Shown one piece after another: positions 1 to 64,000 of a DNA stretch of 64,000 nucleotides. The DNA lies in the NCBI GenBank assembly GCA_944323485.1, contig CALUSR010000002.1:68048-132047 (forward strand), given 5' to 3'. The notes under the pieces were generated by a model that was given only the letters and a program-made list of their open reading frames with translations, had not been told where the DNA came from and made no database searches. The stretch comes from Candidatus Gastranaerophilales bacterium (GTDB taxonomy: Bacteria > Cyanobacteriota > Vampirovibrionia > Gastranaerophilales > CAJFVJ01). Within the stretch, counting starts at the first letter, position 1. Each line of letters begins with the position of its first letter. A program made the position numbers and the translations under genes.

Positions 1-918
1 AACGTCGCATCATCAAAAGCAGGCATAAATATGAACGCCGTTCTTCTTATGGGTAAAATTATTAAACAAACGGCAAATCTCACTGCAAAAAAAGACGGTA
101 TAGGCGCGGCAAAACTGGTTGTTTTCTGCAACACCCCTGGAGATAACCCGTTTATGGCAGGAGCTTTCCACGGATACAGCGAGCCTGAGTGTGCGCTGAA
201 CATCGGTGTAAGCGGTCCGGGTGTTGTCTTAGCCGCAATCAAATCTCTTCCCAAAGATGCTGACCTCGGCGTTGTGGCAAACAAAATCAAAACTATAGCA
301 TTCAAAATTACAACAACAGGAGAACTCATCGGAAGAGAGCTGGCAAACCGTCTTGGCATCCCGTTTGGTGTAATTGATTTATCGCTCGCACCGACCCCTG
401 CTATAGGAGACAGCGTGGCTGGCATACTTGAAGCGATGGGGCTTGAGAGAACAGGCACCCATGGAACGACTGCCGCTCTTGCAATGCTAAATGATGCGGT
501 AAAAAAAGGCGGCATTATGGCAAGTTCTTATGTCGGCGGATTATCAGGCGCTTTCATTCCTGTCAGTGAAGATGCGGGTATGATTGAAGCAGCTCAGTGC
601 GGCGCTCTTACTTTTGATAAACTCGAAGCAATGACCTGCGTCTGCTCTGTCGGTCTTGATATGATAGCAATCCCGGGCAACACTCCAGAGTCAACCATCT
701 CTGCTATGATAGCTGATGAGATGGCTATCGGAATGATAAACAAAAAAACTACGGCTGTCAGAGTTATACCGGTCCCGGGAAAAGGTGTTGGAGATAGAGC
801 TTATTATGGCGGACTGCTCGGCGAAGCGCCGATTCTTGATGTTCACAAATTTGACTCTTCTGTTTTTGTCAACAGAGGCGGAAGAATTCCTGCGCCTATA
901 CATAGCTTGAATAACTAG
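1..918 (+). CDS. UPF0210 (DUF711) family protein, C-terminal part; 5' end lies upstream of the window
   Basis: Frame 1 is open from nt 1 to TAG at 916-918. Blocks [72 protein letters not shown] and [11 protein letters not shown] match UPF0210 proteins as I remember them. Confidence 0.85.
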
Positions 919-1000
919 GAGTAATATTTCTTTACTTATATATCAATTTCTATTTTTTAGCTGACTTTTAATATCCAAGAAAAAATAGGAGATTTTAATT

Positions 1001-1381
1001 ATGCAGATAAACGCTGTTTCAAATAGTTTTTTTAACACAAAAATAAAACATACCAGCTTCGGAGATAAAGAATATAAACATATAACCTCAAAACCAACAG
1101 ATAAATCTCCTGAAGACTTAAACAAACTTGAGATATATTCACCTGGAGAAACATCTAGAGATATTGATATGTCAAAAATATTCGAAGCTAACATACTCGG
1201 AAGATCAAAAAATCTTTCAAAAGAAGCCATCAGACAAATCGAAGCTAAAGCAACAAGAGATGAAATGGGTGAAAATCCATCCGATGCTGTTCTGCTAACT
1301 TATCTCATAAACGGCGGCGACCCTGCTGTTTTGACAAAAGATGAAGCCAAACGCCTTGAGCCTTATCTGTTCTTAGACTAA
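1001..1381 (+). CDS. hypothetical small soluble protein carrying the MQ..SFG leader
   Basis: 126-aa ORF with SD AGGAG about 9 nt upstream of the ATG. No TM segment and no recognisable domain. N-terminus is MQINAVSNSFFNTKIKHTSFGD. Confidence 0.55.
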   Translation: MQINAVSNSFFNTKIKHTSFGDKEYKHITSKPTDKSPEDLNKLEIYSPGETSRDIDMSKIFEANILGRSKNLSKEAIRQIEAKATRDEMGENPSDAVLLTYLINGGDPAVLTKDEAKRLEPYLFLD

Positions 1382-1383
1382 AG

Positions 1384-2466
1384 TTAATCCTGCTTCACTT
1401 CAGTTTTCTCTTCGATTTTCTCAATTTCCGCCTCATTTCTTTTGTTTTCAATAACAGAAGTAATGAACGCAGCTCCGACAATAACAAGCCCCACCATGCC
1501 TGTGACAACCTCAGGAACTTCTTTTATTGTGCTAAAGAGCATAATAAACGCAAGAAAACCGATTGCATAATGTGCGCCATGCTCTAAATAAGCATAGTGT
1601 TTAAGAGTATTTTTCTCAACCATAAAAATAGTCAAAGACCTGACAAACATCGCTCCGATAGCAAGCCCGATAGTGATGATTATGATATCTTTGCTTATCG
1701 CAAAAGCACCAAGAACACCATCAAGAGAAAAAGAAGCATCAATCAGCTCGAGATATAAAAAACTTACAAATCCTGTTTTGGCAGCACCTTCAACAAGAGA
1801 ACGTTTTTTTGATTCTTCTTCAAAACGCTCCAGCATATGGCTGATACCATCTATTATCAAAAACAAAACAACACCGAGAATCCCTGCAACAAGGACACCT
1901 ACCTTATGTTCAGGAGCATTGTAGTGAGCAAAGATAACAAGACATATCAAAGTCAACATAGCTTCTATTGACTTAATCTTATCAAAGTGAACGAAAAAGT
2001 TCTCAACAGGTGCAATCCAGTGAACTTCTTTTTTTTCATTTATAAAATAAGTCAAAAACAGCATCATCAAAAAAGTTCCGCCGAATGAAACAAGCGGTGC
2101 ATGCGCAACATGAAGATAATGTGTATACTGAGTAACATCATATACAGCCATCTTCACGACTTCTACAATATTATGATGCGAGAAAATTGCTACAACAAGA
2201 ACGGGGAATAAAAATCTCATCCCGAAAACAGCTATCGCAATACCCCATGTAAGAAACCTATGCCGCCACTCATGCGACATATGCTCAAGTTTCATCGCAT
2301 TAACAACAGCATTATCAAAAGAGAGAGTAACCTCTAATATACTTAAAAACAGAACAATAAATAAAGCCAGAAATCCGCTTCCGGGATGCATATGCTCTGC
2401 CCATATATAAGCACATATAAAACCAACTACGGTAACAAATATAGATTCTTTAAAATAAGCTAACAA
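1384..2466 (-). CDS. TerC/DUF475-like integral membrane protein
   Basis: Multi-TM ORF (track 1384..2502, TTG start). The block EVTLSFDNAVVNA resembles the TerC-clan SxDN motif. I prefer the TTG at 2466 because a perfect GGAGGA (2473-2478 on the minus strand) lies 6 nt upstream. Alternative start is 2502. Confidence 0.65.
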   Translation of the reverse strand: MLAYFKESIFVTVVGFICAYIWAEHMHPGSGFLALFIVLFLSILEVTLSFDNAVVNAMKLEHMSHEWRHRFLTWGIAIAVFGMRFLFPVLVVAIFSHHNIVEVVKMAVYDVTQYTHYLHVAHAPLVSFGGTFLMMLFLTYFINEKKEVHWIAPVENFFVHFDKIKSIEAMLTLICLVIFAHYNAPEHKVGVLVAGILGVVLFLIIDGISHMLERFEEESKKRSLVEGAAKTGFVSFLYLELIDASFSLDGVLGAFAISKDIIIITIGLAIGAMFVRSLTIFMVEKNTLKHYAYLEHGAHYAIGFLAFIMLFSTIKEVPEVVTGMVGLVIVGAAFITSVIENKRNEAEIEKIEEKTEVKQD

Positions 2467-2553
2467 TTTTTTTCCTCCAGTTGTTTTAAAATTATCATAC
2501 AATAAACTTTTTCGAAAAAATATTTTATTATATATTAATCAGGTAAACGGATT

Positions 2554-3351
2554 ATGGATAGTGAAATGATTCACAACAGCCAACAAGTATTCAACGACTT
2601 TACAAGATTTCGTATGAACAAAACAAGACCTGCCGCCTCAGGTCAAATGACTGTAGATTCTCACTATCAACATGATAAAAAAAATGATGAGTTTGTAAAA
2701 AAAAATAAAAAAGAAAAATTCAACCTTCCCGTTCTCATTGGAAGCCTTATCGGAACAATGCTGCCTATTGCTGTCATGATTAAGAAACAGGGGCTCAAAC
2801 TCCCATCAGACATAAAAACAAAACCATTCCTTGAGAAAGCAAAAGATTTATACAAAACTTTCAACAAAATAGAATTCGAAGAAAAAGAATTAATCTCAAT
2901 GAGCCTTGGCGGTCTGCTCGGCGGAGCGCTCGCAGGAGCCGCTACGGATAAAGAAAAAAATCCGCAAAATAGAAAAAACAGAATAAAAGAATTTATCTTC
3001 CAGGCTCTGAATGTTTCAATACCGACAATCCTAACAGGTGCACTTGTCAGACAGGTCAGCAAACGAGCAACAAAATATAAAATTCCTCTTCAAATAGCAG
3101 CACCTATAATCGGGGTCGGTGCCGGCATGCCTGCGGCTGCAGCAATTTCAAATAAAATAAATAAAACTTTTGTTGACCCTGAAGATAAAGGGAAAAAAAT
3201 TCATCCTAAAAACTACTTAGTTCATGCTGACGATGCAGTAAGCGCACTGGTCCTTGCAAAAGTACCGCTTGTTGATAAACTTCCGATAAAAGCAATTCTT
3301 CCGGTAATATTTACGAACTGCGGATACGAAACAGGTACTGCAAAAGACTAG
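2554..3351 (+). CDS. hypothetical membrane protein (helix - K/N/D loop - helix hairpins)
   Basis: 265-aa ORF with a polar N-terminus followed by hydrophobic helix pairs, e.g. LLGGALAGAATDKEKNPQNRKNRIKEFIFQALNVSIPTILTGALV. No recognisable domain and only a weak SD. Confidence 0.5.
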   Translation: MDSEMIHNSQQVFNDFTRFRMNKTRPAASGQMTVDSHYQHDKKNDEFVKKNKKEKFNLPVLIGSLIGTMLPIAVMIKKQGLKLPSDIKTKPFLEKAKDLYKTFNKIEFEEKELISMSLGGLLGGALAGAATDKEKNPQNRKNRIKEFIFQALNVSIPTILTGALVRQVSKRATKYKIPLQIAAPIIGVGAGMPAAAAISNKINKTFVDPEDKGKKIHPKNYLVHADDAVSALVLAKVPLVDKLPIKAILPVIFTNCGYETGTAKD

Positions 3352-3354
3352 ATT

Positions 3355-4224
3355 CTACCTTATTTTTTGAAGATACAAACTTCCTCCGATATTCCTATTT
3401 ATCAGAGGGAATATATCCTGTATCAAATTTTTTTGATGCAACATCACCGGCCACAGAACTATTTTCCAGGAATCATTGTATGCCAAAAACTGTTTCAAAA
3501 AGAATACCTCATTCCAGAACCTTCCCTCTCTCACCCAGCAATCAGGATAAACAAAAGGATAGACAACGTCATGAAAATGCACATACACACCTTTTTTCAA
3601 ATTAGGTAATATTCTATCAAAAATAAACATCACATCGCTGTTAAGCTTCACAACATGCGAAGAATCAATGAACAACAAATCTCCACACTCTAAAGCCCCG
3701 CAAATCAAATCAGGACTTAAATCCTGCAAATTCGATTTGATAAGATTAATTTCTCTCGCATCAACAAGCTTTAGAAGTCTTCTCTCGGGCTCAGGTTCAA
3801 TAAAAGTAAAATCAACATCCCTGAGTTCGGCAAACATATCGCATGTATCAAGCATCATAGCTGATGAAAAACCGCATCCGACTTCTACAATTCTTTTGGG
3901 ATGAGTCTTTCTCAAAAACATATTCAAAATAATCCCATCGCCGTAAGAAAAAAACTTATTCTCATAATAATATCTTGTATTGCCGTTTTGCCCAAGCCCG
4001 CTTTCTGTTTCTGCAAACATCCCTGGATTATAAAACTTTTTCATCTCATTGCATAGAGCAAGCTGTTCATCAATATTCAAACGTATCGAAGAATCAACAT
4101 CAACAGGTTTATTGGCACAATATTTTTCTTCATCCTCTTTTGATGGAAGAGGCGAATAAAAATGCCCGTGAGGAACATATCTCTGAAAATAATCATCCAT
4201 ATTTTCAACACATTTTTTTTGCAT
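3355..4224 (-). CDS. class I SAM-dependent methyltransferase
   Basis: 289 aa. Motif I is IVEVGCGFSS, followed downstream by the acidic FIEPEPE. The HFYSPLP N-terminal block is typical of glycan-cluster methyltransferases. Confidence 0.7.
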   Translation of the reverse strand: MQKKCVENMDDYFQRYVPHGHFYSPLPSKEDEEKYCANKPVDVDSSIRLNIDEQLALCNEMKKFYNPGMFAETESGLGQNGNTRYYYENKFFSYGDGIILNMFLRKTHPKRIVEVGCGFSSAMMLDTCDMFAELRDVDFTFIEPEPERRLLKLVDAREINLIKSNLQDLSPDLICGALECGDLLFIDSSHVVKLNSDVMFIFDRILPNLKKGVYVHFHDVVYPFVYPDCWVREGRFWNEVFFLKQFLAYNDSWKIVLWPVMLHQKNLIQDIFPLINRNIGGSLYLQKIR

Positions 4225-4317
4225 AAATATTTTTTACCGAATTTTATAATGACAATATTCTAATCAATTTTTATTTATCTATCAACAAAATTTAGCATAT
4301 TGTATATAATATAAAAC

Positions 4318-5307
4318 ATGAACAACAACTTTCCTAAAAAAATACTCATAATAAGACAGGGTGCAATAGGCGATGTAGTTCACACAACCGAAACTTATCG
4401 CAGCATAAAAAGACTTATGCCTGACTCTGAAATACACTATCTCACAACAAAGACACCTGCAGAGCTGCTCTATGGCGACCCTGATTTGACAAAACTTATC
4501 ATATCGCAGGACAGGAGTTATAAAGGATTGTTTAAACTCGCTAAAGAACTGAAGCAAGAACAATACGACCTCATAATCAACCTCCAGCCTTCTATCAGGT
4601 TCAAAATTTTCTCATTTCTTTGCTTTTCAAAACAAACCGTTACTTACAAAAAAAACTTCAAATATCATGCCGTTGAGAACTTTTTTTTAACAGCGAAAAA
4701 AGCGATTAAAAATCTTGAGTTAAAGAAAGAACTCTGTCTTTATATCGATGAAGAAAGCATTTCAAAAACAAAAAAAATGCTTCCTCCCCAACATCCGATT
4801 GTGGTTCTGAATACCCAAAGCGGACCGGTAAGACACGGCAGAAAATGGAAGATGGAATATTTTCGAGAACTGGCAGACTCATTGATAAAAGAGTATAATG
4901 CGCAAATTATTATCATCGGTTCAAAAGAAGATGCAAAAAAACTTGATATCTTCAAAAACTGTAACCCCAATATTCACATCGTCGCAGGCAGATTAAATTT
5001 GAGAGAAACAGCTGCACTTCTGGCACAGTGTGATTTTATGATTTCCGGTGATACCGGACCTCTGCATATAGCAACGGCAACAGGACACCCTGTGTGCATA
5101 GGGTTATTCGGGGCAATGCCAATCAAACGAACAGGGCCCTGGGGAGAAAAGCACTTTGCTATCACATCTAATCTCAAGTGCATCCCTTGCAACAGAAGGA
5201 AATGCAAATTTGAAAAAAGCGAGTTCAATCCCTGCATGAACAATCTGCAGCCCGAAGATGTTATGACGTTCATAAGAGAAAAGAACTTAATAACAAAAAG
5301 CTATTGA
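4318..5307 (+). CDS. glycosyltransferase family 9 (LPS heptosyltransferase-like)
   Basis: 329 aa. The N-terminal KILIIRQGAIGDVVHTT and C-terminal ISGDTGPLHIATATG blocks are GT9 hallmarks. Confidence 0.8.
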   Translation: MNNNFPKKILIIRQGAIGDVVHTTETYRSIKRLMPDSEIHYLTTKTPAELLYGDPDLTKLIISQDRSYKGLFKLAKELKQEQYDLIINLQPSIRFKIFSFLCFSKQTVTYKKNFKYHAVENFFLTAKKAIKNLELKKELCLYIDEESISKTKKMLPPQHPIVVLNTQSGPVRHGRKWKMEYFRELADSLIKEYNAQIIIIGSKEDAKKLDIFKNCNPNIHIVAGRLNLRETAALLAQCDFMISGDTGPLHIATATGHPVCIGLFGAMPIKRTGPWGEKHFAITSNLKCIPCNRRKCKFEKSEFNPCMNNLQPEDVMTFIREKNLITKSY

Positions 5308-5343
5308 TAAAACATCTTGACTATGTATAATTATAATTGACCT

Positions 5344-5417
5344 GCGCCCGTAGCTCAGCTGGATAGAGTGTTTGGCTACGAACCAAAAGGTCGGGGGTTC
5401 GAATCCCTCCGGGCGCG
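5344..5417 (+). tRNA. tRNA-Arg (anticodon ACG)
   Basis: Cloverleaf read by eye. Acceptor stem GCGCCCG/CGGGCGC, D-arm TAGCTCAGCTGGATAGAG, anticodon stem TTTGG/CCAAA with loop CTACGAA, and T-arm GGGGG-TTCGAAT-CCCTC. Very similar to E. coli tRNA-Arg(ACG). CCA is not encoded. Confidence 0.9.
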
Positions 5418-5450
5418 AATTTTTGCTAAAGTTTAGAAAAAAGTTTTCCT

Positions 5451-6290
5451 ATGAATTCAAAAATCTTTTCATATAAAATCTCCGACAACCACAAAGTTTT
5501 TACGCTCTTTGGTATAAAAATCAAAATGAAACTTCCTTATCTGAACAGATTTGAGGTACACATCACCGACCATTGTAACCTCAACTGTAAAGGGTGTTCC
5601 CACTTCTGTCCGGTAGCTGATGAGAAATATGTCGATGTAGAGCAATTCAGAAAAGATTTTCAGTGTCTATCTCAAAAAATTGACGTCGGAACAATCAGAC
5701 TCTTGGGAGGAGAACCACTTTTGCATAAGGATTTACCAGAACTCATGCAAATAGCAAGAGAATCATTTCCCCACTCAGCAATAAATATCTGCACAAACGG
5801 CATTCTTTTGCCGACTATGGACGATGAGTTCTGGAACACAGCAAAAAGATATGACATAAAAATCGATATGTCAAAGTATCCGCCGCTTGCTGATAAATTT
5901 GACTCTTATATAAACCTCATAAAAGAAAAATCAAATCAACTCGGAGATATAAATGATATTGAAGATTTTGCGTATGTTCTTAATAAAAAAGGTGACTCTG
6001 ATTACAAAAGAACTTTCGATAAGTGTAAAAATAAATATAAAGCACACGCAAATCTGAATAACGGTATGTTTTATATATGCGGAAGATGTTATCTTACTTA
6101 TTTCAACAAGTATTTCAATACAAATCTTCCTATAGATAATGGCATAAATATTTATGAACACTCCGGTAAAGAAATCGTCAAATTTTTGAATACACCTCAG
6201 AAACTCTGCAGCTTCTGCTTTGAAGACAGACCGACATTCAAATGGGGAATATCAAAAAAAGAAAAAGCAGAATGGCTGAAAGCAGACTAG
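5451..6290 (+). CDS. radical SAM enzyme (C-terminal Cys-rich, SPASM/twitch-like)
   Basis: 279 aa. Cluster motif is CNLNCKGC (CX3CX2C), with LLGGEPLL as the SAM/GGE block. C-terminal cysteines are ICGRC...LCSFC. The N-terminus carries the IFSYKISDNHKVFTLFGIKIKMK tag. Confidence 0.8.
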   Translation: MNSKIFSYKISDNHKVFTLFGIKIKMKLPYLNRFEVHITDHCNLNCKGCSHFCPVADEKYVDVEQFRKDFQCLSQKIDVGTIRLLGGEPLLHKDLPELMQIARESFPHSAINICTNGILLPTMDDEFWNTAKRYDIKIDMSKYPPLADKFDSYINLIKEKSNQLGDINDIEDFAYVLNKKGDSDYKRTFDKCKNKYKAHANLNNGMFYICGRCYLTYFNKYFNTNLPIDNGINIYEHSGKEIVKFLNTPQKLCSFCFEDRPTFKWGISKKEKAEWLKAD

Positions 6291-7069
6291 TCCGGAGCAT
6301 TTATTTCTTTTGCATATTTTTCATTTGCCGATGAGAGTATTTTCTTTTTCTTCTTATAATCTTCTTTGCTAAAATCAGACAGACCCAGTTTGTTCTTATC
6401 TTCCTGCGTCATATTTTTGAAAATACTATTTGTCCTGTTAAATATCCCCTGTTGTTTAAATCCATCAGAAGAAATATGACCGTACATTTTTGGTGGCACT
6501 GATGATGACTTCGGATTAAAAAGATAATTCATGGCAACAGCAATATCAGTACGATGCAAGCCTTGAGCACAGGCGATATAGAACTTTCCTTTATTCATAA
6601 CATCAAATAATTCAGGAAGTTTTTCAATTATGTCTTTTGAATTCATACTTTCTGAATCAATAGGAATATGATAATATTTGAGTCCGTTTTTTTTGCAAAT
6701 ATCCTCATATACAGAGGAAGCATCTCCGCCACGTAAATCTATTACATTCTTAATTCCGGCTTTTTTCAGTACGGGAATAAACTTTCGTCCCTGTCTGCCT
6801 GATAGTGTACTTCCTCTGACTCCGTCATCATTCAGAGGATGCAGATTTGGAATACCTGACTTTTCTAACAAATCATAGTTGAATGAATATGACTCTTTGC
6901 CAAGATTTCTCAGCCGGTATAAAAGATATGAAGAAAGAAACACTTCTGAAAAAGGTATTTTTTTGGGTGTTTTTATCTCTTTATCATGCAAATTTGTTGT
7001 TCGTTCTCGGATGGTTGAAGAAAATACCGTATGGTTATTATTTGTATGCGGTCGAAATACTATATTCAT
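6287..7069 (-). CDS. CX5R phosphatase-like protein (atypical dual-specificity/tyrosine phosphatase fold)
   Basis: 260 aa. P-loop is FYIACAQGLHRTD (C-x5-R-T). About 100 aa of unknown N-terminal region. Paralogue of 7145..8095. Confidence 0.6.
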   Translation of the reverse strand: MNIVFRPHTNNNHTVFSSTIRERTTNLHDKEIKTPKKIPFSEVFLSSYLLYRLRNLGKESYSFNYDLLEKSGIPNLHPLNDDGVRGSTLSGRQGRKFIPVLKKAGIKNVIDLRGGDASSVYEDICKKNGLKYYHIPIDSESMNSKDIIEKLPELFDVMNKGKFYIACAQGLHRTDIAVAMNYLFNPKSSSVPPKMYGHISSDGFKQQGIFNRTNSIFKNMTQEDKNKLGLSDFSKEDYKKKKKILSSANEKYAKEINAPD

Positions 7070-7144
7070 ATAATCAAAATTTTATCTGTTTTTCTATCTA
7101 AATCTGAAAATATAAAAACAAAACATCAAAAAAATTGACAAATA

Positions 7145-8095
7145 TTACAAAATTTTATTAACCAGACTTAAAGTAGCTTTTCTTTTGGGTATCTCATCCA
7201 ACATCTGCTTAAGATTATCCCATCCGAGTTTTGTTGCAAACTCTTCACTCAGACGGGGAATACCCATTTTCTTATCTGTATAACATATATCGTTAACTGC
7301 CGAAAATATCTTATTTGCAATAGCCGTTGTTTTGTTTTTTGAAGTTCCTGCTTCTAACTTCGGAACGGATAAAGGATGTGGATTGAAAAAATAATTTAAG
7401 GCAAGCGCCGTATCAGTCCTGTGCATACCGGTTGCACATCCGATATAAAAATCACCTTTTTTAAGCGTTTCAACAAACTCAGGTATCAGGTCTATATTTT
7501 CTTGAGTCCATTTCTCATCATAAGCAATCGGAAACTTCATATATTCAAGCCCGCTCTTGGCACAAATTTCTCCGTTTTTAAGAGAATCTCCGTCACTTTT
7601 GAGGTCAATAACTCTCTTGATGCCATAATCCTTCAATTTTGCTATTACTTTGCGGCCTTTTCTCGAAAACGGACTGCTGCCTCTTATGCCTGTTTCATCT
7701 GTCGTTATGGCAAAGTTCTCGATGTTCAATTCTTTTGCAGGTAAAAACTTTGATGATTTTGTATCATCAACTTTAATAACAGACGTCGTCAGCTCCTTTA
7801 TTGTTTCATCATCATAAACACCAGCCTGATTTAAAATCCTGTTTCTCAGAATATCCAGCGCAGGATCAAGCGCTCCCTTTGCAACAAATCTGTGAGTTTG
7901 ATCTGGATTATATTTTTGTATATTAATAGCAGCCTTTGATGCAGCACTAATCGCATCACTTGCCTCTTTTGAAAATTCCGTTATGCCTCTTTGAGCAGCC
8001 TCAGAAGAAGGGATTGCTCTTGTTGCAGAAGATTTTGCACAAGCTTGCGTCATCTCAGGTATTTTCTGCACATCAGAAACTTTTGAATAATCCAT
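7145..8095 (-). CDS. CX5R phosphatase-like protein, paralogue
   Basis: 316 aa. P-loop is FYIGCATGMHRTD. It shares the blocks IRGS..S.GRK.I..LK..GIK.VIDL, GL.Y...PI and ALNYFFNP with 6287..7069. Confidence 0.6.
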   Translation of the reverse strand: MDYSKVSDVQKIPEMTQACAKSSATRAIPSSEAAQRGITEFSKEASDAISAASKAAINIQKYNPDQTHRFVAKGALDPALDILRNRILNQAGVYDDETIKELTTSVIKVDDTKSSKFLPAKELNIENFAITTDETGIRGSSPFSRKGRKVIAKLKDYGIKRVIDLKSDGDSLKNGEICAKSGLEYMKFPIAYDEKWTQENIDLIPEFVETLKKGDFYIGCATGMHRTDTALALNYFFNPHPLSVPKLEAGTSKNKTTAIANKIFSAVNDICYTDKKMGIPRLSEEFATKLGWDNLKQMLDEIPKRKATLSLVNKIL

Positions 8096-8202
8096 AATAA
8101 ACCCCGTACGAAACTATATATTATAATAAAAACAACCAAAGAATAAAAAATGCCAATAAAAACATGTCATTCTTAAGATAAAAATACTTACTTCGCTTGT
8201 GC

Positions 8203-8979
8203 TCAATATGTTTCAGTTCTTTTTTTTGCTTCTTTATATTTTGCCCTGAAATATTCTTTTTTTTCTCCAAAAGATACAAAAAACATCAATTTATAAAATA
8301 AATATTTAAAAAATTCTTTTATTTTTTTAGAATGAAATAATTTTGTGCATAAATCACAGACCTGTTCATCAAAAGACAACTCCTCACTAAGGATAGTATC
8401 ATCTTTAACAAAGACAGACCCGAGTGTATATATAGTTCCGCCATCAAGCCATTTGCCTGTGCGTGCACCTTTATAATATTTTTTTACAACCTCAATAACC
8501 ATATCATTGTATGTGCAAAATGGATAAGCAAACCATTCAAAGCCGCTTTTATCAAGATTTTTCATATAGTCAGGAGCGGCTATCTCCTCCTCGAGTTTTT
8601 TGTAGTCCGATATTTCCTCAAGGTGAGGATGAGATTTCGTGTGATATTGAAGACGTCCGCCTATTTTCATCAAACTTTTCAAATCGTTCTCGTTCAAGAA
8701 AAACTCATCACCCTGCTGGGCTTTATCATAGAAATCTTTGACTAAAAATAATTCAAAAGGGTAGCCAAAGTGTTTGAGAATAGGAGCGGCGTATGTCAAA
8801 ACCGATTTATACCCGTCATCAAAAGTAATCACAACCTGATTTGCATCTGAGGGATTATAGTCTTCAAGATAGACGACAGTCTTATCTTGAAGACTAAGCA
8901 TATGCTTAGTGAATTTTTCAAGACTGATTGAGATTTCATCGTCAACTTCAGGTTTTACGTGGTGATAAAGGAGAATCAT
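8203..8979 (-). CDS. polysaccharide deacetylase (NodB-type)
   Basis: 258 aa with MILLYHHV and VVITFDDGYKS motifs. ATGA overlap with the upstream gene. C-terminal K-rich tail is FVSFGEKKEYFRAKYK. Confidence 0.75.
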   Translation of the reverse strand: MILLYHHVKPEVDDEISISLEKFTKHMLSLQDKTVVYLEDYNPSDANQVVITFDDGYKSVLTYAAPILKHFGYPFELFLVKDFYDKAQQGDEFFLNENDLKSLMKIGGRLQYHTKSHPHLEEISDYKKLEEEIAAPDYMKNLDKSGFEWFAYPFCTYNDMVIEVVKKYYKGARTGKWLDGGTIYTLGSVFVKDDTILSEELSFDEQVCDLCTKLFHSKKIKEFFKYLFYKLMFFVSFGEKKEYFRAKYKEAKKRTETY

Positions 8980-10340
8980 TGATAATACTCATCTTCTAGT
9001 TTCTTTAGTTCCATTTTGTATTTCACATATTTTTCTAAATGAAATTTTTTCTTCCCAAAAGATAACTTCCACATGATTTTGTGAAAATACTTTTTGAACA
9101 TCAGCTCTCTTGGGGAATAAAAGATAAAATCATCCTGCGTATTATTTTGGAAAAGAGAATTCAACACTAAAAACTCTTCTTCAGATAAGTGATTAATCTT
9201 TGAAAACACTAACCTAATATAAGTCAAAAAATCTTCTTTATCAGGTCCAAACACATCGGGCATTTTCATATTATTATCTTTAGCATAGTTAATCAAATTT
9301 TTGTTCACACAGAACAAAAACGGACCTTTGCCAATATGCACGGGATACAATGTTCTATAAGCATCAATATATGTTACATCAAGATTTTTCACATCATCAA
9401 CCAAAAACTGCAGCAGATTTGGAAGACAAATTTTATTTATAAACGTTGCTTTTATCCCATCTTTTGCAAAAAGAAGATTATGTGGCAGCGTAGATACTGC
9501 ACACACGACATGTTCTGCATTCTGCATAAGATGAATTTGTTCAACTGCCGTATACTTTTCCGGAGATATTGAAACAAAACCGTTTTTGTTAAAAAAACTT
9601 TCAATTTTATCTTCGCCTATATCTCTATCGGTAAAAACCCAGTTTTTACGGGAAAGATAGATTTTCTTGTGAGTTTTTATTTTGAGAGGCTTCTCCATCG
9701 CTTTTTGGATAATGTGATTTATCAAAAACTTATACTCTTGTGTATAAAAAATGCCTGCCTCAGAGCAGGTATCAGCAACTATCACTGATTTGAACTTTGT
9801 CGGCTTGCGCAAAAATACGACCTGTTCTCGCTTGAGTCCGATTAACTCAAGAATTTCAAGATAGCTTCCATCTATCTCATAATCATCAACAGGCTGAAGA
9901 AAAACAACCTTTATATCTTTATATTCCTCAGGATTTTTCGCTATCGGATAAAGACGGCAGATGCACTCAAGCAAAAAATGTCCCCACTGCCTTGTACACC
10001 AGCCACCATAAAAGACAGTGTCATCTAAATAGTCACATTCTTCAAATTCATACGTTCCATACATTCTATAACCAGAAGATAAATATCCTGAATTGAACAC
10101 ACCTCCTAGTAAAGCATGAATAGCTGAAGAAGGGATATACTCATTTTTTTTATCAAGAAGTCCCCCACAAAAAGTAAATTTCTTATCTTCATTTAAAAAT
10201 AGTGATGGAAGACAGGTTGCATCATCATATGTTCTTATTTCCAGTTTTCTATCGGAGAAATATTCCTGTTGTTCTGCAAAATCAAGTATTTTCGATGAAC
10301 ACTCATCCCCGAACAGATACTTTCTGTTAATCTTTTTCAT
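8976..10340 (-). CDS. GT61/DUF563-family glycosyltransferase
   Basis: 454 aa. The QWGHFLLECICRLYP block is typical of DUF563. SD AAGGTG lies upstream of the ATG. Tandem paralogue of 10360..11691; both start MKKINRKYLF. Confidence 0.65.
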   Translation of the reverse strand: MKKINRKYLFGDECSSKILDFAEQQEYFSDRKLEIRTYDDATCLPSLFLNEDKKFTFCGGLLDKKNEYIPSSAIHALLGGVFNSGYLSSGYRMYGTYEFEECDYLDDTVFYGGWCTRQWGHFLLECICRLYPIAKNPEEYKDIKVVFLQPVDDYEIDGSYLEILELIGLKREQVVFLRKPTKFKSVIVADTCSEAGIFYTQEYKFLINHIIQKAMEKPLKIKTHKKIYLSRKNWVFTDRDIGEDKIESFFNKNGFVSISPEKYTAVEQIHLMQNAEHVVCAVSTLPHNLLFAKDGIKATFINKICLPNLLQFLVDDVKNLDVTYIDAYRTLYPVHIGKGPFLFCVNKNLINYAKDNNMKMPDVFGPDKEDFLTYIRLVFSKINHLSEEEFLVLNSLFQNNTQDDFIFYSPRELMFKKYFHKIMWKLSFGKKKFHLEKYVKYKMELKKLEDEYYQ

Positions 10341-10359
10341 ATCAACACCTTTGAAAATA

Positions 10360-11691
10360 TTAAAACATCACTTTTTTATATTCTTTTAACCTATTTTTAT
10401 ATTCAATATATCTATTATAAAAATATTTATTTTTACCCTTTATAATCATCGACAAAACTTTATAAAAATATTTTTTAATAAAAAGCTCTCTTTTTGAATA
10501 AAAATGAAATCTGGTTCTCATTATTTTATACAAATTTCGCAATTCATATAAATCTCTATCAGACAAATTATCTATTTTTTCAAAACATAAATCTAAATAT
10601 TTTATGATATCATCTTTCCTTGCTTCTCGTTTAGGGAGTTTCATCCCGTTATCTTTTGCATAGTTTATCAAATTTTCGTTCACATCAAACAAAAAAGGTC
10701 CGATACCGCAATCAGCAGAAAACAATGCTAAATATCCATCAATATATGTTGCATCTATATTTTTAAAATCATCAATTTGAAACTGAGAGGAATTGTATCT
10801 TGGCATTTTATTTATAATCGCAGATTTTATCCCGTCACGAGCAAATAGAAGATTGTGAGGAAGAGTACAAATGGCACTTGCAACATGGTCTGCCCCCTGT
10901 AAAATATGAATTTGTTCCACAAGTGAGTGTTTTTCCATCGATACAGATTTGAAACCGTTTTTGTTAAAAAATCTTTCAATCTTATCTTCACCAATATCCC
11001 TATCATAAGATAATGCCCAATTTTTTCTCGAAAGATATATTTTTTTATGTGTTTTTATTTTGACCGGTTTCCCCATCGCTTTTTCAACAATATGATTGAT
11101 TATAGTTTCATATTCTTTTGTCCAAAAAATATTCGTATTTAATGATGGTTCAGGAACAATAATTTTCTTATACCTCGTTGGTTCTCGAAGAATAACGATT
11201 TGCTCCTCCATTATTCCTATCAAGTTCAACAGTTCAAGAAACGTCCCGTTTATCTCATCATTTTCTCTCATTGGGAGAAAGATTATTTTCATATCTTTAT
11301 ATTTTTCAGGATTTTGAATAATCGGATAAAATCTTGATATACACTCAAGCAAAAAATGCCCCCATTGTTGAACATAAAAACCGCTGAAAAAAACCGTTTC
11401 ATCAGAATATTTTACTTTTTCCGAATCATATTGATAACTTCCATACATTCGATAAATATTAAAATTAATGGTTGCAGTTTCCTCAACATAGTTGTTCTGC
11501 TCATCAACACCACCGCCAATACACATTGGAACAGTACGCCAGGACTTAAATTTCGGAGGAAGAAGAGTTATATTATCAAAAGTTTTTATCGACAGCACTT
11601 GATTACTAAAGAAATTTCGCTCTTCTGCTGTCTTCAAGATTGTTTCAGAATCTTCATTCGCAAAAAGATACTTTCTGTTAATCTTTTTCAT
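10360..11691 (-). CDS. GT61/DUF563-family glycosyltransferase, paralogue
   Basis: 443 aa with the QWGHFLLECISRFYP block. Long collinear similarity to 8976..10340 at both protein and DNA level. SD AGGTG. Confidence 0.65.
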   Translation of the reverse strand: MKKINRKYLFANEDSETILKTAEERNFFSNQVLSIKTFDNITLLPPKFKSWRTVPMCIGGGVDEQNNYVEETATINFNIYRMYGSYQYDSEKVKYSDETVFFSGFYVQQWGHFLLECISRFYPIIQNPEKYKDMKIIFLPMRENDEINGTFLELLNLIGIMEEQIVILREPTRYKKIIVPEPSLNTNIFWTKEYETIINHIVEKAMGKPVKIKTHKKIYLSRKNWALSYDRDIGEDKIERFFNKNGFKSVSMEKHSLVEQIHILQGADHVASAICTLPHNLLFARDGIKSAIINKMPRYNSSQFQIDDFKNIDATYIDGYLALFSADCGIGPFLFDVNENLINYAKDNGMKLPKREARKDDIIKYLDLCFEKIDNLSDRDLYELRNLYKIMRTRFHFYSKRELFIKKYFYKVLSMIIKGKNKYFYNRYIEYKNRLKEYKKVMF

Positions 11692-11762
11692 GAAATAAAC
11701 ACCTATAGAGAAAAAATTTTTTATAATATAATTAAAATTGTAATATAAAAAAGAAAATAATT

Positions 11763-12857
11763 ATGGCAAAAATTTGTAAAAATCCTTTCAAAATTCTGGA
11801 AATTACTCCGGATGGCGAAATTTATCCTTGCTGTCCTGCATATTGCAGAGAATATTCTTTTGGAAATATATATAAAAGCTCTTTTGATGAGGTTTGGAAT
11901 TCGCAAGAAGCACAAAAATTCAGAGAAAAATTACTCAACAACGATTATTCTCTCTGTCAAAGAGATATCTGTTTCCCAAGTTTTTCTGAAACGGATGCTT
12001 CATACAAAACAGTAATGGACTACCCTGAGCATGTTATTTTCTCTCATGATTTGGAATGCAATGCAAGCTGCATAACCTGCAGGGATAATATATGCAGAAA
12101 TTCTTAAGAACAGCTCGAAATACTGAATAAAAGAATTGATACAGTCTATCTTCCTCTTTTGAAAAATGCAAAAATGGTAAAACTCCTCGGTTCAGGAGAC
12201 CCTTTTGCCTCACGTCACTCACAAAAGCTGATAGAAGCCATAACAAAAACTTATCCTCAAATAAGATTTGATATACATACAAACGGCGTTTTATGTTCAA
12301 AAGAAATGTTAGAAAAGTTAAACTTGACCGACAAATTGGAAATAGTCAGTATATCAATGCATGCAGCAACAAGAAAAACTTATGACAAAATAATGAAAAA
12401 CAGCAACTATGATAGAGTTCTTGAAAACATAAAATACTTATCAACATTGAAAAAATCCGGAAAACTTAAAAAGTTAAATTTATATTTTGTCGTATCTTTA
12501 ATCAATTACAAAGAAATGAAAGATTTTGTAAAATTTGCTGAAAAATATGACGCAGATGTAACATTTTGGGAGTATAGAGATTGGGGTACATCTCTCGGGC
12601 TTGACTATGACAATCTTGCTGTTTATAATCCGCTGCATCCGAAATACAACGAGCTTGCAGACATCCTTCAGGATGATATATTCAAAAGCCAGAGATGTCA
12701 TATGAACAACTTGTTTAAATCCATAAAACCTATAAAACGCAATAAACTTGAACTTGCAAAATACTTTTTGAAAAGCAATATCTACAGAAAAAGATACAAA
12801 AATAAAAGAGTTTTGAAATTCTTCGGCTTAAAATTCTCTTATAAGAAAAAATCCTGA
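11763..12857 (+). pseudogene. radical SAM enzyme with N-terminal SPASM-like Cys-rich domain, interrupted by one in-frame TAA (12105-12107)
   Basis: Track ORFs 11763..12107 and 12159..12857 are in the same frame, separated only by a TAA. Read through, the sequence is ...ECNASCITCRDNICRNS*EQLEILNKRIDTVYLPLLKNAKMVKLLGSGDPFA... This gives CX3CX2C followed at the normal distance by the GGE-like GSGDPF block. Confidence 0.7.
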
Positions 12858-12898
12858 AAACATAACGAAACCGATAAAGTTGCAAAAAAATTTCAAAT

Positions 12899-14023
12899 TC
12901 ACATCTCTTTTTTCCTAAATTTAAGTTTAAGCCCAACAAATCTCAATACTTTATGATTTCCATCATTCTTTACTGAGAATAATGACTGTATACAACTTTT
13001 CATAACAAATTTTCCCCCATACTCTTTGTTGCTCTCTTTCAACTTTGTGCTCAAGAATGCTTTCATCCTCGGAGTCAGCCACTCACTGCCGTCTTTTTCC
13101 ACTCTGTTTCTCATCTCGGCATAAAAAGGCGCCTTATGCTCAGGGATTGCTCCAAAAGTCAAAAAAGCATGCGCATTGTAACAATGCGACTCGGGGCATT
13201 TATGCCCTACAGGTCGAAAATGTATCGGAGAGTCGATATCCTCAAAAACATTCTGCAAAACTTCACCGCAATAACACTGTCTCAAATCCCCTGTTGCAAG
13301 ATCAAGCGTGCATGTCCAATCACCTGCGTAGCAAAACTCCCTGCGTTTTTGATTGAATACCGAGAGTTTATACTCAAACATCTTTGAATCAAACTGCGAC
13401 CAGATTTTTTTGTATTCTTCCCTTGAATAATTCGTCAAAATAGGCAGCTCATATTTTGTGTTATCTCTTGCAACGGTGACATGGCAGAGCGCACCAACCT
13501 GCTCAAGGCAAATTTTCTTCATCTCTTCTATTTCGGGGATGACCTCATCACTCGGTGTAAGCTCTAAAGAGAAGGAACATCCAGCCTCACGAACTTTTCT
13601 GATGTTATCAAAAAATTTTTCCATCATCTTGAGCCTTTTCAACTCAAGATACTGAAATGAAAATTTGAATAAAAGCCTCTCAAGCAGCTCTTTTGGCAGC
13701 TGAACAATCTCATCAAAACGTTTTGATACAGTACCGTTTGTGACAACCATAACATAATGCCCCTCTTCGAGAAAACATCTTATTATATCAGTCATCTCCG
13801 GGGGAAGGAGAGTTTCCCCGTTCCCGCATAAGTTCAAACAGCAAATACCCCCTAGCCTTTCCTTACTCAATGCCTTTGCCATATGCTCAGGCGTATATTT
13901 AAACACAGGTAACGCATCAGAAAATTTTCGCTGCTGCGTAATATAGCAGTAATGGCATCTCAAATTGCATGTTGTAACAGGAACATTGCAGTCTATAAAA
14001 CGTTTTATTTTCTCTTCTTGCAT
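12899..14023 (-). CDS. radical SAM enzyme with C-terminal Cys-rich (SPASM-like) region
   Basis: CNLRCHYC motif, plus CGNGETLL, then the C-terminal CYAGDWTC...CYC...CPESHC. I prefer the ATG at 14023 (GGTG SD, 2 nt after the upstream TGA) over the TTG at 14035. Ends with the LFSVKNDGNHKVLRFVGLKLKFRKK tag. Confidence 0.8.
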   Translation of the reverse strand: MQEEKIKRFIDCNVPVTTCNLRCHYCYITQQRKFSDALPVFKYTPEHMAKALSKERLGGICCLNLCGNGETLLPPEMTDIIRCFLEEGHYVMVVTNGTVSKRFDEIVQLPKELLERLLFKFSFQYLELKRLKMMEKFFDNIRKVREAGCSFSLELTPSDEVIPEIEEMKKICLEQVGALCHVTVARDNTKYELPILTNYSREEYKKIWSQFDSKMFEYKLSVFNQKRREFCYAGDWTCTLDLATGDLRQCYCGEVLQNVFEDIDSPIHFRPVGHKCPESHCYNAHAFLTFGAIPEHKAPFYAEMRNRVEKDGSEWLTPRMKAFLSTKLKESNKEYGGKFVMKSCIQSLFSVKNDGNHKVLRFVGLKLKFRKKEM

Positions 14024-14025
14024 AA

Positions 14026-16302
14026 TCAGCACCAAATTGTATTGTATAGTTTGCCGGTATCTTTTGTTGATGAGAGATATTCTTTCAAAAATTCTTCATA
14101 TGATAACATATCACAATATCTGACATCTGATGATGTAATACTATCACAAACAGAATTCAACTCTGATTTTATCTCATCAGGGGAGTTTAAAATTTTTACA
14201 TTCTCAAAAAACTTGAGCGATTGCTCAAAAATCCCTGATACTTTCCCATAGCTGTTATCAAATAGAAAAACCTTTTTCCCGAGAAGCGTAGCAACAAGCC
14301 CTACATGCAAGCGGTCAGTCACAACAACTTCGACTGAGTCTATTGCCTGCATAAAAAGCTTTGATAATATACGCACAACGCCTGAATCGGTACATGAGCT
14401 GCAAGCAAACAAAGATAAGTCTATCGCAGGGACATAAAGTTCCGATATTGATTTTTCCTCATCGCCCCTCATGAAATAGCCGACTTTCTTACCCTTTTGT
14501 TCAACAGTTTTCAACTTGAGCTCGTCAACAACCCGCCTGAAAAGAGATTTATATATTTGATACAATTCTTTGTATAAAAACATAAGATTTTCATCAGATA
14601 TATCTTCAAGATTTTTCTTGAGAAGATTTTTATCAAAACTGTTTTGTCTATATCTGCTCAAATCCAAACTGAATGCCATATCATCAGTAAGGAAGAATTT
14701 TGCTCTTGAGTTTTTCGAGATGCAGTAGTCAAAGCTGCGTTTTTCTCTGCAAAAAACAATAAATCTCTCATCAAGAACATCAAGCAGGTCATCACATTCA
14801 TAGAAGCTTGAGGGTAAGATTACGGCTTTTCTCAAATTTTGTTTCTCAAAAATTTCTTTCACCTGTTGATAATTCCAGTATTTAACAAACAGCCCGCCGC
14901 CCCCATAGACAAGGTCAAACGGCTTGTCATCGATATCATTTGGAGAATTGTAAGCATCATATATACGATAAGAGAATTTATTATCCTCAAGCATCTGATA
15001 CTCTGATTCTGCAATAACAACATCCCCGAGGTTTCCGTTGTTCGGATAGAAAAAGAAATCATCAAGTTCTTTGAGAGAATTCAAAATGCGCTCATCGAGA
15101 GGTCTTTTTATGTCTTTCAAGAATGTTGTTTCTTTCTCAAAAGATTTGTATATGCTTTTCTTTGAGGCAAAAATGTTATCCAAAAGAAGAGAGATAAAGT
15201 CTTTTTTTTGCTCTTCAAGAGTTTTTTTCAGCAATGATTTACGTCTTTTGAAAGACAACTTTATGCCAAGAAGGCGGACAATCTTTTTATCTTCCGTTTT
15301 TGCTACAGAGAAAATATTGAGAAAAGGTTTCTTTTCATTAAAATAGTCAAGTTCAAGATAATCCTTCAACTTCCAATATTTTCGTTTTCGAACAATATTA
15401 ACAACTTCATTATTATTCCAATAATCACCGAGAGAAATTTTATGCACCAAATCTGCAGCATAATTTAAAACAAGTCTTTTATCATTATCAGAAGCATCTC
15501 TATAATTATCATTCAGAGCAAGACGAAACATCTTTGTCAGCACAACTTCATTTTTGACCAACAAACCATTTTTTTCAAAAAAATCATATACCAGCTCAAA
15601 ATTTTTCAGCGTATCAAACAGATGATTGGGCGTTTTCCCAGAAACTGAATGCATAATAGAATTTTTTCTTTTCCTGTAGAAATACAAATATTCATTCAAA
15701 AAATATGTTTTTGGGGCAAGTGCCATATATTTTGTGTAGAAAGAAAAATCTTCATGTATAATCCCTTCAGGAAAGTCTATTTTATATTTCTCAATAATTG
15801 ACCTTCTCCAGAGTTTATTCCAGACAGTAAAGGTATGTTTGAAGAAACTATCCCCATCAAGAGTTGTTTTTCCTGAAAATTTTACCCGATGCCAGTTTTT
15901 CTCTCCATCAAAATCACACTCAACACCTTCTTCACAAACAAGAGCAGCATACCAGCAGACGGAATCAACACCTTCAGAAAAATGCCTGATTGCTTTTTCA
16001 TAAGTTTCTAAATCTATCCAATCATCACTGTCAACAAATGAAACAAACTCACCCGTCGCATTTTTCACCCCTGTATTTCTCGCAGCAGATAACCCGCCGT
16101 TTTGTCTTGTGATGATTTTTATTCGAGAATCTTTTTTGGCATACTCTTCTAATATCATTGGAGAACTATCAGTTGAGCCGTCGTCAACACAGATTATTTC
16201 AAGATTTTGATATGTCTGATTGATTATACTATCGAGGCATTTTGATAGATATTTTTCCACATTGTATACCGGAACTATTACAGATATCATCGAATTATTC
16301 AC
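14026..16302 (-). CDS. bifunctional GT2 glycosyltransferase / polysaccharide pyruvyl transferase
   Basis: 758 aa. N-terminal GT2 blocks: ISVIVPVYNVEKYL..CLDSIINQTY.NLEIICVDDGSTD and SFVDSDD. C-terminal PS_pyruv_trans-like blocks: NNGNLGDVVI, YGGGGLF and VVTDRLHVGLVATLLGKKVFLFDNSYGK. GTG start overlaps the upstream TGA, with a GAGGG SD. Confidence 0.8.
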   Translation of the reverse strand: MNNSMISVIVPVYNVEKYLSKCLDSIINQTYQNLEIICVDDGSTDSSPMILEEYAKKDSRIKIITRQNGGLSAARNTGVKNATGEFVSFVDSDDWIDLETYEKAIRHFSEGVDSVCWYAALVCEEGVECDFDGEKNWHRVKFSGKTTLDGDSFFKHTFTVWNKLWRRSIIEKYKIDFPEGIIHEDFSFYTKYMALAPKTYFLNEYLYFYRKRKNSIMHSVSGKTPNHLFDTLKNFELVYDFFEKNGLLVKNEVVLTKMFRLALNDNYRDASDNDKRLVLNYAADLVHKISLGDYWNNNEVVNIVRKRKYWKLKDYLELDYFNEKKPFLNIFSVAKTEDKKIVRLLGIKLSFKRRKSLLKKTLEEQKKDFISLLLDNIFASKKSIYKSFEKETTFLKDIKRPLDERILNSLKELDDFFFYPNNGNLGDVVIAESEYQMLEDNKFSYRIYDAYNSPNDIDDKPFDLVYGGGGLFVKYWNYQQVKEIFEKQNLRKAVILPSSFYECDDLLDVLDERFIVFCREKRSFDYCISKNSRAKFFLTDDMAFSLDLSRYRQNSFDKNLLKKNLEDISDENLMFLYKELYQIYKSLFRRVVDELKLKTVEQKGKKVGYFMRGDEEKSISELYVPAIDLSLFACSSCTDSGVVRILSKLFMQAIDSVEVVVTDRLHVGLVATLLGKKVFLFDNSYGKVSGIFEQSLKFFENVKILNSPDEIKSELNSVCDSITSSDVRYCDMLSYEEFLKEYLSSTKDTGKLYNTIWC

Positions 16303-18323
16303 TTAAGCAGCCCTCGCAAATTTTCTAAAGATTTTTTGTATATATCAGATGCAAGCTCTTTCAGCTTTGTTTGTTTCTTTTCATATTCTTCTTTTGACAT
16401 ATTGATGGCATCAGCCATAGCTTGAGGTAAATCAGAATTTTGCTCATATACAATACTGTTTTCAGAATCAAATCCATGTACTCCTGCGAATTTTTTGTTT
16501 ATTAAACATGGCTTTGCAAACCCGTAAATAAGCTGAAAAGAACCTGATGTCCCGTCTTTGATGTATCTGTCATGGTCAGGATTTTCAGGATCCAAAAGAG
16601 GGAGGAAGAAATCTGCATTGTTCACCTCTGAATACAGTGTCGGATAATCAACTCTGCCCTTTATTTCAAAAAGCGGACGGATTTTTTCCGGAATATCATC
16701 CATCTCTCCTCGTCCTATAACAACAATTCGAAAATTTGCATTGCTATTATCTACAAGAAAAGTTAGTGCATCAAAAAGAATTTTCACATTTCGTCTTTCA
16801 GGTTCAAGAGCTCCTGCCAGAATAAAAACAGGAATATCGTTCTTTGGTGTTATTTTGAAATCTCCGAAATAATGAGGATTTGCAAAAACATAGTCAACAT
16901 CTTCAACATCGAGTTTATAATCAGGCAAAATAACACATTTCTTGCCTCCGTACGCCTCTTGATTTTTTCGCATAATATCAATATGATGCTCCGTGAGAAT
17001 AATCTTTGAGTTTTTTATATGATGAGGTTTTATTACATCAAGCACATTATGCCAATTTGCACCATAGATAACAGTCGATGTAAAAAACACATAGTCATAT
17101 TTGTTGATAAGCCTATTTTGCAAAATATGAACAATAGTATCAAAATTGCAGGAAAATATGCCTGATATATTCAAATTGTTTGCAGACTCAGCCAAAGGAA
17201 ACTCTGAAGCTTCGTTGCTCAACATCAAAAAATCAACACCGTATCCTAAATCATTTACATATTTCACAAACCCCGGGAATACCTCGCCATGAGAATCATT
17301 CAGTTCAACAAAAAGTATTGTCTGCGGTTCTATTTTCCTTTTGAAAAAAGCTTTGCAAAACTGCTCATCCGTTTTCTTAATCTTTCTTGCAAATTTAATC
17401 CCAAACGCCGTTATTGTTTGTCTTTTAGCAAAATTTGTATATTCTGTAGTAACCGAAAACAACCTGTCAGATATGGATATTTGATACAAGCGTTTTAATA
17501 AAATATCAACGGAAGCCATATAAGCTTTATCTTCTTCAAATTCTTCGGGGATTAATGACTTTTTCACAAAATTTCTGACGGAACTTCTTTGTTGTTGACC
17601 GAATTTGTTTTCCTCGCAAAAGTCAACTATTTTCTTTATCATCTCAAGCGAATTATTTTTCAGAACGGACTCATCTCTTTGCGTATCGGTGGTCGAACCG
17701 CTGTGTTTTATATAATAATAACAGCCGCTGTTTATAAAAATGACCTTATCTGAAAAGAACAGTGCTTTTATCAAAAATAAATTATCTTCATAAAATATTC
17801 CTTCCGGAAAACGAATATTATATTTTTCGAGGAAAGAACGTCTGAACAGCTTGTTACAGCACATACCGTTCAATACTCTTGGCAATTTTTTCTCAAACAG
17901 GCTCTCCAACGAACAGTCCAAATCATATCGAACCATAGTTGACCCCTTCTCAATTATATTATAAGAAGTGATTGAGATATCAGCATTATTTTCACAGGCC
18001 GCCTCATAAAGACTCTTCAAAAAATCCGAAGAAATATAATCATCACTGTCAACAAAAGAAATAAACTCTCCCATTGCAAGAGAAAGAGCTCTATTTCTGG
18101 CAACTGATTGACCTGCGTTTTTTTGAGATAAAACTTTTATTCTGGAATCCCTTGAAGCATACTCATTCAGTATCCTTAAACTACCGTCCGAAGACCCATC
18201 ATCAACACATATAATTTCAAAATCCTGAAAAGATTGCGCAAAAAGCGAAGAAAAACATTTTTTCAAATATTTTTCAGTATTATATACAGGAATAATAACA
18301 CTTATCTTCGGAGCCTCACCCAT
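16299..18323 (-). CDS. two-domain glycosyltransferase (GT2 + GT4/GT1-like C-terminal domain)
   Basis: N-terminal PKISVIIPVYNTEKYL...EIICVDDGSSD and SFVDSDD. The C-terminal half (VFILAGALEPERRNVKILFDAL...IVVIGRG) looks like a GT-B Rossmann half. The ATG at 18323 forms a TGATG overlap with the upstream gene and has an AAGGAAAGGA SD. Alternative ATG at 18350. Confidence 0.75.
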   Translation of the reverse strand: MGEAPKISVIIPVYNTEKYLKKCFSSLFAQSFQDFEIICVDDGSSDGSLRILNEYASRDSRIKVLSQKNAGQSVARNRALSLAMGEFISFVDSDDYISSDFLKSLYEAACENNADISITSYNIIEKGSTMVRYDLDCSLESLFEKKLPRVLNGMCCNKLFRRSFLEKYNIRFPEGIFYEDNLFLIKALFFSDKVIFINSGCYYYIKHSGSTTDTQRDESVLKNNSLEMIKKIVDFCEENKFGQQQRSSVRNFVKKSLIPEEFEEDKAYMASVDILLKRLYQISISDRLFSVTTEYTNFAKRQTITAFGIKFARKIKKTDEQFCKAFFKRKIEPQTILFVELNDSHGEVFPGFVKYVNDLGYGVDFLMLSNEASEFPLAESANNLNISGIFSCNFDTIVHILQNRLINKYDYVFFTSTVIYGANWHNVLDVIKPHHIKNSKIILTEHHIDIMRKNQEAYGGKKCVILPDYKLDVEDVDYVFANPHYFGDFKITPKNDIPVFILAGALEPERRNVKILFDALTFLVDNSNANFRIVVIGRGEMDDIPEKIRPLFEIKGRVDYPTLYSEVNNADFFLPLLDPENPDHDRYIKDGTSGSFQLIYGFAKPCLINKKFAGVHGFDSENSIVYEQNSDLPQAMADAINMSKEEYEKKQTKLKELASDIYKKSLENLRGLLK

Positions 18324-19195
18324 CACCGATTCCTTTCCTTGCGTTTCCATATTTTATTTTTTTTCCCAAAGAGAATTAATATTTTATATCCGTCTTCATT
18401 CTTCAAAGAAAAAATCCATTTTACCAAATTGTATCTGTCAAGATACAAAAACAAAAACAAATTATCTTTCATTAACAACTTATTTGAAGCAGAAACAAGA
18501 ATATCTCTGTGTTCAAGCCCATATTTCGTCCTTTTTATATAACTCTGTTCATGAATCCGCCAGTATGTAGTAGTTTCATCCGTATATGAAAAATTGTAAT
18601 GAAAAGCAAATTGCCGCCAGAGCCAAAAATCAAGCCATGGTTTGATAGGAGTATCAAAATTCAACGACTCAAAAATTGATTTTTTTATCATAACAGCAGA
18701 AAAAGTAGGCAGAATATTCTCAAGAGAAAAATACCCGAATAAATTTTTATCTGTCTCTTTTGAAAAAACGGAATGATATCTTTCAACAGCCTTATCCCTT
18801 ATAGGACTTCCGATTGTTTTTATTTTGTTGCATAAAATAGAAACATCTTCATTTTTACGGATATAGTCTGCTTTTACCTCCAGATAATTCTCTTCCCAAT
18901 AATCATCACTTTCAAGAAACGCTACATATTCTCCTTTGCATTTTGATAATCCTAAATGCATAGATTCAACAAGCCCTCTGTTCTCATTATTTGGATGGGT
19001 ATAGAAATAAAAATTCGAATACTTCGAAGTGTACTCTTTGATTATATCAACAGACCCATCAGAAGAACCATCATCAACTATAATAACTTCAAAATTCTTG
19101 TATGTTTGATTTGCCAGCGATGTGAGCGTTTCATGCAAAAATTTTTCATAGTTAAAACTTGTAACTAAAACACTCACAAAAGGTGATGACGACAT
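18323..19195 (-). CDS. GT2 glycosyltransferase
   Basis: 290 aa with FVSVLVTSFNYEKFL...VIIVDDGSSDGS and FLESDD. C-terminus carries IFSLKNEDGYKILILFGKKNKIWKRK. Confidence 0.8.
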   Translation of the reverse strand: MSSSPFVSVLVTSFNYEKFLHETLTSLANQTYKNFEVIIVDDGSSDGSVDIIKEYTSKYSNFYFYTHPNNENRGLVESMHLGLSKCKGEYVAFLESDDYWEENYLEVKADYIRKNEDVSILCNKIKTIGSPIRDKAVERYHSVFSKETDKNLFGYFSLENILPTFSAVMIKKSIFESLNFDTPIKPWLDFWLWRQFAFHYNFSYTDETTTYWRIHEQSYIKRTKYGLEHRDILVSASNKLLMKDNLFLFLYLDRYNLVKWIFSLKNEDGYKILILFGKKNKIWKRKERNR

Positions 19196-19427
19196 ATTTC
19201 CTCTTCAAAATCCGTGTATACTATCCTTATTTTAAATCAAATACGAATTTTTATGGTATTTTGTTAATGTTTTTGAACACCACTATTTTTTATACCTAAA
19301 CGACAAACTATATTTATTTGAAAAAAGGATTTGGAATATATCTTTTGCAGCGAATTTTTACAATTTTCAGACTAAAACTGTATCTTTTCGGTCTCAGACT
19401 TGATTTTTGCCTCGGTAAAATAAGGGA

Positions 19428-20690
19428 CTAACACCATTGAACACCAAGCAGACTATCTATTTTACTTTTTACATTCTCGGAGAATTTTTCCATCGAAAAA
19501 TACTCCTCATAAATTTTGCGTCCCTCTTTTGCTATATAATGATATTTGTCAAAATTCAGCACGATATCCTCAATTTTATTTTTCAAATCTTTGGCATTTC
19601 CTGTCTTGAATAAAACAGCATTTTTCTTGTCCTCGACCAACAAAGCCTGACCTATAGAATCAGGGAATAAACACAATTTTGAATGCATAAATCCCTCTGT
19701 AATCACTATCGGCAATGGATCACTTTTTGATGAGGACACAACAACATCACAATCAGCATAATATTGCAAAAGCTCATCATGTGAAACAGGTGGCAAAATA
19801 TCAAGTTCTTTTATGTTTGATGCTCTATCAAGCATTTTTTTATAATACCCTTGTTCCATAACTTTTCCGATAATTTTAAAACTGCATTTTTCCCTCATCT
19901 TTTCAGGGAGAGCAGATATTGCATCAATAAAAATATGTATGCCCTTCCTTTTTTCTATAGACCCGACCAGAAGAAAATTCAACAAACTTTCATCTGTTTT
20001 GCTTTTAGAGGGGAGTTTTTCTTCAAGAAGACCGTAAGGAAAAAATGTTCTGCGCACTTTTGAAAAATGTTTTTTCAAAAAATCTTCTAACAGTGGAGAT
20101 ACAAACCATACCTCGCTAACAAATGTCAAAAACTTATCTATACGCATTTTTTTGATAGAATTCATATCCAAAACTTCATGGTTCCACCAAACAATCGGAA
20201 CTGAAGTATCCTTTGGAACCTCAAAAAATAAAGACGCAAAAGAGTTTACTATAATCAAATCAAAACTATCCAGAAAATCTTTCAAATCATTCCTGAAAAA
20301 CGGCAATTCTCCAATCAAAAAAGTTTTTATCCCCTTATTCTCAAATTCAAATCTTAGCGGACCATCAGCACATCCAAGAACAATCGGATATTCTCCATAA
20401 ATTTTTTTGATGGTTTCTGCAAGCATTAAACCTGCCATAGGTGCACCTGTTCTTGAAAACTCATGAGTAACAAGGAGAAATTTACCTCTGTATTTTTCAA
20501 GAACTCTTTTCTTCAGAATAGAACTCAACAACGCAGGTGAATAAAAAAGAGGCAGACCGAATTCACCGTTTTTATTTAATATTGATGATTCTTTCACAAT
20601 ATTTCTCAGCGTTTTTAAATATCTTCTGTCTGTTGAAAGATTCCTCGATATATTCAACAAAAAGCCTAACTTTTGAATAAAATCCTTCAT
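19428..20690 (-). CDS. GT4 (group 1) glycosyltransferase
   Basis: The C-terminal block PLPIVITEGFMHSKLCLFPDSIG..LVED is the GT4 E-x7-E region. I prefer the ATG at 20690 (MKDFIQ, GAGGTG SD), because the track start at 20798 would overlap the divergent gene that starts at 20761. Confidence 0.7.
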   Translation of the reverse strand: MKDFIQKLGFLLNISRNLSTDRRYLKTLRNIVKESSILNKNGEFGLPLFYSPALLSSILKKRVLEKYRGKFLLVTHEFSRTGAPMAGLMLAETIKKIYGEYPIVLGCADGPLRFEFENKGIKTFLIGELPFFRNDLKDFLDSFDLIIVNSFASLFFEVPKDTSVPIVWWNHEVLDMNSIKKMRIDKFLTFVSEVWFVSPLLEDFLKKHFSKVRRTFFPYGLLEEKLPSKSKTDESLLNFLLVGSIEKRKGIHIFIDAISALPEKMREKCSFKIIGKVMEQGYYKKMLDRASNIKELDILPPVSHDELLQYYADCDVVVSSSKSDPLPIVITEGFMHSKLCLFPDSIGQALLVEDKKNAVLFKTGNAKDLKNKIEDIVLNFDKYHYIAKEGRKIYEEYFSMEKFSENVKSKIDSLLGVQWC

Positions 20691-20760
20691 AAACACCTCT
20701 GACTTATATTTAAACACAATATTTGATATAATTACAACAATACAAAACAACGGAATAAAT

Positions 20761-21612
20761 ATGCAAGACCTGATATCTGTCATAATACCATCGTTCAATC
20801 ACGAAAAATTCATACCATACACAATAAACTCCATTATCAACCAGACATTCAAAAATCTGGAGATGATAATCATCGACGACAATTCATCTGACAACACAAA
20901 AAGCGCTGTTTTATCACTCGAGAATGAATGCAGAAAAAGATTTGTAAACTTTGATTTTATCGAAAAAAAACAAAACGTAGGAATCAACGACAGTCTCAAT
21001 ATCGGTATAGAGGCAGCAAAAGGGAAATATGTTTATATTATTGCATCAGATGACATCGCAAAACCTGAGGCAATAGAAACACTCTACAGCTTCATAAAAG
21101 ATAAAGCAGACTACGCCCTTATCACCGGTGATGGCGAGTTAATTGATGAGGACAACAACAGGATATTCTGGGATCATGAATTCAATCCCCACCCAAAATA
21201 TGACCCGGTTGTTGCAAAATACAAAACTACAGCGCAAAGGATGGAAAAATCTGCAAGAATAAATTTTTTATCCGAACAATACGGTGACTACAAAACACTG
21301 CTTTGGTCAAACTACATCACAAACGGTTATCTTCTCAGAAAATCAGCACTCATTGAAGCAGGAAAATACAGAGAAGATGTATTGGAAGACTGGTATATGA
21401 ATCTCCAGCTTGCAAAGAAATATAAATTCAAATTCATAGACAAAGTTCTTTTTTCTTACCGTTGGCATAGCTCAAATGCAATAAGAACAGAAGCTGCACA
21501 AAAGAAATATTTATCTACTCTTCTTTATGAAAAAGACTACTGCTTCAAACATAATCTAAAAGAGGAATGGGAAAAAGCTTTTGAAAAATACAAAAGTATT
21601 ATGCCACTCTGA
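20761..21612 (+). CDS. GT2 glycosyltransferase
   Basis: 283 aa with ISVIIPSFNHEKFI...NLEMIIIDDNSSDNT and IIASDD. Confidence 0.8.
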   Translation: MQDLISVIIPSFNHEKFIPYTINSIINQTFKNLEMIIIDDNSSDNTKSAVLSLENECRKRFVNFDFIEKKQNVGINDSLNIGIEAAKGKYVYIIASDDIAKPEAIETLYSFIKDKADYALITGDGELIDEDNNRIFWDHEFNPHPKYDPVVAKYKTTAQRMEKSARINFLSEQYGDYKTLLWSNYITNGYLLRKSALIEAGKYREDVLEDWYMNLQLAKKYKFKFIDKVLFSYRWHSSNAIRTEAAQKKYLSTLLYEKDYCFKHNLKEEWEKAFEKYKSIMPL

Positions 21613-21642
21613 ATACATCGAAGAAGCATTCACAAAAGATAT

Positions 21643-21692
21643 TTCGCTGCGCTCAATATGACAATTTCTTCGCCAATCTGAGCGCAAGCGAA
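21643..21692. other. GC-rich 13-bp imperfect inverted repeat (possible bidirectional terminator or boundary element)
   Basis: TTCGCTGCGCTCA (21643-21655) pairs with TGAGCGCAAGCGAA (21679-21692), with one bulged A and a 23-nt loop. It sits between convergent genes. There is no clear U-tract. Confidence 0.3.
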
Positions 21693-21703
21693 GGGTCTTT
21701 CTG

Positions 21704-22252
21704 CTAAACTAACGAATAATCAAGAATCACCGAATCAAGCTCAAACTGAGTTGAAGCAGAGTTAATCGCAGCCTCATACTGTTTATATGTCTTATCAAGA
21801 GTGTTCAACTTGTTGAATATCTCAAGATAAAACGCTCCTACCTGCTCGGGTGTCATCTCGGGAGAAGATGTTTCCTGACCGTCTGTATATGTTCTGAAAG
21901 ACCCTGCAGGGAGATTTGCCTTTGTAATGCTTACAAGATTCAGAAAACCCGTTGCCATTACATCAACCCTGCCAATCGGAGTGTTCACTTTCACAACTCC
22001 GAAGGATGTTGTCAAAGACTCTTTGTTCTCAAGAGCCTGTTTGTTTTCGAGAAGTTTTTTAATTCTTTCTTCTTCGAGTTTTTTTGATTTATATTCATCG
22101 GTGTTTGAAATATCAGTCAGCACACCTTCAACAACCTTAAAGCTGTCTTGATTTTCGTTGAAATACTCATAGTCTATATCAACATAACTTGACCCTGAAA
22201 AAGCCCAATCAGCCCAATTTGTCAGAATATTATTTTCTATTTTTATATACAT
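21704..22252 (-). CDS. DUF4376-like protein (tail-fibre-associated domain)
   Basis: The C-terminal half (GSFRTYTDGQETSSPEMTPEQVGAFYLEIFNKLNTLDKTYKQYEAAINSASTQFELDSV) resembles the DUF4376 pattern. The ATG at 22252 lies 2 nt after the upstream TAA, with SD GGAGAAGGAG. Track start is 22276. Confidence 0.45.
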   Translation of the reverse strand: MYIKIENNILTNWADWAFSGSSYVDIDYEYFNENQDSFKVVEGVLTDISNTDEYKSKKLEEERIKKLLENKQALENKESLTTSFGVVKVNTPIGRVDVMATGFLNLVSITKANLPAGSFRTYTDGQETSSPEMTPEQVGAFYLEIFNKLNTLDKTYKQYEAAINSASTQFELDSVILDYSLV

Positions 22253-22254
22253 AT

Positions 22255-23538
22255 TTACACTCCTTCTCCTATGCAAGGATAAAATCTCAATGCTTGGCTC
22301 AAAATAGAAGCATTACCGCTTCTTGAACCTTTATAGACACTACCTTTTTTTATGGGATGAAATGCCGATGATGACGTTGTTCCTGCCCCCATAGTAGTTG
22401 TAAGAACGTTAAATGTTTTACCGTCAATATTTAAATCAAAGTATAACGCTGTAGAAGTAAAAGAACATTGTACTTGTGCAAACAACCATCCGTTACACTC
22501 AGCTGTATAATTTGTATTCCAAGTCTTATTTACACCCCTTGTTAAATCAGGCAAAAAAGAAACAGCAGAAACATCATATCCGTTCATATTGTAGATAAAA
22601 GTTTTCACTTTTGTTATCACACCAGATGATACGGTAAAAGCCCCTATCGGAACTTTTGAATATTCAGAAATACCGTCACTTGTAATCTGATAAGCATTTG
22701 TCGGTTCTTTTGATGTATCAAACCAGACAAAACCTTCTTTTTCACTCCACTTTGTAACTTCATAATCCAGAGGCAAACATCCGAACACCCATCCGTTTGT
22801 TGCTCCGAAGTTTGTAACTCCAGTTATTCTGAATGCTTTAAATTCCAAATTCGGATAATCACTTGTATAAACAATGTCTGTATTTGTTCCTGATATTGTT
22901 TCATTTATATTTACAACCGTCGTCCAGACGTCATATTGGTCAAGAACTTCTATATAGCCTGTCTTGATTCTTTTCGTGTCCAAAGAAGAAGATATCACCC
23001 ATTTTTTTGCTTTCATAAAAAACGGCATCTCTAACTTTGAATAAGAATTTGCCTTAGAAAATGTTGCATTTGTAACAAACGCACTATAATAAGCAGAACC
23101 TGAGGCAATGTTTGTTCCGCTGCTGATAAAGCTGTTTTGAGAATTTGATTTAAGAAGAGGTATGGAAAACGGACTTTCAGAACCTTTATCAAACAAAGAT
23201 TTTTCAACGGTTTCAACACTACCATCTGCTCCTGCAAACACAATATATTCACCATCGTCCATTGAAGATACGGATAAGTCACTCAAAGAAGACAATGCAA
23301 AACTCTTTCTCTGGGCATTTGTCAAAATCAAATCAGGATAGATTCCTCCAACTTTGAATTTTAATGTTGAATCCTCAAAAGATAACAAATCAGGCTCTCC
23401 ATGAGATAAATTTCCGCTGTTTATGCAAAAATTTTTTGTTGTTTTATACTTCAGATGCATCAAACACTCATTCAACGTATCAGGGTTGCATGGAGTTCCA
23501 AGAGCCGTCGGATTGTCTGACCATAAATAATTCGTCAT
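22255..23538 (-). CDS. hypothetical beta-rich protein, tail-fibre/receptor-binding-like
   Basis: 427-aa ORF rich in S/T/N/G, with no TM or signal peptide. Translationally coupled to the DUF4376-like gene. The function is inferred only from that pairing and from composition. Confidence 0.45.
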   Translation of the reverse strand: MTNYLWSDNPTALGTPCNPDTLNECLMHLKYKTTKNFCINSGNLSHGEPDLLSFEDSTLKFKVGGIYPDLILTNAQRKSFALSSLSDLSVSSMDDGEYIVFAGADGSVETVEKSLFDKGSESPFSIPLLKSNSQNSFISSGTNIASGSAYYSAFVTNATFSKANSYSKLEMPFFMKAKKWVISSSLDTKRIKTGYIEVLDQYDVWTTVVNINETISGTNTDIVYTSDYPNLEFKAFRITGVTNFGATNGWVFGCLPLDYEVTKWSEKEGFVWFDTSKEPTNAYQITSDGISEYSKVPIGAFTVSSGVITKVKTFIYNMNGYDVSAVSFLPDLTRGVNKTWNTNYTAECNGWLFAQVQCSFTSTALYFDLNIDGKTFNVLTTTMGAGTTSSSAFHPIKKGSVYKGSRSGNASILSQALRFYPCIGEGV

Positions 23539-23642
23539 AAAAAAACTCCTTATTAATCTACTAACCGAAATAAGAATAATCTATTTCTAAATAAATAATA
23601 AGAAGTTCAAAACTTAGTAAATCGTTTTATTAATACCGCTTT

Positions 23643-24386
23643 TTACTTAATAGAAAAAACGACATTCGCAACTGCGTTCACTTTTTTATCAATAGTTGTT
23701 GTATCATTGATTCCCCAGTCGCTGACATCATTCGAATCACTGCGTGTAATCTGAAAGACTCCCATCTTGACCGAGCGTATTTTGCCGACGTCATTGTTTG
23801 TTGCCTTCAACATCGCCTGCGCTCTTGCTTTTGCATCTTTTGTTGCATCTTCAAGCAGTTTCACTTTCAAATCGGCAAGCCCAGTATATTGATATTCAGG
23901 ATTTGATGAGTTGATGTTTATTCCCTTTGATAATAAATCCTGAATGTTTGTCGATAAATCTTTTATTTTGTTTACATCATTTGATTTTATTTTGACAGGC
24001 TGCGAAAAATTATAAAACGCTACATCCTGTGTTGAATATCCTGTCTGAGGATTTGTTTTGTAAGTCGGATAAGAAGTAGGAGGCAAAAATTCTATTTCTT
24101 CCTCTTTCACTCCGTTTTTCAATAAATAATTTTTTACCTCAGGTATCTGTGATTTCACAGCGTCATAAGCAGCCGCCTTGTTCGCATTTTTCGAAACAAT
24201 GTTGAACTGCCAGCTTGCGAAATCGGATTTTACTATCTGATAAGCAGACCCGGTAACAGTTATCCCGTCTTTAGCAAGATTATCAGATGCTGTTTTTGAA
24301 CACGCAACCAACCCTAAAGCGAGAACCAAACCGAAAATTACAAGTTGAAAATCTTTTAGAATCTGGTACATAAAATGCCCTGCCAT
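23643..24386 (-). CDS. SIMPL/DUF541 family lipoprotein
   Basis: 247 aa. Signal peptide with lipobox LALGLVAC. The body resembles the SIMPL family (GITVTGSA...QF.I, ending VNAVANVVFSIK). Alternative ATG at 24371. Confidence 0.7.
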   Translation of the reverse strand: MAGHFMYQILKDFQLVIFGLVLALGLVACSKTASDNLAKDGITVTGSAYQIVKSDFASWQFNIVSKNANKAAAYDAVKSQIPEVKNYLLKNGVKEEEIEFLPPTSYPTYKTNPQTGYSTQDVAFYNFSQPVKIKSNDVNKIKDLSTNIQDLLSKGININSSNPEYQYTGLADLKVKLLEDATKDAKARAQAMLKATNNDVGKIRSVKMGVFQITRSDSNDVSDWGINDTTTIDKKVNAVANVVFSIK

Positions 24387-24484
24387 AAAACTTTTACATA
24401 AACATACTCTACACTATTTTGTTGTTCTATGCAATCAAACATATTTAGTGTATTGTAAAAACATAACAACATAGGAGATTGTAT

Positions 24485-25156
24485 ATGAGAAGAAATATTT
24501 TTATTATACTTGCGATTGCCATTCCTCTGAGCATACTGGGATATTTCAAACTGTTCGTCACACAGCAGTTTGTGACAACGTCAGATACCATCAAAAAAAA
24601 TTTCTTCCTCAAAGAAACAAAGGAAGTTTATGTTGTTTGTGTCGGTGCAAAAAATTCGACAAATGTTATTAAATCACACCTCAAAACACAACAGGGAAAC
24701 TCTTTTACATATGAAGGCTGCCCTGTTGATTATACAAAGGCGTTTGTTGTCGATACAGAATTAAATATAAAAAATCCTCAAACAGTATTTTTCAAAAAAA
24801 ATGAAAAAGATTCAGGAATTTCAACAATCTTCAATATCGAAGGGTATCTCTTTAAAATAAGCAAATCAATCGAGCGTAAAATATACCCGGGCAAAAAAGA
24901 ACAAGAAGCAAAAATGACTGTATCACTTGTCCTTGATTCAGGAGAACAACGTTTGAAGGAAGCCCAAATAACATCTACCGGCGAACTGGCTCAAGATATT
25001 GACCTGATTTGGTGCGGTGATTTGGACGGAGATAAAAAAACAGATCTTCTGCTGAAAGTTTCAGACCAAAATAAACAGGAAAGTCTATATCTGTATACGT
25101 CTTCAGAAGTCAAAGAACCTGATTTTGTCAAAGAAATCAGACACTCTCAAAATTAG
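24485..25156 (+). CDS. hypothetical membrane-anchored protein with one FG-GAP/VCBS-like DxDGD motif
   Basis: ATG at 24485 lies 7 nt after AGGAG (24473-24477). N-terminal TM is IFIILAIAIPLSILGYF. C-terminal motif is WCGDLDGDKKTDLLL. Confidence 0.55.
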   Translation: MRRNIFIILAIAIPLSILGYFKLFVTQQFVTTSDTIKKNFFLKETKEVYVVCVGAKNSTNVIKSHLKTQQGNSFTYEGCPVDYTKAFVVDTELNIKNPQTVFFKKNEKDSGISTIFNIEGYLFKISKSIERKIYPGKKEQEAKMTVSLVLDSGEQRLKEAQITSTGELAQDIDLIWCGDLDGDKKTDLLLKVSDQNKQESLYLYTSSEVKEPDFVKEIRHSQN

Positions 25157-25476
25157 CGATTTGCTTTTCTTTCTCTTATTTGAGCAACCTTTGTCTTGAT
25201 ATCAGAGGCAAGTTGCTGCTGAATTGCCATAATTTCATCATGAACCTGCTTCATTTGAGGAGTCGGGTCGTCATTATTGATATTTGAACCAATCAGACTG
25301 TCTTTCAAAATCTGAATTTTTGTTTCAGCAACTGCAATCAACTCCATAACTTCATTAATTTCCATATTTGTAAAATTAAGTTTTTTCAAATTTGCAGCCA
25401 TGGTTTCTTTGATTTTTTCACGGTCTTCTTCTATTTTTTTTGTCAGATTTTCTTCTTTCTTTTTTCCAAAAAACAT
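25153..25476 (-). CDS. hypothetical coiled-coil protein
   Basis: 107 aa, rich in K/E/Q with a heptad-like pattern. SD AGGAG about 9 nt upstream. Lies 18 nt downstream of the radical SAM gene. Confidence 0.5.
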   Translation of the reverse strand: MFFGKKKEENLTKKIEEDREKIKETMAANLKKLNFTNMEINEVMELIAVAETKIQILKDSLIGSNINNDDPTPQMKQVHDEIMAIQQQLASDIKTKVAQIRERKANR

Positions 25477-25494
25477 CTTCTATATCTCCTAGTT

Positions 25495-27300
25495 TTACGC
25501 ATTAAATTTAAACTTTCTAACCCAATCAACACCGTATCTTGCTACATACAAGAATAAAAGTTCTCTGAACCTCAAATACATCCACAACGGTTTGTCATAG
25601 GCCTTATTACATTCAAGAGTACATTTTGCTATCACATCATGCAGTTCTTTTTTGCTCATACCAACACTATCAAAGTCATAGAACGGTGCAAATTCCTGCT
25701 GTTGTTCTTTTATTGATATAATCCCGTACTTTTGAGGATCCTCTCTCAATTTTGTATGTTTGCCCATCGTAAAAACACTTCGTCCATAAGAGTGTATAAC
25801 ATCAACATTATCGCATATTATTTTGATGGTTTTTTCTGCATCTTCTACTGTTTCTGCAGGGAAACCGAAGAAAATAAAAGCAAAATTCCATATCCCTGCA
25901 TCTGTTGAATCTTTCAAAATCTCAAAACGTTTATCGATATCAATACCTTTGTTGATTAACTCCATAACTTTATTTGAACCGGACTCAAAACCCCAGAGAA
26001 TCATTGACAATCCGCTTTTGTAAGCTTTTTCAAGAATTTCTTTGCTGAATGCTCTCTCCAGTCTTGCATTGCAAAAATATTTGACATCAACACCGTTTTT
26101 CAAAAGCTCATCAGCTAATCCCTCCATATAAGAAGGCCCTACTGACTCATCAATAAACTCAAAATGCCTTATTCCGTATTTTTCTTTTATTTCAGAGAGT
26201 TCAGAAACAAACTTTTCAGTATGTTTTACATTGAAGTTCTGACCGAAATCCTGATCGCAAAAACTGCACTTTCTCCAGTAACACCCTCTGCTCGACTGAA
26301 CAGGCATAACTATATCAGCACAAAAATATTTGCTCAAATCATAACCATCAAGAGATATGTTACTCATATCATCAAGTTTCATGGGAATATCTTTTTTCGT
26401 AATAACAGGAGCACCATCTCTGTAGAAGACAAGATTTGGAACATTATCAAACGGAATTTCTCCTGATATAGCTCGCGCCAATTCTACAACAGGTCTTTCT
26501 CCTTCTTCCACCAGAACCGAATCAGCAAAGAGTTCAAAAAATTCTTTTTCTTTTGCAAGGTTGTCTATAACTCTACCGAAGAAATTCCCTCCGATATTCA
26601 CATGCGCTTTTGTTTTTTTCTTCAAAAGATGTGACAGCGTAAGACCTCCGACAATCTGTGTTGATGAGTTTATAGAAATTCCTATATAGTCAACATCTTC
26701 TTCAAGCAAATTATCAACTATCTCATCATAATATTCAATGAAGATGTTTGTATCCTTATCAAAACAGTAATATTTGATATTATCATAAGTCAACTTAAAC
26801 AAAGGATTAGCATAGTTATCAAATGTTATGGAGGTAGGCGTATAAGGCAAAGATGCAATATCAAGACCTGCATCAATAATATTCAACGCTCTGATTAATA
26901 AATCCGGATTATAAAAATCTTTCTCATCCTTAAGAATTGATACTGCTTCATGTATTAAATCAGGAATGTTCTCAAGTTCATACTTTTTCTTTGTTAAATA
27001 TTCTTTTATTTTTGTATACTTCAACATCTTATTCTGAATGTTGAAGGGATAATCCGCAAATTGTTTGGTCGGAGAATGATATTTCGAAATATCCTTCAAT
27101 AACCCCTGAAACATCTTTGATGACTTGTCTATAGATTTAATCAAAAAAGACTTGTTCAAAATTTTATTGTAAAAATCTATATTTAAATCAAATACTTTTG
27201 TTGAAAAACCATTATGCTCAAGCTGACCTTTCAATGAAGGAATGGCAAAATGAGGGCTGAGCGGAGTCCACTGAGGGGGAAATAATAACAAAACTTTCAT
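25495..27300 (-). CDS. B12-binding-domain radical SAM enzyme (class B-like)
   Basis: The N-terminus KVLLLFPPQW...PSLKGQLEHNGF..KVFDLN is cobalamin-domain-like. The cluster motif is SSRGCYWRKCSFC (26257-26283, confirmed at the DNA level). ATG at 27300 has an AGAGGT SD 7 nt upstream; the track start is a TTG at 27306. Confidence 0.8.
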   Translation of the reverse strand: MKVLLLFPPQWTPLSPHFAIPSLKGQLEHNGFSTKVFDLNIDFYNKILNKSFLIKSIDKSSKMFQGLLKDISKYHSPTKQFADYPFNIQNKMLKYTKIKEYLTKKKYELENIPDLIHEAVSILKDEKDFYNPDLLIRALNIIDAGLDIASLPYTPTSITFDNYANPLFKLTYDNIKYYCFDKDTNIFIEYYDEIVDNLLEEDVDYIGISINSSTQIVGGLTLSHLLKKKTKAHVNIGGNFFGRVIDNLAKEKEFFELFADSVLVEEGERPVVELARAISGEIPFDNVPNLVFYRDGAPVITKKDIPMKLDDMSNISLDGYDLSKYFCADIVMPVQSSRGCYWRKCSFCDQDFGQNFNVKHTEKFVSELSEIKEKYGIRHFEFIDESVGPSYMEGLADELLKNGVDVKYFCNARLERAFSKEILEKAYKSGLSMILWGFESGSNKVMELINKGIDIDKRFEILKDSTDAGIWNFAFIFFGFPAETVEDAEKTIKIICDNVDVIHSYGRSVFTMGKHTKLREDPQKYGIISIKEQQQEFAPFYDFDSVGMSKKELHDVIAKCTLECNKAYDKPLWMYLRFRELLFLYVARYGVDWVRKFKFNA

Positions 27301-27379
27301 AAACAAGACCTCTAAGCTGTCTATGTAATTTTAATACCCGTAAGAAATTTATATAACCTATAAAAGAAGGATTTATTAC

Positions 27380-27464
27380 TTTTTGTAACAATTATATAAA
27401 CATTTGAAATATTTATTCGGATATATACTTTATATATATATATACAGAATAAAGGAGAAATTCT
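27380..27464 (+). promoter_or_regulatory. upstream module copy A (putative promoter/leader) of the EF-hand paralogue
   Basis: TTTTTGTAACA (27380-27390), then ~30 nt, then ATATATACTTTATATATATAT (27421-27441), then AATAAAGGA SD. The same ordered blocks recur at 28316-28405. Confidence 0.4.
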
Positions 27465-28298
27465 ATGGCAAAACGAGTAAGCGTAGTGGGCGCATATGCG
27501 AATATTGGCAGCAGCGAGTATGAATACGAAGACGAAGAACAGCTTCAACAACAAAATCAAAAACTTCAGCAACTAAAAAGCAATGATTATATAAGCTCCG
27601 GAAAAGTACACCTCTCAAAAGACATGGAAACATCAAAAAAAATTATCAATTCTCTTGATGATAGTATTAAACAAGAATTAATCAGCAGCTTTGACTGCGA
27701 AGCTGATTACCAGCTGCAAAAAGATATAGCCGCATACTTTGGCAGCAGAACGGGAATAAACAACCATGAACTGAACGGCACAATTAACATCAACGGAAAA
27801 ACCATACAGGTTACAAGCAAAAAAAGCGAAGTAGCAGTTGATTTCTTCAACGAAACAAACGGCATGAACCATGGAGCAATTGCCATATTTACATTCACAG
27901 ACCCATCAACCGGTGCAGAAATTAAAATAGCAGACGCAAACGGCAATGGTGTAATCGAAACAGAAGAATTATTCTTCAATGAACTGCTCACAGATATCAA
28001 CACTGAAATCATGAATACAAACAACAATCCTCAAGAAGGACTGCAACAACCTGATATTTCTGATTTCTTTAAAGATGACAACGACAATACCTCCAAAGAA
28101 GCGGAATCAATATCCAAACAAGAAATTGATGAAATACGTCGTGAAAGAATAGAAGAACTCTACAGAGAAATTCTTGAAGACAACCCGAACATAAACCCCT
28201 ATGAAGCCAGACTTCAGGCAGAAAATCAGGCTGAAGATGAAATTCTAAGCAACTATTCACAACAGCTAAATGGTGAATATACAAGGATTGTAGCGTAA
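27465..28298 (+). CDS. acidic protein with a single canonical EF-hand loop
   Basis: 277 aa. DANGNGVIETEE fits the 12-residue EF-hand loop (D1, N3, N5, G6, I8, E12). No signal peptide. Paralogue of 28610..29548. Confidence 0.65.
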   Translation: MAKRVSVVGAYANIGSSEYEYEDEEQLQQQNQKLQQLKSNDYISSGKVHLSKDMETSKKIINSLDDSIKQELISSFDCEADYQLQKDIAAYFGSRTGINNHELNGTININGKTIQVTSKKSEVAVDFFNETNGMNHGAIAIFTFTDPSTGAEIKIADANGNGVIETEELFFNELLTDINTEIMNTNNNPQEGLQQPDISDFFKDDNDNTSKEAESISKQEIDEIRRERIEELYREILEDNPNINPYEARLQAENQAEDEILSNYSQQLNGEYTRIVA

Positions 28299-28315
28299 TT
28301 TTATTAAATTATTAA

Positions 28316-28405
28316 TTTTTGTAACAGAATATACAAAAACAAGAAATTATTTAAATAATATATACTTTATATATATATGTAGTAAACAATAAAGGATGTA
28401 TAACT
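28316..28405 (+). promoter_or_regulatory. upstream module copy B
   Basis: TTTTTGTAACA (28316-28326), then ~31 nt, then the identical 21-mer ATATATACTTTATATATATAT (28358-28378), then AATAAAGGA SD. Confidence 0.4.
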
Positions 28406-28567
28406 ATGAAAATGAAAGATTTTATCATCGACAAATATGAATTAGGAATCAAAGGAAACGGCCGTTTGAGCGAAGAACCTCTAAAAATAAGCTCACTAAA
28501 AGACTTCCCTCTTGAAAAATGTGAATATCTTTCAATGGGCGGCAATGGCAACGGATTTAGTTTATAA
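28406..28567 (+). CDS. candidate small protein (53 aa), absent from the ORF track
   Basis: Sequence MKMKDFIIDKYELGIKGNGRLSEEPLKISSLKDFPLEKCEYLSMGGNGNGFSL, stop TAA at 28565-28567. It sits exactly where copy A places its gene start, with SD AAAGGA 9 nt upstream. It is followed 42 nt later by 28610, which has its own SD. Confidence 0.35.
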   Translation: MKMKDFIIDKYELGIKGNGRLSEEPLKISSLKDFPLEKCEYLSMGGNGNGFSL

Positions 28568-28609
28568 GTTCAGATAATTTTTAACTATACGAATAAAGGA
28601 GATATTAAC

Positions 28610-29548
28610 ATGCGTATTTTTGAAGCAGCAGCAACAGGAAATGTACAAAACATCGAAGCGCCGGATCCGGCTGATTACAGCTCTCAGGAAGAGTATGAAC
28701 AAGCTGTAGAAGACTATGAAAACGAAGTCAAAAACAGTTCAAGTTCAACAGGCTCACAATCAACATCGCTAGGATCAGGACAATTCCTATCAGCAGGTTT
28801 AAAAGACAAATATAAATCAAACACCGGTTATGAAAACTTTAGAAAATATTTCAATGACCTTAGTCCAAATATTGTTCAGGATTGCTTGAGCACATTTGAC
28901 TCACAAGCTGACCTGGCAATGCAGCAGACAATTGCAGAAGCTCTATATGGCAGCGGAAGAGCAACAGTTAACATAAATGAACTGCAAGGCATTCTCAGTT
29001 CAAAAGGTATCACCGTTTCAACAGAATATGTATCGGCGCAATACCGTGTTGATGAATTTGCAGTCGGCGGCGATGGATACGTTACAAACGGTGCCATAAC
29101 AGTTATGACATTCAAAGATGCAAACGGCGGCGAAATCAAAATCGCAGATGCCAACGGCAACGCAGCTCTTGAAACAGATGAGTTGTTTATGAACGAAATT
29201 CTAGGCGGTATCACAACTGATATCGGAAATATGGGTACTGCGCCTGTCGGCGGTCTTGAAGAGGAAGAAGATCCGCTGAAGCAAAAGATGGATGAATTGC
29301 TCAAAGATATAACATCACATGATTCATCAAAAACGAATACTAACAAAGAAAATAACGATAATACCCAAGAAACGGAATTTTCAGAAGACGATAAACAACA
29401 AATAAAAGCTGCATATGAATATGCACTTGAAGAATTGGAAAAAGAAAATCCTGAAGCAAGCGATTCTGAACTGGAAGAATTAGCTGAAAATTATGTCAGA
29501 ACAGCTCTGGGAGTTTCTTATGATGTATCATTAAGCAATATTCTTTAA
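28610..29548 (+). CDS. acidic protein with a single EF-hand-like loop, paralogue
   Basis: 312 aa. The loop is DANGNAALETDE. It shares GAI.(V/I).TF.D...G.EIKIADANGN...ET(E/D)ELF.NE(L/I)L and an SFD(C/S)(E/Q)AD block with 27465..28298. SD AAAGGAGA. Confidence 0.65.
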   Translation: MRIFEAAATGNVQNIEAPDPADYSSQEEYEQAVEDYENEVKNSSSSTGSQSTSLGSGQFLSAGLKDKYKSNTGYENFRKYFNDLSPNIVQDCLSTFDSQADLAMQQTIAEALYGSGRATVNINELQGILSSKGITVSTEYVSAQYRVDEFAVGGDGYVTNGAITVMTFKDANGGEIKIADANGNAALETDELFMNEILGGITTDIGNMGTAPVGGLEEEEDPLKQKMDELLKDITSHDSSKTNTNKENNDNTQETEFSEDDKQQIKAAYEYALEELEKENPEASDSELEELAENYVRTALGVSYDVSLSNIL

Positions 29549-29567
29549 TACAACAGACCACTACAAT

Positions 29568-29607
29568 AAAAAAGAGCCTCTTTTATAAGAGAGGCTCCTT
29601 TTTTTTA
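29568..29607. terminator. bidirectional rho-independent terminator
   Basis: An A-run, then GAGCCTCT (29574-29581), an 8-nt loop, AGAGGCTC (29590-29597), then a T8 run. It lies between convergent genes. Confidence 0.7.
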
Positions 29608-29621
29608 TCCGTTAAATAAGC

Positions 29622-30137
29622 TTAAAATTCGTTATCAACATATTCCTGTACTTTATCTTCAAATGTTGATTTGTCAAAAATCAAACTTGAATCAATCTGT
29701 TCTTTTTTGTTTGTTTTCGGATTAACTACATAAACAGTCGGGAAGTATTGAATTTGATATTCTTCCATCAACTTTTGATTTTTTGCATCTTCAGAGTTGA
29801 TTGTGACAAAGTTAACCTTGCCTTTGAATTCTTTGCTGACTTCATCATAGATTGGAGCAAGTCTCTGGCAATGAGGACACCAGTCGGCATAAAAATCAAT
29901 AACGACAAGTTTGTTCTCTTTCATTGCTTTTTCATAAGAAACACCGGTTTTATATTCCGATGGGAGTTTTGTATCTCCGGCACCTGCCTGTTCATCTGAT
30001 TCTTTCAGCTCAACCTTCGGCACTGCTGGATTTTGAGCCTGATATGTATATATCGCATTCAAAATCAACCCTGATGACACCAGAGCAATAATCAAAGACA
30101 GCGTTGCCAGTACAAAATATAGTGCAACTTTTTTCAT
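29622..30137 (-). CDS. membrane-anchored thioredoxin-family protein
   Basis: WCPHC active site in the context FYADWCPHCQRLAPIY. N-terminal TM segment. The ATG at 30137 has a GAGGA SD; alternative ATG at 30152. Confidence 0.8.
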   Translation of the reverse strand: MKKVALYFVLATLSLIIALVSSGLILNAIYTYQAQNPAVPKVELKESDEQAGAGDTKLPSEYKTGVSYEKAMKENKLVVIDFYADWCPHCQRLAPIYDEVSKEFKGKVNFVTINSEDAKNQKLMEEYQIQYFPTVYVVNPKTNKKEQIDSSLIFDKSTFEDKVQEYVDNEF

Positions 30138-30188
30138 ATTTTTTATCCTCATAAACTAACTAATTCTGACAAAATAAATGTTTATTAT

Positions 30189-30224
30189 TTCGCTTTCATC
30201 GTGATGATACCACATGAGAGCGAA
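30189..30224 (-). terminator. possible terminator hairpin downstream of the GH13 gene
   Basis: TTCGCTTTCAT (30189-30199) pairs with ATGAGAGCGAA (30114+100=30214-30224), with one mismatch and a 14-nt loop. Only a modest U-rich tail on the minus strand. Confidence 0.3.
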
Positions 30225-30248
30225 AAATGTCTACTTTATTTATATGAA

Positions 30249-32597
30249 CTATCCGACTTTTTTGAAGAAAGAAATACTGTTTGCTGATAAAGAAATAGAA
30301 GATGAATTATTTCCATCAGAATTAATTGCACTTCTGTTCATGTGTTTTCCTGAACCCGCATATTTGATGTCATCACTGTTAATAACCTCCTGCCAGACTC
30401 CTTGCGGGAATTTTAGGTTCAAGTTATTACTATAAAATTTATCGTCAAAATTCTTGACAACAAAAAATTCTTCGCCGTCTTTCACAACATGATGAGCATG
30501 AACACTATCTTGTATAACAGTTCCATTGTTCGGAATATAACCGTATTTCAACGCCATGCTGTTTTCGACCAAATCATTCATATCATTGCCGAAGCGTTCA
30601 AGCTGGCTGAATATAGCTTTATAATAAGGATTATATTTTATTCTTCCTGGCAAACAATCCTCATATGCAGTTGCAATATCATAACCTTTTTCTTTGATTG
30701 ATTTCTCCCTTTCAGCAAGTTTTTGTTCCGGAGTCATCTTTGAATAGTCTGATGTTTCCCTGAAAAATTTGAAAGGAACTAAAGAACCTTTTTCATCTCC
30801 CTGAAAGAACATCTTTGGTCCTGGAATCGAATATGACGTTCCAAGAGCAAGTTTATGCAACGCTACAGATGCATTAAAAGCATCTTTCACTACATTCATC
30901 GGAATGAAGTTAATAATATCATTATCTTTCAAAAAAGCTTCCCATTTTGCAGAATTTGTAATATTTCCCGCAACAAGATTTTCAATAATTCTTTGTCCTG
31001 TTTGAGCCGCTCTTTGACCGACCTCCGAACTGGAATGTCCCTTGATGTTATAGAAAAGATTAAGACGCTGCGTAAAAATCTTGCTCAAAAGTCTTGTTCC
31101 ATCAATATTTCCTATTTCATCATGGCTCATCATATATTTGACACGATTTGTTGAATTTTTCAGAGATGAATCAAACTCATACATATTTCCATCTCCCTTT
31201 ATCATCTGATTAAGAGAATGGAAAAATACAAAATCCCACTCACTGTCAAAACCGATTTCATTCAACGGAGGAATCCCCCAGTTGCTGTTTACCCTTTCAA
31301 CATCATTATCTATCTGTTTTATATAATTTTCATGGCTTATATTTGAAGGTCTTTGAGGAGTGGTTATTTTCTTGCGGTTTCCATCTCCGTCTTCAGCAAT
31401 CAAAAATGTATCCGGATAGTGTTCGTTCAACTCTGCAACCATCTGCTTTAGAGTAAAATCAGACCCCATATACATAGGTTTTGTCATATCAAACCTGAGC
31501 CCGTCAACTTTATAATTTTTTACCCAATGAAGCCCTAGATTTGATATCCAATCTCTGACATATCTGTTGTCATCGCCTTCGTAGTTGAATACAGCGCCAA
31601 AGGCTCCGTGCCCTTTTTCATAAGGACCTGTTCTCGCAAGCATATCGCCGTCTGGTCCCATATGATTCGGAACAATATCCATTATCACATTCAACCCAAG
31701 ACCGTGTGCATGGTCAATGAGTTCTTTTAGCTTATCAGGGCCTCCCAACTTTTCATTTACGGCAAATTTATCAACCCCGTCATAAGACCAGCCCTTTGAA
31801 TAGGTACCGTCTATCGGCATTATTTCGATGGTATTTGCAATACCGCTTTTGGCTATTTTTTCAAAAGCTGCTTTTGCCGATTCAAAATCACCTTCTTTGG
31901 TCAGAGTAGGAATATTTACTTCCATAATCCTGAGAGCTCCGACTCCCTGCATGCCTGTGCCGACTTTTCTGCTTATTCTTCGAGGGTCTTTGCCGTTTAT
32001 CCAGTCAGTATTTTTCCATTTATATTCCCCATGGTCATATAAAGTTGACCATCCCATAATATGCTCTTGTTTTTGAGCATAAGGGTCTTTCACCTTTTCA
32101 ATAACCCCATCTGATTTGACTATCAGATATCTGTATCTGTCACCTTTTTGAGCAGGAATATCATGAGCAGAAAAAACACCGTCAGATTTGTTTGTCATCT
32201 CATAAATCTTTGAGTTTTTATCTTTAGGGCTTATTTTGACATCTCCGTCTTCTGAATTTTCTACGATTATTCCTCTTTCATCAATATTATCAAAATTCGC
32301 CGCATTCTTTTTACCGGACATAACTTCTATATAAACTTTTTTCGCATCAGGAAAAGAAAACAGTTTGAAATCAGCAGTACCATCAGAATTTAGGCGTGGT
32401 TCCCAGCTGTTGTGTTCTTCTACGCTGCGCCCGAAAGATAAAATATTATGGCGAAAAGCAGAAGAAGGAATATTATTCGAAAGAGAAAGAGGTGTTGATA
32501 CAGAGTTATCAGACGATTTTATATCATTAGTTTTTGATAATTTGTTATGATTTTTATTAAAAAATAAGCGTTCTCTTAACTCGTTATCTACAAACAT
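30249..32597 (-). CDS. GH13 alpha-amylase-family enzyme (TreZ/branching-enzyme-like, N-terminal E-set/CBM48-like region)
   Basis: GH13 regions: I NVIMDIVPNHMG, II VDGLRFDMTK, III FLIAEDGD, IV YMMSHDEIGN. The block GWSYDGVDKFAVNEKLGGPDKLKELIDHAHGLGL is also present. ATG at 32597 has a GAGAGGTG SD; the track GTG start is 32603. No signal peptide. Confidence 0.85.
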   Translation of the reverse strand: MFVDNELRERLFFNKNHNKLSKTNDIKSSDNSVSTPLSLSNNIPSSAFRHNILSFGRSVEEHNSWEPRLNSDGTADFKLFSFPDAKKVYIEVMSGKKNAANFDNIDERGIIVENSEDGDVKISPKDKNSKIYEMTNKSDGVFSAHDIPAQKGDRYRYLIVKSDGVIEKVKDPYAQKQEHIMGWSTLYDHGEYKWKNTDWINGKDPRRISRKVGTGMQGVGALRIMEVNIPTLTKEGDFESAKAAFEKIAKSGIANTIEIMPIDGTYSKGWSYDGVDKFAVNEKLGGPDKLKELIDHAHGLGLNVIMDIVPNHMGPDGDMLARTGPYEKGHGAFGAVFNYEGDDNRYVRDWISNLGLHWVKNYKVDGLRFDMTKPMYMGSDFTLKQMVAELNEHYPDTFLIAEDGDGNRKKITTPQRPSNISHENYIKQIDNDVERVNSNWGIPPLNEIGFDSEWDFVFFHSLNQMIKGDGNMYEFDSSLKNSTNRVKYMMSHDEIGNIDGTRLLSKIFTQRLNLFYNIKGHSSSEVGQRAAQTGQRIIENLVAGNITNSAKWEAFLKDNDIINFIPMNVVKDAFNASVALHKLALGTSYSIPGPKMFFQGDEKGSLVPFKFFRETSDYSKMTPEQKLAEREKSIKEKGYDIATAYEDCLPGRIKYNPYYKAIFSQLERFGNDMNDLVENSMALKYGYIPNNGTVIQDSVHAHHVVKDGEEFFVVKNFDDKFYSNNLNLKFPQGVWQEVINSDDIKYAGSGKHMNRSAINSDGNNSSSISLSANSISFFKKVG

Positions 32598-32702
32598 ACA
32601 CACCTCTCAAGAATTTATACAAAAATATTATTACAGTGTAAATATATAAAAAGCAAACATAAAATTATTTGCTATGATTAAAAGCTTTATTAAAAAAAAT
32701 AT

Positions 32703-32744
32703 ACAAAAAAAGAGGTATAGCTGATATCAGTTATACCTCTTTTT
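32703..32744 (-). terminator. strong rho-independent terminator ending the four-gene operon
   Basis: A near-perfect 30-nt palindrome, AGAGGTATAGCTGATATCAGTTATACCTCT (32711-32740), gives a 14-bp stem including one G-U pair. It is flanked by an A-run and T-run, so the minus-strand RNA gets a U-tract. It starts 7 nt after the TAG of the 1334-aa gene. Confidence 0.75.
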
Positions 32745-32746
32745 CT

Positions 32747-35700
32747 CTATGCTTTTCTCATTAGAATAAGAAATTCTTTAAACTCAATCGGTTTTCCTTC
32801 TTCTTTATTTACAATATCACCGTCTTTATTAACGATATATTCTGTTTTGCTATCAGGGTTGTATGCATCAACATAAACAGTGCCTTCTTCGAGTTTGAAA
32901 GGAAGACCAACATCGAATTTATCTTTCTTATCAGAAGCAGTAGGCTTGATATATCCATGAGACATATCAATTTTATCGAGAGTAACTTTTTGAGGGTTGA
33001 CTCTTCTTGTATCCGAGAATCCTTCATTGCTTGCAAGAGCAATTACATCCGTCTTATCATTGTAACGGTAAAGACCGAACACCCTCTGATCATGCTGATG
33101 TCCATGATTTTCAAAACCGTCTGCCTCAGGATTAGCAGGAGATTTCAAAACAATTGTTTCGCCATCAACAAGAGGTGACAAGCTTCCATCCAATCTCAAA
33201 TTCAGAGCTCTTGAAACTTCTTTTACATTTTCTTCAGCATATTTTCTATATTCAGAATTTTCTCTGTTTCTGTTTTCGGCCTCAACCATTCCGCCTATAT
33301 ATTCAAAGCGGCCTCTTCCTCTGTTTTGAAGATACTGGTTTTTGGATTTTGATTCAAAACCTGTCAATCCGAGTTCATCACCTGAGAACAATGTCGGAGT
33401 TCCCGGAAGAAGAGCTTTTAAGAAATACATTGCATCGCCTTTTATCATAGCAGGTTTCAAAAATGCTTCTTCAACATCTGCTTCTTTCACTTTTGTTGAG
33501 AAAAATTCCTTAGCTTCACCTTCAGGCATTGCATTGAGGATATCTTTCCAGTTATCCTGGAATCCTCTAACGGCAAAATATTCACCGTTATTTCTTGTCT
33601 TTGCCAAATCATCAACAGTTTGTATAAACTGTGTCATATATTTATCAGGAGTGTTTTCAGGAAGTGTTTGTTTTACGGCATCTAAAATTGCAGCCTCCAT
33701 AGCAAGAGCTTCCGGAGATACAATTTTGAACAATCTGTTTCCGACTGAAAGACGTTCCTGTTCTTTAAGGTTAACAAGGTGAGCTCTTTGTTCGCCTGTC
33801 AGTTCTCCTTCTTTTTCTTTTTCGTATAGTTTTGATATTTCATCATTAATTCTGACAGCTTCTTCGATATAAGGAGTATAGAACTCAGAACCTTCCATCA
33901 TATCTTTGAGTTCATCGGTAACTGATGGTTCAAGCTTGCTGCCCATATAATTTGAATATGCCAGTTTGGTATTCAGAGCAAACCCATGATGAATTCTTGG
34001 TTTGTCATGGTTGCCGCCTGCGATGTGTGAGTTATTGACGTTGTATTTCGGTCCGCTGAACAAAAATCCGGGTGTACCATTCCAGGCGTAGAGGAGTTTT
34101 TCTGTCAACTTACCTATAGGCGCATTGTATCCGCCTTCACCGCTACCAAGTTCCGGGAATCCTCCGTATATTCCGTGTAAAATCGAGTATTGATAATTGT
34201 AGTTTGTTTGAGTAGTAAATCCGGAATCCTCTACAAATTTTTCTTCGACAGTTCCGGCGTTAGGATATTTGGGTGAGCCTGAAGCTAATATTCCTGCATC
34301 CGTGAATTCACCGATTTTGTAAGCATGTTTATTGTATTTATCAACTCCTTTGTTAAATTTATTCCAGAAGCTGATTATTGAATCCATACATTCTTCAGAA
34401 TTTGCTTTTGTCCCGATACTTTCTATATCAGCAATATCTTTCGCTGCGTCAATACGCCAGTTCAGACCTGCTTGAGCTTTATCTGCAAGGAGTTTGGCTA
34501 CTCTCAAATCATCGGCACTAGCTCCTTTGATAACATCTTTTTCAAGATATTCAACATAAGGCTGAAGTTTGTTTATATTTATTGATTTTAAACCTTCTTC
34601 CAAGCGAGCAACAAGTTTTCTTGCAACTTCTTCATGAGTAGAACCGTTAATATCAAGACTATTTAGACCTATTTGATTCAATCTCTGTACATCCTGATGG
34701 TCATCATTGTCAAAATATGAATCAGTCAACGCATTAACAATAAGAAATTTGGTAATATCATCAGAAATCAAATCATACACTTCTGCGTTATTATAATTCA
34801 ATTTATTACCTGATAATAGTCTGCGTCCGGTTTTATCAGAACGGTCAAGCAACTCCAGAACTTCTATTGCTTTTGCTTTGAGAGCACCGTTATAAATTCT
34901 GTCTTCTGCAAGTTCTTTAAAGACCGGTGAACCGAGAATTGATGTTAATTCAGGAGAAAATTCTATAGCTTCAAGAGGGAAGGCTTTTAGCCCTTCTTCG
35001 ATAGAAGCAACAGGAGCAGGAATATTGTAATAATCATAATCACCGCTCATATAGTTCTCAAGAGTTTTATCGGATGGATTTGAGAGAGATAAAACACTTT
35101 GAGGGAGGTTCCCTTTTTCTACAGCTTCTTTGATTTTAGCTTTATAATCATCGACCGTCTTTGCGCCATGCAGCTGTTGGGCATTATAAGAATTAATAAT
35201 ATTTGATGTTTTTCTTGTCCAATATTCTCCTATGCCAACAATATAATCCTGAACTTCTTTTTCAGCTTTTTTGACTGCAGCAACTTTCAGAGCACCTGCT
35301 TCTCCACCGCCGGCATTTTCATATACATCGGAAAGTTTATCTTGAGGAGTCATAAATCTTAATTTTGCAATATCCTTGTTTCCGACCCAGAGATTGGCTT
35401 TTCTGTCTTTATTTGAAGTTGTCAATGAAAATTTATTCCAATCAAGAAGAGAGTATTTGAACTCATCAGAATCATCATATTTTCTGAATTTCTGCTCTAA
35501 CTCTTCCGGAGACACCTGAAATTTGTATGGTTGTACTCCATCCATATAATCTTTTATTTCATTCGGATCTTCAACATTTGCAATATCATATTTATCAAAC
35601 AATTTTTGTCTGTCGAGTTGTTCTGCAGAGGTTAATCTTCTGTCAAACAGTTGAATATAAGTCGGTTGCGACGGGTCATAACTTTCGTTTTTCTCACCAT

Positions 35701-36748
35701 GTGTTGATCTTGGCATACCGTTTTCATCGACATTCCAAACTCTCGGACTGTTGATAATTCTTATATCCCAGTTATCTTTAGCCTTTTCATCAAGAGGTAA
35801 AACGCCGTATCCTATAGGTTCATTTTCGTTGCCAAAAAATTCAAACCAGTTATAATACGGAGAATTTGCTCCATATTTATGAACGTCGATAAGGTGTATT
35901 CCCTCTAAACCTTCATTGACAAAAGCACCATCAAGAATCAAGCCCATTCCGTTTTTATACAAATCAACGACAAGGTCCTTATAATCTTTTTCGGTACCGA
36001 GCGACGGCTTCAGCTGATAAGCATTATTTGTCCAATATCCTATAGGAAGAGGACCTGATGCAAACAGCGGAGTTGTCATGATATTTTTTGCTCCGACTGA
36101 TTTAATATAAGGAACAGCATCCGCAATATCTCTGATTGTTCCGCCGTAGTTTGTATAATGAGTAGAACGCCAGTTATTCGTATTAAACTCTATAAAGTCA
36201 TCTTCACCAATTTTTCTGACCTTTTTGTTTTCGCCTTTCGGATTCATATTATAGGGGACAACATGATACATCGTTTGAGGTCCCTTGAGAGAAGATGCAT
36301 AAAGTTCCTGAGCTATATTGTATGTTTCTCCGTCAACAGTCGCATTTTGGAGATTATCGGTATATGGTTCTCCATCTATAATAAATCTATATCCGAGAAT
36401 AAAATCGTCATCCTCTGGACCGAGATAAACATCACTGTCTTTCGGGTTAAATACGGCTTTATTGTTTCTATCAAGAGGAATTTGATATTTTCTGCCGGTA
36501 CCGTCTTCGTTGATATTTTCAACGTCAATTATATTTCCGTTTTTATCTTTGAGAAGTCTTACAAGCTCTACTTTTGCATCATTATATCTTGCATTAGGAA
36601 GATAGAAGTTATATAAACGTTCTCCATGGTCGTTTTCTACAATCTTATGACCGCTAAACCCTATTGACTGTCTTTTATCAGGTCTTGTTGTTGTTAAAGA
36701 TTTATTTTTATTTGGATTTACAGCATTTATTGATGATACATAAAACAT
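32747..36748 (-). CDS. giant divergent GH13-family protein
   Basis: Residues are numbered on the 1340-aa track translation. Region I-like GLILDGAFVNEG (D280), region II GLNWRIDAAKD (D774), region III YKIGEFTD (E821), region IV GGNHDKPR (H921, D922), plus TPTLFSGDELG. ATG at 36748 has an AGGGAAG SD; the track GTG start is 36769. Confidence 0.7.
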   Translation of the reverse strand: MFYVSSINAVNPNKNKSLTTTRPDKRQSIGFSGHKIVENDHGERLYNFYLPNARYNDAKVELVRLLKDKNGNIIDVENINEDGTGRKYQIPLDRNNKAVFNPKDSDVYLGPEDDDFILGYRFIIDGEPYTDNLQNATVDGETYNIAQELYASSLKGPQTMYHVVPYNMNPKGENKKVRKIGEDDFIEFNTNNWRSTHYTNYGGTIRDIADAVPYIKSVGAKNIMTTPLFASGPLPIGYWTNNAYQLKPSLGTEKDYKDLVVDLYKNGMGLILDGAFVNEGLEGIHLIDVHKYGANSPYYNWFEFFGNENEPIGYGVLPLDEKAKDNWDIRIINSPRVWNVDENGMPRSTHGEKNESYDPSQPTYIQLFDRRLTSAEQLDRQKLFDKYDIANVEDPNEIKDYMDGVQPYKFQVSPEELEQKFRKYDDSDEFKYSLLDWNKFSLTTSNKDRKANLWVGNKDIAKLRFMTPQDKLSDVYENAGGGEAGALKVAAVKKAEKEVQDYIVGIGEYWTRKTSNIINSYNAQQLHGAKTVDDYKAKIKEAVEKGNLPQSVLSLSNPSDKTLENYMSGDYDYYNIPAPVASIEEGLKAFPLEAIEFSPELTSILGSPVFKELAEDRIYNGALKAKAIEVLELLDRSDKTGRRLLSGNKLNYNNAEVYDLISDDITKFLIVNALTDSYFDNDDHQDVQRLNQIGLNSLDINGSTHEEVARKLVARLEEGLKSININKLQPYVEYLEKDVIKGASADDLRVAKLLADKAQAGLNWRIDAAKDIADIESIGTKANSEECMDSIISFWNKFNKGVDKYNKHAYKIGEFTDAGILASGSPKYPNAGTVEEKFVEDSGFTTQTNYNYQYSILHGIYGGFPELGSGEGGYNAPIGKLTEKLLYAWNGTPGFLFSGPKYNVNNSHIAGGNHDKPRIHHGFALNTKLAYSNYMGSKLEPSVTDELKDMMEGSEFYTPYIEEAVRINDEISKLYEKEKEGELTGEQRAHLVNLKEQERLSVGNRLFKIVSPEALAMEAAILDAVKQTLPENTPDKYMTQFIQTVDDLAKTRNNGEYFAVRGFQDNWKDILNAMPEGEAKEFFSTKVKEADVEEAFLKPAMIKGDAMYFLKALLPGTPTLFSGDELGLTGFESKSKNQYLQNRGRGRFEYIGGMVEAENRNRENSEYRKYAEENVKEVSRALNLRLDGSLSPLVDGETIVLKSPANPEADGFENHGHQHDQRVFGLYRYNDKTDVIALASNEGFSDTRRVNPQKVTLDKIDMSHGYIKPTASDKKDKFDVGLPFKLEEGTVYVDAYNPDSKTEYIVNKDGDIVNKEEGKPIEFKEFLILMRKA

Positions 36749-36849
36749 AGAGCTTCCCTTTTTATACACTTCCCTATAATTGTGATAACGTAAAACATGA
36801 AAAAAAATTGCCGTTTTTTAAAGAAATTATTACATTTTATTATTAATTT

Positions 36850-38730
36850 CTATAAATTTTGTTTATAAACACCTTTAGCTTCTTTTTCTATGTTTGGAGT
36901 ATTTATTTCGAAAACATGGAAACTGGCTGGAGCCAATTCCAACTCTACTCTGTTTTCTGCGGCTGAAATATTATCACCTTTTGTATAAACGGGAGCCAAA
37001 TCATTCAGCTGTTGATCCTGCTTCAACCCAGGAACGGTAACGCTTGCTTTATGAGAGGCATTTACGTCTTTGTTTGCTAAAATCAAGAGAGTTTTCCCAT
37101 TCAAACTTCTTGCATAAGAGATAATTTTTTCTCCATCTCCTCTTTTTTCATCCAGAGGTATGAATGAACCCTTGGTGATAATATCATTATACTGTTTTCT
37201 GACTTTTGACATAGCTGTCATAAACTCACCGATTTCAGGATTTTCTCCGCCGGGTTTTCTTGATTTATTAAATAAATCAAGCTTTTCATTGTGAACAAAG
37301 TACTTCAGATTGCCTGTATCAGATTCTCTTGCTATTTTATCTCTGAATTTATACACATATCGATCGCCTGATTCAAACCCTGTTACAAAATACGGGTTTG
37401 TCATAGGAAGAGTCATCTGAAGCCCTGTTGTCATATTGCAATAAGGGGCACCGCCGTTTGTCATCGGGCTCTTATCATCATGTGTGGAAAATGAACCTAT
37501 TAGCGACTTATCTTTTGGAAGGCGTTTTGACATCTCAAGATTTTCAATCACATAATCATTCAGTTCCTTGCCTGTTTTCCATTCGTTAAATATGTGATAC
37601 TGACCATAATAAGAGTCAAAGCCTGCGGCAAGCAAATCTTCAGGTCTATCTTTAGGCATATTCAACATCGGGGATGCATCTTCGTATGTATAAGATTCTG
37701 CAAGGAATGCAAATTCAGGATCTTTGCTTCTTGCATAAGGAATGATTTCATCCCAGAATTCTACAGGTTTTGCCCTTGCAACGTCGGCTCTGATTCCGTC
37801 AATGCCAAGTTCCTGATAGAGGTCGATTACTCTTTTATGATAATCAACGAGTTCCTTATTCAAAACTCTTTTGCTTTCATCCTGCCAAGGGTCAAACATT
37901 CTGATGTCATCCCAGCCTTGAGGTGTCTTAGGATTACCTTTTTCATCAGTTGCCATCAGCTCCGGTTTAGCTTTGTACATATCAACAGAAGCACAGCTAG
38001 GTAAGTCAATCATTACGGCGATACCGCGTTTATGACATTCATCTATAAACTGTTTTGCTTCTTCTTTTACGCTGCGAGGGTCATTCGGGTCATCCAGCTT
38101 TGGATCTATTCCCAAATAATCTTTAGGCGCATAAATAGAACCTGCCGTTCCGAGAGCTACCTCTTTGCCCGGTTCATGAATCGGCAGCATATGAATTGTA
38201 TTGACTCCATATCCTACCAGTTCATCAAGACGTTCTATTGCATTAATAAAAGTACCTGTTTCTTCTTCACCGTCAATTACATCATCGCCGTTTGTATCTT
38301 TTGCATTGAAAGTTCTCGGTATCATTGCATAAATAACAGCTTCATTATTCTGGAAGAGTGTTCTCAGATGATTTTTATAAGGTGTTGCTGACTTTTTCTC
38401 AGGCTCAAGAGTTACCTGTGAAACGCCGTCAGGTCTTTGTGTTTTCATAAAATTCTCCAGCAGTGGTGACATCTTTTTTTGAGGTGTAACAGATGTTGAA
38501 GCAACAGGCTGCACTGTATTCGAATAAGCATTGTTTGCAACCTGTTTATTATATTGTTCGGCAAGAACAGGAGGTTGATAGTATGACGTAATAGCAGGAA
38601 TCGAATAGAATGCTTGCGTCTGAGGATTTGTCATACTAACAGTCTGATATGAAGGAGTTGTTGTTTGCAGATTGCTCTGAAACATATTGCTTGAATAATA
38701 AGAAGGAATATAAGAAATATTATTTAGCAT
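36850..38730 (-). CDS. GH13 alpha-amylase-family enzyme with Q/S/T/Y-rich N-terminal extension
   Basis: Region II IDGIRADVARAKP, region III FAFLAESYT, region IV SFSTHDDKSP. The ATG at 38730 overlaps the upstream gene by 11 nt, and its SD GAAGGAG lies inside that gene. Confidence 0.8.
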   Translation of the reverse strand: MLNNISYIPSYYSSNMFQSNLQTTTPSYQTVSMTNPQTQAFYSIPAITSYYQPPVLAEQYNKQVANNAYSNTVQPVASTSVTPQKKMSPLLENFMKTQRPDGVSQVTLEPEKKSATPYKNHLRTLFQNNEAVIYAMIPRTFNAKDTNGDDVIDGEEETGTFINAIERLDELVGYGVNTIHMLPIHEPGKEVALGTAGSIYAPKDYLGIDPKLDDPNDPRSVKEEAKQFIDECHKRGIAVMIDLPSCASVDMYKAKPELMATDEKGNPKTPQGWDDIRMFDPWQDESKRVLNKELVDYHKRVIDLYQELGIDGIRADVARAKPVEFWDEIIPYARSKDPEFAFLAESYTYEDASPMLNMPKDRPEDLLAAGFDSYYGQYHIFNEWKTGKELNDYVIENLEMSKRLPKDKSLIGSFSTHDDKSPMTNGGAPYCNMTTGLQMTLPMTNPYFVTGFESGDRYVYKFRDKIARESDTGNLKYFVHNEKLDLFNKSRKPGGENPEIGEFMTAMSKVRKQYNDIITKGSFIPLDEKRGDGEKIISYARSLNGKTLLILANKDVNASHKASVTVPGLKQDQQLNDLAPVYTKGDNISAAENRVELELAPASFHVFEINTPNIEKEAKGVYKQNL

Positions 38731-41392
38731 TATTGTTTACTCCTTCCCTTTTATATTCATATACATCAGTATTAAATTTATTTTTTCTTCCCATCAGAGC
38801 TATACCTATTGCTGTAACTCCAGTTAATACCGCTGCAGCCATGCCTGCTCGTTTTAACCATATTTTGTATGATACAGTATCACTTGCAGCCTTTTTGACA
38901 AAATCAACCAAGCCTAAACCTGCAGACATCGTAGCATCATTAATAGTAAAGCGTTTAAATCCGCTCATTGAAGAATTGACAACCTGTGTTAATTCTTTAA
39001 CCATCTCTGTGTTACCTTCTACCTTTTGACCTGTCTGCCACCAGAGTCTTGCTGCATTCTTTTTGAAGAAATCAACAAATTTATCCGAGTGTTTTTCCAG
39101 TTCGCCGACATCTGAGGCTTCCTGTTTTAATAAAACAAAGAAGTCTTTAAATTTGCCATTATCTGAGAGATATTGCCAGAATTTTTTAATAGTGTCATCT
39201 GAATCATTCCTAAATTCAAGACCTATGTAATCTTTAGCCATCTCAAGAAGTTTAACATTCTTAACTTTTTTCAATTCATCAAATGAAGTCATGTTCAATT
39301 CAGGCTTAATCGGATTTTCAAGAGATGAATACAATACCTTCATAATGAGATTTGAATCATCTATCTGATCAGCAACTTCTGCTGAAAGATGCTGTCTGAT
39401 CTCAGGTTTAAGAGGAGCAAAAAGAACATCCATCAACCTTGATAAGCCTTCTTTATCTTTCGGTTTTAATAAATCGTATTGTTCAAACTTATTGAAGAAA
39501 GAACTGGCATCCTCATTGTTGAAGACAATATCTTTCAACATTCTGGAGACATTTGACACTTTTTGTTTATCAGCCAAATCAACAGGCGAATAAACCTCTT
39601 TTACAAGATTCATTATATCAGGATCTGTTCCGTCAGAAATCTTTGATAAAATGTTCATTGCCGTAATCGGTCTTGAGAAAGAAAGGTGAGTATTGAACAC
39701 TTTATTTGCCACAAGAGTTCTATCGCTGTTCAACGATCTTATAAACCCGCTTTCAAGAGTTCCAAAGCGTTTACCTGAAAGCTGTTCAAGTTGTCTCAGC
39801 TGTTTTAACGTCAACTCTTCCGTTCCGTCTATATATCTCATAGCTTCCTGAGCCAATTTCATATCTTTTGCTGTTGATGCAGAATAGAATTTAACAATGC
39901 CTTTAATTGCTTCCGCTGATTGTTCTGGAGAAGAAACAATTTTTTTCAATCTTCTTGTCACAATATCATCAGCTGCTTTGGCAGGTGTTTTCTGATTAGC
40001 CAAAATTTGAAGCTCATCATTGCTGAATCCGAGAGCTTTCACCAACGGAGAAGATGCTTTCTTCCAGTTGTTTGCAGTCGCTGAACCGTCTACATCATTA
40101 AGTGTTGCAGATAAGAATTTTAAGAGATGTTTCTTTCTGTCATAATACGTACCGGATACTTTATAGAGATTTCTGAAATCATCATACAGATGTTCTGGAA
40201 TTTCTATTTCCCTGCTGTCAGTAAACACCCCATTTGCAACAGTTTTGAGGAGAACGCTCTTATCAATATCTTTGACAGGCGTAGATTTTATAACTACTTT
40301 TTTGAGGAAACGAGAAAACTCTTTCTTCGTCAGGAATGCTTCTGTGCCGTCTGCTAATTGACCTTTTATAAATTCTCTCAGCATTTTTTTAGTTTCACTG
40401 TTAGCTGTAACGCCAAGAAGATTATCTACTTTGCCATACAAATCTTTTGTAATTTTAATTCTGTCAGAAGCACCGTCAAAAAGATGATCAAGTTCTTTTC
40501 CTACTTCATCATCAAGTTTTGTTCCTAACATAGAAGAAGATATTTTCTTAATAAGATTATCTTTTGCTCCTTCTGTGATATATGGAGTATTTTTCAATGT
40601 AACATCTATATCAGAAAGGAAATCTTTGTTTAAAGACGGTTCTTTTTCAAAACCTCTTCTTGCTTTTGCAATCATAAATTTCTCTACCGCCGGATCAAAA
40701 ACTCTGCTGCCGAGTTGGTCAGCAAGCAAACTTGAGAGAATAGGAGTAGCAAAACCGGCTGTTAACATAGTCCATGTATTGCTTTGAGTTGCAATTTGCT
40801 GCATTTTGCTTCTAATCGCACCTTCTCTGTTTTCTATATTTGTCGGAATACCAAGTTTATCACCAACTTCATTAAGTTTATCATTATCATAGAGTTCCCA
40901 ACAAATATATTGAGGATCCTGGAAGAACGGTTTTACTCTGCCATAGCTGTCTTCATATTTCTGATTGGGGTCAAAACCTTTTGTCAATTTAACTGCAGAA
41001 CCAACCAGCTTTGGCCATAAAGCCATAGATCCGAACCATGTGGCAAATCCTACAAACTCCATTCCTTTTTTAAACGGAGATGCGGCACTGGCAGCAAGGA
41101 TTGCTGCAATTCCAAGACTGCCAAGTTTCAAACCAAGGTCATTTATTCTTCCTATAGAATAATCATTGCCTTTTCCCTGAGCGGCATCAACAAAAAACTT
41201 TGCTTCCTGAAATGGCTTCTTAACTGCATATTTTGTTGATTCCCACATATTTGAAGGTATCAATCTGCCTTTTGGTTGGAGAGGCTTTGCTCCGACTTTC
41301 AATGCCGCTATTGAAGGATCATTTGAACTTGCGGCTGCTTTTCTCTGACTGATTATATCAGCTGTATAATTTTGAATAATCATATTACTCAT
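38720..41392 (-). CDS. uncharacterised 890-aa membrane protein (hairpin + NQKY block + C-terminal TM anchor)
   Basis: Long ORF with an ATGA overlap with the upstream gene and SD GGAGGTG. Hydrophobic pair is LGSLGIAAILAASAASPFKKGMEFVGFATWFGSMALWP, followed by FDPNQKYEDSYG. C-terminal TM is AGMAAAVLTGVTAIGIALMG. No recognisable domain. Confidence 0.6.
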   Translation of the reverse strand: MSNMIIQNYTADIISQRKAAASSNDPSIAALKVGAKPLQPKGRLIPSNMWESTKYAVKKPFQEAKFFVDAAQGKGNDYSIGRINDLGLKLGSLGIAAILAASAASPFKKGMEFVGFATWFGSMALWPKLVGSAVKLTKGFDPNQKYEDSYGRVKPFFQDPQYICWELYDNDKLNEVGDKLGIPTNIENREGAIRSKMQQIATQSNTWTMLTAGFATPILSSLLADQLGSRVFDPAVEKFMIAKARRGFEKEPSLNKDFLSDIDVTLKNTPYITEGAKDNLIKKISSSMLGTKLDDEVGKELDHLFDGASDRIKITKDLYGKVDNLLGVTANSETKKMLREFIKGQLADGTEAFLTKKEFSRFLKKVVIKSTPVKDIDKSVLLKTVANGVFTDSREIEIPEHLYDDFRNLYKVSGTYYDRKKHLLKFLSATLNDVDGSATANNWKKASSPLVKALGFSNDELQILANQKTPAKAADDIVTRRLKKIVSSPEQSAEAIKGIVKFYSASTAKDMKLAQEAMRYIDGTEELTLKQLRQLEQLSGKRFGTLESGFIRSLNSDRTLVANKVFNTHLSFSRPITAMNILSKISDGTDPDIMNLVKEVYSPVDLADKQKVSNVSRMLKDIVFNNEDASSFFNKFEQYDLLKPKDKEGLSRLMDVLFAPLKPEIRQHLSAEVADQIDDSNLIMKVLYSSLENPIKPELNMTSFDELKKVKNVKLLEMAKDYIGLEFRNDSDDTIKKFWQYLSDNGKFKDFFVLLKQEASDVGELEKHSDKFVDFFKKNAARLWWQTGQKVEGNTEMVKELTQVVNSSMSGFKRFTINDATMSAGLGLVDFVKKAASDTVSYKIWLKRAGMAAAVLTGVTAIGIALMGRKNKFNTDVYEYKREGVNNNAK

Positions 41393-42513
41393 TTCTGAAC
41401 ACCTCCGTTATTATCAGAGGAATGTTCCTGAAATTTATGATTTTTCAGAGACGTTTTTGCAAGAATTGTTGAAATAGCAACGGCGGGAAGAATCAAAGAT
41501 GATAAAATAGCCGTTCTGCCAAGAATTTTTGATGTTCTTGAAACACCTTCTTTTATTCCTTTTGCTCCCCACAATTCTTTAAACGAGTCGACTATAGGTT
41601 TTTTCAAATTTTCTGAGAGAGAAGCTTTAAGCTCTAAAAATCTTATTTTTGGTTTCTTATTTTTGTTACCGAGTCCTTTTATTGCACTCCAGATGCCGTG
41701 TCCATTCATATCACCGCCTATTTTTTGGAAACTTTTCTGAGAAGAAAGTCCAAGACCGGTCATAACAAAAGGAGCGGTAATAATATATTTCCATCCGTTT
41801 GCCATAGCAATAGTTTCTTTGATTTTTTCACCTACAACAGTGTCAGAATCGTTTAATTTTGTTTTGTTATCTACACCGAAGCTTTTTGCTATTTCATCAA
41901 ATTGAGAATTGATTTTTTCTGCCTCGGGCTTGTGGTAATTGTAGGCTAGTCCCAAATTTGTAAAATCTTTGCTTTCTAACCAGTTATGATATTCAACTTT
42001 CTGATTATCAGGTAATTTCAGCGGAGTATCAGCCCTTAAATCGACCATATGTTTATATTTCTGGTTCATATCGATATTTCTGAAAGATTTCAGAGGAATA
42101 TCAATGACTGCTTTTGCGGCTGTTGCTGCAATATAATACATTGCAACCCCAAGGGCTATTCTTTTTGTAACAGCATTTGTTGCATTTCTTGCTGTAATAT
42201 TATTTCCGTTTTTTCCTGCCAGAAACATGAGTGCAAGAACAGGACCGCCGATAAAATAAGGGATTTTTGTTATTTTCAAAAACTCAAAAAAGTTTGCGTC
42301 AGGATCCCCCTGCAAACCACGTGAAACATATCCCGGAAGCTGCTTAAGCTGTTCTTTATTTATTCTCATTTTTTCTGAAAAAGTATCCGGTAAAAGCTCA
42401 TCCTTTTGATGTTCTTTCAACTCCGGATAAACTTCAGTTAAACTTTCTCCAAATGTGGATTTGGACTGATTTCTAACTGCTCCCAAATTGTTATTTATAG
42501 AACTTACTTGCAT
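41389..42513 (-). CDS. uncharacterised 375-aa membrane protein, paralogous to the N- and C-terminal parts of 38720..41392
   Basis: ATG at 42513 gives MQVSSINN...; the track TTG start is 42519. Hydrophobic hairpin is GGPVLALMFLAGKNGNNITARNATNAVTKRIALGVAMYYIAATAA, followed by IDMNQKYKHM. C-terminal TM is AILSSLILPAVAISTILA. Confidence 0.6.
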   Translation of the reverse strand: MQVSSINNNLGAVRNQSKSTFGESLTEVYPELKEHQKDELLPDTFSEKMRINKEQLKQLPGYVSRGLQGDPDANFFEFLKITKIPYFIGGPVLALMFLAGKNGNNITARNATNAVTKRIALGVAMYYIAATAAKAVIDIPLKSFRNIDMNQKYKHMVDLRADTPLKLPDNQKVEYHNWLESKDFTNLGLAYNYHKPEAEKINSQFDEIAKSFGVDNKTKLNDSDTVVGEKIKETIAMANGWKYIITAPFVMTGLGLSSQKSFQKIGGDMNGHGIWSAIKGLGNKNKKPKIRFLELKASLSENLKKPIVDSFKELWGAKGIKEGVSRTSKILGRTAILSSLILPAVAISTILAKTSLKNHKFQEHSSDNNGGVQK

Positions 42514-42961
42514 ATACAACCTATACCTAACCTACATTTATATATAAAAATCCTCAAAAAAAAATTTGTCAAAAATAGATATATTATTAAGATTTTTTTA
42601 CAAAAAACTATCTGACAATTAATTTTATATTTTCCAAATAATTTCAATCGTACACAATACACTAATAACAAACTAATTTACCGAATTATTTATTTAAGAA
42701 ATACTCCATATGGGGCAATGTTTTTTCTCAAAAAAACATTATTATTTAAATATAGTTTTATATTGGATATTTTATGGATGAAACTGCTCTGAATTTTCTT
42801 TTTCAAAGTTGGGAAAACATTTCTTCTTTTGACTTTTCAAAAGAAGATAAAAAGGAAAACCTCCTTTCATCGTGGTTATTGAATGATAAATACCAAAAAA
42901 TAAAAGCAAATATTAATATCTCAAAAAATAAAGTAAAACTCAAACAAATTTTAGAGTAGGC

Positions 42962-44272
42962 TTATTTTATTGCTCTCAGGCATTTTAAAGACCTTTGTGA
43001 ATAAAATTCATTTTTTAATTTTTTGTCTTTCCTGAATTTTTTATTCACTTCTTCATCCTGTTTGATAATGCCCCAGTTACTGTTTATAGGGTTTAGAGTA
43101 GCATGCCCTTCATATGTTATGTACTTCAAAAGAGCTCCTATCATGGTTTCTGATGGAAACTCCATCAACGTTTCCGATGACAAATATTTTGCCATATTTA
43201 TTCCCGCAACAAGCCCTGAAGCTATAGCCTCAGTGTATCCTTCCGTGCCTGTCATCTGACCGCAGAAAAATAAAGTCTCTCTCTTCTTCGATTGAAGTGT
43301 CCGTTTCAGAACCTTGGGAGAAAACAAAAAAGTATTCTTATGCATAACTCCATATCTTACAATATTGACATGCTCCATGCCTGGAATTGATTGCAAAAGT
43401 TCTTTCTGGGCACTCCATTTCAAATTGGTCTGAAAGCCAACGAGATTGTAAAGGCTTGCGCATAGATTATCCTGCCTGAGTTGAACAACGGCATAATTTT
43501 TTTCACCCGTTCTGTCATCAACCAAGCCAACAGGCTTAAGGGGACCATACCTCAAAGTATCAACGCCTCTTGAGGCAAGAACTTCTATAGGCAGACAGGA
43601 CTCAAAAAATTTTGCTTTTTTTTCAAAATCTTTAAGCTCTATTTTGGGGGAGTTAATCAAAATATCATAAAACTTCAAATACTGGTCTTTATTCATAGGA
43701 CAGTTGATATAAGCCCCTTCTCCCTTATTATACCTGTTTGCATAAAAAGCTTTTGAAAAATCAAGACTCTCTTTTTCAACAATTGGGGCTATAGCGTCAT
43801 AAAAAGATAAATATTCACTATTAACAAAATTCTTAATATCATCTGAAAGTTCTTCAGAGCATAAAGGACCGGCTGCAATAATCACAGGAGTAGTTGAATC
43901 GGGAATTTTTTTTATCTCTTTTCTGATAAAATTTATCTTGGGATTTGATTTTATTTTCTCTTCTATTTTTGATGAAAAAAGCTCTCTATCTATAGCAAGC
44001 GCATTGCCTGCTGGTACAGCCACTTCATCAGCTGTTTTTATTAACTCAGACTCAAGAATTCTCAGTTCTTGTTTTAACAAACCGCTTGCCACAAGAACAT
44101 CATTTGAGCCAAGACTGTTAGAACAAACCAGCTCAGCAGGTTTATCAGTCTTATGAGCACCTGTTGTATTTTCAGGACGCATTTCGTATAGGTCAACATC
44201 GATACCCCTTTTTGCCAGCTGCAGAGCAGCTTCACTGCCTGCTAATCCCGCACCGATTACAACAACTTTCAT
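42962..44272 (-). CDS. trmFO: methylenetetrahydrofolate--tRNA-(uracil-5-)-methyltransferase
   Basis: MKVVVIGAGLAGSEAALQLAKRG, TGAHKTDKPAELVCSNSLGS and GQMTGTEGYTEAIASGL are TrmFO hallmarks. The ATG at 44272 lies 1 nt after the upstream stop; alternative start 44311. Confidence 0.9.
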   Translation of the reverse strand: MKVVVIGAGLAGSEAALQLAKRGIDVDLYEMRPENTTGAHKTDKPAELVCSNSLGSNDVLVASGLLKQELRILESELIKTADEVAVPAGNALAIDRELFSSKIEEKIKSNPKINFIRKEIKKIPDSTTPVIIAAGPLCSEELSDDIKNFVNSEYLSFYDAIAPIVEKESLDFSKAFYANRYNKGEGAYINCPMNKDQYLKFYDILINSPKIELKDFEKKAKFFESCLPIEVLASRGVDTLRYGPLKPVGLVDDRTGEKNYAVVQLRQDNLCASLYNLVGFQTNLKWSAQKELLQSIPGMEHVNIVRYGVMHKNTFLFSPKVLKRTLQSKKRETLFFCGQMTGTEGYTEAIASGLVAGINMAKYLSSETLMEFPSETMIGALLKYITYEGHATLNPINSNWGIIKQDEEVNKKFRKDKKLKNEFYSQRSLKCLRAIK

Positions 44273-44273
44273 A

Positions 44274-45416
44274 TCACTCTTCCGTAAAACTCTTAAATGG
44301 TCTTGAATCATTGTAATTTGTCATATTAATGAATGTATATAAAATACCTGACAAGAAATTTTTGGATCCTATCTCAAGTATAATCTTTAAAGCATCTTTG
44401 GTATTTTTTACAGGATAATTCAGACGTTCGGAAGTCAGATTATCATAGAAGTTGCAAATGTTGACAATTTGACTCGGCAAACCGATAAGATCCCCTGATA
44501 TCCCGTAAGGATAGCCTGAGCCGTCATTATTCTCATGATGTTCAAGAGCAACTTTGCATATCGGTTCTGAGAGATGAAAATCTTTATGCAAAATCTTATA
44601 ACCTATCTGTGTATGCAGGTTGAGCAAATTCACATCCTGTGTTGAAAGATTTGTCTTCTTCAATATGCTCTCATCAATACGGGTTTTTCCAATATCATGC
44701 AAAAGAGCAGCAAGAACGATATCATTCACCTCTGACTCTGTCATTTTCATCTTTATTGTCAGAGCAGCAGCCATAATCGCCACATTCAAACCGTGAATAT
44801 CATCATATTCGCCTATTATCTTCAACTGTGACTTATAAATCATTGTATCTAATACGGGAATTATTGTTTCGAGGATTAAATCTCTCGTTTTCAAAAACAA
44901 ATCAACCTTTTTTACAGATGTTTTTCTCTTGAAATCATTCATCGCCCGTTTGAAACTTTTTTTCATCTTTATTTGATTTTCAGGAGTAATAATCGAATAA
45001 AGATTTATTTGTTTATTAAAGAGCTGCTCGTCTATTTCTATTTCCAGCACATTATCTGATACATCATCATCGTCATCTTCTTCCGTTGAAAACTCATCTT
45101 TTGAAAAAGTTTCATCCTCTTCTTCGGCTTCAGGCAATGATTCTTGTTTTTTTGTGCCGGTTTTAAGAGTATCAGAAGGTTTATTCTCCTTTTCTTGAAT
45201 ACTCAAATCATCTGTATTCTCTCCGGCAGACTTGAGCGTTTTTTTCTCCTCTTCACCGTCAACTTTTGAATAAACAGCATCCAATGACCTCAGCTGCATA
45301 AGCTTACCAGGAGTAATAATTTCTCCTGCACTAAACAATTTCTCGCCATCTTCATTATACAAATCAACAGAGAAAATTTTTTGATCAGCCAGTTCATTTA
45401 CGGAAACAAGTTGCAC
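44274..45416 (-). CDS. HD-GYP domain protein (c-di-GMP phosphodiesterase family) with DUF3391-like N-terminus
   Basis: AALLHDIGKTRI plus EHHENNDGSGYPYG form the HD-GYP signature. There is an acidic linker EEEDETFSKDEFSTEEDDDDDVSD. GTG start with a GGAG SD 7 nt upstream. Confidence 0.85.
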   Translation of the reverse strand: MQLVSVNELADQKIFSVDLYNEDGEKLFSAGEIITPGKLMQLRSLDAVYSKVDGEEEKKTLKSAGENTDDLSIQEKENKPSDTLKTGTKKQESLPEAEEEDETFSKDEFSTEEDDDDDVSDNVLEIEIDEQLFNKQINLYSIITPENQIKMKKSFKRAMNDFKRKTSVKKVDLFLKTRDLILETIIPVLDTMIYKSQLKIIGEYDDIHGLNVAIMAAALTIKMKMTESEVNDIVLAALLHDIGKTRIDESILKKTNLSTQDVNLLNLHTQIGYKILHKDFHLSEPICKVALEHHENNDGSGYPYGISGDLIGLPSQIVNICNFYDNLTSERLNYPVKNTKDALKIILEIGSKNFLSGILYTFINMTNYNDSRPFKSFTEE

Positions 45417-45502
45417 GGCTCAACTCCAATACATAATCTCTGTATTATTATACACTCTTCTCTAATCAAAACATATACTTCGTTTAAAGAGTTTTTAAGA
45501 AA

Positions 45503-45826
45503 TCAATTCTCATGAGTTTTTTGGTCTTGTTTAATAAACTCGCACATCTTCTCTAAACGAACATCTTCCATCGAGTCAAGAATACCTTGAACATCCTTAA
45601 TTTTCCCGAGAGCAAGCCCTACTTCGGCAAGGAGTACACAATCATTGCATAAAACAACCCCGTCACCATACATAACAGACCCTGCAACAGACTTCTCTTC
45701 TCCGCAGCATGTGCACACAAAATATTCATCGGCAGATGCGGGATTATCATCTATATCATCCTGCTTCATCTGGGCAACAACCTTCTGCATCTCCTCGACT
45801 ATTTTCATCTGTTCTTCTTTATCCAT
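45503..45826 (-). CDS. hypothetical zinc-ribbon protein
   Basis: CTCCGEEK...(17 aa)...CNDC is a CxxC/CxxC pair. ATG at 45826 has a GAGGAA SD 7 nt upstream; the track TTG start is 45841. Confidence 0.5.
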   Translation of the reverse strand: MDKEEQMKIVEEMQKVVAQMKQDDIDDNPASADEYFVCTCCGEEKSVAGSVMYGDGVVLCNDCVLLAEVGLALGKIKDVQGILDSMEDVRLEKMCEFIKQDQKTHEN

Positions 45827-45929
45827 AAATTTATTCCTCAAAAAGGATAACCATTTCTGTTTTTCATTTTAATATAAATTGATTAAAATTTTTATTTAAA
45901 ATAAAATATCTTTGTTTGAGGAGTAAAAA

Positions 45930-46940
45930 ATGAGAGCAGCTGTTGTAAAAAACCTGAAAGAATTTGATATAAAAGACCTTCAAAAACCAACGCTGAAAGA
46001 TATGGGAGCTATAATAAAAATCATTGGCTGCGGTCTGTGCGGCTCTGATATAGTAAAACTCCTGCATGGTTCCCACATAAACAAAGTTCTGGGTCATGAA
46101 GTTCTTGGAACAATCGAAGAAATAAACTCAACCACCTCCTTTAAAAAAGGAGATAAAGTCGTCCTTGCTCATCATATCCCGTGTTTTAATTGCGATTATT
46201 GCAGAAAACACAACTACTCCATGTGCGAAAAATTTAAAAAAACGAATATTACTCCTGGAGGCTTTGCTGAATATATCTATATAACCGAAGACCACCTCAA
46301 GAATACTGTGTTCCACGCACCGCAGAATTTAAACGACTCAACCTCTGTCTTTATGGAGCCTCTTGCATGCTGCCTTAGAGCAATCAAAAGAGCAAATACA
46401 GAGAAAAATGACAATGTCATGGTCATAGGATTAGGTTCTATAGGACTTCTTATGGGGCAGGCAGCAAAATGCTACGGAGCAAAAGTCAGCGGATGCGATA
46501 TTCTCGATGAAAGAATTGCTCTAGCCCAAAAAGTCGGATTTGACAATGTTTTTAAATCAGACTCCGATGAAAAAACTTCGTCTGAATTCAAATCGAAAAC
46601 AAAAAAAACAGGAGCAGATATAGTATTCCTTACCTCGGGAAGCAAAAGCTCCCTATCCCTTGCACTGAAATGCGTTAGAAACGGCGGTGTCATACTTGTC
46701 TTTGCAAGCATATCAGATGACAACCTCGGGTTTGCTAACAACCAGATTTATTATCGTGAGCTGACTGTACTCGGCAGTTATTCTCCGGCATGCTCTGACC
46801 TCGAAGAAGCCTTAACCCTTTTAAAGGATGGCAAAATTAACGTAAATGGCTTCACAAAAGAATATTCTCTCGATAATATAAACAATGCAATATCTGATAC
46901 ACTGAATAAAAAAATATTAAAGGCGTACATAAAAATATGA
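45930..46940 (+). CDS. zinc-dependent alcohol/polyol dehydrogenase (MDR family)
   Basis: CGLCGSD, GHEVLGTIEE, the structural-Zn motif CFNCDYCRKHNYSMC, and the Rossmann motif VMVIGLGSIGLL. SD GAGGAG. Confidence 0.8.
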   Translation: MRAAVVKNLKEFDIKDLQKPTLKDMGAIIKIIGCGLCGSDIVKLLHGSHINKVLGHEVLGTIEEINSTTSFKKGDKVVLAHHIPCFNCDYCRKHNYSMCEKFKKTNITPGGFAEYIYITEDHLKNTVFHAPQNLNDSTSVFMEPLACCLRAIKRANTEKNDNVMVIGLGSIGLLMGQAAKCYGAKVSGCDILDERIALAQKVGFDNVFKSDSDEKTSSEFKSKTKKTGADIVFLTSGSKSSLSLALKCVRNGGVILVFASISDDNLGFANNQIYYRELTVLGSYSPACSDLEEALTLLKDGKINVNGFTKEYSLDNINNAISDTLNKKILKAYIKI

Positions 46941-47974
46941 AAATGAATGCAATTAGATTCTACGGACCAAACAATCTCAAATACGAACAGGTTGACATAA
47001 AAGAACCAAACGACGACGAAATTCTTGTCAAAGTTAAAGCTGCTCTAACCTGCGGTACGGACATAAAAACCTTCAGAAGAGGACACCCCGTCCTAATTAA
47101 AGAAATCCCGTCAGGCTTCGGGCATGAGTTTTCGGGAATAGTTGAAAAAACAGGGAAAAACATAACTCACCTGAAACCCGGTGACAGAGTCGTATGTGCA
47201 AATTCCGCACCATGCTATGACTGTTACTATTGCAGAATAGGAAAGTATAATCTGTGCGAAAATCTTGAATTTCTAAATGGAGCTTACGCTGAATATGTGC
47301 TTGTACCGGCTCAAATAGCAAAATATAATACCTACAAAATCCAGGATACTCTAAGTTTTGCCGAAGCTGCACTAACAGAACCGTTTGCCAACGTGGTTCA
47401 TGGTTTTGAAAGAACAGGAATAAATAAGGGAGATACAGTAGGTATAGTCGGTATAGGACCTATCGGACTAATGTTCATAAAACTTGCAAAAGCAAAAGGA
47501 GCAAGAGTTATCGCAGCCGGACGTAACCCGCTAAAACTAAAGATGGCTAAAGAATTCGCAGGCGCTGATGAGGTTATAAACCTCAGAGAAAACCCGAATC
47601 CGCAAGAACTTGTCAAAAACTTCAGCAAAGAAGGTAAAGGACTTGATTTTGTCATAGAAGCAGTCGGGTTACCTGAGATATGGGAGCAGGTTTTTTCTCT
47701 TGTTCACAAAGGAGGAACTGTACACTTATTCGGAGGATGCAAGTCAGGAAGCACCGTTACCGTCGATACAAGAAGAATACATTACGATGAAATCAGTGTA
47801 ATTAGTGTATTCCACCATACTCCGGAATATTTCAAAAAATCACTGAACCTGATAGCCTCAGGAGAAATAGACCTTAAACCTCTTATCACAGCAAAAATGC
47901 CTCTACGTGATACACAAAAAGCTCTCGAAATGCAAGAAGCAGGCAAAGCGCTAAAAGTCCTGATAGAACCGTAA
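46937..47974 (+). CDS. zinc-dependent alcohol/polyol dehydrogenase (MDR family), second copy
   Basis: ATGA overlap with the upstream gene. Motifs CGTD, GHEFSGIVEKTG, CYDCYYCRIGKYNLC and VGIVGIGPIGLM. Confidence 0.8.
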   Translation: MKMNAIRFYGPNNLKYEQVDIKEPNDDEILVKVKAALTCGTDIKTFRRGHPVLIKEIPSGFGHEFSGIVEKTGKNITHLKPGDRVVCANSAPCYDCYYCRIGKYNLCENLEFLNGAYAEYVLVPAQIAKYNTYKIQDTLSFAEAALTEPFANVVHGFERTGINKGDTVGIVGIGPIGLMFIKLAKAKGARVIAAGRNPLKLKMAKEFAGADEVINLRENPNPQELVKNFSKEGKGLDFVIEAVGLPEIWEQVFSLVHKGGTVHLFGGCKSGSTVTVDTRRIHYDEISVISVFHHTPEYFKKSLNLIASGEIDLKPLITAKMPLRDTQKALEMQEAGKALKVLIEP

Positions 47975-47990
47975 AACACAGATTTATTAA

Positions 47991-48029
47991 GTTTTGTAAA
48001 GCTATTTTGCAAAACTAACAATATTTTTT
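47991..48029 (+). terminator. weak candidate terminator after the ADH pair
   Basis: GTTTTGTAAA-gcta-TTTGCAAAAC (47991-48014) forms 10 bp including one G-U pair. A T6 run follows about 10 nt later, which is a suboptimal distance. Confidence 0.3.
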
Positions 48030-48081
48030 CTTGTTTGATATTAAAATAGTTGTAGGGAATAAATGTTGGTGGATATAAATT

Positions 48082-48816
48082 ATGCAGACTACGAGGCTAC
48101 ATCAATCAGAATTTTACAAGCATCGCCCAAAGAGTGTGATTAAGCGAGCTGAAAATGAAAATAAGAGTGTGCAAAATAATAATAAATCCGCAAGTATGAG
48201 TACGAGCGGATTTTTTAGTGCAAAAAATACAACAAATGCTGACACAACAAGTTTTCAAGGAAATGTTGGTCAAAAAATATTAACAAGCAAACCATTTTTA
48301 AGCTTTGCTAAAATGTCAAAAAGTCAGGCAATGGTTGAAGCCTTTTCTGCTCTGATTTTGGCAGGAGTCCTTAGACCGGCGACAATACTGGCAACAGGAA
48401 AAGGCAAAGATGACAAAGATACACAGTATGCAGCAGTTCATGGCATTGCCTCAGCATCTATCGGTTATGCCTTCACTGTTGCCATCACCTCACCAATTAA
48501 AAAAGGCGCAGAAAAATTAATGAAAAAACTCAAAGATAATCCTGATTTTATGAAAGGAAGTTATCTCAAAGCAGGAAAAGACGCCTCAGAAGAGGTAGCA
48601 AAAAAAGCGGCAAAATACGCAGACAACTTCAAACTCGTTGCAGAATATGCCCCTCAAATGGTATTGGTTCCTTTCAGAGCAGCATTAACTGTTGCACTGA
48701 TTCCTCCAATTATGAAGGTGCTTTTCCCGAACCATAAAAAAACTCAAAAAGCTGAAGAAAAATCAGCCCAAACGGCACAAAATCAAGTAAAGGAGCAGGC
48801 TAATGCAAGTAAATAG
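48082..48816 (+). CDS. hypothetical membrane-hairpin protein
   Basis: 244 aa, SD GGTGGA. Polar leader ends in TTSFQG. Hairpin is AFSALILAGVLRPATILATGKGKDDKDTQYAAVHGIASASIGYAFTVAITSPIKK. A second hydrophobic region is VLVPFRAALTVALIPPIM. Confidence 0.55.
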   Translation: MQTTRLHQSEFYKHRPKSVIKRAENENKSVQNNNKSASMSTSGFFSAKNTTNADTTSFQGNVGQKILTSKPFLSFAKMSKSQAMVEAFSALILAGVLRPATILATGKGKDDKDTQYAAVHGIASASIGYAFTVAITSPIKKGAEKLMKKLKDNPDFMKGSYLKAGKDASEEVAKKAAKYADNFKLVAEYAPQMVLVPFRAALTVALIPPIMKVLFPNHKKTQKAEEKSAQTAQNQVKEQANASK

Positions 48817-49549
48817 AATTCAACCTAACATGTCTGCTCGAAATAAGAGCAACGTAACCTTCGCAGGAGTACCAAAAGTTCTATCACAGGCCAGCGATAA
48901 ACTAAGCGACACTGTAGAACTCGGTTTGGAAAAAGTTGCAAAATCAAAAGGTATCGAAAAATTTATAAGAAAAGTTACCGACGCAGGAAAATCCGGCTGG
49001 CTCAGACAGGGATGTATCATCGGTGTAAGTACTGTTCTCAGCTCATTCTATATCATACAAACTCTTACTAATAAAAATATAGAAGAAAAGAACAAAAAAC
49101 CTCTTGCAATAAACAACGCCATAACATGGGCTATTCCGACGGCAGGCGCTATCGCTCTTGATAAACCTATTCTCAAATTGTTCGGAAAACTCGGTGATGC
49201 CTTTGAAAAAGCAAATGAAGGCGGAAAAGGCAAAAAATATCTGGATTGGGCAGCAAAACATTATAAAGACGGTGATTTCGCAGCCCTCAAAAAAGGTGTT
49301 GCAAGAAACGCAGCAACAGGTTTGTGCTTCGCATTTATGTACAGATACATTACTCCTGTAATTGCGACTCCTCTGACAAAGAAAATAACAGCAAAAATAC
49401 AAAAAAGAAAAGAAGAAAAAGAAATGGCTCAACAACCTGCTGTTCAAAAAATAAGCGTAAATCCTCAAGAACAGCTTGTCAAAGCAGGTCAACTCAGCAG
49501 AACAAAAAATGCTCAAGCAATGAGCACTTTCAAAAGCTTCCTAAAATAA
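48803..49549 (+). CDS. hypothetical membrane-hairpin protein, paralogue
   Basis: 248 aa. SD AAAGGAG lies 7 nt upstream, inside the end of the previous gene, with a 14-nt overlap. Leader is MQVNRIQPNMSARNKSNVTFAG. Hairpin is CIIGVSTVLSSFYIIQTLTNKNIEEKNKKPLAINNAITWAIPTAGAIALDKPILK. Confidence 0.55.
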   Translation: MQVNRIQPNMSARNKSNVTFAGVPKVLSQASDKLSDTVELGLEKVAKSKGIEKFIRKVTDAGKSGWLRQGCIIGVSTVLSSFYIIQTLTNKNIEEKNKKPLAINNAITWAIPTAGAIALDKPILKLFGKLGDAFEKANEGGKGKKYLDWAAKHYKDGDFAALKKGVARNAATGLCFAFMYRYITPVIATPLTKKITAKIQKRKEEKEMAQQPAVQKISVNPQEQLVKAGQLSRTKNAQAMSTFKSFLK

Positions 49550-49578
49550 TTTTTGCTTACCCCCTTCAGCATTATTTT

Positions 49579-49587
49579 TGGTATAAT
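49579..49587 (+). promoter_or_regulatory. extended -10 promoter element (TGnTATAAT) upstream of tlyA
   Basis: TGGTATAAT lies 32 nt upstream of the tlyA ATG. No good -35 element is present, which is consistent with extended -10 promoters. Confidence 0.35.
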
Positions 49588-49618
49588 TTCGATGTAAAAA
49601 ATTTATATCAAAATTGTT

Positions 49619-50425
49619 ATGACAAAAAAACGACTCGACAACCTGCTGATTGAAAGAGGGCTTTTTGAAACAAAAAGCAAAGCTCAAGCTGCAATAATGG
49701 CAGGAGATGTAAAAATTAACGGAGAAAAAATTACTAAAGCAGGTTTCCAAATCAAAGATACAGAAGATTTGAATATTGAAATCCAAACCATGCCTTATGT
49801 GAGCAGAGGAGGTTTCAAACTGGAAAAAGCAATCAAGTCTTTCAACATAAATTTTTCAAACAAAATCTGCCTTGATGCCGGAGCTTCAACGGGAGGGTTT
49901 ACAGATTGCCTTCTGCAAAACGGAGCCATAAAAGTTTATGCGGTTGACGTAGGATACGGACAGATTGCTTGGAAACTGAGGGAAGACCCGAGGGTAAAAG
50001 TTATAGAAAAAATAAACATAAAAAACTGTCAGACTGAAGACATATATAATGAAACAGATGAAAAAGCAGAATTTGCAGTAATGGATTTGTCTTTTATCTC
50101 TATTACAAAAGTTCTTCCGAACATAAAAAAAATGCTGTCAAAACAGCAAATGATTGCACTCATCAAACCGCAGTTTGAGGCAGGAAGAGAGCAAATAGGC
50201 AAAAATGGCGTTGTTAGCGACAAAAACGTACATATAGATGTAATTAAATCAATCATTAACTATGCCAAAACCATCAATCTATTCCCGCAAAATCTAACTT
50301 ATTCTTCAATCAAAGGACCTGCCGGAAATATAGAATATTTGATTTACTTAACAGATGAGCCAAATTCTCTTGATGATGATAAAATACAAAGTGTAGCAGA
50401 TGAAGCATTCGAGATACTAAATTGA
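49619..50425 (+). CDS. tlyA: TlyA-family rRNA (cytidine-2'-O)-methyltransferase
   Basis: S4-like N-terminus KKRLDNLLIERGLFETKSKAQAAIMAGDVKINGEKI. FtsJ-type motif CLDAGASTGGFTDCLLQNGA. Confidence 0.85.
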   Translation: MTKKRLDNLLIERGLFETKSKAQAAIMAGDVKINGEKITKAGFQIKDTEDLNIEIQTMPYVSRGGFKLEKAIKSFNINFSNKICLDAGASTGGFTDCLLQNGAIKVYAVDVGYGQIAWKLREDPRVKVIEKINIKNCQTEDIYNETDEKAEFAVMDLSFISITKVLPNIKKMLSKQQMIALIKPQFEAGREQIGKNGVVSDKNVHIDVIKSIINYAKTINLFPQNLTYSSIKGPAGNIEYLIYLTDEPNSLDDDKIQSVADEAFEILN

Positions 50426-51315
50426 TTATAAAATCAGAAAATAATGACTTTGTTAACATAGAAAAAATCAGCGTAATATACAATGCAGAAATCCCGCAAT
50501 CTTTGACCATTGCGCAGGAAGCGGAAAAAGATTTGCTATCAAGGGATGTTAATGTTGAGCTGCAAGCTTTATATCCATCAAGAACAAAGAAAACAAAAGA
50601 ATTTTCAAGAGATATCTCGCTTGCTATTGCAATAGGCGGAGATGGAACACTCATCAGCATAGCAAGATTCTATGCCCAATTTGATATTCCCGTCCTTGGA
50701 ATAAACCACGGCAGACTCGGCTTTCTCTCCCAACTATCAAAGGATAACATAAAAGAAGGCTTTGACAGCTTGTTCAACGGCAACTTCCAAATAGAAGAAA
50801 GACTCATGCTAAATGTATTTGACAGCCCGAATGAGAGTTTCAACTTCAATGCCCTGAATGATGTTGTAATAAAAGGCGGCGCACTCGCAAGAACAGAAAA
50901 ACTATATCTTTATCTGAATGACAGACATGTCTGTGACTACCTTGCTGACGGACTGATTGTATCAACTCCGACAGGCTCAACAGCATACACACTATCAGCA
51001 GGAGGCCCTATAGTAACTCCCTGCCTCGATGTCATGGTTATAGTTCCTATTTGTCCTCATTCTCTGAGCACACGTCCGCTTGTTATTCCGGGAGATGAAA
51101 AAATTACTGTAAAAACAGACTCTCACTGGTCAGAACTCTATATCACCGCTGATGGTCAAAAGAACTATGAACTCGACAAGAAAAATGTAATAGAAATAAA
51201 AAAACACCCCAAAAAAGCAAAACTGATTATAATAGACAGGAAAAACAACAGTTTTTATTCGGTATTGCGCCAAAAACTCCACTGGGGAGTATCTCCTAGG
51301 GAAGGTGCCGTATGA
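50422..51315 (+). CDS. nadK: NAD(+) kinase
   Basis: IAIGGDGTLIS, GINHGRLGFL, NDVVI and DGLIVSTPTGSTAYTLSAGGPIV. The TTG start overlaps the tlyA TGA. Confidence 0.85.
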   Translation: MIIKSENNDFVNIEKISVIYNAEIPQSLTIAQEAEKDLLSRDVNVELQALYPSRTKKTKEFSRDISLAIAIGGDGTLISIARFYAQFDIPVLGINHGRLGFLSQLSKDNIKEGFDSLFNGNFQIEERLMLNVFDSPNESFNFNALNDVVIKGGALARTEKLYLYLNDRHVCDYLADGLIVSTPTGSTAYTLSAGGPIVTPCLDVMVIVPICPHSLSTRPLVIPGDEKITVKTDSHWSELYITADGQKNYELDKKNVIEIKKHPKKAKLIIIDRKNNSFYSVLRQKLHWGVSPREGAV

Positions 51316-52997
51316 TAAAATCAATCTTCATCAAAAATTTTACACTAATAGATAAACTGCATCTCAACTTTGATAAACATCTGAATGTCATAACAGGAGA
51401 AACTGGTTCGGGAAAAAGTATTATCATAGGTGCAGTTGATATAGTGTTAGGAGAACGTGCGTCAAAAGAAGTTATCAAAACAGGCGAAGAAAAAGCTTTT
51501 ATCGAAATGGTTCTCGAAGTTGATGACATGAATATACTCTCTTTCATCAAAAACAATGATATAGACCTTGAATTTGACAATGAAATAATTATATCAAGAG
51601 AAATAACTCAAAACTCAACAAAAACACGTATCAACGGAGTTCTTGTCACACAGAATTTTATGCAGGAACTGAGGCATATGCTCATAGACATCCACTCCCA
51701 GCATCAGACCTACAAATATCTCAACCCGAAAACTCACCTCCATCTACTTGATAACTACGGCGATGCCGAACATCAGCAACTTATAACAAACTATAAAGAA
51801 AAATATTCACAGCTTCTGAAATTAAAAAATGAGTACAAAAATAAAACAGAAAATCTTGAAGCAGCAAGATCACAAATAGATTTTCTCAAATTTCAAATAG
51901 AAGAAATTGAAAATGCCAAAATTACAGACACAAATGAATACGATGAACTAAAAAAACAACGTGAAGTTATTGTAAACACAGAATCTCTCAAAGAAGTCAG
52001 CTACGGAGGATATTATGCGTTATATGACAGCGAAAACAGCATAATAAGCCTGCTAGATTCAATAGAAAGAGATCTTACAAAAGCTTCTCATCTTGATGAA
52101 AGACTTGCTCCTCTTGCGGAAAATATAGCAAACAGCTCAATATCTCTGAAAGAAACAGCTGACGAGCTGAGGAGTTACTCGGAAAATCTCGAAACAAACG
52201 CTCAACTGCTTGAAGAAATCGAAGAAAGAATCAATCTCCTCGATAAACTACGCAGAAAATACGGAGCAACACTCGAACAAATACTTGCGAACTACGAAAA
52301 ATACAAATCCCAGCTCGAAGATGTAGAAATCTCTGATGAAAAAATTTTGGAGTTAGAGAAAAACATCAAACAAACAGAAGATGAAACAGACAAACTAGCT
52401 CAAAAAATATCAGAAAACAGAAGAACTCTTGCTCAGAATCTTTCAGAACTTGTCAAACAGGAAATCCATTCTCTTGAAATGCCAAGAGCCGACTTCAAAA
52501 TCGAAGTAAACAAAACGGAAAAAAATCAAAACGGAGCTGATGATGTCGAATTTCTAATCATTACAAACCCTGGCGAACCTTTCAAACCGTTGTCAAAAAT
52601 AGCAAGCGGCGGAGAAATCTCAAGAATAATGCTTGCCCTCAAAAGTATATTTGCCAAAAGTGATAAAATAAACACAGTTATCTTTGATGAAATAGACACG
52701 GGAATAAGCGGAAAAGCCTCGCAGGCTGTCGCAGAAGAACTTGTAAAGCTATCATCAGACCATCAGATTCTCTGCATAACGCACCAACCGATTATCGCAG
52801 CAATGGGACACAAACATTTTTATGTACAAAAAATTCAGAAAGAAAATACAACAACAGTAGAAGTTTCAACACTGAGCGACGAAGGAAGAATAAAAACTCT
52901 CTCTTGGTTAGCGGGCGGTAATCTCAGCGAAGACAGTAAAAACTTTGCTCAAAAACTCCTTGAGCAGGCTCGAGAGTTCAAAGAACAGTATAACTAA
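51312..52997 (+). CDS. recN: DNA repair protein RecN
   Basis: Walker [14 protein letters not shown], long central coiled-coil, and C-terminal [12 protein letters not shown] plus [16 protein letters not shown] overlap with nadK. Confidence 0.9.
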
Positions 52998-54868
52998 ACT
53001 TTAAGTTTGTATCGATGCGTTTCTATCATCACGGCAAGCACAGAAATATCAGCCGGCTTAACCCCTCCGATACGGGCAGCCTGTGCAAGTGTTACAGGAT
53101 TAATCTTTGATAGCTTATCTTTTGTTTCTTGAGAAACATGCTCTAAAGACTGAAAATCAAAATTTTTTGGTATTTTTATTTTTTCCATCTTTGAGAGCTG
53201 TTCAACTTGCTGTGACTGGCGTTTGATATATCCCTCATATTTGAACTCAATCTCAACCTGCTCAGCAATCTCTTTTGAAAGATTTAGCCTTTTCGTTTCA
53301 GGATCAAGTTCCTTCAACACATCATAAGTTATATTCGGACGCTTGATTATATCAGAAAGCCTGACCCCTCTGTCTATATTCTCGCCGTATTTTGCGAGAA
53401 CAGAGTTTACCTCTTCATCAGGAGAAATCTTTTGTGTCAAAAAGCGCTGTTTTTCTTTTTCTATGCTTTCTTTCTTATCCAAAAATCTCTGCCATCTCGC
53501 ATCAGAAATCAATCCGACTTCACGTCCTATCTCGGTAAGACGCAAATCAGCATTATCCTGCCTGAGAATAAGTCTGTACTCTGAACGAGAAGTAAGCATT
53601 CGATAAGGGTCTTCGATATCTTTTGTTACCAAATCATCAACAAGTGTCCCTATATAAGAACTATCTCGAGAAAGAGTAAGCATCTCCTGACCGCCGAGAA
53701 ATCTGACAGCGTTTATCCCGGCAAGAAGCCCCTGTGCAGCTGCTTCTTCATATCCGCTTGTTCCGTTAATCTGCCCCGCACAAAACAGCCCTCTCATCTT
53801 CTTTGTCATAAGAGTATGCTCTAGCTGCACTGCAGGCATATAATCATATTCAACGGCATAAGCAGGTTTCAGAACATGCACATGCTCTAATCCAGGGAGA
53901 GTCTTTATCATCTGTAGCTGAACTTCTGCGGGCAAACTCGACGAAAATCCCTGAACATAAGTTTCATAGGTATTTTTACCCTCAGGTTCAATAAAAATAT
54001 GATGAGAAGGATTCGAGGCAAATCGCACGACTTTATCTTCAATCGACGGACAATATCTCGGTCCGACACCTTTTATCAACCCTGCATACATCGGTGATTT
54101 ATCAAGATTACTCTTTATAATCTCATGAGTTTTCTCATTTGTTCTTGTCAGATAACACGGTATCTGAGGACGAATTGGTCTGTTTGGTTCAAAAGAAAAG
54201 AAACTCGGATTCTCATCCCCGGGTTGAACACTCATTTTGTCGTAATCAATAGTTCTTGAGTCAACCCTCGGTGGTGTTCCTGTTTTCAGTTTTTTGACAA
54301 CAAAACCATGTTCTATCAAACTCTCTGATAACCCGACTGCCGCAAATTCTCCGAGTCGTCCCGCAGAAAAAGACTTAAATCCGATAAATATCTTTCCGTT
54401 CAAAGACGTTCCCGTTGTCAATATAACAGCCGGTGCATAATACTCAAGCCCTAACTCATCAACAACACCGCAGACATGCCCGTCTTTAGCAAGAAGTTTT
54501 GTAACCATACACTGCTTCAAACTCAGATTTGTCTCTTTCTCAAGGACATTCCTCATATAAGCCATATACTCTTTCTTATCTGATTGTGCTCGAAGAGCAC
54601 GAACAGCAGGTCCTTTTGAAGAATTCAGCATCTTCAGCTGAACATACGTTGCATCGGCAGCTATTCCCATAACACCGCCCAAGGCATCAATTTCTCTAAC
54701 GAGATTTGATTTTGCAGGACCGCCTATCGCAGGATTGCATGGCATCATCGCAAGATTTTCTATATTCAAACTAATCAAAAGAGTTTTTGCTCCGAGTCTG
54801 CTTGCGGCAACTGCCGCTTCACAACCGGCATGCCCGCCGCCGACCACAATCACATCATATTCAAACAT
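52994..54868 (-). CDS. mnmG: tRNA uridine 5-carboxymethylaminomethyl modification enzyme MnmG (GidA)
   Basis: [32 protein letters not shown] and [17 protein letters not shown]. Confidence 0.95.
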
Positions 54869-55772
54869 TGTATTCTCTTATTATTTTCTCGACTATCTCT
54901 TCCTGACTCATCTCATCGATATAATACCAGTGAATTTCAGGATTTGCTCTAAACCATGTCAGCTGTCTTTTTGCATAATTTCTTGTATGTTTTTTTATCA
55001 GCTCGACAGCTTCATCTAAGGATATTTTACCATCAAAATATTCACAAATTTCTTTATAACCTAAAGTTTTTAAAATCGGAAGAGTCCGCCCGTATTTTTG
55101 CACAAGATTTTGAACCTCTTCAACAAGCCCCGATTCAATCATCTTATCAACCCGTCTGTTCGCTCTATCATACAAATAAGATCTCTCTCTGGCATTCAAT
55201 CCTGCATAAAAAACTTCATAAGGCGGCTTTGACATTGAACTAATCTCTGACATGGTCTTCCCTGTCGCATGGAAAATCTCTAAAGCTCTCGTCACACGAA
55301 CATTATCGTTATAATGAAGTTTATCGGCAGTTGTTTTGTCTATTGATGCAAGCTTGTTATAAAGAGCCTGTCTGCCGTAATCTTCAACAAACTTATCCAT
55401 CTCGGCTCTAAAATTCTCATCAGCAGGAACATCAGGAATGTTCAAACCACCCAAAAGAGAACGGACATAAAACCCCGTTCCGCCTACTACTATCGGCGTT
55501 TTTCCTTTTGAGATAATTTTTTCAACGGCATCAGTTGCATCTTTTTTATAATCCCCTGCACTATACAATGTTTCAGGAGGAATTATATCAATCATATAAT
55601 GAGGTATAGAGCACATTTCCTCAACTGTCGGTTTTGCTGTTCCAATATTGAAATCCCTATAAATCAGCCTTGAATCTGCTGAAATAATCTCTCCATCTAT
55701 TCTTTTTGCCAGCTCAACGGAAACAGCCGTCTTACCCGACGCAGTCGAACCTACTATCGCAAGAACTTTCAT
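54861..55772 (-). CDS. miaA: tRNA dimethylallyltransferase
   Basis: [23 protein letters not shown]-loop, [18 protein letters not shown] and [13 protein letters not shown] at 55772 has a GAGGAA SD; track start is 55793. Confidence 0.9.
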
Positions 55773-56580
55773 TATTTTCCTCAACAAACACAAACAAAAG
55801 CATCAGATAATAAAGAATAAACAAAAACATAACCGTAATTGCAATCAGCTGAAGAAGAAGATTGCTTCCGGCAACAGATGAGATAAGACTCAAAATCATA
55901 TTTGCCCCAAGATAAATCAAATACAAAAGAATTACCTGAAGAGGCTTTTTCAACATAAGTTTCAAATTTAAAAAGAAAGCTTTCAGAGGATTCAGCGTAC
56001 ATAAAGCAATCATCGGAGCCCAAAGCATGGTAATAAGGGAAAAGAAAGCACCTGCTGATACCGTAAGCATATTCCATTTTAAATAAATTAATTTATCGGT
56101 TTCAGATAGCGAAGATAAGAACTTGTACAGAGCCTGCTTATCAGAAAAAACAGCCATAAGATTTTCAGGAACCTGAGGCACTCCAAACAATTTTACACCT
56201 AAAAGTCCTGCCAACAAAAATATCAAACAAAACAGCAGAAAATACAAAAACAATCCGCCTAAGTAAGAAAGAAAATTTTTCCCGACTCCCGGCAAAAACT
56301 CTTTCATAAGAACAAAAGAATATTCTTTTTTCCGGGCTGTTTTGTTATCTTGCTTATAAGACACTGCTATTTTCGCAAACATTTCAAACCATCCGCTCCA
56401 GAACACAACAACAAGCCCGATTATATTCGCAAAAATAATTCCAAACTTCAAAGACCGAATCTCTGCACCACTCACGGCAGGGAGAAGCATTGTGATTATC
56501 CAGAAGAAAAATATAAGAGGATACGCAAGTACCAGATTATTCTTCGTCAGTCCCCATGAATCTTTTAATATTTTTATCAT
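55732..56580 (-). CDS. hypothetical polytopic membrane protein
   Basis: Several long hydrophobic segments. ATG at 56580 has a GAGGAT SD 6 nt upstream; the track GTG start is 56598. No recognisable domain. Confidence 0.5.
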   Translation of the reverse strand: MIKILKDSWGLTKNNLVLAYPLIFFFWIITMLLPAVSGAEIRSLKFGIIFANIIGLVVVFWSGWFEMFAKIAVSYKQDNKTARKKEYSFVLMKEFLPGVGKNFLSYLGGLFLYFLLFCLIFLLAGLLGVKLFGVPQVPENLMAVFSDKQALYKFLSSLSETDKLIYLKWNMLTVSAGAFFSLITMLWAPMIALCTLNPLKAFFLNLKLMLKKPLQVILLYLIYLGANMILSLISSVAGSNLLLQLIAITVMFLFILYYLMLLFVFVEENNESSCDSRFDCVG

Positions 56581-56817
56581 TTTAATATCCTCGAACACTC
56601 CTTTTTTGATTATATCAAAAAATCTCTCCCGGAATATCCCTATAAGGATAAAAACAGTATATTACGATTTGTAAAACACTCAAACCCTCTGATAGCAAGG
56701 ATTTTATTTTTTTATTGTAAACAGCACTAAAGTTAACAAAAATACGTCCGATAAAAAAAACATACGAATTAAAAAATTCACTTTTCAATTGTCTGTTGTC
56801 TTATAAGGATTATTAAA

Positions 56818-57408
56818 ATGCAAAAGGTTATGTTTAGTCTGGTCGTTTTGGCTGTTGTCGTATTGACTTCTTTGAGCAATGCTGCTCAAGCTGCTTATGA
56901 ATCAATCACATCTGATTACAAAATTCAAAAAGCTCTTATGGTTCTTGATGCACACGGCGAAGGCGCTACAGTCAGAACTTTGGTAAGAAAAAACATCCAA
57001 ATCAAATTTACTGACCTGGCTATGATGTCACCTGCTTATATGAGATATAATGCGCTTGCTGCAAAAGATAGAAGAAACAACCAGTATATCTTCATCGATA
57101 ACAAACACAAAAGCGCTCCTGTTGAAGCACTGGCTGCACTTCTCGCTCATGAAGCAACTCACCAGAACGTTGTATACGGTGCCTCTATTGATGAAGAAAC
57201 ACAGGCTCACTGCAATGAAGCTAAATTCTGGATAAAAGTTACTGCAAGCAACCCTGCTCTCAAAAACAATCCTCACCCGCTTGTAGTCAGAGAAAATACT
57301 TTAGCTGAAAGATATGGCGACAAAGGAAGAGATGCTATTCAAACAATGGTTGCATCAAACAGCAGCTATGCTAATCTTCCTCAAAGAGTTCCTTCATCTG
57401 GTCGTTAA
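56818..57408 (+). CDS. secreted small HExxH (zinc-metallopeptidase-like) protein
   Basis: Sec signal is MQKVMFSLVVLAVVVLTSLSNAAQA/AY. It contains LLAHEATHQ, an HExxH motif. 196 aa. Confidence 0.5.
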   Translation: MQKVMFSLVVLAVVVLTSLSNAAQAAYESITSDYKIQKALMVLDAHGEGATVRTLVRKNIQIKFTDLAMMSPAYMRYNALAAKDRRNNQYIFIDNKHKSAPVEALAALLAHEATHQNVVYGASIDEETQAHCNEAKFWIKVTASNPALKNNPHPLVVRENTLAERYGDKGRDAIQTMVASNSSYANLPQRVPSSGR

Positions 57409-58393
57409 TCCTAATTCTCTTGATATATTTGAAATAAAGTCGATACAAATTTTGAATAACCAACCTTGAAAACAAAACAAGATTAATCCCTAAAACAAAA
57501 GACAAAATTGAACACAAGCCTCTTGCAGAACATGCAAAGGCTTTTTTATTATGCAATTCTTCTTCATACAATTTTTTTGAATCTTTGATATTATTTTTCA
57601 ACGATAACAGTGAAAAAATCTGTGTTCTCAGACACTGCTCACGGACCTGCTCTATAAACTCTTGAGAATACTCATTTTTAGTAGCCTCAAAAAATTTATC
57701 CAAAATAGCAAGGTGCGACTTTGAATAATCATATTCATCAAACGAACGCTTGCTCTTTGAATTCATATCATACAGATAATAAAACAGCCTCTCTTTTGAA
57801 TAGATAAACGGAAAATTGTCTATCAGCCTGAGAGCAAACTCATAATCCTCATGATGCACTGATTTATCATTGAAATATCCGACTTTTTCTATTACTGACT
57901 TGTTCATCATCGAAGCACCCGGGTTATAGAAATACGGGTGAAAGTACTTCACTTCTCTCAACAGCCCATGAAAATTCTGCTCCGGAGGGAAGTGAACAAT
58001 CTCATAGTCTGGATTCATCATATAAAAATTCGTAAGCAAAACTTTCTCATCAAACTCAGAGTTAACAAACAACTCATAATCATGCTCAAGCCTATTTGGA
58101 TGCCACAAATCATCAGAGTCAATGAAAGCTATCACATCAGCTCTTGCAGTTCTTATACCATAGTTTCTGGCTGCTGAAGCGCCTGAATTTTTCTGATGCA
58201 AAAGAACTACTCTGTCATCATCAAAAGATTTGACAATACTTACAGAGTCATCAGTTGAACCGTCATCAACAATAATAAACTCAAACTCCTTAAATGTCTG
58301 CCCGAGTACGGACAACATTGTCTTTTTGATTGTCTTACTGGCATTATATAGAGGGGTGACAACTGATATTTTAGGACATTCTATTCTTTCCAT
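57371..58393 (-). CDS. GT2 glycosyltransferase
   Basis: [16 protein letters not shown]...[12 protein letters not shown] and FIDSDD. Its 3' end overlaps the convergent gene by 38 nt. Confidence 0.8.
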
Positions 58394-59028
58394 GAAATAT
58401 TTTCCTTAACAATTTTTGCAGGATTACCTGCTACAATACAATTTTGAGGGACATCTTTTGTCACGACAGCTCCTGCCGCAACTATCGAACCTTTGCCTAC
58501 TCTTACTCCTTTCAGGATTAAAGCCCTTGACCCGACCCAAACATTGTCCTCTATCACCACAGGAACATCTTTGTTAACTATATTTTCTCCTTGATAAATC
58601 GGATGCCCGTCACCTGAAAAAATCTGGCACTCCCACCCGAAAATACAATTATCACCAATAGTTATATCATCATGAGCAAGAATTTTAATATTAGATGTAA
58701 AAGTACTCCTGCCGATTTTAAGTGTTTTTCCTTTTCCGACAAAAACCATGGCTCCTGACTGTATCATCGCCTTGCCTGTCAAAATAAAAGATGAGTCTTC
58801 TTGCATTATCAGCTTTGATTTTCGTCTTTTAGAAAAAATATGAGTAAAAAAACCAAAGTTCAAACGAGCCCCTTTTTCTGCAACAATCTTTGATGAAGAT
58901 GTTAAAAATAATTCAACATTTTTGTTTATCAATATCAACCTGTTTAAATCAACTGTTTTGTTGAACCTTAAATTCAAATAAAGCGCTCTCAATATGTTCA
59001 AAGGACACAAATAACTAAGCTTTGACAT
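58381..59028 (-). CDS. hexapeptide-repeat (LbH) O-acetyltransferase
   Basis: [21 protein letters not shown]...[48 protein letters not shown]. Confidence 0.8.
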
Positions 59029-60514
59029 GCTCTTTTCTCACAACAATCAACGAATTTACATACATTATACCCAAAATTATCCAAAACGGAATAATCTCAA
59101 CATTCATCAAATAGCTGTCAACCAAAGATGCAACAAGAGCAAAAGCTACAAGCTCGAGAAGCAACAAAGAGTTAATATCCATAAAACGAGAGTTTATTGT
59201 ATTCTTGAATGCCCTCCAGGCAATGGCAAAAAGTGTAGAGAAATAAAATACAACGCCCAACAAACCGTAATCAAAGAAAATTTGAACATATGAGTTGTGC
59301 GGATGATAAATTATCGGAGAATTTGCTATATCAAACCTCTGAGAAAACAGGGTGAACAAAGTACTGCTCGCAGCGCCTATGCCATGCCCGAAAATTATGG
59401 ATAAATCAAATCCCTGCTGTGAAAAGAGATATTCAAGCAGCATGGGGCGGTAGTTGCTGCTCTCCTGATCTGCAAAACGAGCAAGCATCCTATCAACAAT
59501 CCCCCAGGAAAAAATAAAATCCATCGTAAAAAACAAAATACCAAGTACACATACAAAACCAAACACTCTGAAAGCTGTATGCATAATATTTTTTGACAAT
59601 ACAACAAAATTAAATAAATAAATCATTGTTAAAAATGCAATATTTGTACGGGAAAAAGTTAGAAGAGTTGTTATATAAATCAAAAACAATGCAAGCTTTG
59701 TCAAATTTTTCAAAAAATCATTTTTCGAAAAATAGAAAAATCTGAGCAAAAACAGGGAAACACAGACATTCAAAAAACCTAACAAATTTGAGTTCGACGA
59801 AATCCCCTTGAGCCTCTTGATTCCTGAAACAACTTCAATAAAACGAAGATCAGAAGCAACAAATCCTAGAATAGACACAAAAGCAGCACCGATAAAGAAA
59901 GTCAAAAGAATAACCGCAAGCTGATAATTTATCTTCTTCGACTCTTTCATCGCAAGATTTACACTCAAATAAACACCTATTATCAAAAAGGTCAAAAAGA
60001 TAAATATATCTATTGAATAAATCGTCGGTAAAAGGGGATCTCGCTTCTGCAAATACAAATTCAAATTGTACGTAAAATTTGGAGAATGAGCATAGTTTAC
60101 AACAGCATAAACAATATTCAACAGATAAAAAAGAGCTAACCCTAAAAACGGATATAAATAATTTTTCAAATGCTCCCTATTCCAAACAATCAATATTACC
60201 GGAATAATAAACAACAAAACAAGTATACGATAGTTAAACGTAATCGGAGAGAACTTGTTCAATAAATATTGAAATATCTGATAAAAAAACAGTACCCCCA
60301 ACGGCAATATAGGAAACTTGTACGCCCCAAGCATACAAATATAAAAATAAACACACAAAAATAAAATTCCCAAAACTGCTTTTATCAAATTATCAGCAGT
60401 AATAAATCCGCCGGCATCAGTTATGGCATCAGGAAAAATAAGAAATAAAACACTTGGAATAATAATCCCGAGAACCAAAATCAGCAATATTCTAATATAT
60501 CTGTTTTGAAACAT
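59015..60514 (-). CDS. O-antigen ligase/polymerase (Wzy_C) family membrane protein
   Basis: 499 aa and polytopic. The block [23 protein letters not shown] matches the H-N-x-(Y/L)...G..G Wzy_C signature. Confidence 0.65.
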
Positions 60515-60519
60515 ATTTC

Positions 60520-62601
60520 TTACATCTTTGAAACAAACGATTTTTCATCTTCTCTGATGATAGAACCTATCAAATTAATTGAATAACTCGATAACATCTT
60601 GGTTATGAATTTGAGTTTTGATTGTTTTATCTTTTTCGAATGCAGGAAGATTACACCGTCACTCAACCTCGCAATAATCGGAAACTCAACAGGCAGCATG
60701 CCAGATGGAGTATCAACAATAACCCAGTCAAATTCTTTTCTGATTTTGTTGATAAAAAATGCATAAGCATCAGAAGAAAAGAACGCATAAGGGTCATCAA
60801 CCAAATCTTTGTTTGCATAAACAAACAAATTATTATTTAGCGGTGTTCCAAATTTTTTCACATCAACTTTGATATCTTCATCAGGCAATTTCTTACTCAA
60901 AGCAGCTTCAATGCGAATCAGAGTATCTGAAAAATTCTCTTTCAGCTCTAATCCTCTTGTATTTGCGACACTCGGATTTCTGAAGTTATTATCCAAAAAT
61001 GCAACCTTATAGTTTTGCATGGCAAGAATTGTCGCAAGATCAAATATTGTTCCGCCTGTATTAAACCTCACAAAAGGAGAGGTGAAAGCAATCACTTTCG
61101 TGTTGTTTTTGAGCGTTCCGAACAACAAATTGTTTACAATGTTTCTATAAGATATTGCCAATAAATCAGCACGTTCCTGTTCTGACATCATCGCATTTAT
61201 CCATGGTATAGAACCAATAATGGGCTTCTTCGTAATATCTTCTATATCTTCAATGCTATCACATTCATCATTCAGCTCATTTTTCAACATCGCAAAGGCA
61301 AACCCGAAAAATAACCCCAATATTACGGATAAAATCACATACTGGACTCTCGTCGGAGGAATTGGTTCCTTTGAAAATGTAGGAGGATCAATATCAAAAA
61401 TATTACTTGTTACATCAGCTTCACTCAAAGCGGCTTCCATCTGCTTAAGCTTCATTTCATCAAATGCAAGACTCAAATTCTTCTCTTTCTGCATAAGATT
61501 ATTTAATGTATATTCAACCTCAGGCAATCTGTCATAAGTTGAAGCTACATTCTCAAGAGAATAACGAACAGCCTTCTCCTGAGCTACCAGTGATTGATAT
61601 TCAGCCTGTCTTGCAGCAAGATTCCTCACCACCTCGGATTTTACAGGGTCAAAAACTTTCAAAGCTCCCTGTATTGTCTTTCCGTTTATATCGGCTATTC
61701 TTTCCGTCAAATAGTCAACTTTTTCGTTTATAGCAATGAGCTTGGGATTTGTATCAGCCCAAACTGATTGCTTTTCTATTTTTTCCTGCATAGCTCTGTT
61801 CAACTCAGCCTGCAAGTCTATCAAAATCTTGTTGTCATAGCCGATAAGCATATCTTTAACATCAGCATTTTTGACCCCGAGCTGTTTTTGCAGCGAATAA
61901 ATTTCTCTTGATAAACCGTCTTTTTCCATCTGAGCCTTTGTAAGCAAAATTAAAAGTTCATTTTTGTTGACAACAAGTTCTTCGGCTTCTTTATCAACAA
62001 TAATAACTTTATTTGCCTCTTTATATTGTTTTATCTGAAATCTGACTTTATCAAGTTCCTGTTCTATTTCATCAACTCTTACATCTATATATTTTCTGCG
62101 TTTTTTGATGTTGTTTCTGTTTGTTTCAGTAACTATGTCTTTGTACTGGAATACAATTTCTTTCAACAGTGCCTGAGCCACCTCAGGATCATTCCACGTA
62201 AAATAAAGTTCAATAATATCGGTTCCGATTTTATTTTTTATTTTCAAACTGCTGCTGAAATCAAGTATCTTCTTATCTGGATTTAACTCAGGATAATGAG
62301 CATCAACAAACTTTGTCAGCCGATCATTCATCTGACTTGATTTCAGGATTTCAATCTGCGTCAAAATAGGATTACCGGTCATTGAAAGAGGATCTACGTT
62401 GTTAAAGTTTTCAAAATTACTGTCTGTTATAAAGTTCTTTGCAGTAGCTTTCTTTACCCACAATCTGGATTTAGAAATATAATTCGGAGTGTAGAAAAAC
62501 GTAACATATACCCCTGACCAGATTAAGGAGATTATCACAAATAATACAATTATCCCCTTCCCTTTATTTATTATTGATAATAATTTCTTAAAACTGTCCA
62601 A
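60520..62601 (-). CDS. Wzz/GumC-type polysaccharide co-polymerase with C-terminal BY-kinase-like domain (degenerate Walker A)
   Basis: N-terminal TM plus a Wzz-like start, a long coiled-coil and a second TM (VILSVILGLFFGFAFAML). The C-terminal domain is VIAFTSPFVRFNTGGT...VAFLDNNFRNP...DWVIVDTPS. Confidence 0.65.
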   Translation of the reverse strand: MDSFKKLLSIINKGKGIIVLFVIISLIWSGVYVTFFYTPNYISKSRLWVKKATAKNFITDSNFENFNNVDPLSMTGNPILTQIEILKSSQMNDRLTKFVDAHYPELNPDKKILDFSSSLKIKNKIGTDIIELYFTWNDPEVAQALLKEIVFQYKDIVTETNRNNIKKRRKYIDVRVDEIEQELDKVRFQIKQYKEANKVIIVDKEAEELVVNKNELLILLTKAQMEKDGLSREIYSLQKQLGVKNADVKDMLIGYDNKILIDLQAELNRAMQEKIEKQSVWADTNPKLIAINEKVDYLTERIADINGKTIQGALKVFDPVKSEVVRNLAARQAEYQSLVAQEKAVRYSLENVASTYDRLPEVEYTLNNLMQKEKNLSLAFDEMKLKQMEAALSEADVTSNIFDIDPPTFSKEPIPPTRVQYVILSVILGLFFGFAFAMLKNELNDECDSIEDIEDITKKPIIGSIPWINAMMSEQERADLLAISYRNIVNNLLFGTLKNNTKVIAFTSPFVRFNTGGTIFDLATILAMQNYKVAFLDNNFRNPSVANTRGLELKENFSDTLIRIEAALSKKLPDEDIKVDVKKFGTPLNNNLFVYANKDLVDDPYAFFSSDAYAFFINKIRKEFDWVIVDTPSGMLPVEFPIIARLSDGVIFLHSKKIKQSKLKFITKMLSSYSINLIGSIIREDEKSFVSKM

Positions 62602-62633
62602 CTGTACTCACCCCAATATATCTAATGGTATTA

Positions 62634-63533
62634 TCATATGATTGTAATAATTTTGGCAACTCTTTTAAGTATCTTAAAATTAATTCTCGGCGTTGAAAAA
62701 CAAAACTCGCCTAAAAGCTTTCTTGCACCTATCTTATTACCATTTCTGGCAATGTTTGAAATCAAATCCAAAAACTTCAACGATGCAAGTATCTCCCTTT
62801 TTTTATTAAGTTTCTTATCATTGAAATCATAACTGTTTATTTTCTCAACAATAAACCTGCTGCCTCTTATCAGTTTATCTTCACTATCCTTTGAATTCAT
62901 CAGACTGTTTGGATTTTGCCTGTATCTGAAACCGTATTGGTTGTTCAAAACATCTATACTGCACGCTGAAAACAATCTTACATACAAATCAAAATCTTCT
63001 GCAATATCCAAATCCTCGGAAAAATATCCGACTCTCTCAAACACTTCTCTTTTAATAATCAAAGACTGAACAGTCGCAAAAATTTCAGATGCAAAAAGAG
63101 AATACACCTTATTTTGAACATTGAAATTCAATTTCGGCTGTTTTTTGAACGGAACCATAGAACTGTCGCAAAACTCAGGAATACCAATATAAATCCCGTC
63201 GATATCCTTGTTTAACAACAGATTATATGCTGTTCTGAATGACTTTTTCAAACATTCATCATCACCGTCCATAAAAGAAATAAAACGCCCTCTTGCATTT
63301 TTTATTCCGGTATTTCTGGCTGCAGACACTCCCTTTTTCGCAGAACATAATATTCTCATTGCATCAACCTGCATCTTCTTGAGAACTTCTACAGTATTAT
63401 CTGTCGAGGAGTCATCAACAACTACTATTTCATAGTTGTCCAACCCGAGGTTAATTATCGAAAAAACAGCCTCTTCTATATACTCAGCACAATTATAAGC
63501 AGGTATGACAAAAGAAATATCTATATTATCCAT
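62634..63533 (-). CDS. GT2 glycosyltransferase
   Basis: IDISFVIPAYNCAEYI...EIVVVDDSSTDNT and SFMDGDD. I prefer the ATG at 63533 over the TTG at 63557. Confidence 0.8.
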   Translation of the reverse strand: MDNIDISFVIPAYNCAEYIEEAVFSIINLGLDNYEIVVVDDSSTDNTVEVLKKMQVDAMRILCSAKKGVSAARNTGIKNARGRFISFMDGDDECLKKSFRTAYNLLLNKDIDGIYIGIPEFCDSSMVPFKKQPKLNFNVQNKVYSLFASEIFATVQSLIIKREVFERVGYFSEDLDIAEDFDLYVRLFSACSIDVLNNQYGFRYRQNPNSLMNSKDSEDKLIRGSRFIVEKINSYDFNDKKLNKKREILASLKFLDLISNIARNGNKIGARKLLGEFCFSTPRINFKILKRVAKIITII

Positions 63534-64000
63534 TTTGGCAAAATCCGAACAACGCAACTACATAACCGAAATTAAAATTCATCAAAAATCTCGAATCAAA
63601 TGCCTTGTCTTTGTTTCTGACAAGAGAATAAAAACAATACTCAAGAATATTCTTGAACAAAAAGACAACACGGAACAGAGAAAATCCAAATCTTCTCAAA
63701 AAAGAATGCACTCTTGTCCTGATTAAATAATCAGATACTCCATTGTAAAATGTCATAATAAAAAATGAGTCAATACTAAGCCTCTCAGGCTGAATGAGGT
63801 GTCTGACAAAAATATTCGGAAAGTATATTATCAATCTCTGTTTTTTCTCTGCCCAGAAATTAACAAGGGTTTCCTCTCCTGCCAGCATTTTTTTGCCAAT
63901 TCTCCCGAGCTTCGAATCAAACCCTCCTATTGATGCCAAAAATTCTTTCTCAACACAAAAGCAAGCGCCTATCGGATAACGTACAAGCTTTTTTCTGTAA
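63526..64000 (-). CDS. probable glycosyltransferase, C-terminal part (5' end beyond the window)
   Basis: The minus-strand frame is open up to nt 64000. The segment ...YPIGACFCVEKEFLASIGGFDSKLGRIGKKMLAGEETLVNFWAEKKQRLIIYFPNIFVRHL resembles the acceptor-side half of GT2 enzymes. It is followed by a hydrophobic tail. Confidence 0.4.
   Translation of the reverse strand, partial: YRKKLVRYPIGACFCVEKEFLASIGGFDSKLGRIGKKMLAGEETLVNFWAEKKQRLIIYFPNIFVRHLIQPERLSIDSFFIMTFYNGVSDYLIRTRVHSFLRRFGFSLFRVVFLFKNILEYCFYSLVRNKDKAFDSRFLMNFNFGYVVALFGFCQNG

Follow-up and report, generated by a model that had tools for sequence, protein, structure and literature searches.

The stretch of DNA analysed here (the window) covers 64,000 nucleotides from a Candidatus Gastranaerophilales bacterium, has a GC content of approximately 35%, and contains six genes whose products open with a polar leader built around a phenylalanine. 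The genes and their leaders are the following:

1001-1381, plus strand: g1001, a small soluble protein of 126 aa, whose start reads MQINAVSNSFFNTKIKHTSFGD, F20
1001..1063, plus strand: leader of g1001, MQINAVSNSFFNTKIKHTSFG, F20
41389-42513, minus strand: g42513, a polytopic membrane protein of 374 aa, whose start reads MQVSSINNNLGAVRNQSKSTFGE, F21
42448..42513, minus strand: leader of g42513, MQVSSINNNLGAVRNQSKSTFG, F21
48803-49549, plus strand: g48803, a membrane protein of 248 aa
48803..48868, plus strand: leader of g48803, MQVNRIQPNMSARNKSNVTFAG, F20
32747-36748, minus strand: g36748, a GH13 protein of 1333 aa
36650..36748, minus strand: leader of g36748, MFYVSSINAV...RQSIGFSG, F31, with a conserved HK(I/V) directly after it
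48082-48816, plus strand: g48082, a membrane protein of 244 aa
48082..48261, plus strand: long leader of g48082, ending ...NADTTSFQG, F58
30249-32597, minus strand: g32597, a TreZ/GlgB-like GH13 enzyme of 782 aa
32430..32597, minus strand: leader of g32597, ending ...RHNILSFG(R), F55, approximately 7 aa ahead of a conserved EHxSWGA

An earlier note on this DNA had quoted these six N-termini, had read them as one leader ending in [ST]-F-[GA], and had assigned them to two GH13 enzymes, one small soluble protein and three membrane proteins that are otherwise unrelated. The N-termini are indeed present at these coordinates with the sequence quoted, the Phe standing at residues 20, 21, 20, 31, 58 and 55 in the order given above, and the cargo classes are as the note described them, each of the three membrane carriers (g42513, g48803 and g48082) having a pair of moderately hydrophobic segments and a third segment. 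The strict ending, on the other hand, is found in only four of the six leaders, the remaining two reading G-F-S-G and S-F-Q-G. As for the carriers being unrelated, an all-against-all BLASTP search detects no pairwise similarity among the six, and homology between them is rejected on this ground. What did not stand is the idea of a fixed Phe position. Namely, across families the Phe is found anywhere from residue 12 to residue 58, and its placement at residues 20-21 is therefore a property of three genes only. Finally, the start codons of the six carriers appear credible, because Shine-Dalgarno-like sequences lie 6-9 nt upstream of each of them and because the orthologues of the carriers use the same Met as their start; in other words, the start codons hold in the orthologues and the leader is not removed.

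When the leaders of 22 unrelated families are considered together, a common anatomy emerges. The start, or N-cap, favours the form M-[QKN]-[IV]-[NSQ]-x-[IVL]-[SN]-N, with I or V prevailing at position 3, one of I, V and L at position 6, and N at position 8. This is followed by a spacer of approximately 2 to 45 residues, which is predicted to be disordered, is rich in N, S, T, Q and K and has few acidic residues, and then by an anchor that reads roughly [TVLPI]-[STNA]-F-[GKST]-[GASRK]. The Phe of the anchor is effectively invariant and is flanked by T/V/L/P/I at -2, S/N/A/T at -1, G/S/K/T at +1 and G/A/F at +2, with Lys frequent at +3 to +5. Relative to the proteome, the spacer contains more N (3.2x), more S (2.1x) and more Q (1.9x) and less D/E (0.25x), and its net charge ranges from 0 to +4. 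The anchor usually lies just ahead of the first conserved or folded element of the protein, with g1001 and g42513 having a further variable stretch after it. The codons used by the carriers differ, Phe being encoded by TTT or TTC, Gly by GGA, GGT, GGC or GGG, and Ser by six codons, and no in-frame or nearby start codon was found downstream of the motif in the carrier genes examined; what is constrained is therefore the peptide and not the nucleic acid. An internal Shine-Dalgarno sequence or a misannotated start, which we also considered, is ruled out by this codon variation, by the missing downstream starts and by the starts of the orthologues.

How tightly the Phe itself is constrained can be seen in the family of g32597. 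Relatives of this TreZ-like enzyme were drawn from 1.84 billion representatives, yielding approximately 40 full-length sequences at 50% identity or less. These relatives carry an N-terminal extension of 25-75 residues, which starts like M-[KQR]-[IV]-x-x-[IV]-N, often contains NL[KQ]AY, and ends in [IVPL]-[SN]-F-[GKT]-[RH], approximately 7 residues ahead of the conserved EHxSWGA. In an alignment of 38 sequences with a mean column identity of 25%, the leader Phe (F55 in g32597) is among just 11 invariant columns, the others including the catalytic Asp, Glu, His and Arg; in all 38 divergent sequences this position is F, and never Y, W or L. The AF2 model calculated from the same alignment is confident for the enzyme (mean pLDDT 88), with the fold starting from about residue 57, and gives pLDDT values below 50 for residues 1-56, such that disorder is predicted for the leader in its entirety, with S54-F55-G56. 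The best fold matches of this model in the PDB are TreZ and GlgB (glycogen branching enzymes), in agreement with NCBIfam, and canonical TreZ homologues begin directly at the first strand of the domain, with no signal. Since this Phe matches the active site in its conservation and yet lies outside the fold, we infer a reading in trans. What is more, an extended version of the motif, NL[KR]AY...SF, is common to the TreZ-like family and to an unrelated 461-aa family (locus L003), which carries the leader with NL[KR]AYIPSF. A gene for a GH77 4-α-glucanotransferase (MalQ) adjoins one member of the TreZ-like family.

The leader is kept in the orthologues of all six families, and its conservation in related genomes, which the earlier note had named as a point on which the claim could fail, holds as far as environmental Melainabacteria. 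In particular, in a syntenic genome (L081) whose proteins are approximately 50% identical to those of the window, the counterparts of the carriers read MQINKISNTNYKLKQPSFTS, ...CEPNFGG (the leader end of the g48082 orthologue), MQVNSVYNKFNQAKNLQNASFGE, ...AISFSGHK (the g36748 orthologue) and ...LRAYSNISFSRS. The first of these readings is that of P0005, an orthologue of g48803 at 49% identity. The orthologues of g42513, at 50-88% identity, retain MQ[VI]...[ST]xFGE, and that of the large GH13 protein g36748 in an environmental Melainabacterium (L093) reads SVSFTGHK. The family of g1001 presents a case of its own. Namely, the body of this protein, a near-identical copy of which is annotated by NCBI in Candidatus Adamsella sp., is 90-100% identical across the family, whereas the first 35 or so residues exist as two alleles that are only approximately 33% identical. 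In spite of this, M1, I3, S7, N8, F11 and F20 are invariant across both leader alleles. At the DNA level, the region upstream of g1001 together with its leader (window positions ~910-1112) is 60-73% identical between strains, as compared with 90-100% for the flanks, and, judging by these identities, behaves as a replaceable cassette. The AF2 model of g1001 likewise predicts a disordered leader; its mean pLDDT of 57 is too low for a fold to be assigned to the protein.

The frequency of the motif at N-termini was assessed with a two-block PSSM, which covers residues 2-8 and an 8-mer around the Phe and for which the six families with their orthologues were the sole training set. At a score of at least 12, this PSSM recovers 7 of 562 held-out Melainabacteria N-termini and 3 of 2432 internal Met positions from the same proteins (Fisher p=5.6e-4). 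It recovers 0 of 791 N-termini from Firmicutes (p=0.002 against the 7 of 562), the control loci being matched to the Melainabacteria loci by the manner of fetching only. A strict regular expression for the N-cap matches 2.5% of Melainabacteria N-termini, as compared with 0.3% of internal Met positions and 0.3% of controls. Polar, acid-poor N-termini as such are found in 49 of approximately 560 Melainabacteria ORFs and in 4 of 784 control ORFs, and once these polar, acid-poor N-termini are collapsed to 28 families, 14 have the anchor, where shuffling the residues within each sequence yields 5.5±2.0 (P=0.0002). Both the PSSM and the anchor counts thus place the motif beyond chance at N-termini, as the earlier note had supposed. 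Taken by itself, the 8-residue anchor carries little information and reaches an enrichment of just 1.4-2x at positions 10-62, and in held-out proteins it is weakly coupled to the N-cap (rho 0.10, p 0.02). The term "bipartite" is therefore tentative and should be taken as a description rather than as a demonstrated property.

Approximately 22 families were catalogued as carriers, part of the catalogue having been assembled by inspection, and some of these families may be chance matches; by our estimate, the tag marks 2-4% of genes across the class Vampirovibrionia/Melainabacteria. The catalogue is dominated by ORFans or membrane proteins, and most carriers have no Pfam domain. Four further genes of the window are relevant in this context:

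6287-7069, minus strand: DSP/PTP-type phosphatase, a candidate seventh carrier, with its leader at 7016..7069 and its start reading MNIVFRPHTNNNHTVFSS
36850-38730, minus strand: GH13-626, an operon gene with a polar N-cap, MLNNISY..., and no clear Phe anchor
38720-41392, minus strand: an 890-aa protein of the same operon, with a polar N-cap, MSNMIIQNY..., and no clear Phe anchor
52994-54868, minus strand: mnmG

The phosphatase has PTP matches in Pfam, is among the anchor-positive polar N-termini and retains TVFSS in a related strain; as a carrier, it is weaker than the six. The relatives of GH13-626 and of the 890-aa protein in another locus (L096) do have a Phe anchor, reading ASFSGEK and NPSFAAT, respectively. 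A search for remote homology to solved structures returned nothing significant for the operon membrane protein or for its 890-aa neighbour. In its catalytic region, g36748 is similar to neopullulanase and MalZ (maltodextrin glucosidase). The mnmG gene shows 68-73% identity to its counterparts in Gastranaerophilales and Melainabacteria MAGs, which, together with the Candidatus Adamsella copy of g1001 and the GC content, places the genome in Vampirovibrionia, the non-photosynthetic sister class of Cyanobacteria. The leader is also found on a 94-aa protein that adjoins mnmG in several genomes (MQINNNLQSPSFKS...), on relatives of the window gene at 2554-3351, on three small proteins of the environmental Melainabacterium mentioned above, and on two ORFans of an independently fetched locus (L104), MKVQNINNADLSFKA and ...NNVSFGFK. 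An α/β-hydrolase carries the leader as well, and a protein of the sigma-70 family, a CheR-like methyltransferase and a hexapeptide-repeat protein are putative carriers. Each of these last three is represented by one sequence, and alternative internal starts may exist in the CheR-like and hexapeptide-repeat proteins. Among approximately 600 ORFs, no housekeeping protein was found to carry the leader.

Taken together, we consider it quite likely that the six N-termini represent a genuine protein-level tag, specific to the class Vampirovibrionia/Melainabacteria and read in trans. As far as the databases and the literature that we searched are concerned, the tag looks like an undescribed one and matches no described signal. 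In particular, no N-terminal model was found by NCBIfam for 10 carriers and no shared family by Pfam for 29 leader segments, both at E<=10, and our search for literature on an N-terminal motif or signal in Melainabacteria returned nothing relevant. This agrees with the earlier note, whose author had recognised no described signal and had listed a hydrophobic h-region, a twin-arginine, a lipobox and a prepilin motif as absent, all of which we can confirm.

The classical signals (Sec, Tat, lipoprotein, prepilin and double-glycine leaders) are like the tag in being N-terminal and common to unrelated cargo. A Sec signal has an h-region of approximately 8-15 residues after a basic n-region, followed by an AxA-type cleavage site, and a Tat signal consists of (S/T)RRxFLK followed by an h-region. 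The 22 leaders, by comparison, reach a maximum of 3-6 hydrophobic residues per 10-residue stretch, which falls short of an h-region, and the Tat motif RR.[FGAVML][LITMVF] is found in 0 of 22, none of which has an h-region. Equally, the lipobox [LVI][ASTVI][GAS]C and the type IV prepilin motif G|F(T/S)L(I/V)E are each found in 0 of 22. The lineage does have such signals on other proteins, ordinary Sec signals being present in the window at 56818-57408 and 29622-30152 and a genuine prepilin, MKKGFTLLELL..., in another locus (L102), which exemplifies the lineage's own pilin leader. Double-glycine (C39/PCAT) leaders are 15-30 aa long, have conserved hydrophobic and acidic positions, end in GG, GA or GS and are carried by small peptides, acidic residues being typical of leaders of the LSxxELxxIxGG type. 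The tag, in contrast, is 4-fold depleted in D/E, is carried by cargo of up to 1333 aa, and has F, A, S, Q, K or T, and not G, before the Gly.

Closer in its general features is the early flagellar T3SS signal, which comprises small non-polar residues within positions 3-7 and a gate-recognition motif FxxxΦ (PMC8983047). It shares with the tag an N-terminal location, disorder, a polar spacer and a Phe-based motif, and small non-polar residues at positions 3-7 are indeed present in the leaders. However, the Phe of the tag lies before residue 30 (at 12-26) in 16 of 22 families, the residue at F+4 is hydrophobic in only 7 of 22, and the cargo is not flagellar. No flagellar genes were found in the window or in the fetched loci. 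A remnant of a flagellar rod or hook start (NN[IL]AN.NT.G[FY]K) or of a flagellin start was also considered and rejected, there being no Flg_bb_rod match among 29 leaders and a misfit in spacing and consensus.

By analogy, the nearest logic would be that of the propeptide cleaved by Prp, with the motif MLxx(D/N)LQ(F/L)F'A(S/H)KK, which is found on L27, on the capsid and scaffold proteins of phage 80α and possibly on FlhB; the phyla listed for Prp are Firmicutes, Fusobacteria, Synergistetes, Thermotogae, Tenericutes and Spirochaetes, with no cyanobacterial lineage (PMC9405229). Like the tag, this propeptide is a short, non-hydrophobic N-terminal extension on unrelated cytoplasmic proteins that ends in Phe and a small residue. 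It is read by one dedicated cytoplasmic enzyme, as the tag would be. What is more, N-L-Q a few residues before the F is seen in the shortest tag leader as well, MQINNNLQSPSF'KS. That said, the propeptide is approximately 9 residues long, as against 12-58 for the tag leaders, and its (F/L)F-A differs from the tag, which has no FF or LF doublet but [STNA]-F-[GKST], with mostly G, K, S or T at +1. No genes for L27 or Prp (PF04327) were found in the window or in the fetched loci.

Two further classes of disordered terminal peptides deserve a comparison. Plastid and apicoplast transit peptides have an uncharged N-terminus, a hydroxylated or N/K-rich, acid-poor spacer and a semi-conserved motif of the FGLK type, and import into glaucophyte and red algal plastids is Phe-dependent. 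They are like the tag in composition, disorder and variable length, several tag carriers have an anchor resembling F-x-G-x-K (FSGHK, FTGHK, FSGEK and FGDK), and the lineage of the tag is the sister group of Cyanobacteria. However, transit peptides depend on Toc/Tic and on the cytosol of a eukaryote, an import target in the tag-bearing bacteria would be hypothetical, and the resemblance may be purely compositional. Degrons and protease handles, such as the bipartite ssrA tag, the N-degrons of ClpS and the N-terminal tails of at least approximately 20 aa on which FtsH initiates, are, like the tag, disordered terminal peptides on soluble and membrane proteins; they are read from the cytoplasm, as the tag would be, and an aromatic anchor is plausible for them. 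To our knowledge, known bacterial degrons have no such lineage-wide consensus.

The explanation that we favour, if tentatively, is that the tag is recognized on the cytoplasmic side and serves in processing, turnover or docking, its partner, its cleavage or turnover and its location all being inferred; what the data show is the motif, with its conservation, predicted disorder, enrichment, lineage range and spectrum of cargo. The earlier note had put forward targeting, secretion, processing and compartment loading, which here, too, have the standing of candidate functions. The tag would be built of the N-cap, the disordered spacer and the Phe anchor, and the anchor Phe would be read in trans by one dedicated, putative partner. 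The Phe would occupy a hydrophobic pocket of a protease, an adaptor or a hub, as in the case of Prp and L27 or of bipartite degrons, and the tag as a whole would act as a grip by which the carriers are processed in a leader-dependent manner, turned over under control, or docked. A secretion signal of the Sec or T3SS type is not the reading that we prefer. We place the reading of the tag on the cytoplasmic face because the carriers include enzymes and regulators of cytoplasmic type and because the membrane carriers lack a signal peptide. The N-termini of the latter are probably cytoplasmic, a topology predicted from the missing signal peptide.

The alternative that fares best is Sec-independent export, in which the polar leader would hand the carriers to a one-step machine, be it the flagellar T3SS exporter or an undescribed system, and in which the membrane carriers would either be translocated themselves or resemble a translocon. 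A leader at the extreme N-terminus that is disordered, acid-poor and rich in hydroxyl and amide groups, with small hydrophobics at positions 3 and 6, is in line with this possibility, and the cargo profile (Pfam-less ORFans, small proteins, phosphatases, hydrolases and moderately hydrophobic membrane proteins) fits secreted effectors. The fast diversification of the g1001 leader between strains points in the same direction, as do the Sec signals on two distant homologues of the TreZ-like enzyme, the only ones to have them, and the chemotaxis genes in some carrier genomes. What is more, most Gastranaerophilales genomes retain a subset of the flagellar genes, with complete sets in only some (PMC4040986). 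However, the rule for early flagellar substrates is not followed, as described above, approximately 3% of genes would make an unusually large flagellar secretome, and no secretion genes adjoin the carriers in the window or in the loci examined. Moreover, the TreZ/GlgB-like and neopullulanase-like GH13, sigma-70 and CheR-like carriers have cytoplasmic relatives, and secretion appears less likely as the function of the tag because these families are normally cytoplasmic. We regard export as an unlikely explanation, if one that deserves a hearing. A broader formulation, by which the tag would label a new Sec-independent targeting pathway in Vampirovibrionia, leading to export or to a dedicated destination and read via the N-cap and the Phe, we likewise think unlikely. 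In its boldest form, resting on analogy, this idea would make the recognition of the tag a mechanistic relative of the way in which plastid transit peptides later came to be recognised through their Phe.

Could it be that the leaders have no dedicated function at all? In such a case, an AT-rich genome would simply tolerate or gather low-complexity polar extensions at N-termini, the Phe would have a structural role particular to each family where its fold begins, and the common pattern would come from convergence and from selection by eye. Some of our own numbers lend themselves to this interpretation, in particular the high frequency of polar, acid-poor N-termini in the lineage, the shortness and modest enrichment of the anchor taken alone, the weak coupling between N-cap and anchor, and the partial assembly of the catalogue by inspection. 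Against it stand the excess of the anchor in polar-leader families over shuffled sequences, the Phe that is invariant in 38 divergent TreZ-like sequences within a segment that AF2 leaves unfolded, the persistence of the same positions through a near-complete replacement of the g1001 leader, and the sharing of NL[KR]AY...SF by two unrelated families. For a lack of function to be the right answer is, in our opinion, rather improbable.

Still less probable is shared descent, by which one small mobile N-terminal module would have been spread by recombination or gene conversion and then passively retained. The g1001 cassette, with its sharp drop in DNA identity relative to the flanks, and the presence of NL[KR]AY...SF in both the TreZ-like and the 461-aa family are what one would expect from such a module. 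That said, the leaders vary in length (with F at 12-58), in sequence and in codon usage, they are detected with no need of similarity at the DNA level, and passive retention fails to explain a Phe that is invariant at a mean column identity of 25%. Shared descent explains the spread of the leader and not its maintenance, and is therefore compatible with a tag that is read on the cytoplasmic side. As for a feature of the nucleic acid or of translation, with AU-rich early codons or an internal GGAG in F-G-E/D under selection and the peptide as a by-product, it can draw on MQIN and similar starts with AU-rich codons and on the GGAG within TTT-GGA-GA(A/T) of g1001 and g42513, but is hardly credible in view of the codon variation across carriers, of the motif being followed by no in-frame or nearby start codon, of the conservation of amino-acid class and not of bases (S/T/N at -1 and G/K/S/T at +1), and of the absence of the pattern from the Firmicutes loci fetched in the same way.

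Short terminal tags on unrelated proteins have repeatedly led to machines for sorting or processing, such as sortases, exosortases, T9SS and Prp. Vampirovibrionia, a class frequent in animal guts and almost uncultured, are the closest non-photosynthetic relatives of Cyanobacteria, and most carriers of the tag are proteins of unknown function. If the tag is real, it would provide a handle with which its reader could be found, by phylogenetic profiling or by peptide pull-down. It would also allow better annotation of Melainabacteria, both in the choice of start codons and in the flagging of processed or targeted proteins. Finally, the tag would define a testable "regulon" of proteins that have one common fate.

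The gene at 1001 (g1001), which encodes a 126-aa soluble protein carrying the leader, i.e. the polar, disordered N-terminal stretch ending in a conserved Phe anchor, was compared between two strains, represented by the window and by locus L099. Its upstream intergenic region and first ~37 codons (window ~910-1112) share 60-73% DNA identity, while the flanks are 90-100% identical in the same two strains. In this nucleotide comparison, window ~910-1112 has the appearance of a cassette, made up of promoter and leader, that is either replaceable or hypervariable. The body of g1001, at residues ~57-90 (window 1169-1270), contains ILGRSKNLSKEAIRQIEAKATRDE, and its NCBIfam matches to sigma-factor region 4 are weak (E 0.04-0.1). 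The leader is also carried by a sigma-70 protein of 584 aa (L022 13352-15106), in which three stretches resemble region 4.

In the 248-aa membrane protein encoded at 48803 (g48803), the C-terminal tail (window 49400-49549) ends in ...AMSTFKSFLK, and that of its orthologue P0003 in ...SNIFKSFVK; an anchor-like [ST]-F-K-S is therefore also found at the extreme C-terminus. Two further proteins begin in a leader-like manner. Namely, the hexapeptide-repeat (LbH) protein at L017 11930-12559 starts with MQPVLMYPNN...PTTSFTPQK, and it has internal Met residues at positions 25 and 29, either of which could be the real start. The other is one of two paralogous dual-specificity/PTP-type phosphatases (41% identity; window 6287-8095, minus strand), a pair with near-threshold Pfam matches to 'polymorphic toxin system DSP-PTPase'.

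Predicted radical-SAM-type proteins are densely grouped in the window at 5451-6290, 11763-14035 and 25495-27306, the assignment being Pfam-confirmed for 25495-27306 only and judged by Cys-rich N-termini for the others; the whole block also takes in 8203-21612. Two of the radical-SAM-type predictions made by Cys-rich N-termini, 11763-12107 and 12159-12857, may be fragments. The same block contains glycosyltransferases and a polysaccharide deacetylase, assigned via the syntenic genes of L099, and is probably a surface-polysaccharide locus.

An operon at window 30249-42513 (minus strand) is kept across Melainabacteria (also L081 10001-21083, as well as L084, L090, L093 and L096). Its members, and the gene that comes after it in the window, are as follows.

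Operon member: polytopic membrane protein of the g42513 family, with an invariant GDPxANF motif
Operon member: 650-890-aa protein without Pfam or PDB match
Operon member: GH13, 626 aa
Operon member: GH13, 1333 aa, neopullulanase/MalZ-like
Operon member: 30249-32597, minus strand, GH13, 782 aa, TreZ/GlgB-like
After the operon: 29622-30152, membrane-anchored thioredoxin

The gene surroundings of the TreZ-like carrier, the family of the 782-aa GH13, vary from genome to genome: at L104 (7445-12433) a BamA/Omp85 gene is divergent to the carrier and a VKOR-DsbA fusion comes after it, and at L107 (8062-12346) it is followed by GH77 (MalQ). As a whole, the operon resembles a treX-treY-treZ-like α-glucan module linked to a membrane protein.

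Follow-up and report, generated by a model that had tools for sequence, protein, structure and literature searches.

The radical SAM gene at positions 11763..12857 of the forward strand of our 64,000-nucleotide stretch of DNA from a Candidatus Gastranaerophilales bacterium (the whole of this stretch is referred to here as the window) is interrupted by a single premature stop codon. We consider it highly probable (about 0.85) that the window carries a naturally occurring nonsense null allele of one gene, an allele that segregates in the population and probably specifies an inactive enzyme. In its undisrupted form this gene encodes a radical SAM enzyme of 364 aa whose N-terminal domain is twitch/SPASM-like. 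The nonsense allele is itself ordinary and recent; what is new in this analysis is the presence of other null alleles in the same species, in which the gene has been inactivated in at least four independent ways.

Translation of 11763..12857 gives 364 codons in a single frame that ends with a terminal TGA and contains only one internal stop, the TAA at codon 115 (12105..12107, forward strand). A preliminary description of this DNA had placed two ORFs in one frame with nothing but this TAA parting them, and translation bears this out. The N-terminal ORF (11763..12107) encodes 114 aa; the C-terminal remnant in the same frame (12159..12857, forward strand) would encode 232 aa from a TTG start and contains the GSGDPF motif (12189-12206) together with the remainder of the core. 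Gene callers start this remnant at ATG 12174, which gives a product of 227 aa. By the ORF limits, codons 116-132 (12108..12158, forward strand) fall in neither ORF, and these codons cover the greater part of the barrel's first helix as predicted by AlphaFold (residues 115-129). The CX3CX2C cluster motif (CNASCITC, comprising Cys99, Cys103 and Cys106; 12057..12080, forward strand), which is intact in the window, and the GSGDPF motif, which begins at Gly143 (nt 12189), both lie where they had been placed. The distances quoted from each to the stop needed slight correction: the stretch from Cys106 to the stop holds eight residues (RDNICRNS) rather than six codons, and GSGDPF follows the stop after 27 codons rather than 24. 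Close to the end of the gene is a basic tail motif, FFGLKFSYK (12819..12845, forward strand), that is also present in other proteins of the locus; a regular-expression scan for tails of this type found four matches in the window against 0.05 expected. On its upstream side the gene borders a divergent intergenic region (11692..11762, not assigned to either strand) that is unchanged relative to strains with intact alleles, and in which a promoter/terminator scan found promoter-like matches to be no commoner than in shuffled sequence.

Comparison with intact alleles identifies the two ORFs as halves of one gene and reveals the nature of the lesion. A search of a large protein collection returned approximately 100 homologues of 306-482 aa, each a single piece spanning both halves, and nearly all of them carry annotations for both PF13186 and PF04055. 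The top match (P0001) is a 364-aa protein with Gln at position 115 and, at every other residue, the same amino acid as the translation of the window. Ten loci that encode P0001 (L001-L010) share 99.1-99.8% identity with the window across 13 kb and keep its gene order, and all ten have a C at position 12105. The preliminary description had proposed looking for a sense codon in orthologues, and the ten near-identical loci supply one, CAA (Gln115) in place of TAA. Because all ten intact loci have C at 12105, the lesion is a C-to-T transition that turned CAA into TAA. Apart from 12105, the genes of eight of the ten loci differ from that of the window only at a synonymous site (12320), while the remaining two (L007 and L008) have six additional substitutions that leave the protein unaltered; the 72 nt upstream of the gene show no difference in any of the ten. 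Decay since the stop arose is thus almost nil, at one synonymous change, which implies that the lesion is recent or that the fragments are perhaps still of some use. Four options had been offered for the split (a recent nonsense pseudogene, a sequencing or assembly error, two interacting half-proteins, and low-level readthrough), and it is the recent nonsense pseudogene that is supported.

The stop falls within the radical SAM core. Cys99, Cys103 and Cys106 are invariant columns in an alignment of 24 homologues. The radical SAM profile PF04055 scores 45.7 bits against the C-terminal ORF and 44.8 bits against the joined protein (cut-off 29.5), with the match to the C-terminal ORF (E 1.1e-11) covering profile positions 51-166 only. 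In the window the TAA parts the cluster loop from GSGDPF and the rest of the barrel, whereas P0001 has all of these on one polypeptide. In an AlphaFold model of the intact allele (pLDDT 90.3, pTM 0.88) the stop falls immediately ahead of helix 115-129, the first helix of the barrel. A Foldseek search of the PDB with this model returned generic radical SAM cores as its neighbors (SuiB, NifB, viperin, DesII, MoaA, SkfB and CteB), by a sequential alignment that places the docking of the N-terminal domain beyond its reach. In the window strain, the C-to-T change at 12105 turned Gln115 (CAA) into TAA, such that translation would stop eight residues past the CX3CX2C loop and leave a 114-residue fragment that has the twitch domain, the cluster loop and strand 1 but not the SAM-binding barrel. 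A restart at TTG 12159 (codon 133) would omit codons 116-132, and one at ATG 12174 (codon 138) would omit codons 116-137. Because the pieces made by either restart would miss the first barrel helix, the enzyme is most likely dead, and loss of enzyme activity is what sequence and model together most likely indicate. Shine-Dalgarno sequences are weak or absent across the genes of the window, so that restart itself is not something that can be judged from sequence.

The stop is one of several lesions of this gene in the population, as truncated or damaged members are present in the 90%-identity cluster of P0001. The intact allele (G12070, G12079 and C12105; L001-L010) is found on ~57 contigs when all intact 364-aa variants are counted. 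The nonsense allele (C12105T, Gln115 to stop), shared by the window and L037-L046, is on 23 contigs. In a frameshift allele (L047-L052; 36-39 contigs) G12070 is deleted from the Cys103 codon, leaving products of 103 aa and 266 aa, and in a missense allele (L053-L060 and L080; 18 contigs) G12079C replaces Cys106 with Ser on two haplotypes of the gene. A double allele (L081-L086; 9 contigs, 6 of them in the cluster listing) combines Cys106Ser with Gln115stop. Finally, a 90%-identical sister class contains repeat frameshifts, with (AAAG)5 in eight loci (L061-L068; 28 contigs) and (AAAG)9 in three (L073-L075; 3 contigs). Where members of the 90% cluster are split, they too are null alleles, with their breaks elsewhere in the gene. 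Among the cluster members listed (15/43), null alleles account for ~114 contigs against ~57 for intact alleles, where contigs on record are not equivalent to independent samples. A scan of JGI metagenomes for the region of the stop codon returned one contig, with the Cys106Ser allele and CAA at codon 115.

These lesions are closely spaced. Those at 12070, 12079 and 12105 lie within 36 bp of one another; three sites drawn at random from 1,095 bp would do so with P ~0.003, calculated post hoc. Two of the three, the frameshift and the missense change, fall within the CX3CX2C motif, and in each the altered G occupies the middle position of a codon for an Fe-S ligand, within a CTGCA context. Substitution of Cys by Ser or Ala in CX3CX2C is the standard means of knocking out the cluster of a radical SAM enzyme (PMC9012708). 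The SNPs at 12079 and 12105, 26 bp apart, are found in all four combinations, for which either a recombination breakpoint between the two sites or recurrent mutation is needed.

The T at 12105 is far from confined to the window, as it is present in at least 16 other loci (L037-L046 and L081-L086). The first ten of these derive from four or more projects (ERZ162680xx, ONAT22-1, BRZ and SRR29999965), and seven of the ten match the window fully over 1,210 nt. At the protein level, the exact 114-aa product of the window is found on 23 contigs and the 227-aa product (P0102) on 28, some of them from NCBI. The T allele occurs on at least three upstream haplotypes, each of which is also found with intact alleles.

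Judged by the Pfam content of its surroundings, the gene belongs to a surface-glycan biosynthesis locus. This locus contains a GT9 heptosyltransferase-like gene, a radical SAM gene (5451..6290), two DSP-phosphatase-like genes, a polysaccharide deacetylase gene, two GT61 genes, a convergent radical SAM gene (12899..14035), a GT2-pyruvyl transferase fusion and more GT2 genes. It differs among strains, with GT61 present in one or two copies and glycosyltransferase genes of several lengths, some of them truncated. The MnmG encoded in the window shares 97% identity with a protein filed by NCBI under a 'Candidatus Adamsella' MAG (Cyanobacteriota/Melainabacteria group), which places this uncultured gut bacterium among the Melainabacteria. 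A scan of species-representative genomes with a seven-sequence alignment found relatives mostly in Gastranaerophilales MAGs, at 24-43% identity, and none belonging to the species of the window itself. The contexts of distant homologues are mixed and include a nine-radical-SAM array beside genes for flagella and chemotaxis, a gene that stands by itself, and a pair with another radical SAM gene. These contexts are not uniformly glycan-related and do not fix the function of the enzyme.

The inactivation of the gene in at least four independent ways points to an accessory glycan-tailoring function that is dispensable and has been lost repeatedly, be it by neutral decay or through pressure that phages or the host exert on the surface glycan. 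Were pressure of this kind to favor the null alleles, with the sister (AAAG)n class switching reversibly and nulls recurring at Fe-S ligand codons (the Cys103 frameshift, Cys106Ser, Gln115stop and the double mutant), the variation would be of the contingency on/off type. LOS and capsule genes of Campylobacter, Haemophilus and Neisseria are repeat-controlled, and the likeness to phase-variable glycan genes of these pathogens is twofold: intact and null alleles occur here likewise in one species, and the sister class likewise has a tetranucleotide repeat of variable copy number in its coding sequence. Also in keeping with contingency are the three null lesions inside 36 bp (P ~0.003, again post hoc), the finding of four of four combinations of two SNPs 26 bp apart, the range of (AAAG) copies in the sister class (5 vs 9), the gene content of the whole locus, which differs between strains, and the frequency of nulls, about twice that of intact alleles among the cluster members listed, although the contig counts are not independent samples.

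In contrast to the genes of these pathogens, however, the allele of the window is an irreversible point mutation with no repeat tract, and nothing beyond (AT)4 was found as a repeat in its gene. No ON length was observed for the sister class either. Only 4, 7 or 10 copies of (AAAG) keep the frame, with 4 copies giving exactly 364 aa, and 5 and 9 copies are both out of frame. In-frame variants were found neither by exact look-up of six predicted proteins nor by a pattern scan of JGI metagenomes, and because none turned up, phase variation of the sister class is only suggested by its sequences. Neutral decay together with recombination accounts for the same data, and the general flux of a glycan locus is explanation enough. 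We therefore regard selected on/off variation as a tentative and rather doubtful reading. If true, it would be the first sign of radical SAM-driven phase-variable glycan modification in this uncultured phylum.

Much less probable is that the 114-aa N-terminal fragment joins non-covalently with a C-terminal fragment begun at TTG 12159 or ATG 12174 to form a working enzyme. Both ORFs are still open and nearly free of mutations, and gene callers report both products. However, codons 116-132 or 116-137, and with them the first barrel helix, would be missing from either piece, and none of the distant homologues listed is split; on these grounds we consider a working two-piece enzyme quite unlikely. 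The restart region is the same in the intact alleles, which argues against any adaptation to restart. Moreover, the population also has Cys106Ser and a frameshift within the cluster motif, which implies that the activity is dispensable. As for a genuine split into two genes, this is excluded, since every distant homologue listed is a single protein that spans the two halves.

Programmed or leaky readthrough of the TAA, yielding some full-length enzyme, is less probable again. Low-level readthrough happens at any stop codon, and nothing specific to this one speaks in favor of it. The 49 long ORFs of the window end with TGA (17), TAG (16) or TAA (16), and three of the 16 that end with TAA share the TAAG context of the codon-115 stop. 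Because TAA ends 16 of these 49 ORFs, it serves here as an ordinary terminator under the standard genetic code; an alternative genetic code is ruled out on the same count. No suppressor tRNA was found within the window, where the sole tRNA is a tRNA-Arg, and the surroundings of the stop are unchanged relative to the CAA allele. The option of low-level readthrough thus finds no support. Least probable of all is a sequencing or assembly error concealing a true CAA and an intact gene: although a single base is all that differs from the intact allele, the identical T is present in at least 16 loci in independent assemblies, from several projects and on more than one flanking haplotype, is paired in some with Cys106Ser, and lies outside any homopolymer, and its recurrence in many independent assemblies excludes this option.

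Having settled on a nonsense allele of a single gene, we turn to the protein that the intact allele specifies. A second claim of the preliminary description was that the Cys-rich N-terminal segment is SPASM-like and that the order of the domains is permuted, and profile searches sustain both parts. The predicted auxiliary Fe-S domain, of the twitch/SPASM-like kind, spans residues 5-70 (11775..11972, forward strand) and includes Cys5, Cys23, Cys24, Cys65 and Cys70, of which Cys5, Cys23 and Cys65 are invariant or nearly so among 24 homologues. PF13186 matches residues 5-66 with 60.6 bits (E 1.8e-16; cut-off 21.5), and TIGR04085 matches the N-terminal segment with 30.9 bits (cut-off 27). The PF13186 match ends at profile position 64 of 67. 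The full seven-Cys SPASM pattern is absent, with only Cys5, Cys23/24 and C65-x4-C70 present and no CX2CX5CX3C block. Because this block of a full SPASM domain is missing, the N-terminal domain is of the twitch type, for which one cluster is expected.

This domain lies ahead of the radical SAM core rather than C-terminal to it. When a profile of 24 homologues was searched against all PDB sequences, the first match was BtrN (4M7S/4M7T; E 6.6e-17), the 2-deoxy-scyllo-inosamine dehydrogenase of butirosin biosynthesis. BtrN aligns to the family in swapped order, such that profile positions 96-214 correspond to residues 5-123 of BtrN (the core) and positions 4-103 to residues 164-262 (the twitch domain). 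An exhaustive profile search of 1.84 billion cluster representatives found the twitch-first order to be family-wide, with 2,212 of them matching at E<=1e-30. Among these, the 150 best matches are collinear over profile positions ~4-332 or have the unit repeated inside larger proteins. The swapped order is thus the rule of a large family and is not special to this gene. The two neighboring radical SAM genes (5451 and 12899) had been said to have Cys-rich regions in the usual C-terminal place. Their C-termini are indeed Cys-rich by eye, but they matched PF04055 only, and no SPASM profile at E<=0.001.

SPASM and twitch domains have been described as C-terminal extensions, with BtrN as the twitch prototype, and BtrN itself is a small enzyme with a sugar-like substrate (PMC9012708). 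A literature search found no paper on an N-terminal SPASM/twitch architecture. By profile, BtrN is the closest solved relative, with both its core and its one-cluster twitch domain aligning to this family. The first two of its auxiliary Cys residues correspond to Cys5 and Cys23 of the family, and the first Cys of its CxxC corresponds to Cys70. Candidates from sequence for the fourth ligand of the auxiliary cluster are Cys24, Cys65 and a conserved Cys315 of P0001 (in KSQRCHM). The two differ in that the order here is swapped, with twitch first and core second, and in that BtrN belongs to an aminoglycoside cluster and the present gene to a glycan locus; identity between them is low. By analogy with BtrN, radical oxidation or epimerization of a sugar would be the most likely chemistry; dehydrogenases of the BtrN type carry out a two-electron oxidation at a hydroxyl of a sugar or cyclitol, in which the auxiliary cluster accepts the electrons. 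The canonical SPASM enzymes anSME, PqqE, AlbA, SuiB and MftC are also related, in that their SPASM regions are matched over the first two thirds by the N-terminal segment here. Unlike in the present family, however, their domain is C-terminal, and the second-cluster block CX2CX5CX3C and the peptide-substrate context of these enzymes are both lacking here.

The twitch-first architecture has already been curated, in the NCBIfam model NF033640 (N_Twi_rSAM), which has the same order and a collinear match. Residues 3-62 align to profile positions 3-62, and residues 2-207 of the C-terminal ORF to positions 171-376 of 398. The scores (68.3-68.8 bits) lie below the cut-off of 170 bits, and the model is matched by 23 of 24 family members, with a best E of 5.3e-23. 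On the basis of these matches we assign the present family as a sister of N_Twi_rSAM and not a member of it.

For annotation, these results call for one merged entry in place of the two ORFs, marked as a pseudogene allele of a radical SAM enzyme with its twitch domain first, rather than for two separate genes. For enzymology, they draw attention to a large family (the 2,212 representatives at E<=1e-30) without a characterized member, whose domain order runs counter to the usual description of SPASM and twitch domains as C-terminal. Kinship with BtrN makes the intact allele, P0001, a reasonable target in the search for new anaerobic sugar chemistry. None of these points introduces a new principle. 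Their interest rests on an uncharacterized BtrN-related family of reversed domain order and on repeated, clustered inactivation of one of its genes in a gut melainabacterial population, where the several null alleles and the variable tract of the sister class suggest that the surface glycans of gut Melainabacteria may be under diversifying pressure, as are those of cultivated pathogens.

Within the twitch-first radical SAM gene at 11763..12857 (+), three independent null lesions occur in the population inside a span of only 36 bp: a G deletion in the Cys103 codon at 12070, a Cys106Ser substitution at 12079, and the premature stop at Gln115 at 12105. The two SNPs, at 12079 and 12105, were found in four of the four possible combinations, so the four-gamete test is violated over a distance of 26 bp. 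L040, one of the contigs carrying the TAA allele, has in addition an 8-nt insertion after position 12804, close to the gene's 3' end; its downstream radical SAM gene is a different allele of 382 aa. Once the gene had been inactivated, further decay or recombination would fit these features.

The sister class of alleles, 90% identical, contains an (AAAG)n tract inside the gene, with n being 5 or 9 and each length out of frame (L061-L068, at about nt 3687-3706; L073-L075, at about nt 1126-1161). The site of the tract corresponds to about 12452-12470 in the window, where the window allele reads GAAAAAATCCGGAAAAC and is without the repeat.

The surrounding glycan locus is structurally variable. 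The adjoining GT61 genes at 8976..11691 (-) are paralogues of 454 and 443 aa, and the GT61 gene is single-copy in some strains (GT61 variation was noted with loci L005, L006 and L009) and truncated in others, to 407 aa or to 413+29 aa. GT2 genes likewise differ in length among strains (647-758 aa; 661-683 aa). A tRNA-Arg(ACG) gene at 5343-5418 (+) lies within the locus, flanked by a GT9 heptosyltransferase-like gene (4318..5307) and a radical SAM gene (5451..6290); in the intact-allele loci L007 and L008, the called genes include no radical SAM gene after this tRNA. Adjoining the locus, at 21704..23538 (-), are two ORFs of 190 and 427 aa that, judged by eye, resemble tail-fibre or receptor-binding proteins of phages. 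The window also holds a fourth radical SAM gene, at 25495..27306 (-), which encodes a B12-binding-type enzyme of 603 aa (PF04055, 62 bits; the PF02310 match is weak).

Another gut MAG (L069 and L070, nt 1834-10985) carries an unusual array of nine tandem radical SAM paralogues, each of about 330 aa, bordered by flhA (FHIPEP) and cheW/MCP/cheA genes. An N-terminal SPASM match was obtained for three of the nine, and the homologous protein P0013 is the product of one gene of this array.

Proteins of the glycan locus share a short basic peptide motif, approximately K(V/I)-h-x-h-h-G-(I/L)-K-h-x-(F/M)-(K/R) and then Lys/Arg, which occurs four times against 0.05 expected from residue shuffling (examples are KVFTLFGIKIKMK, RVLKFFGLKFSYKKKS, KVLRFVGLKLKFRKK and KIVRLLGIKLSFKRRK). 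The copies are encoded at 5505-5531 (+), 12819-12845 (+), 12940-12914 (-) and 15273-15247 (-), with looser copies within ORFs 16299..18350 and 18323..19195. One copy is placed at an N-terminus, two at C-termini and one in an interdomain linker, and the distant homologues P0004 and P0010 also terminate in the motif. It is possibly a membrane or assembly tag common to the glycan-locus proteins.
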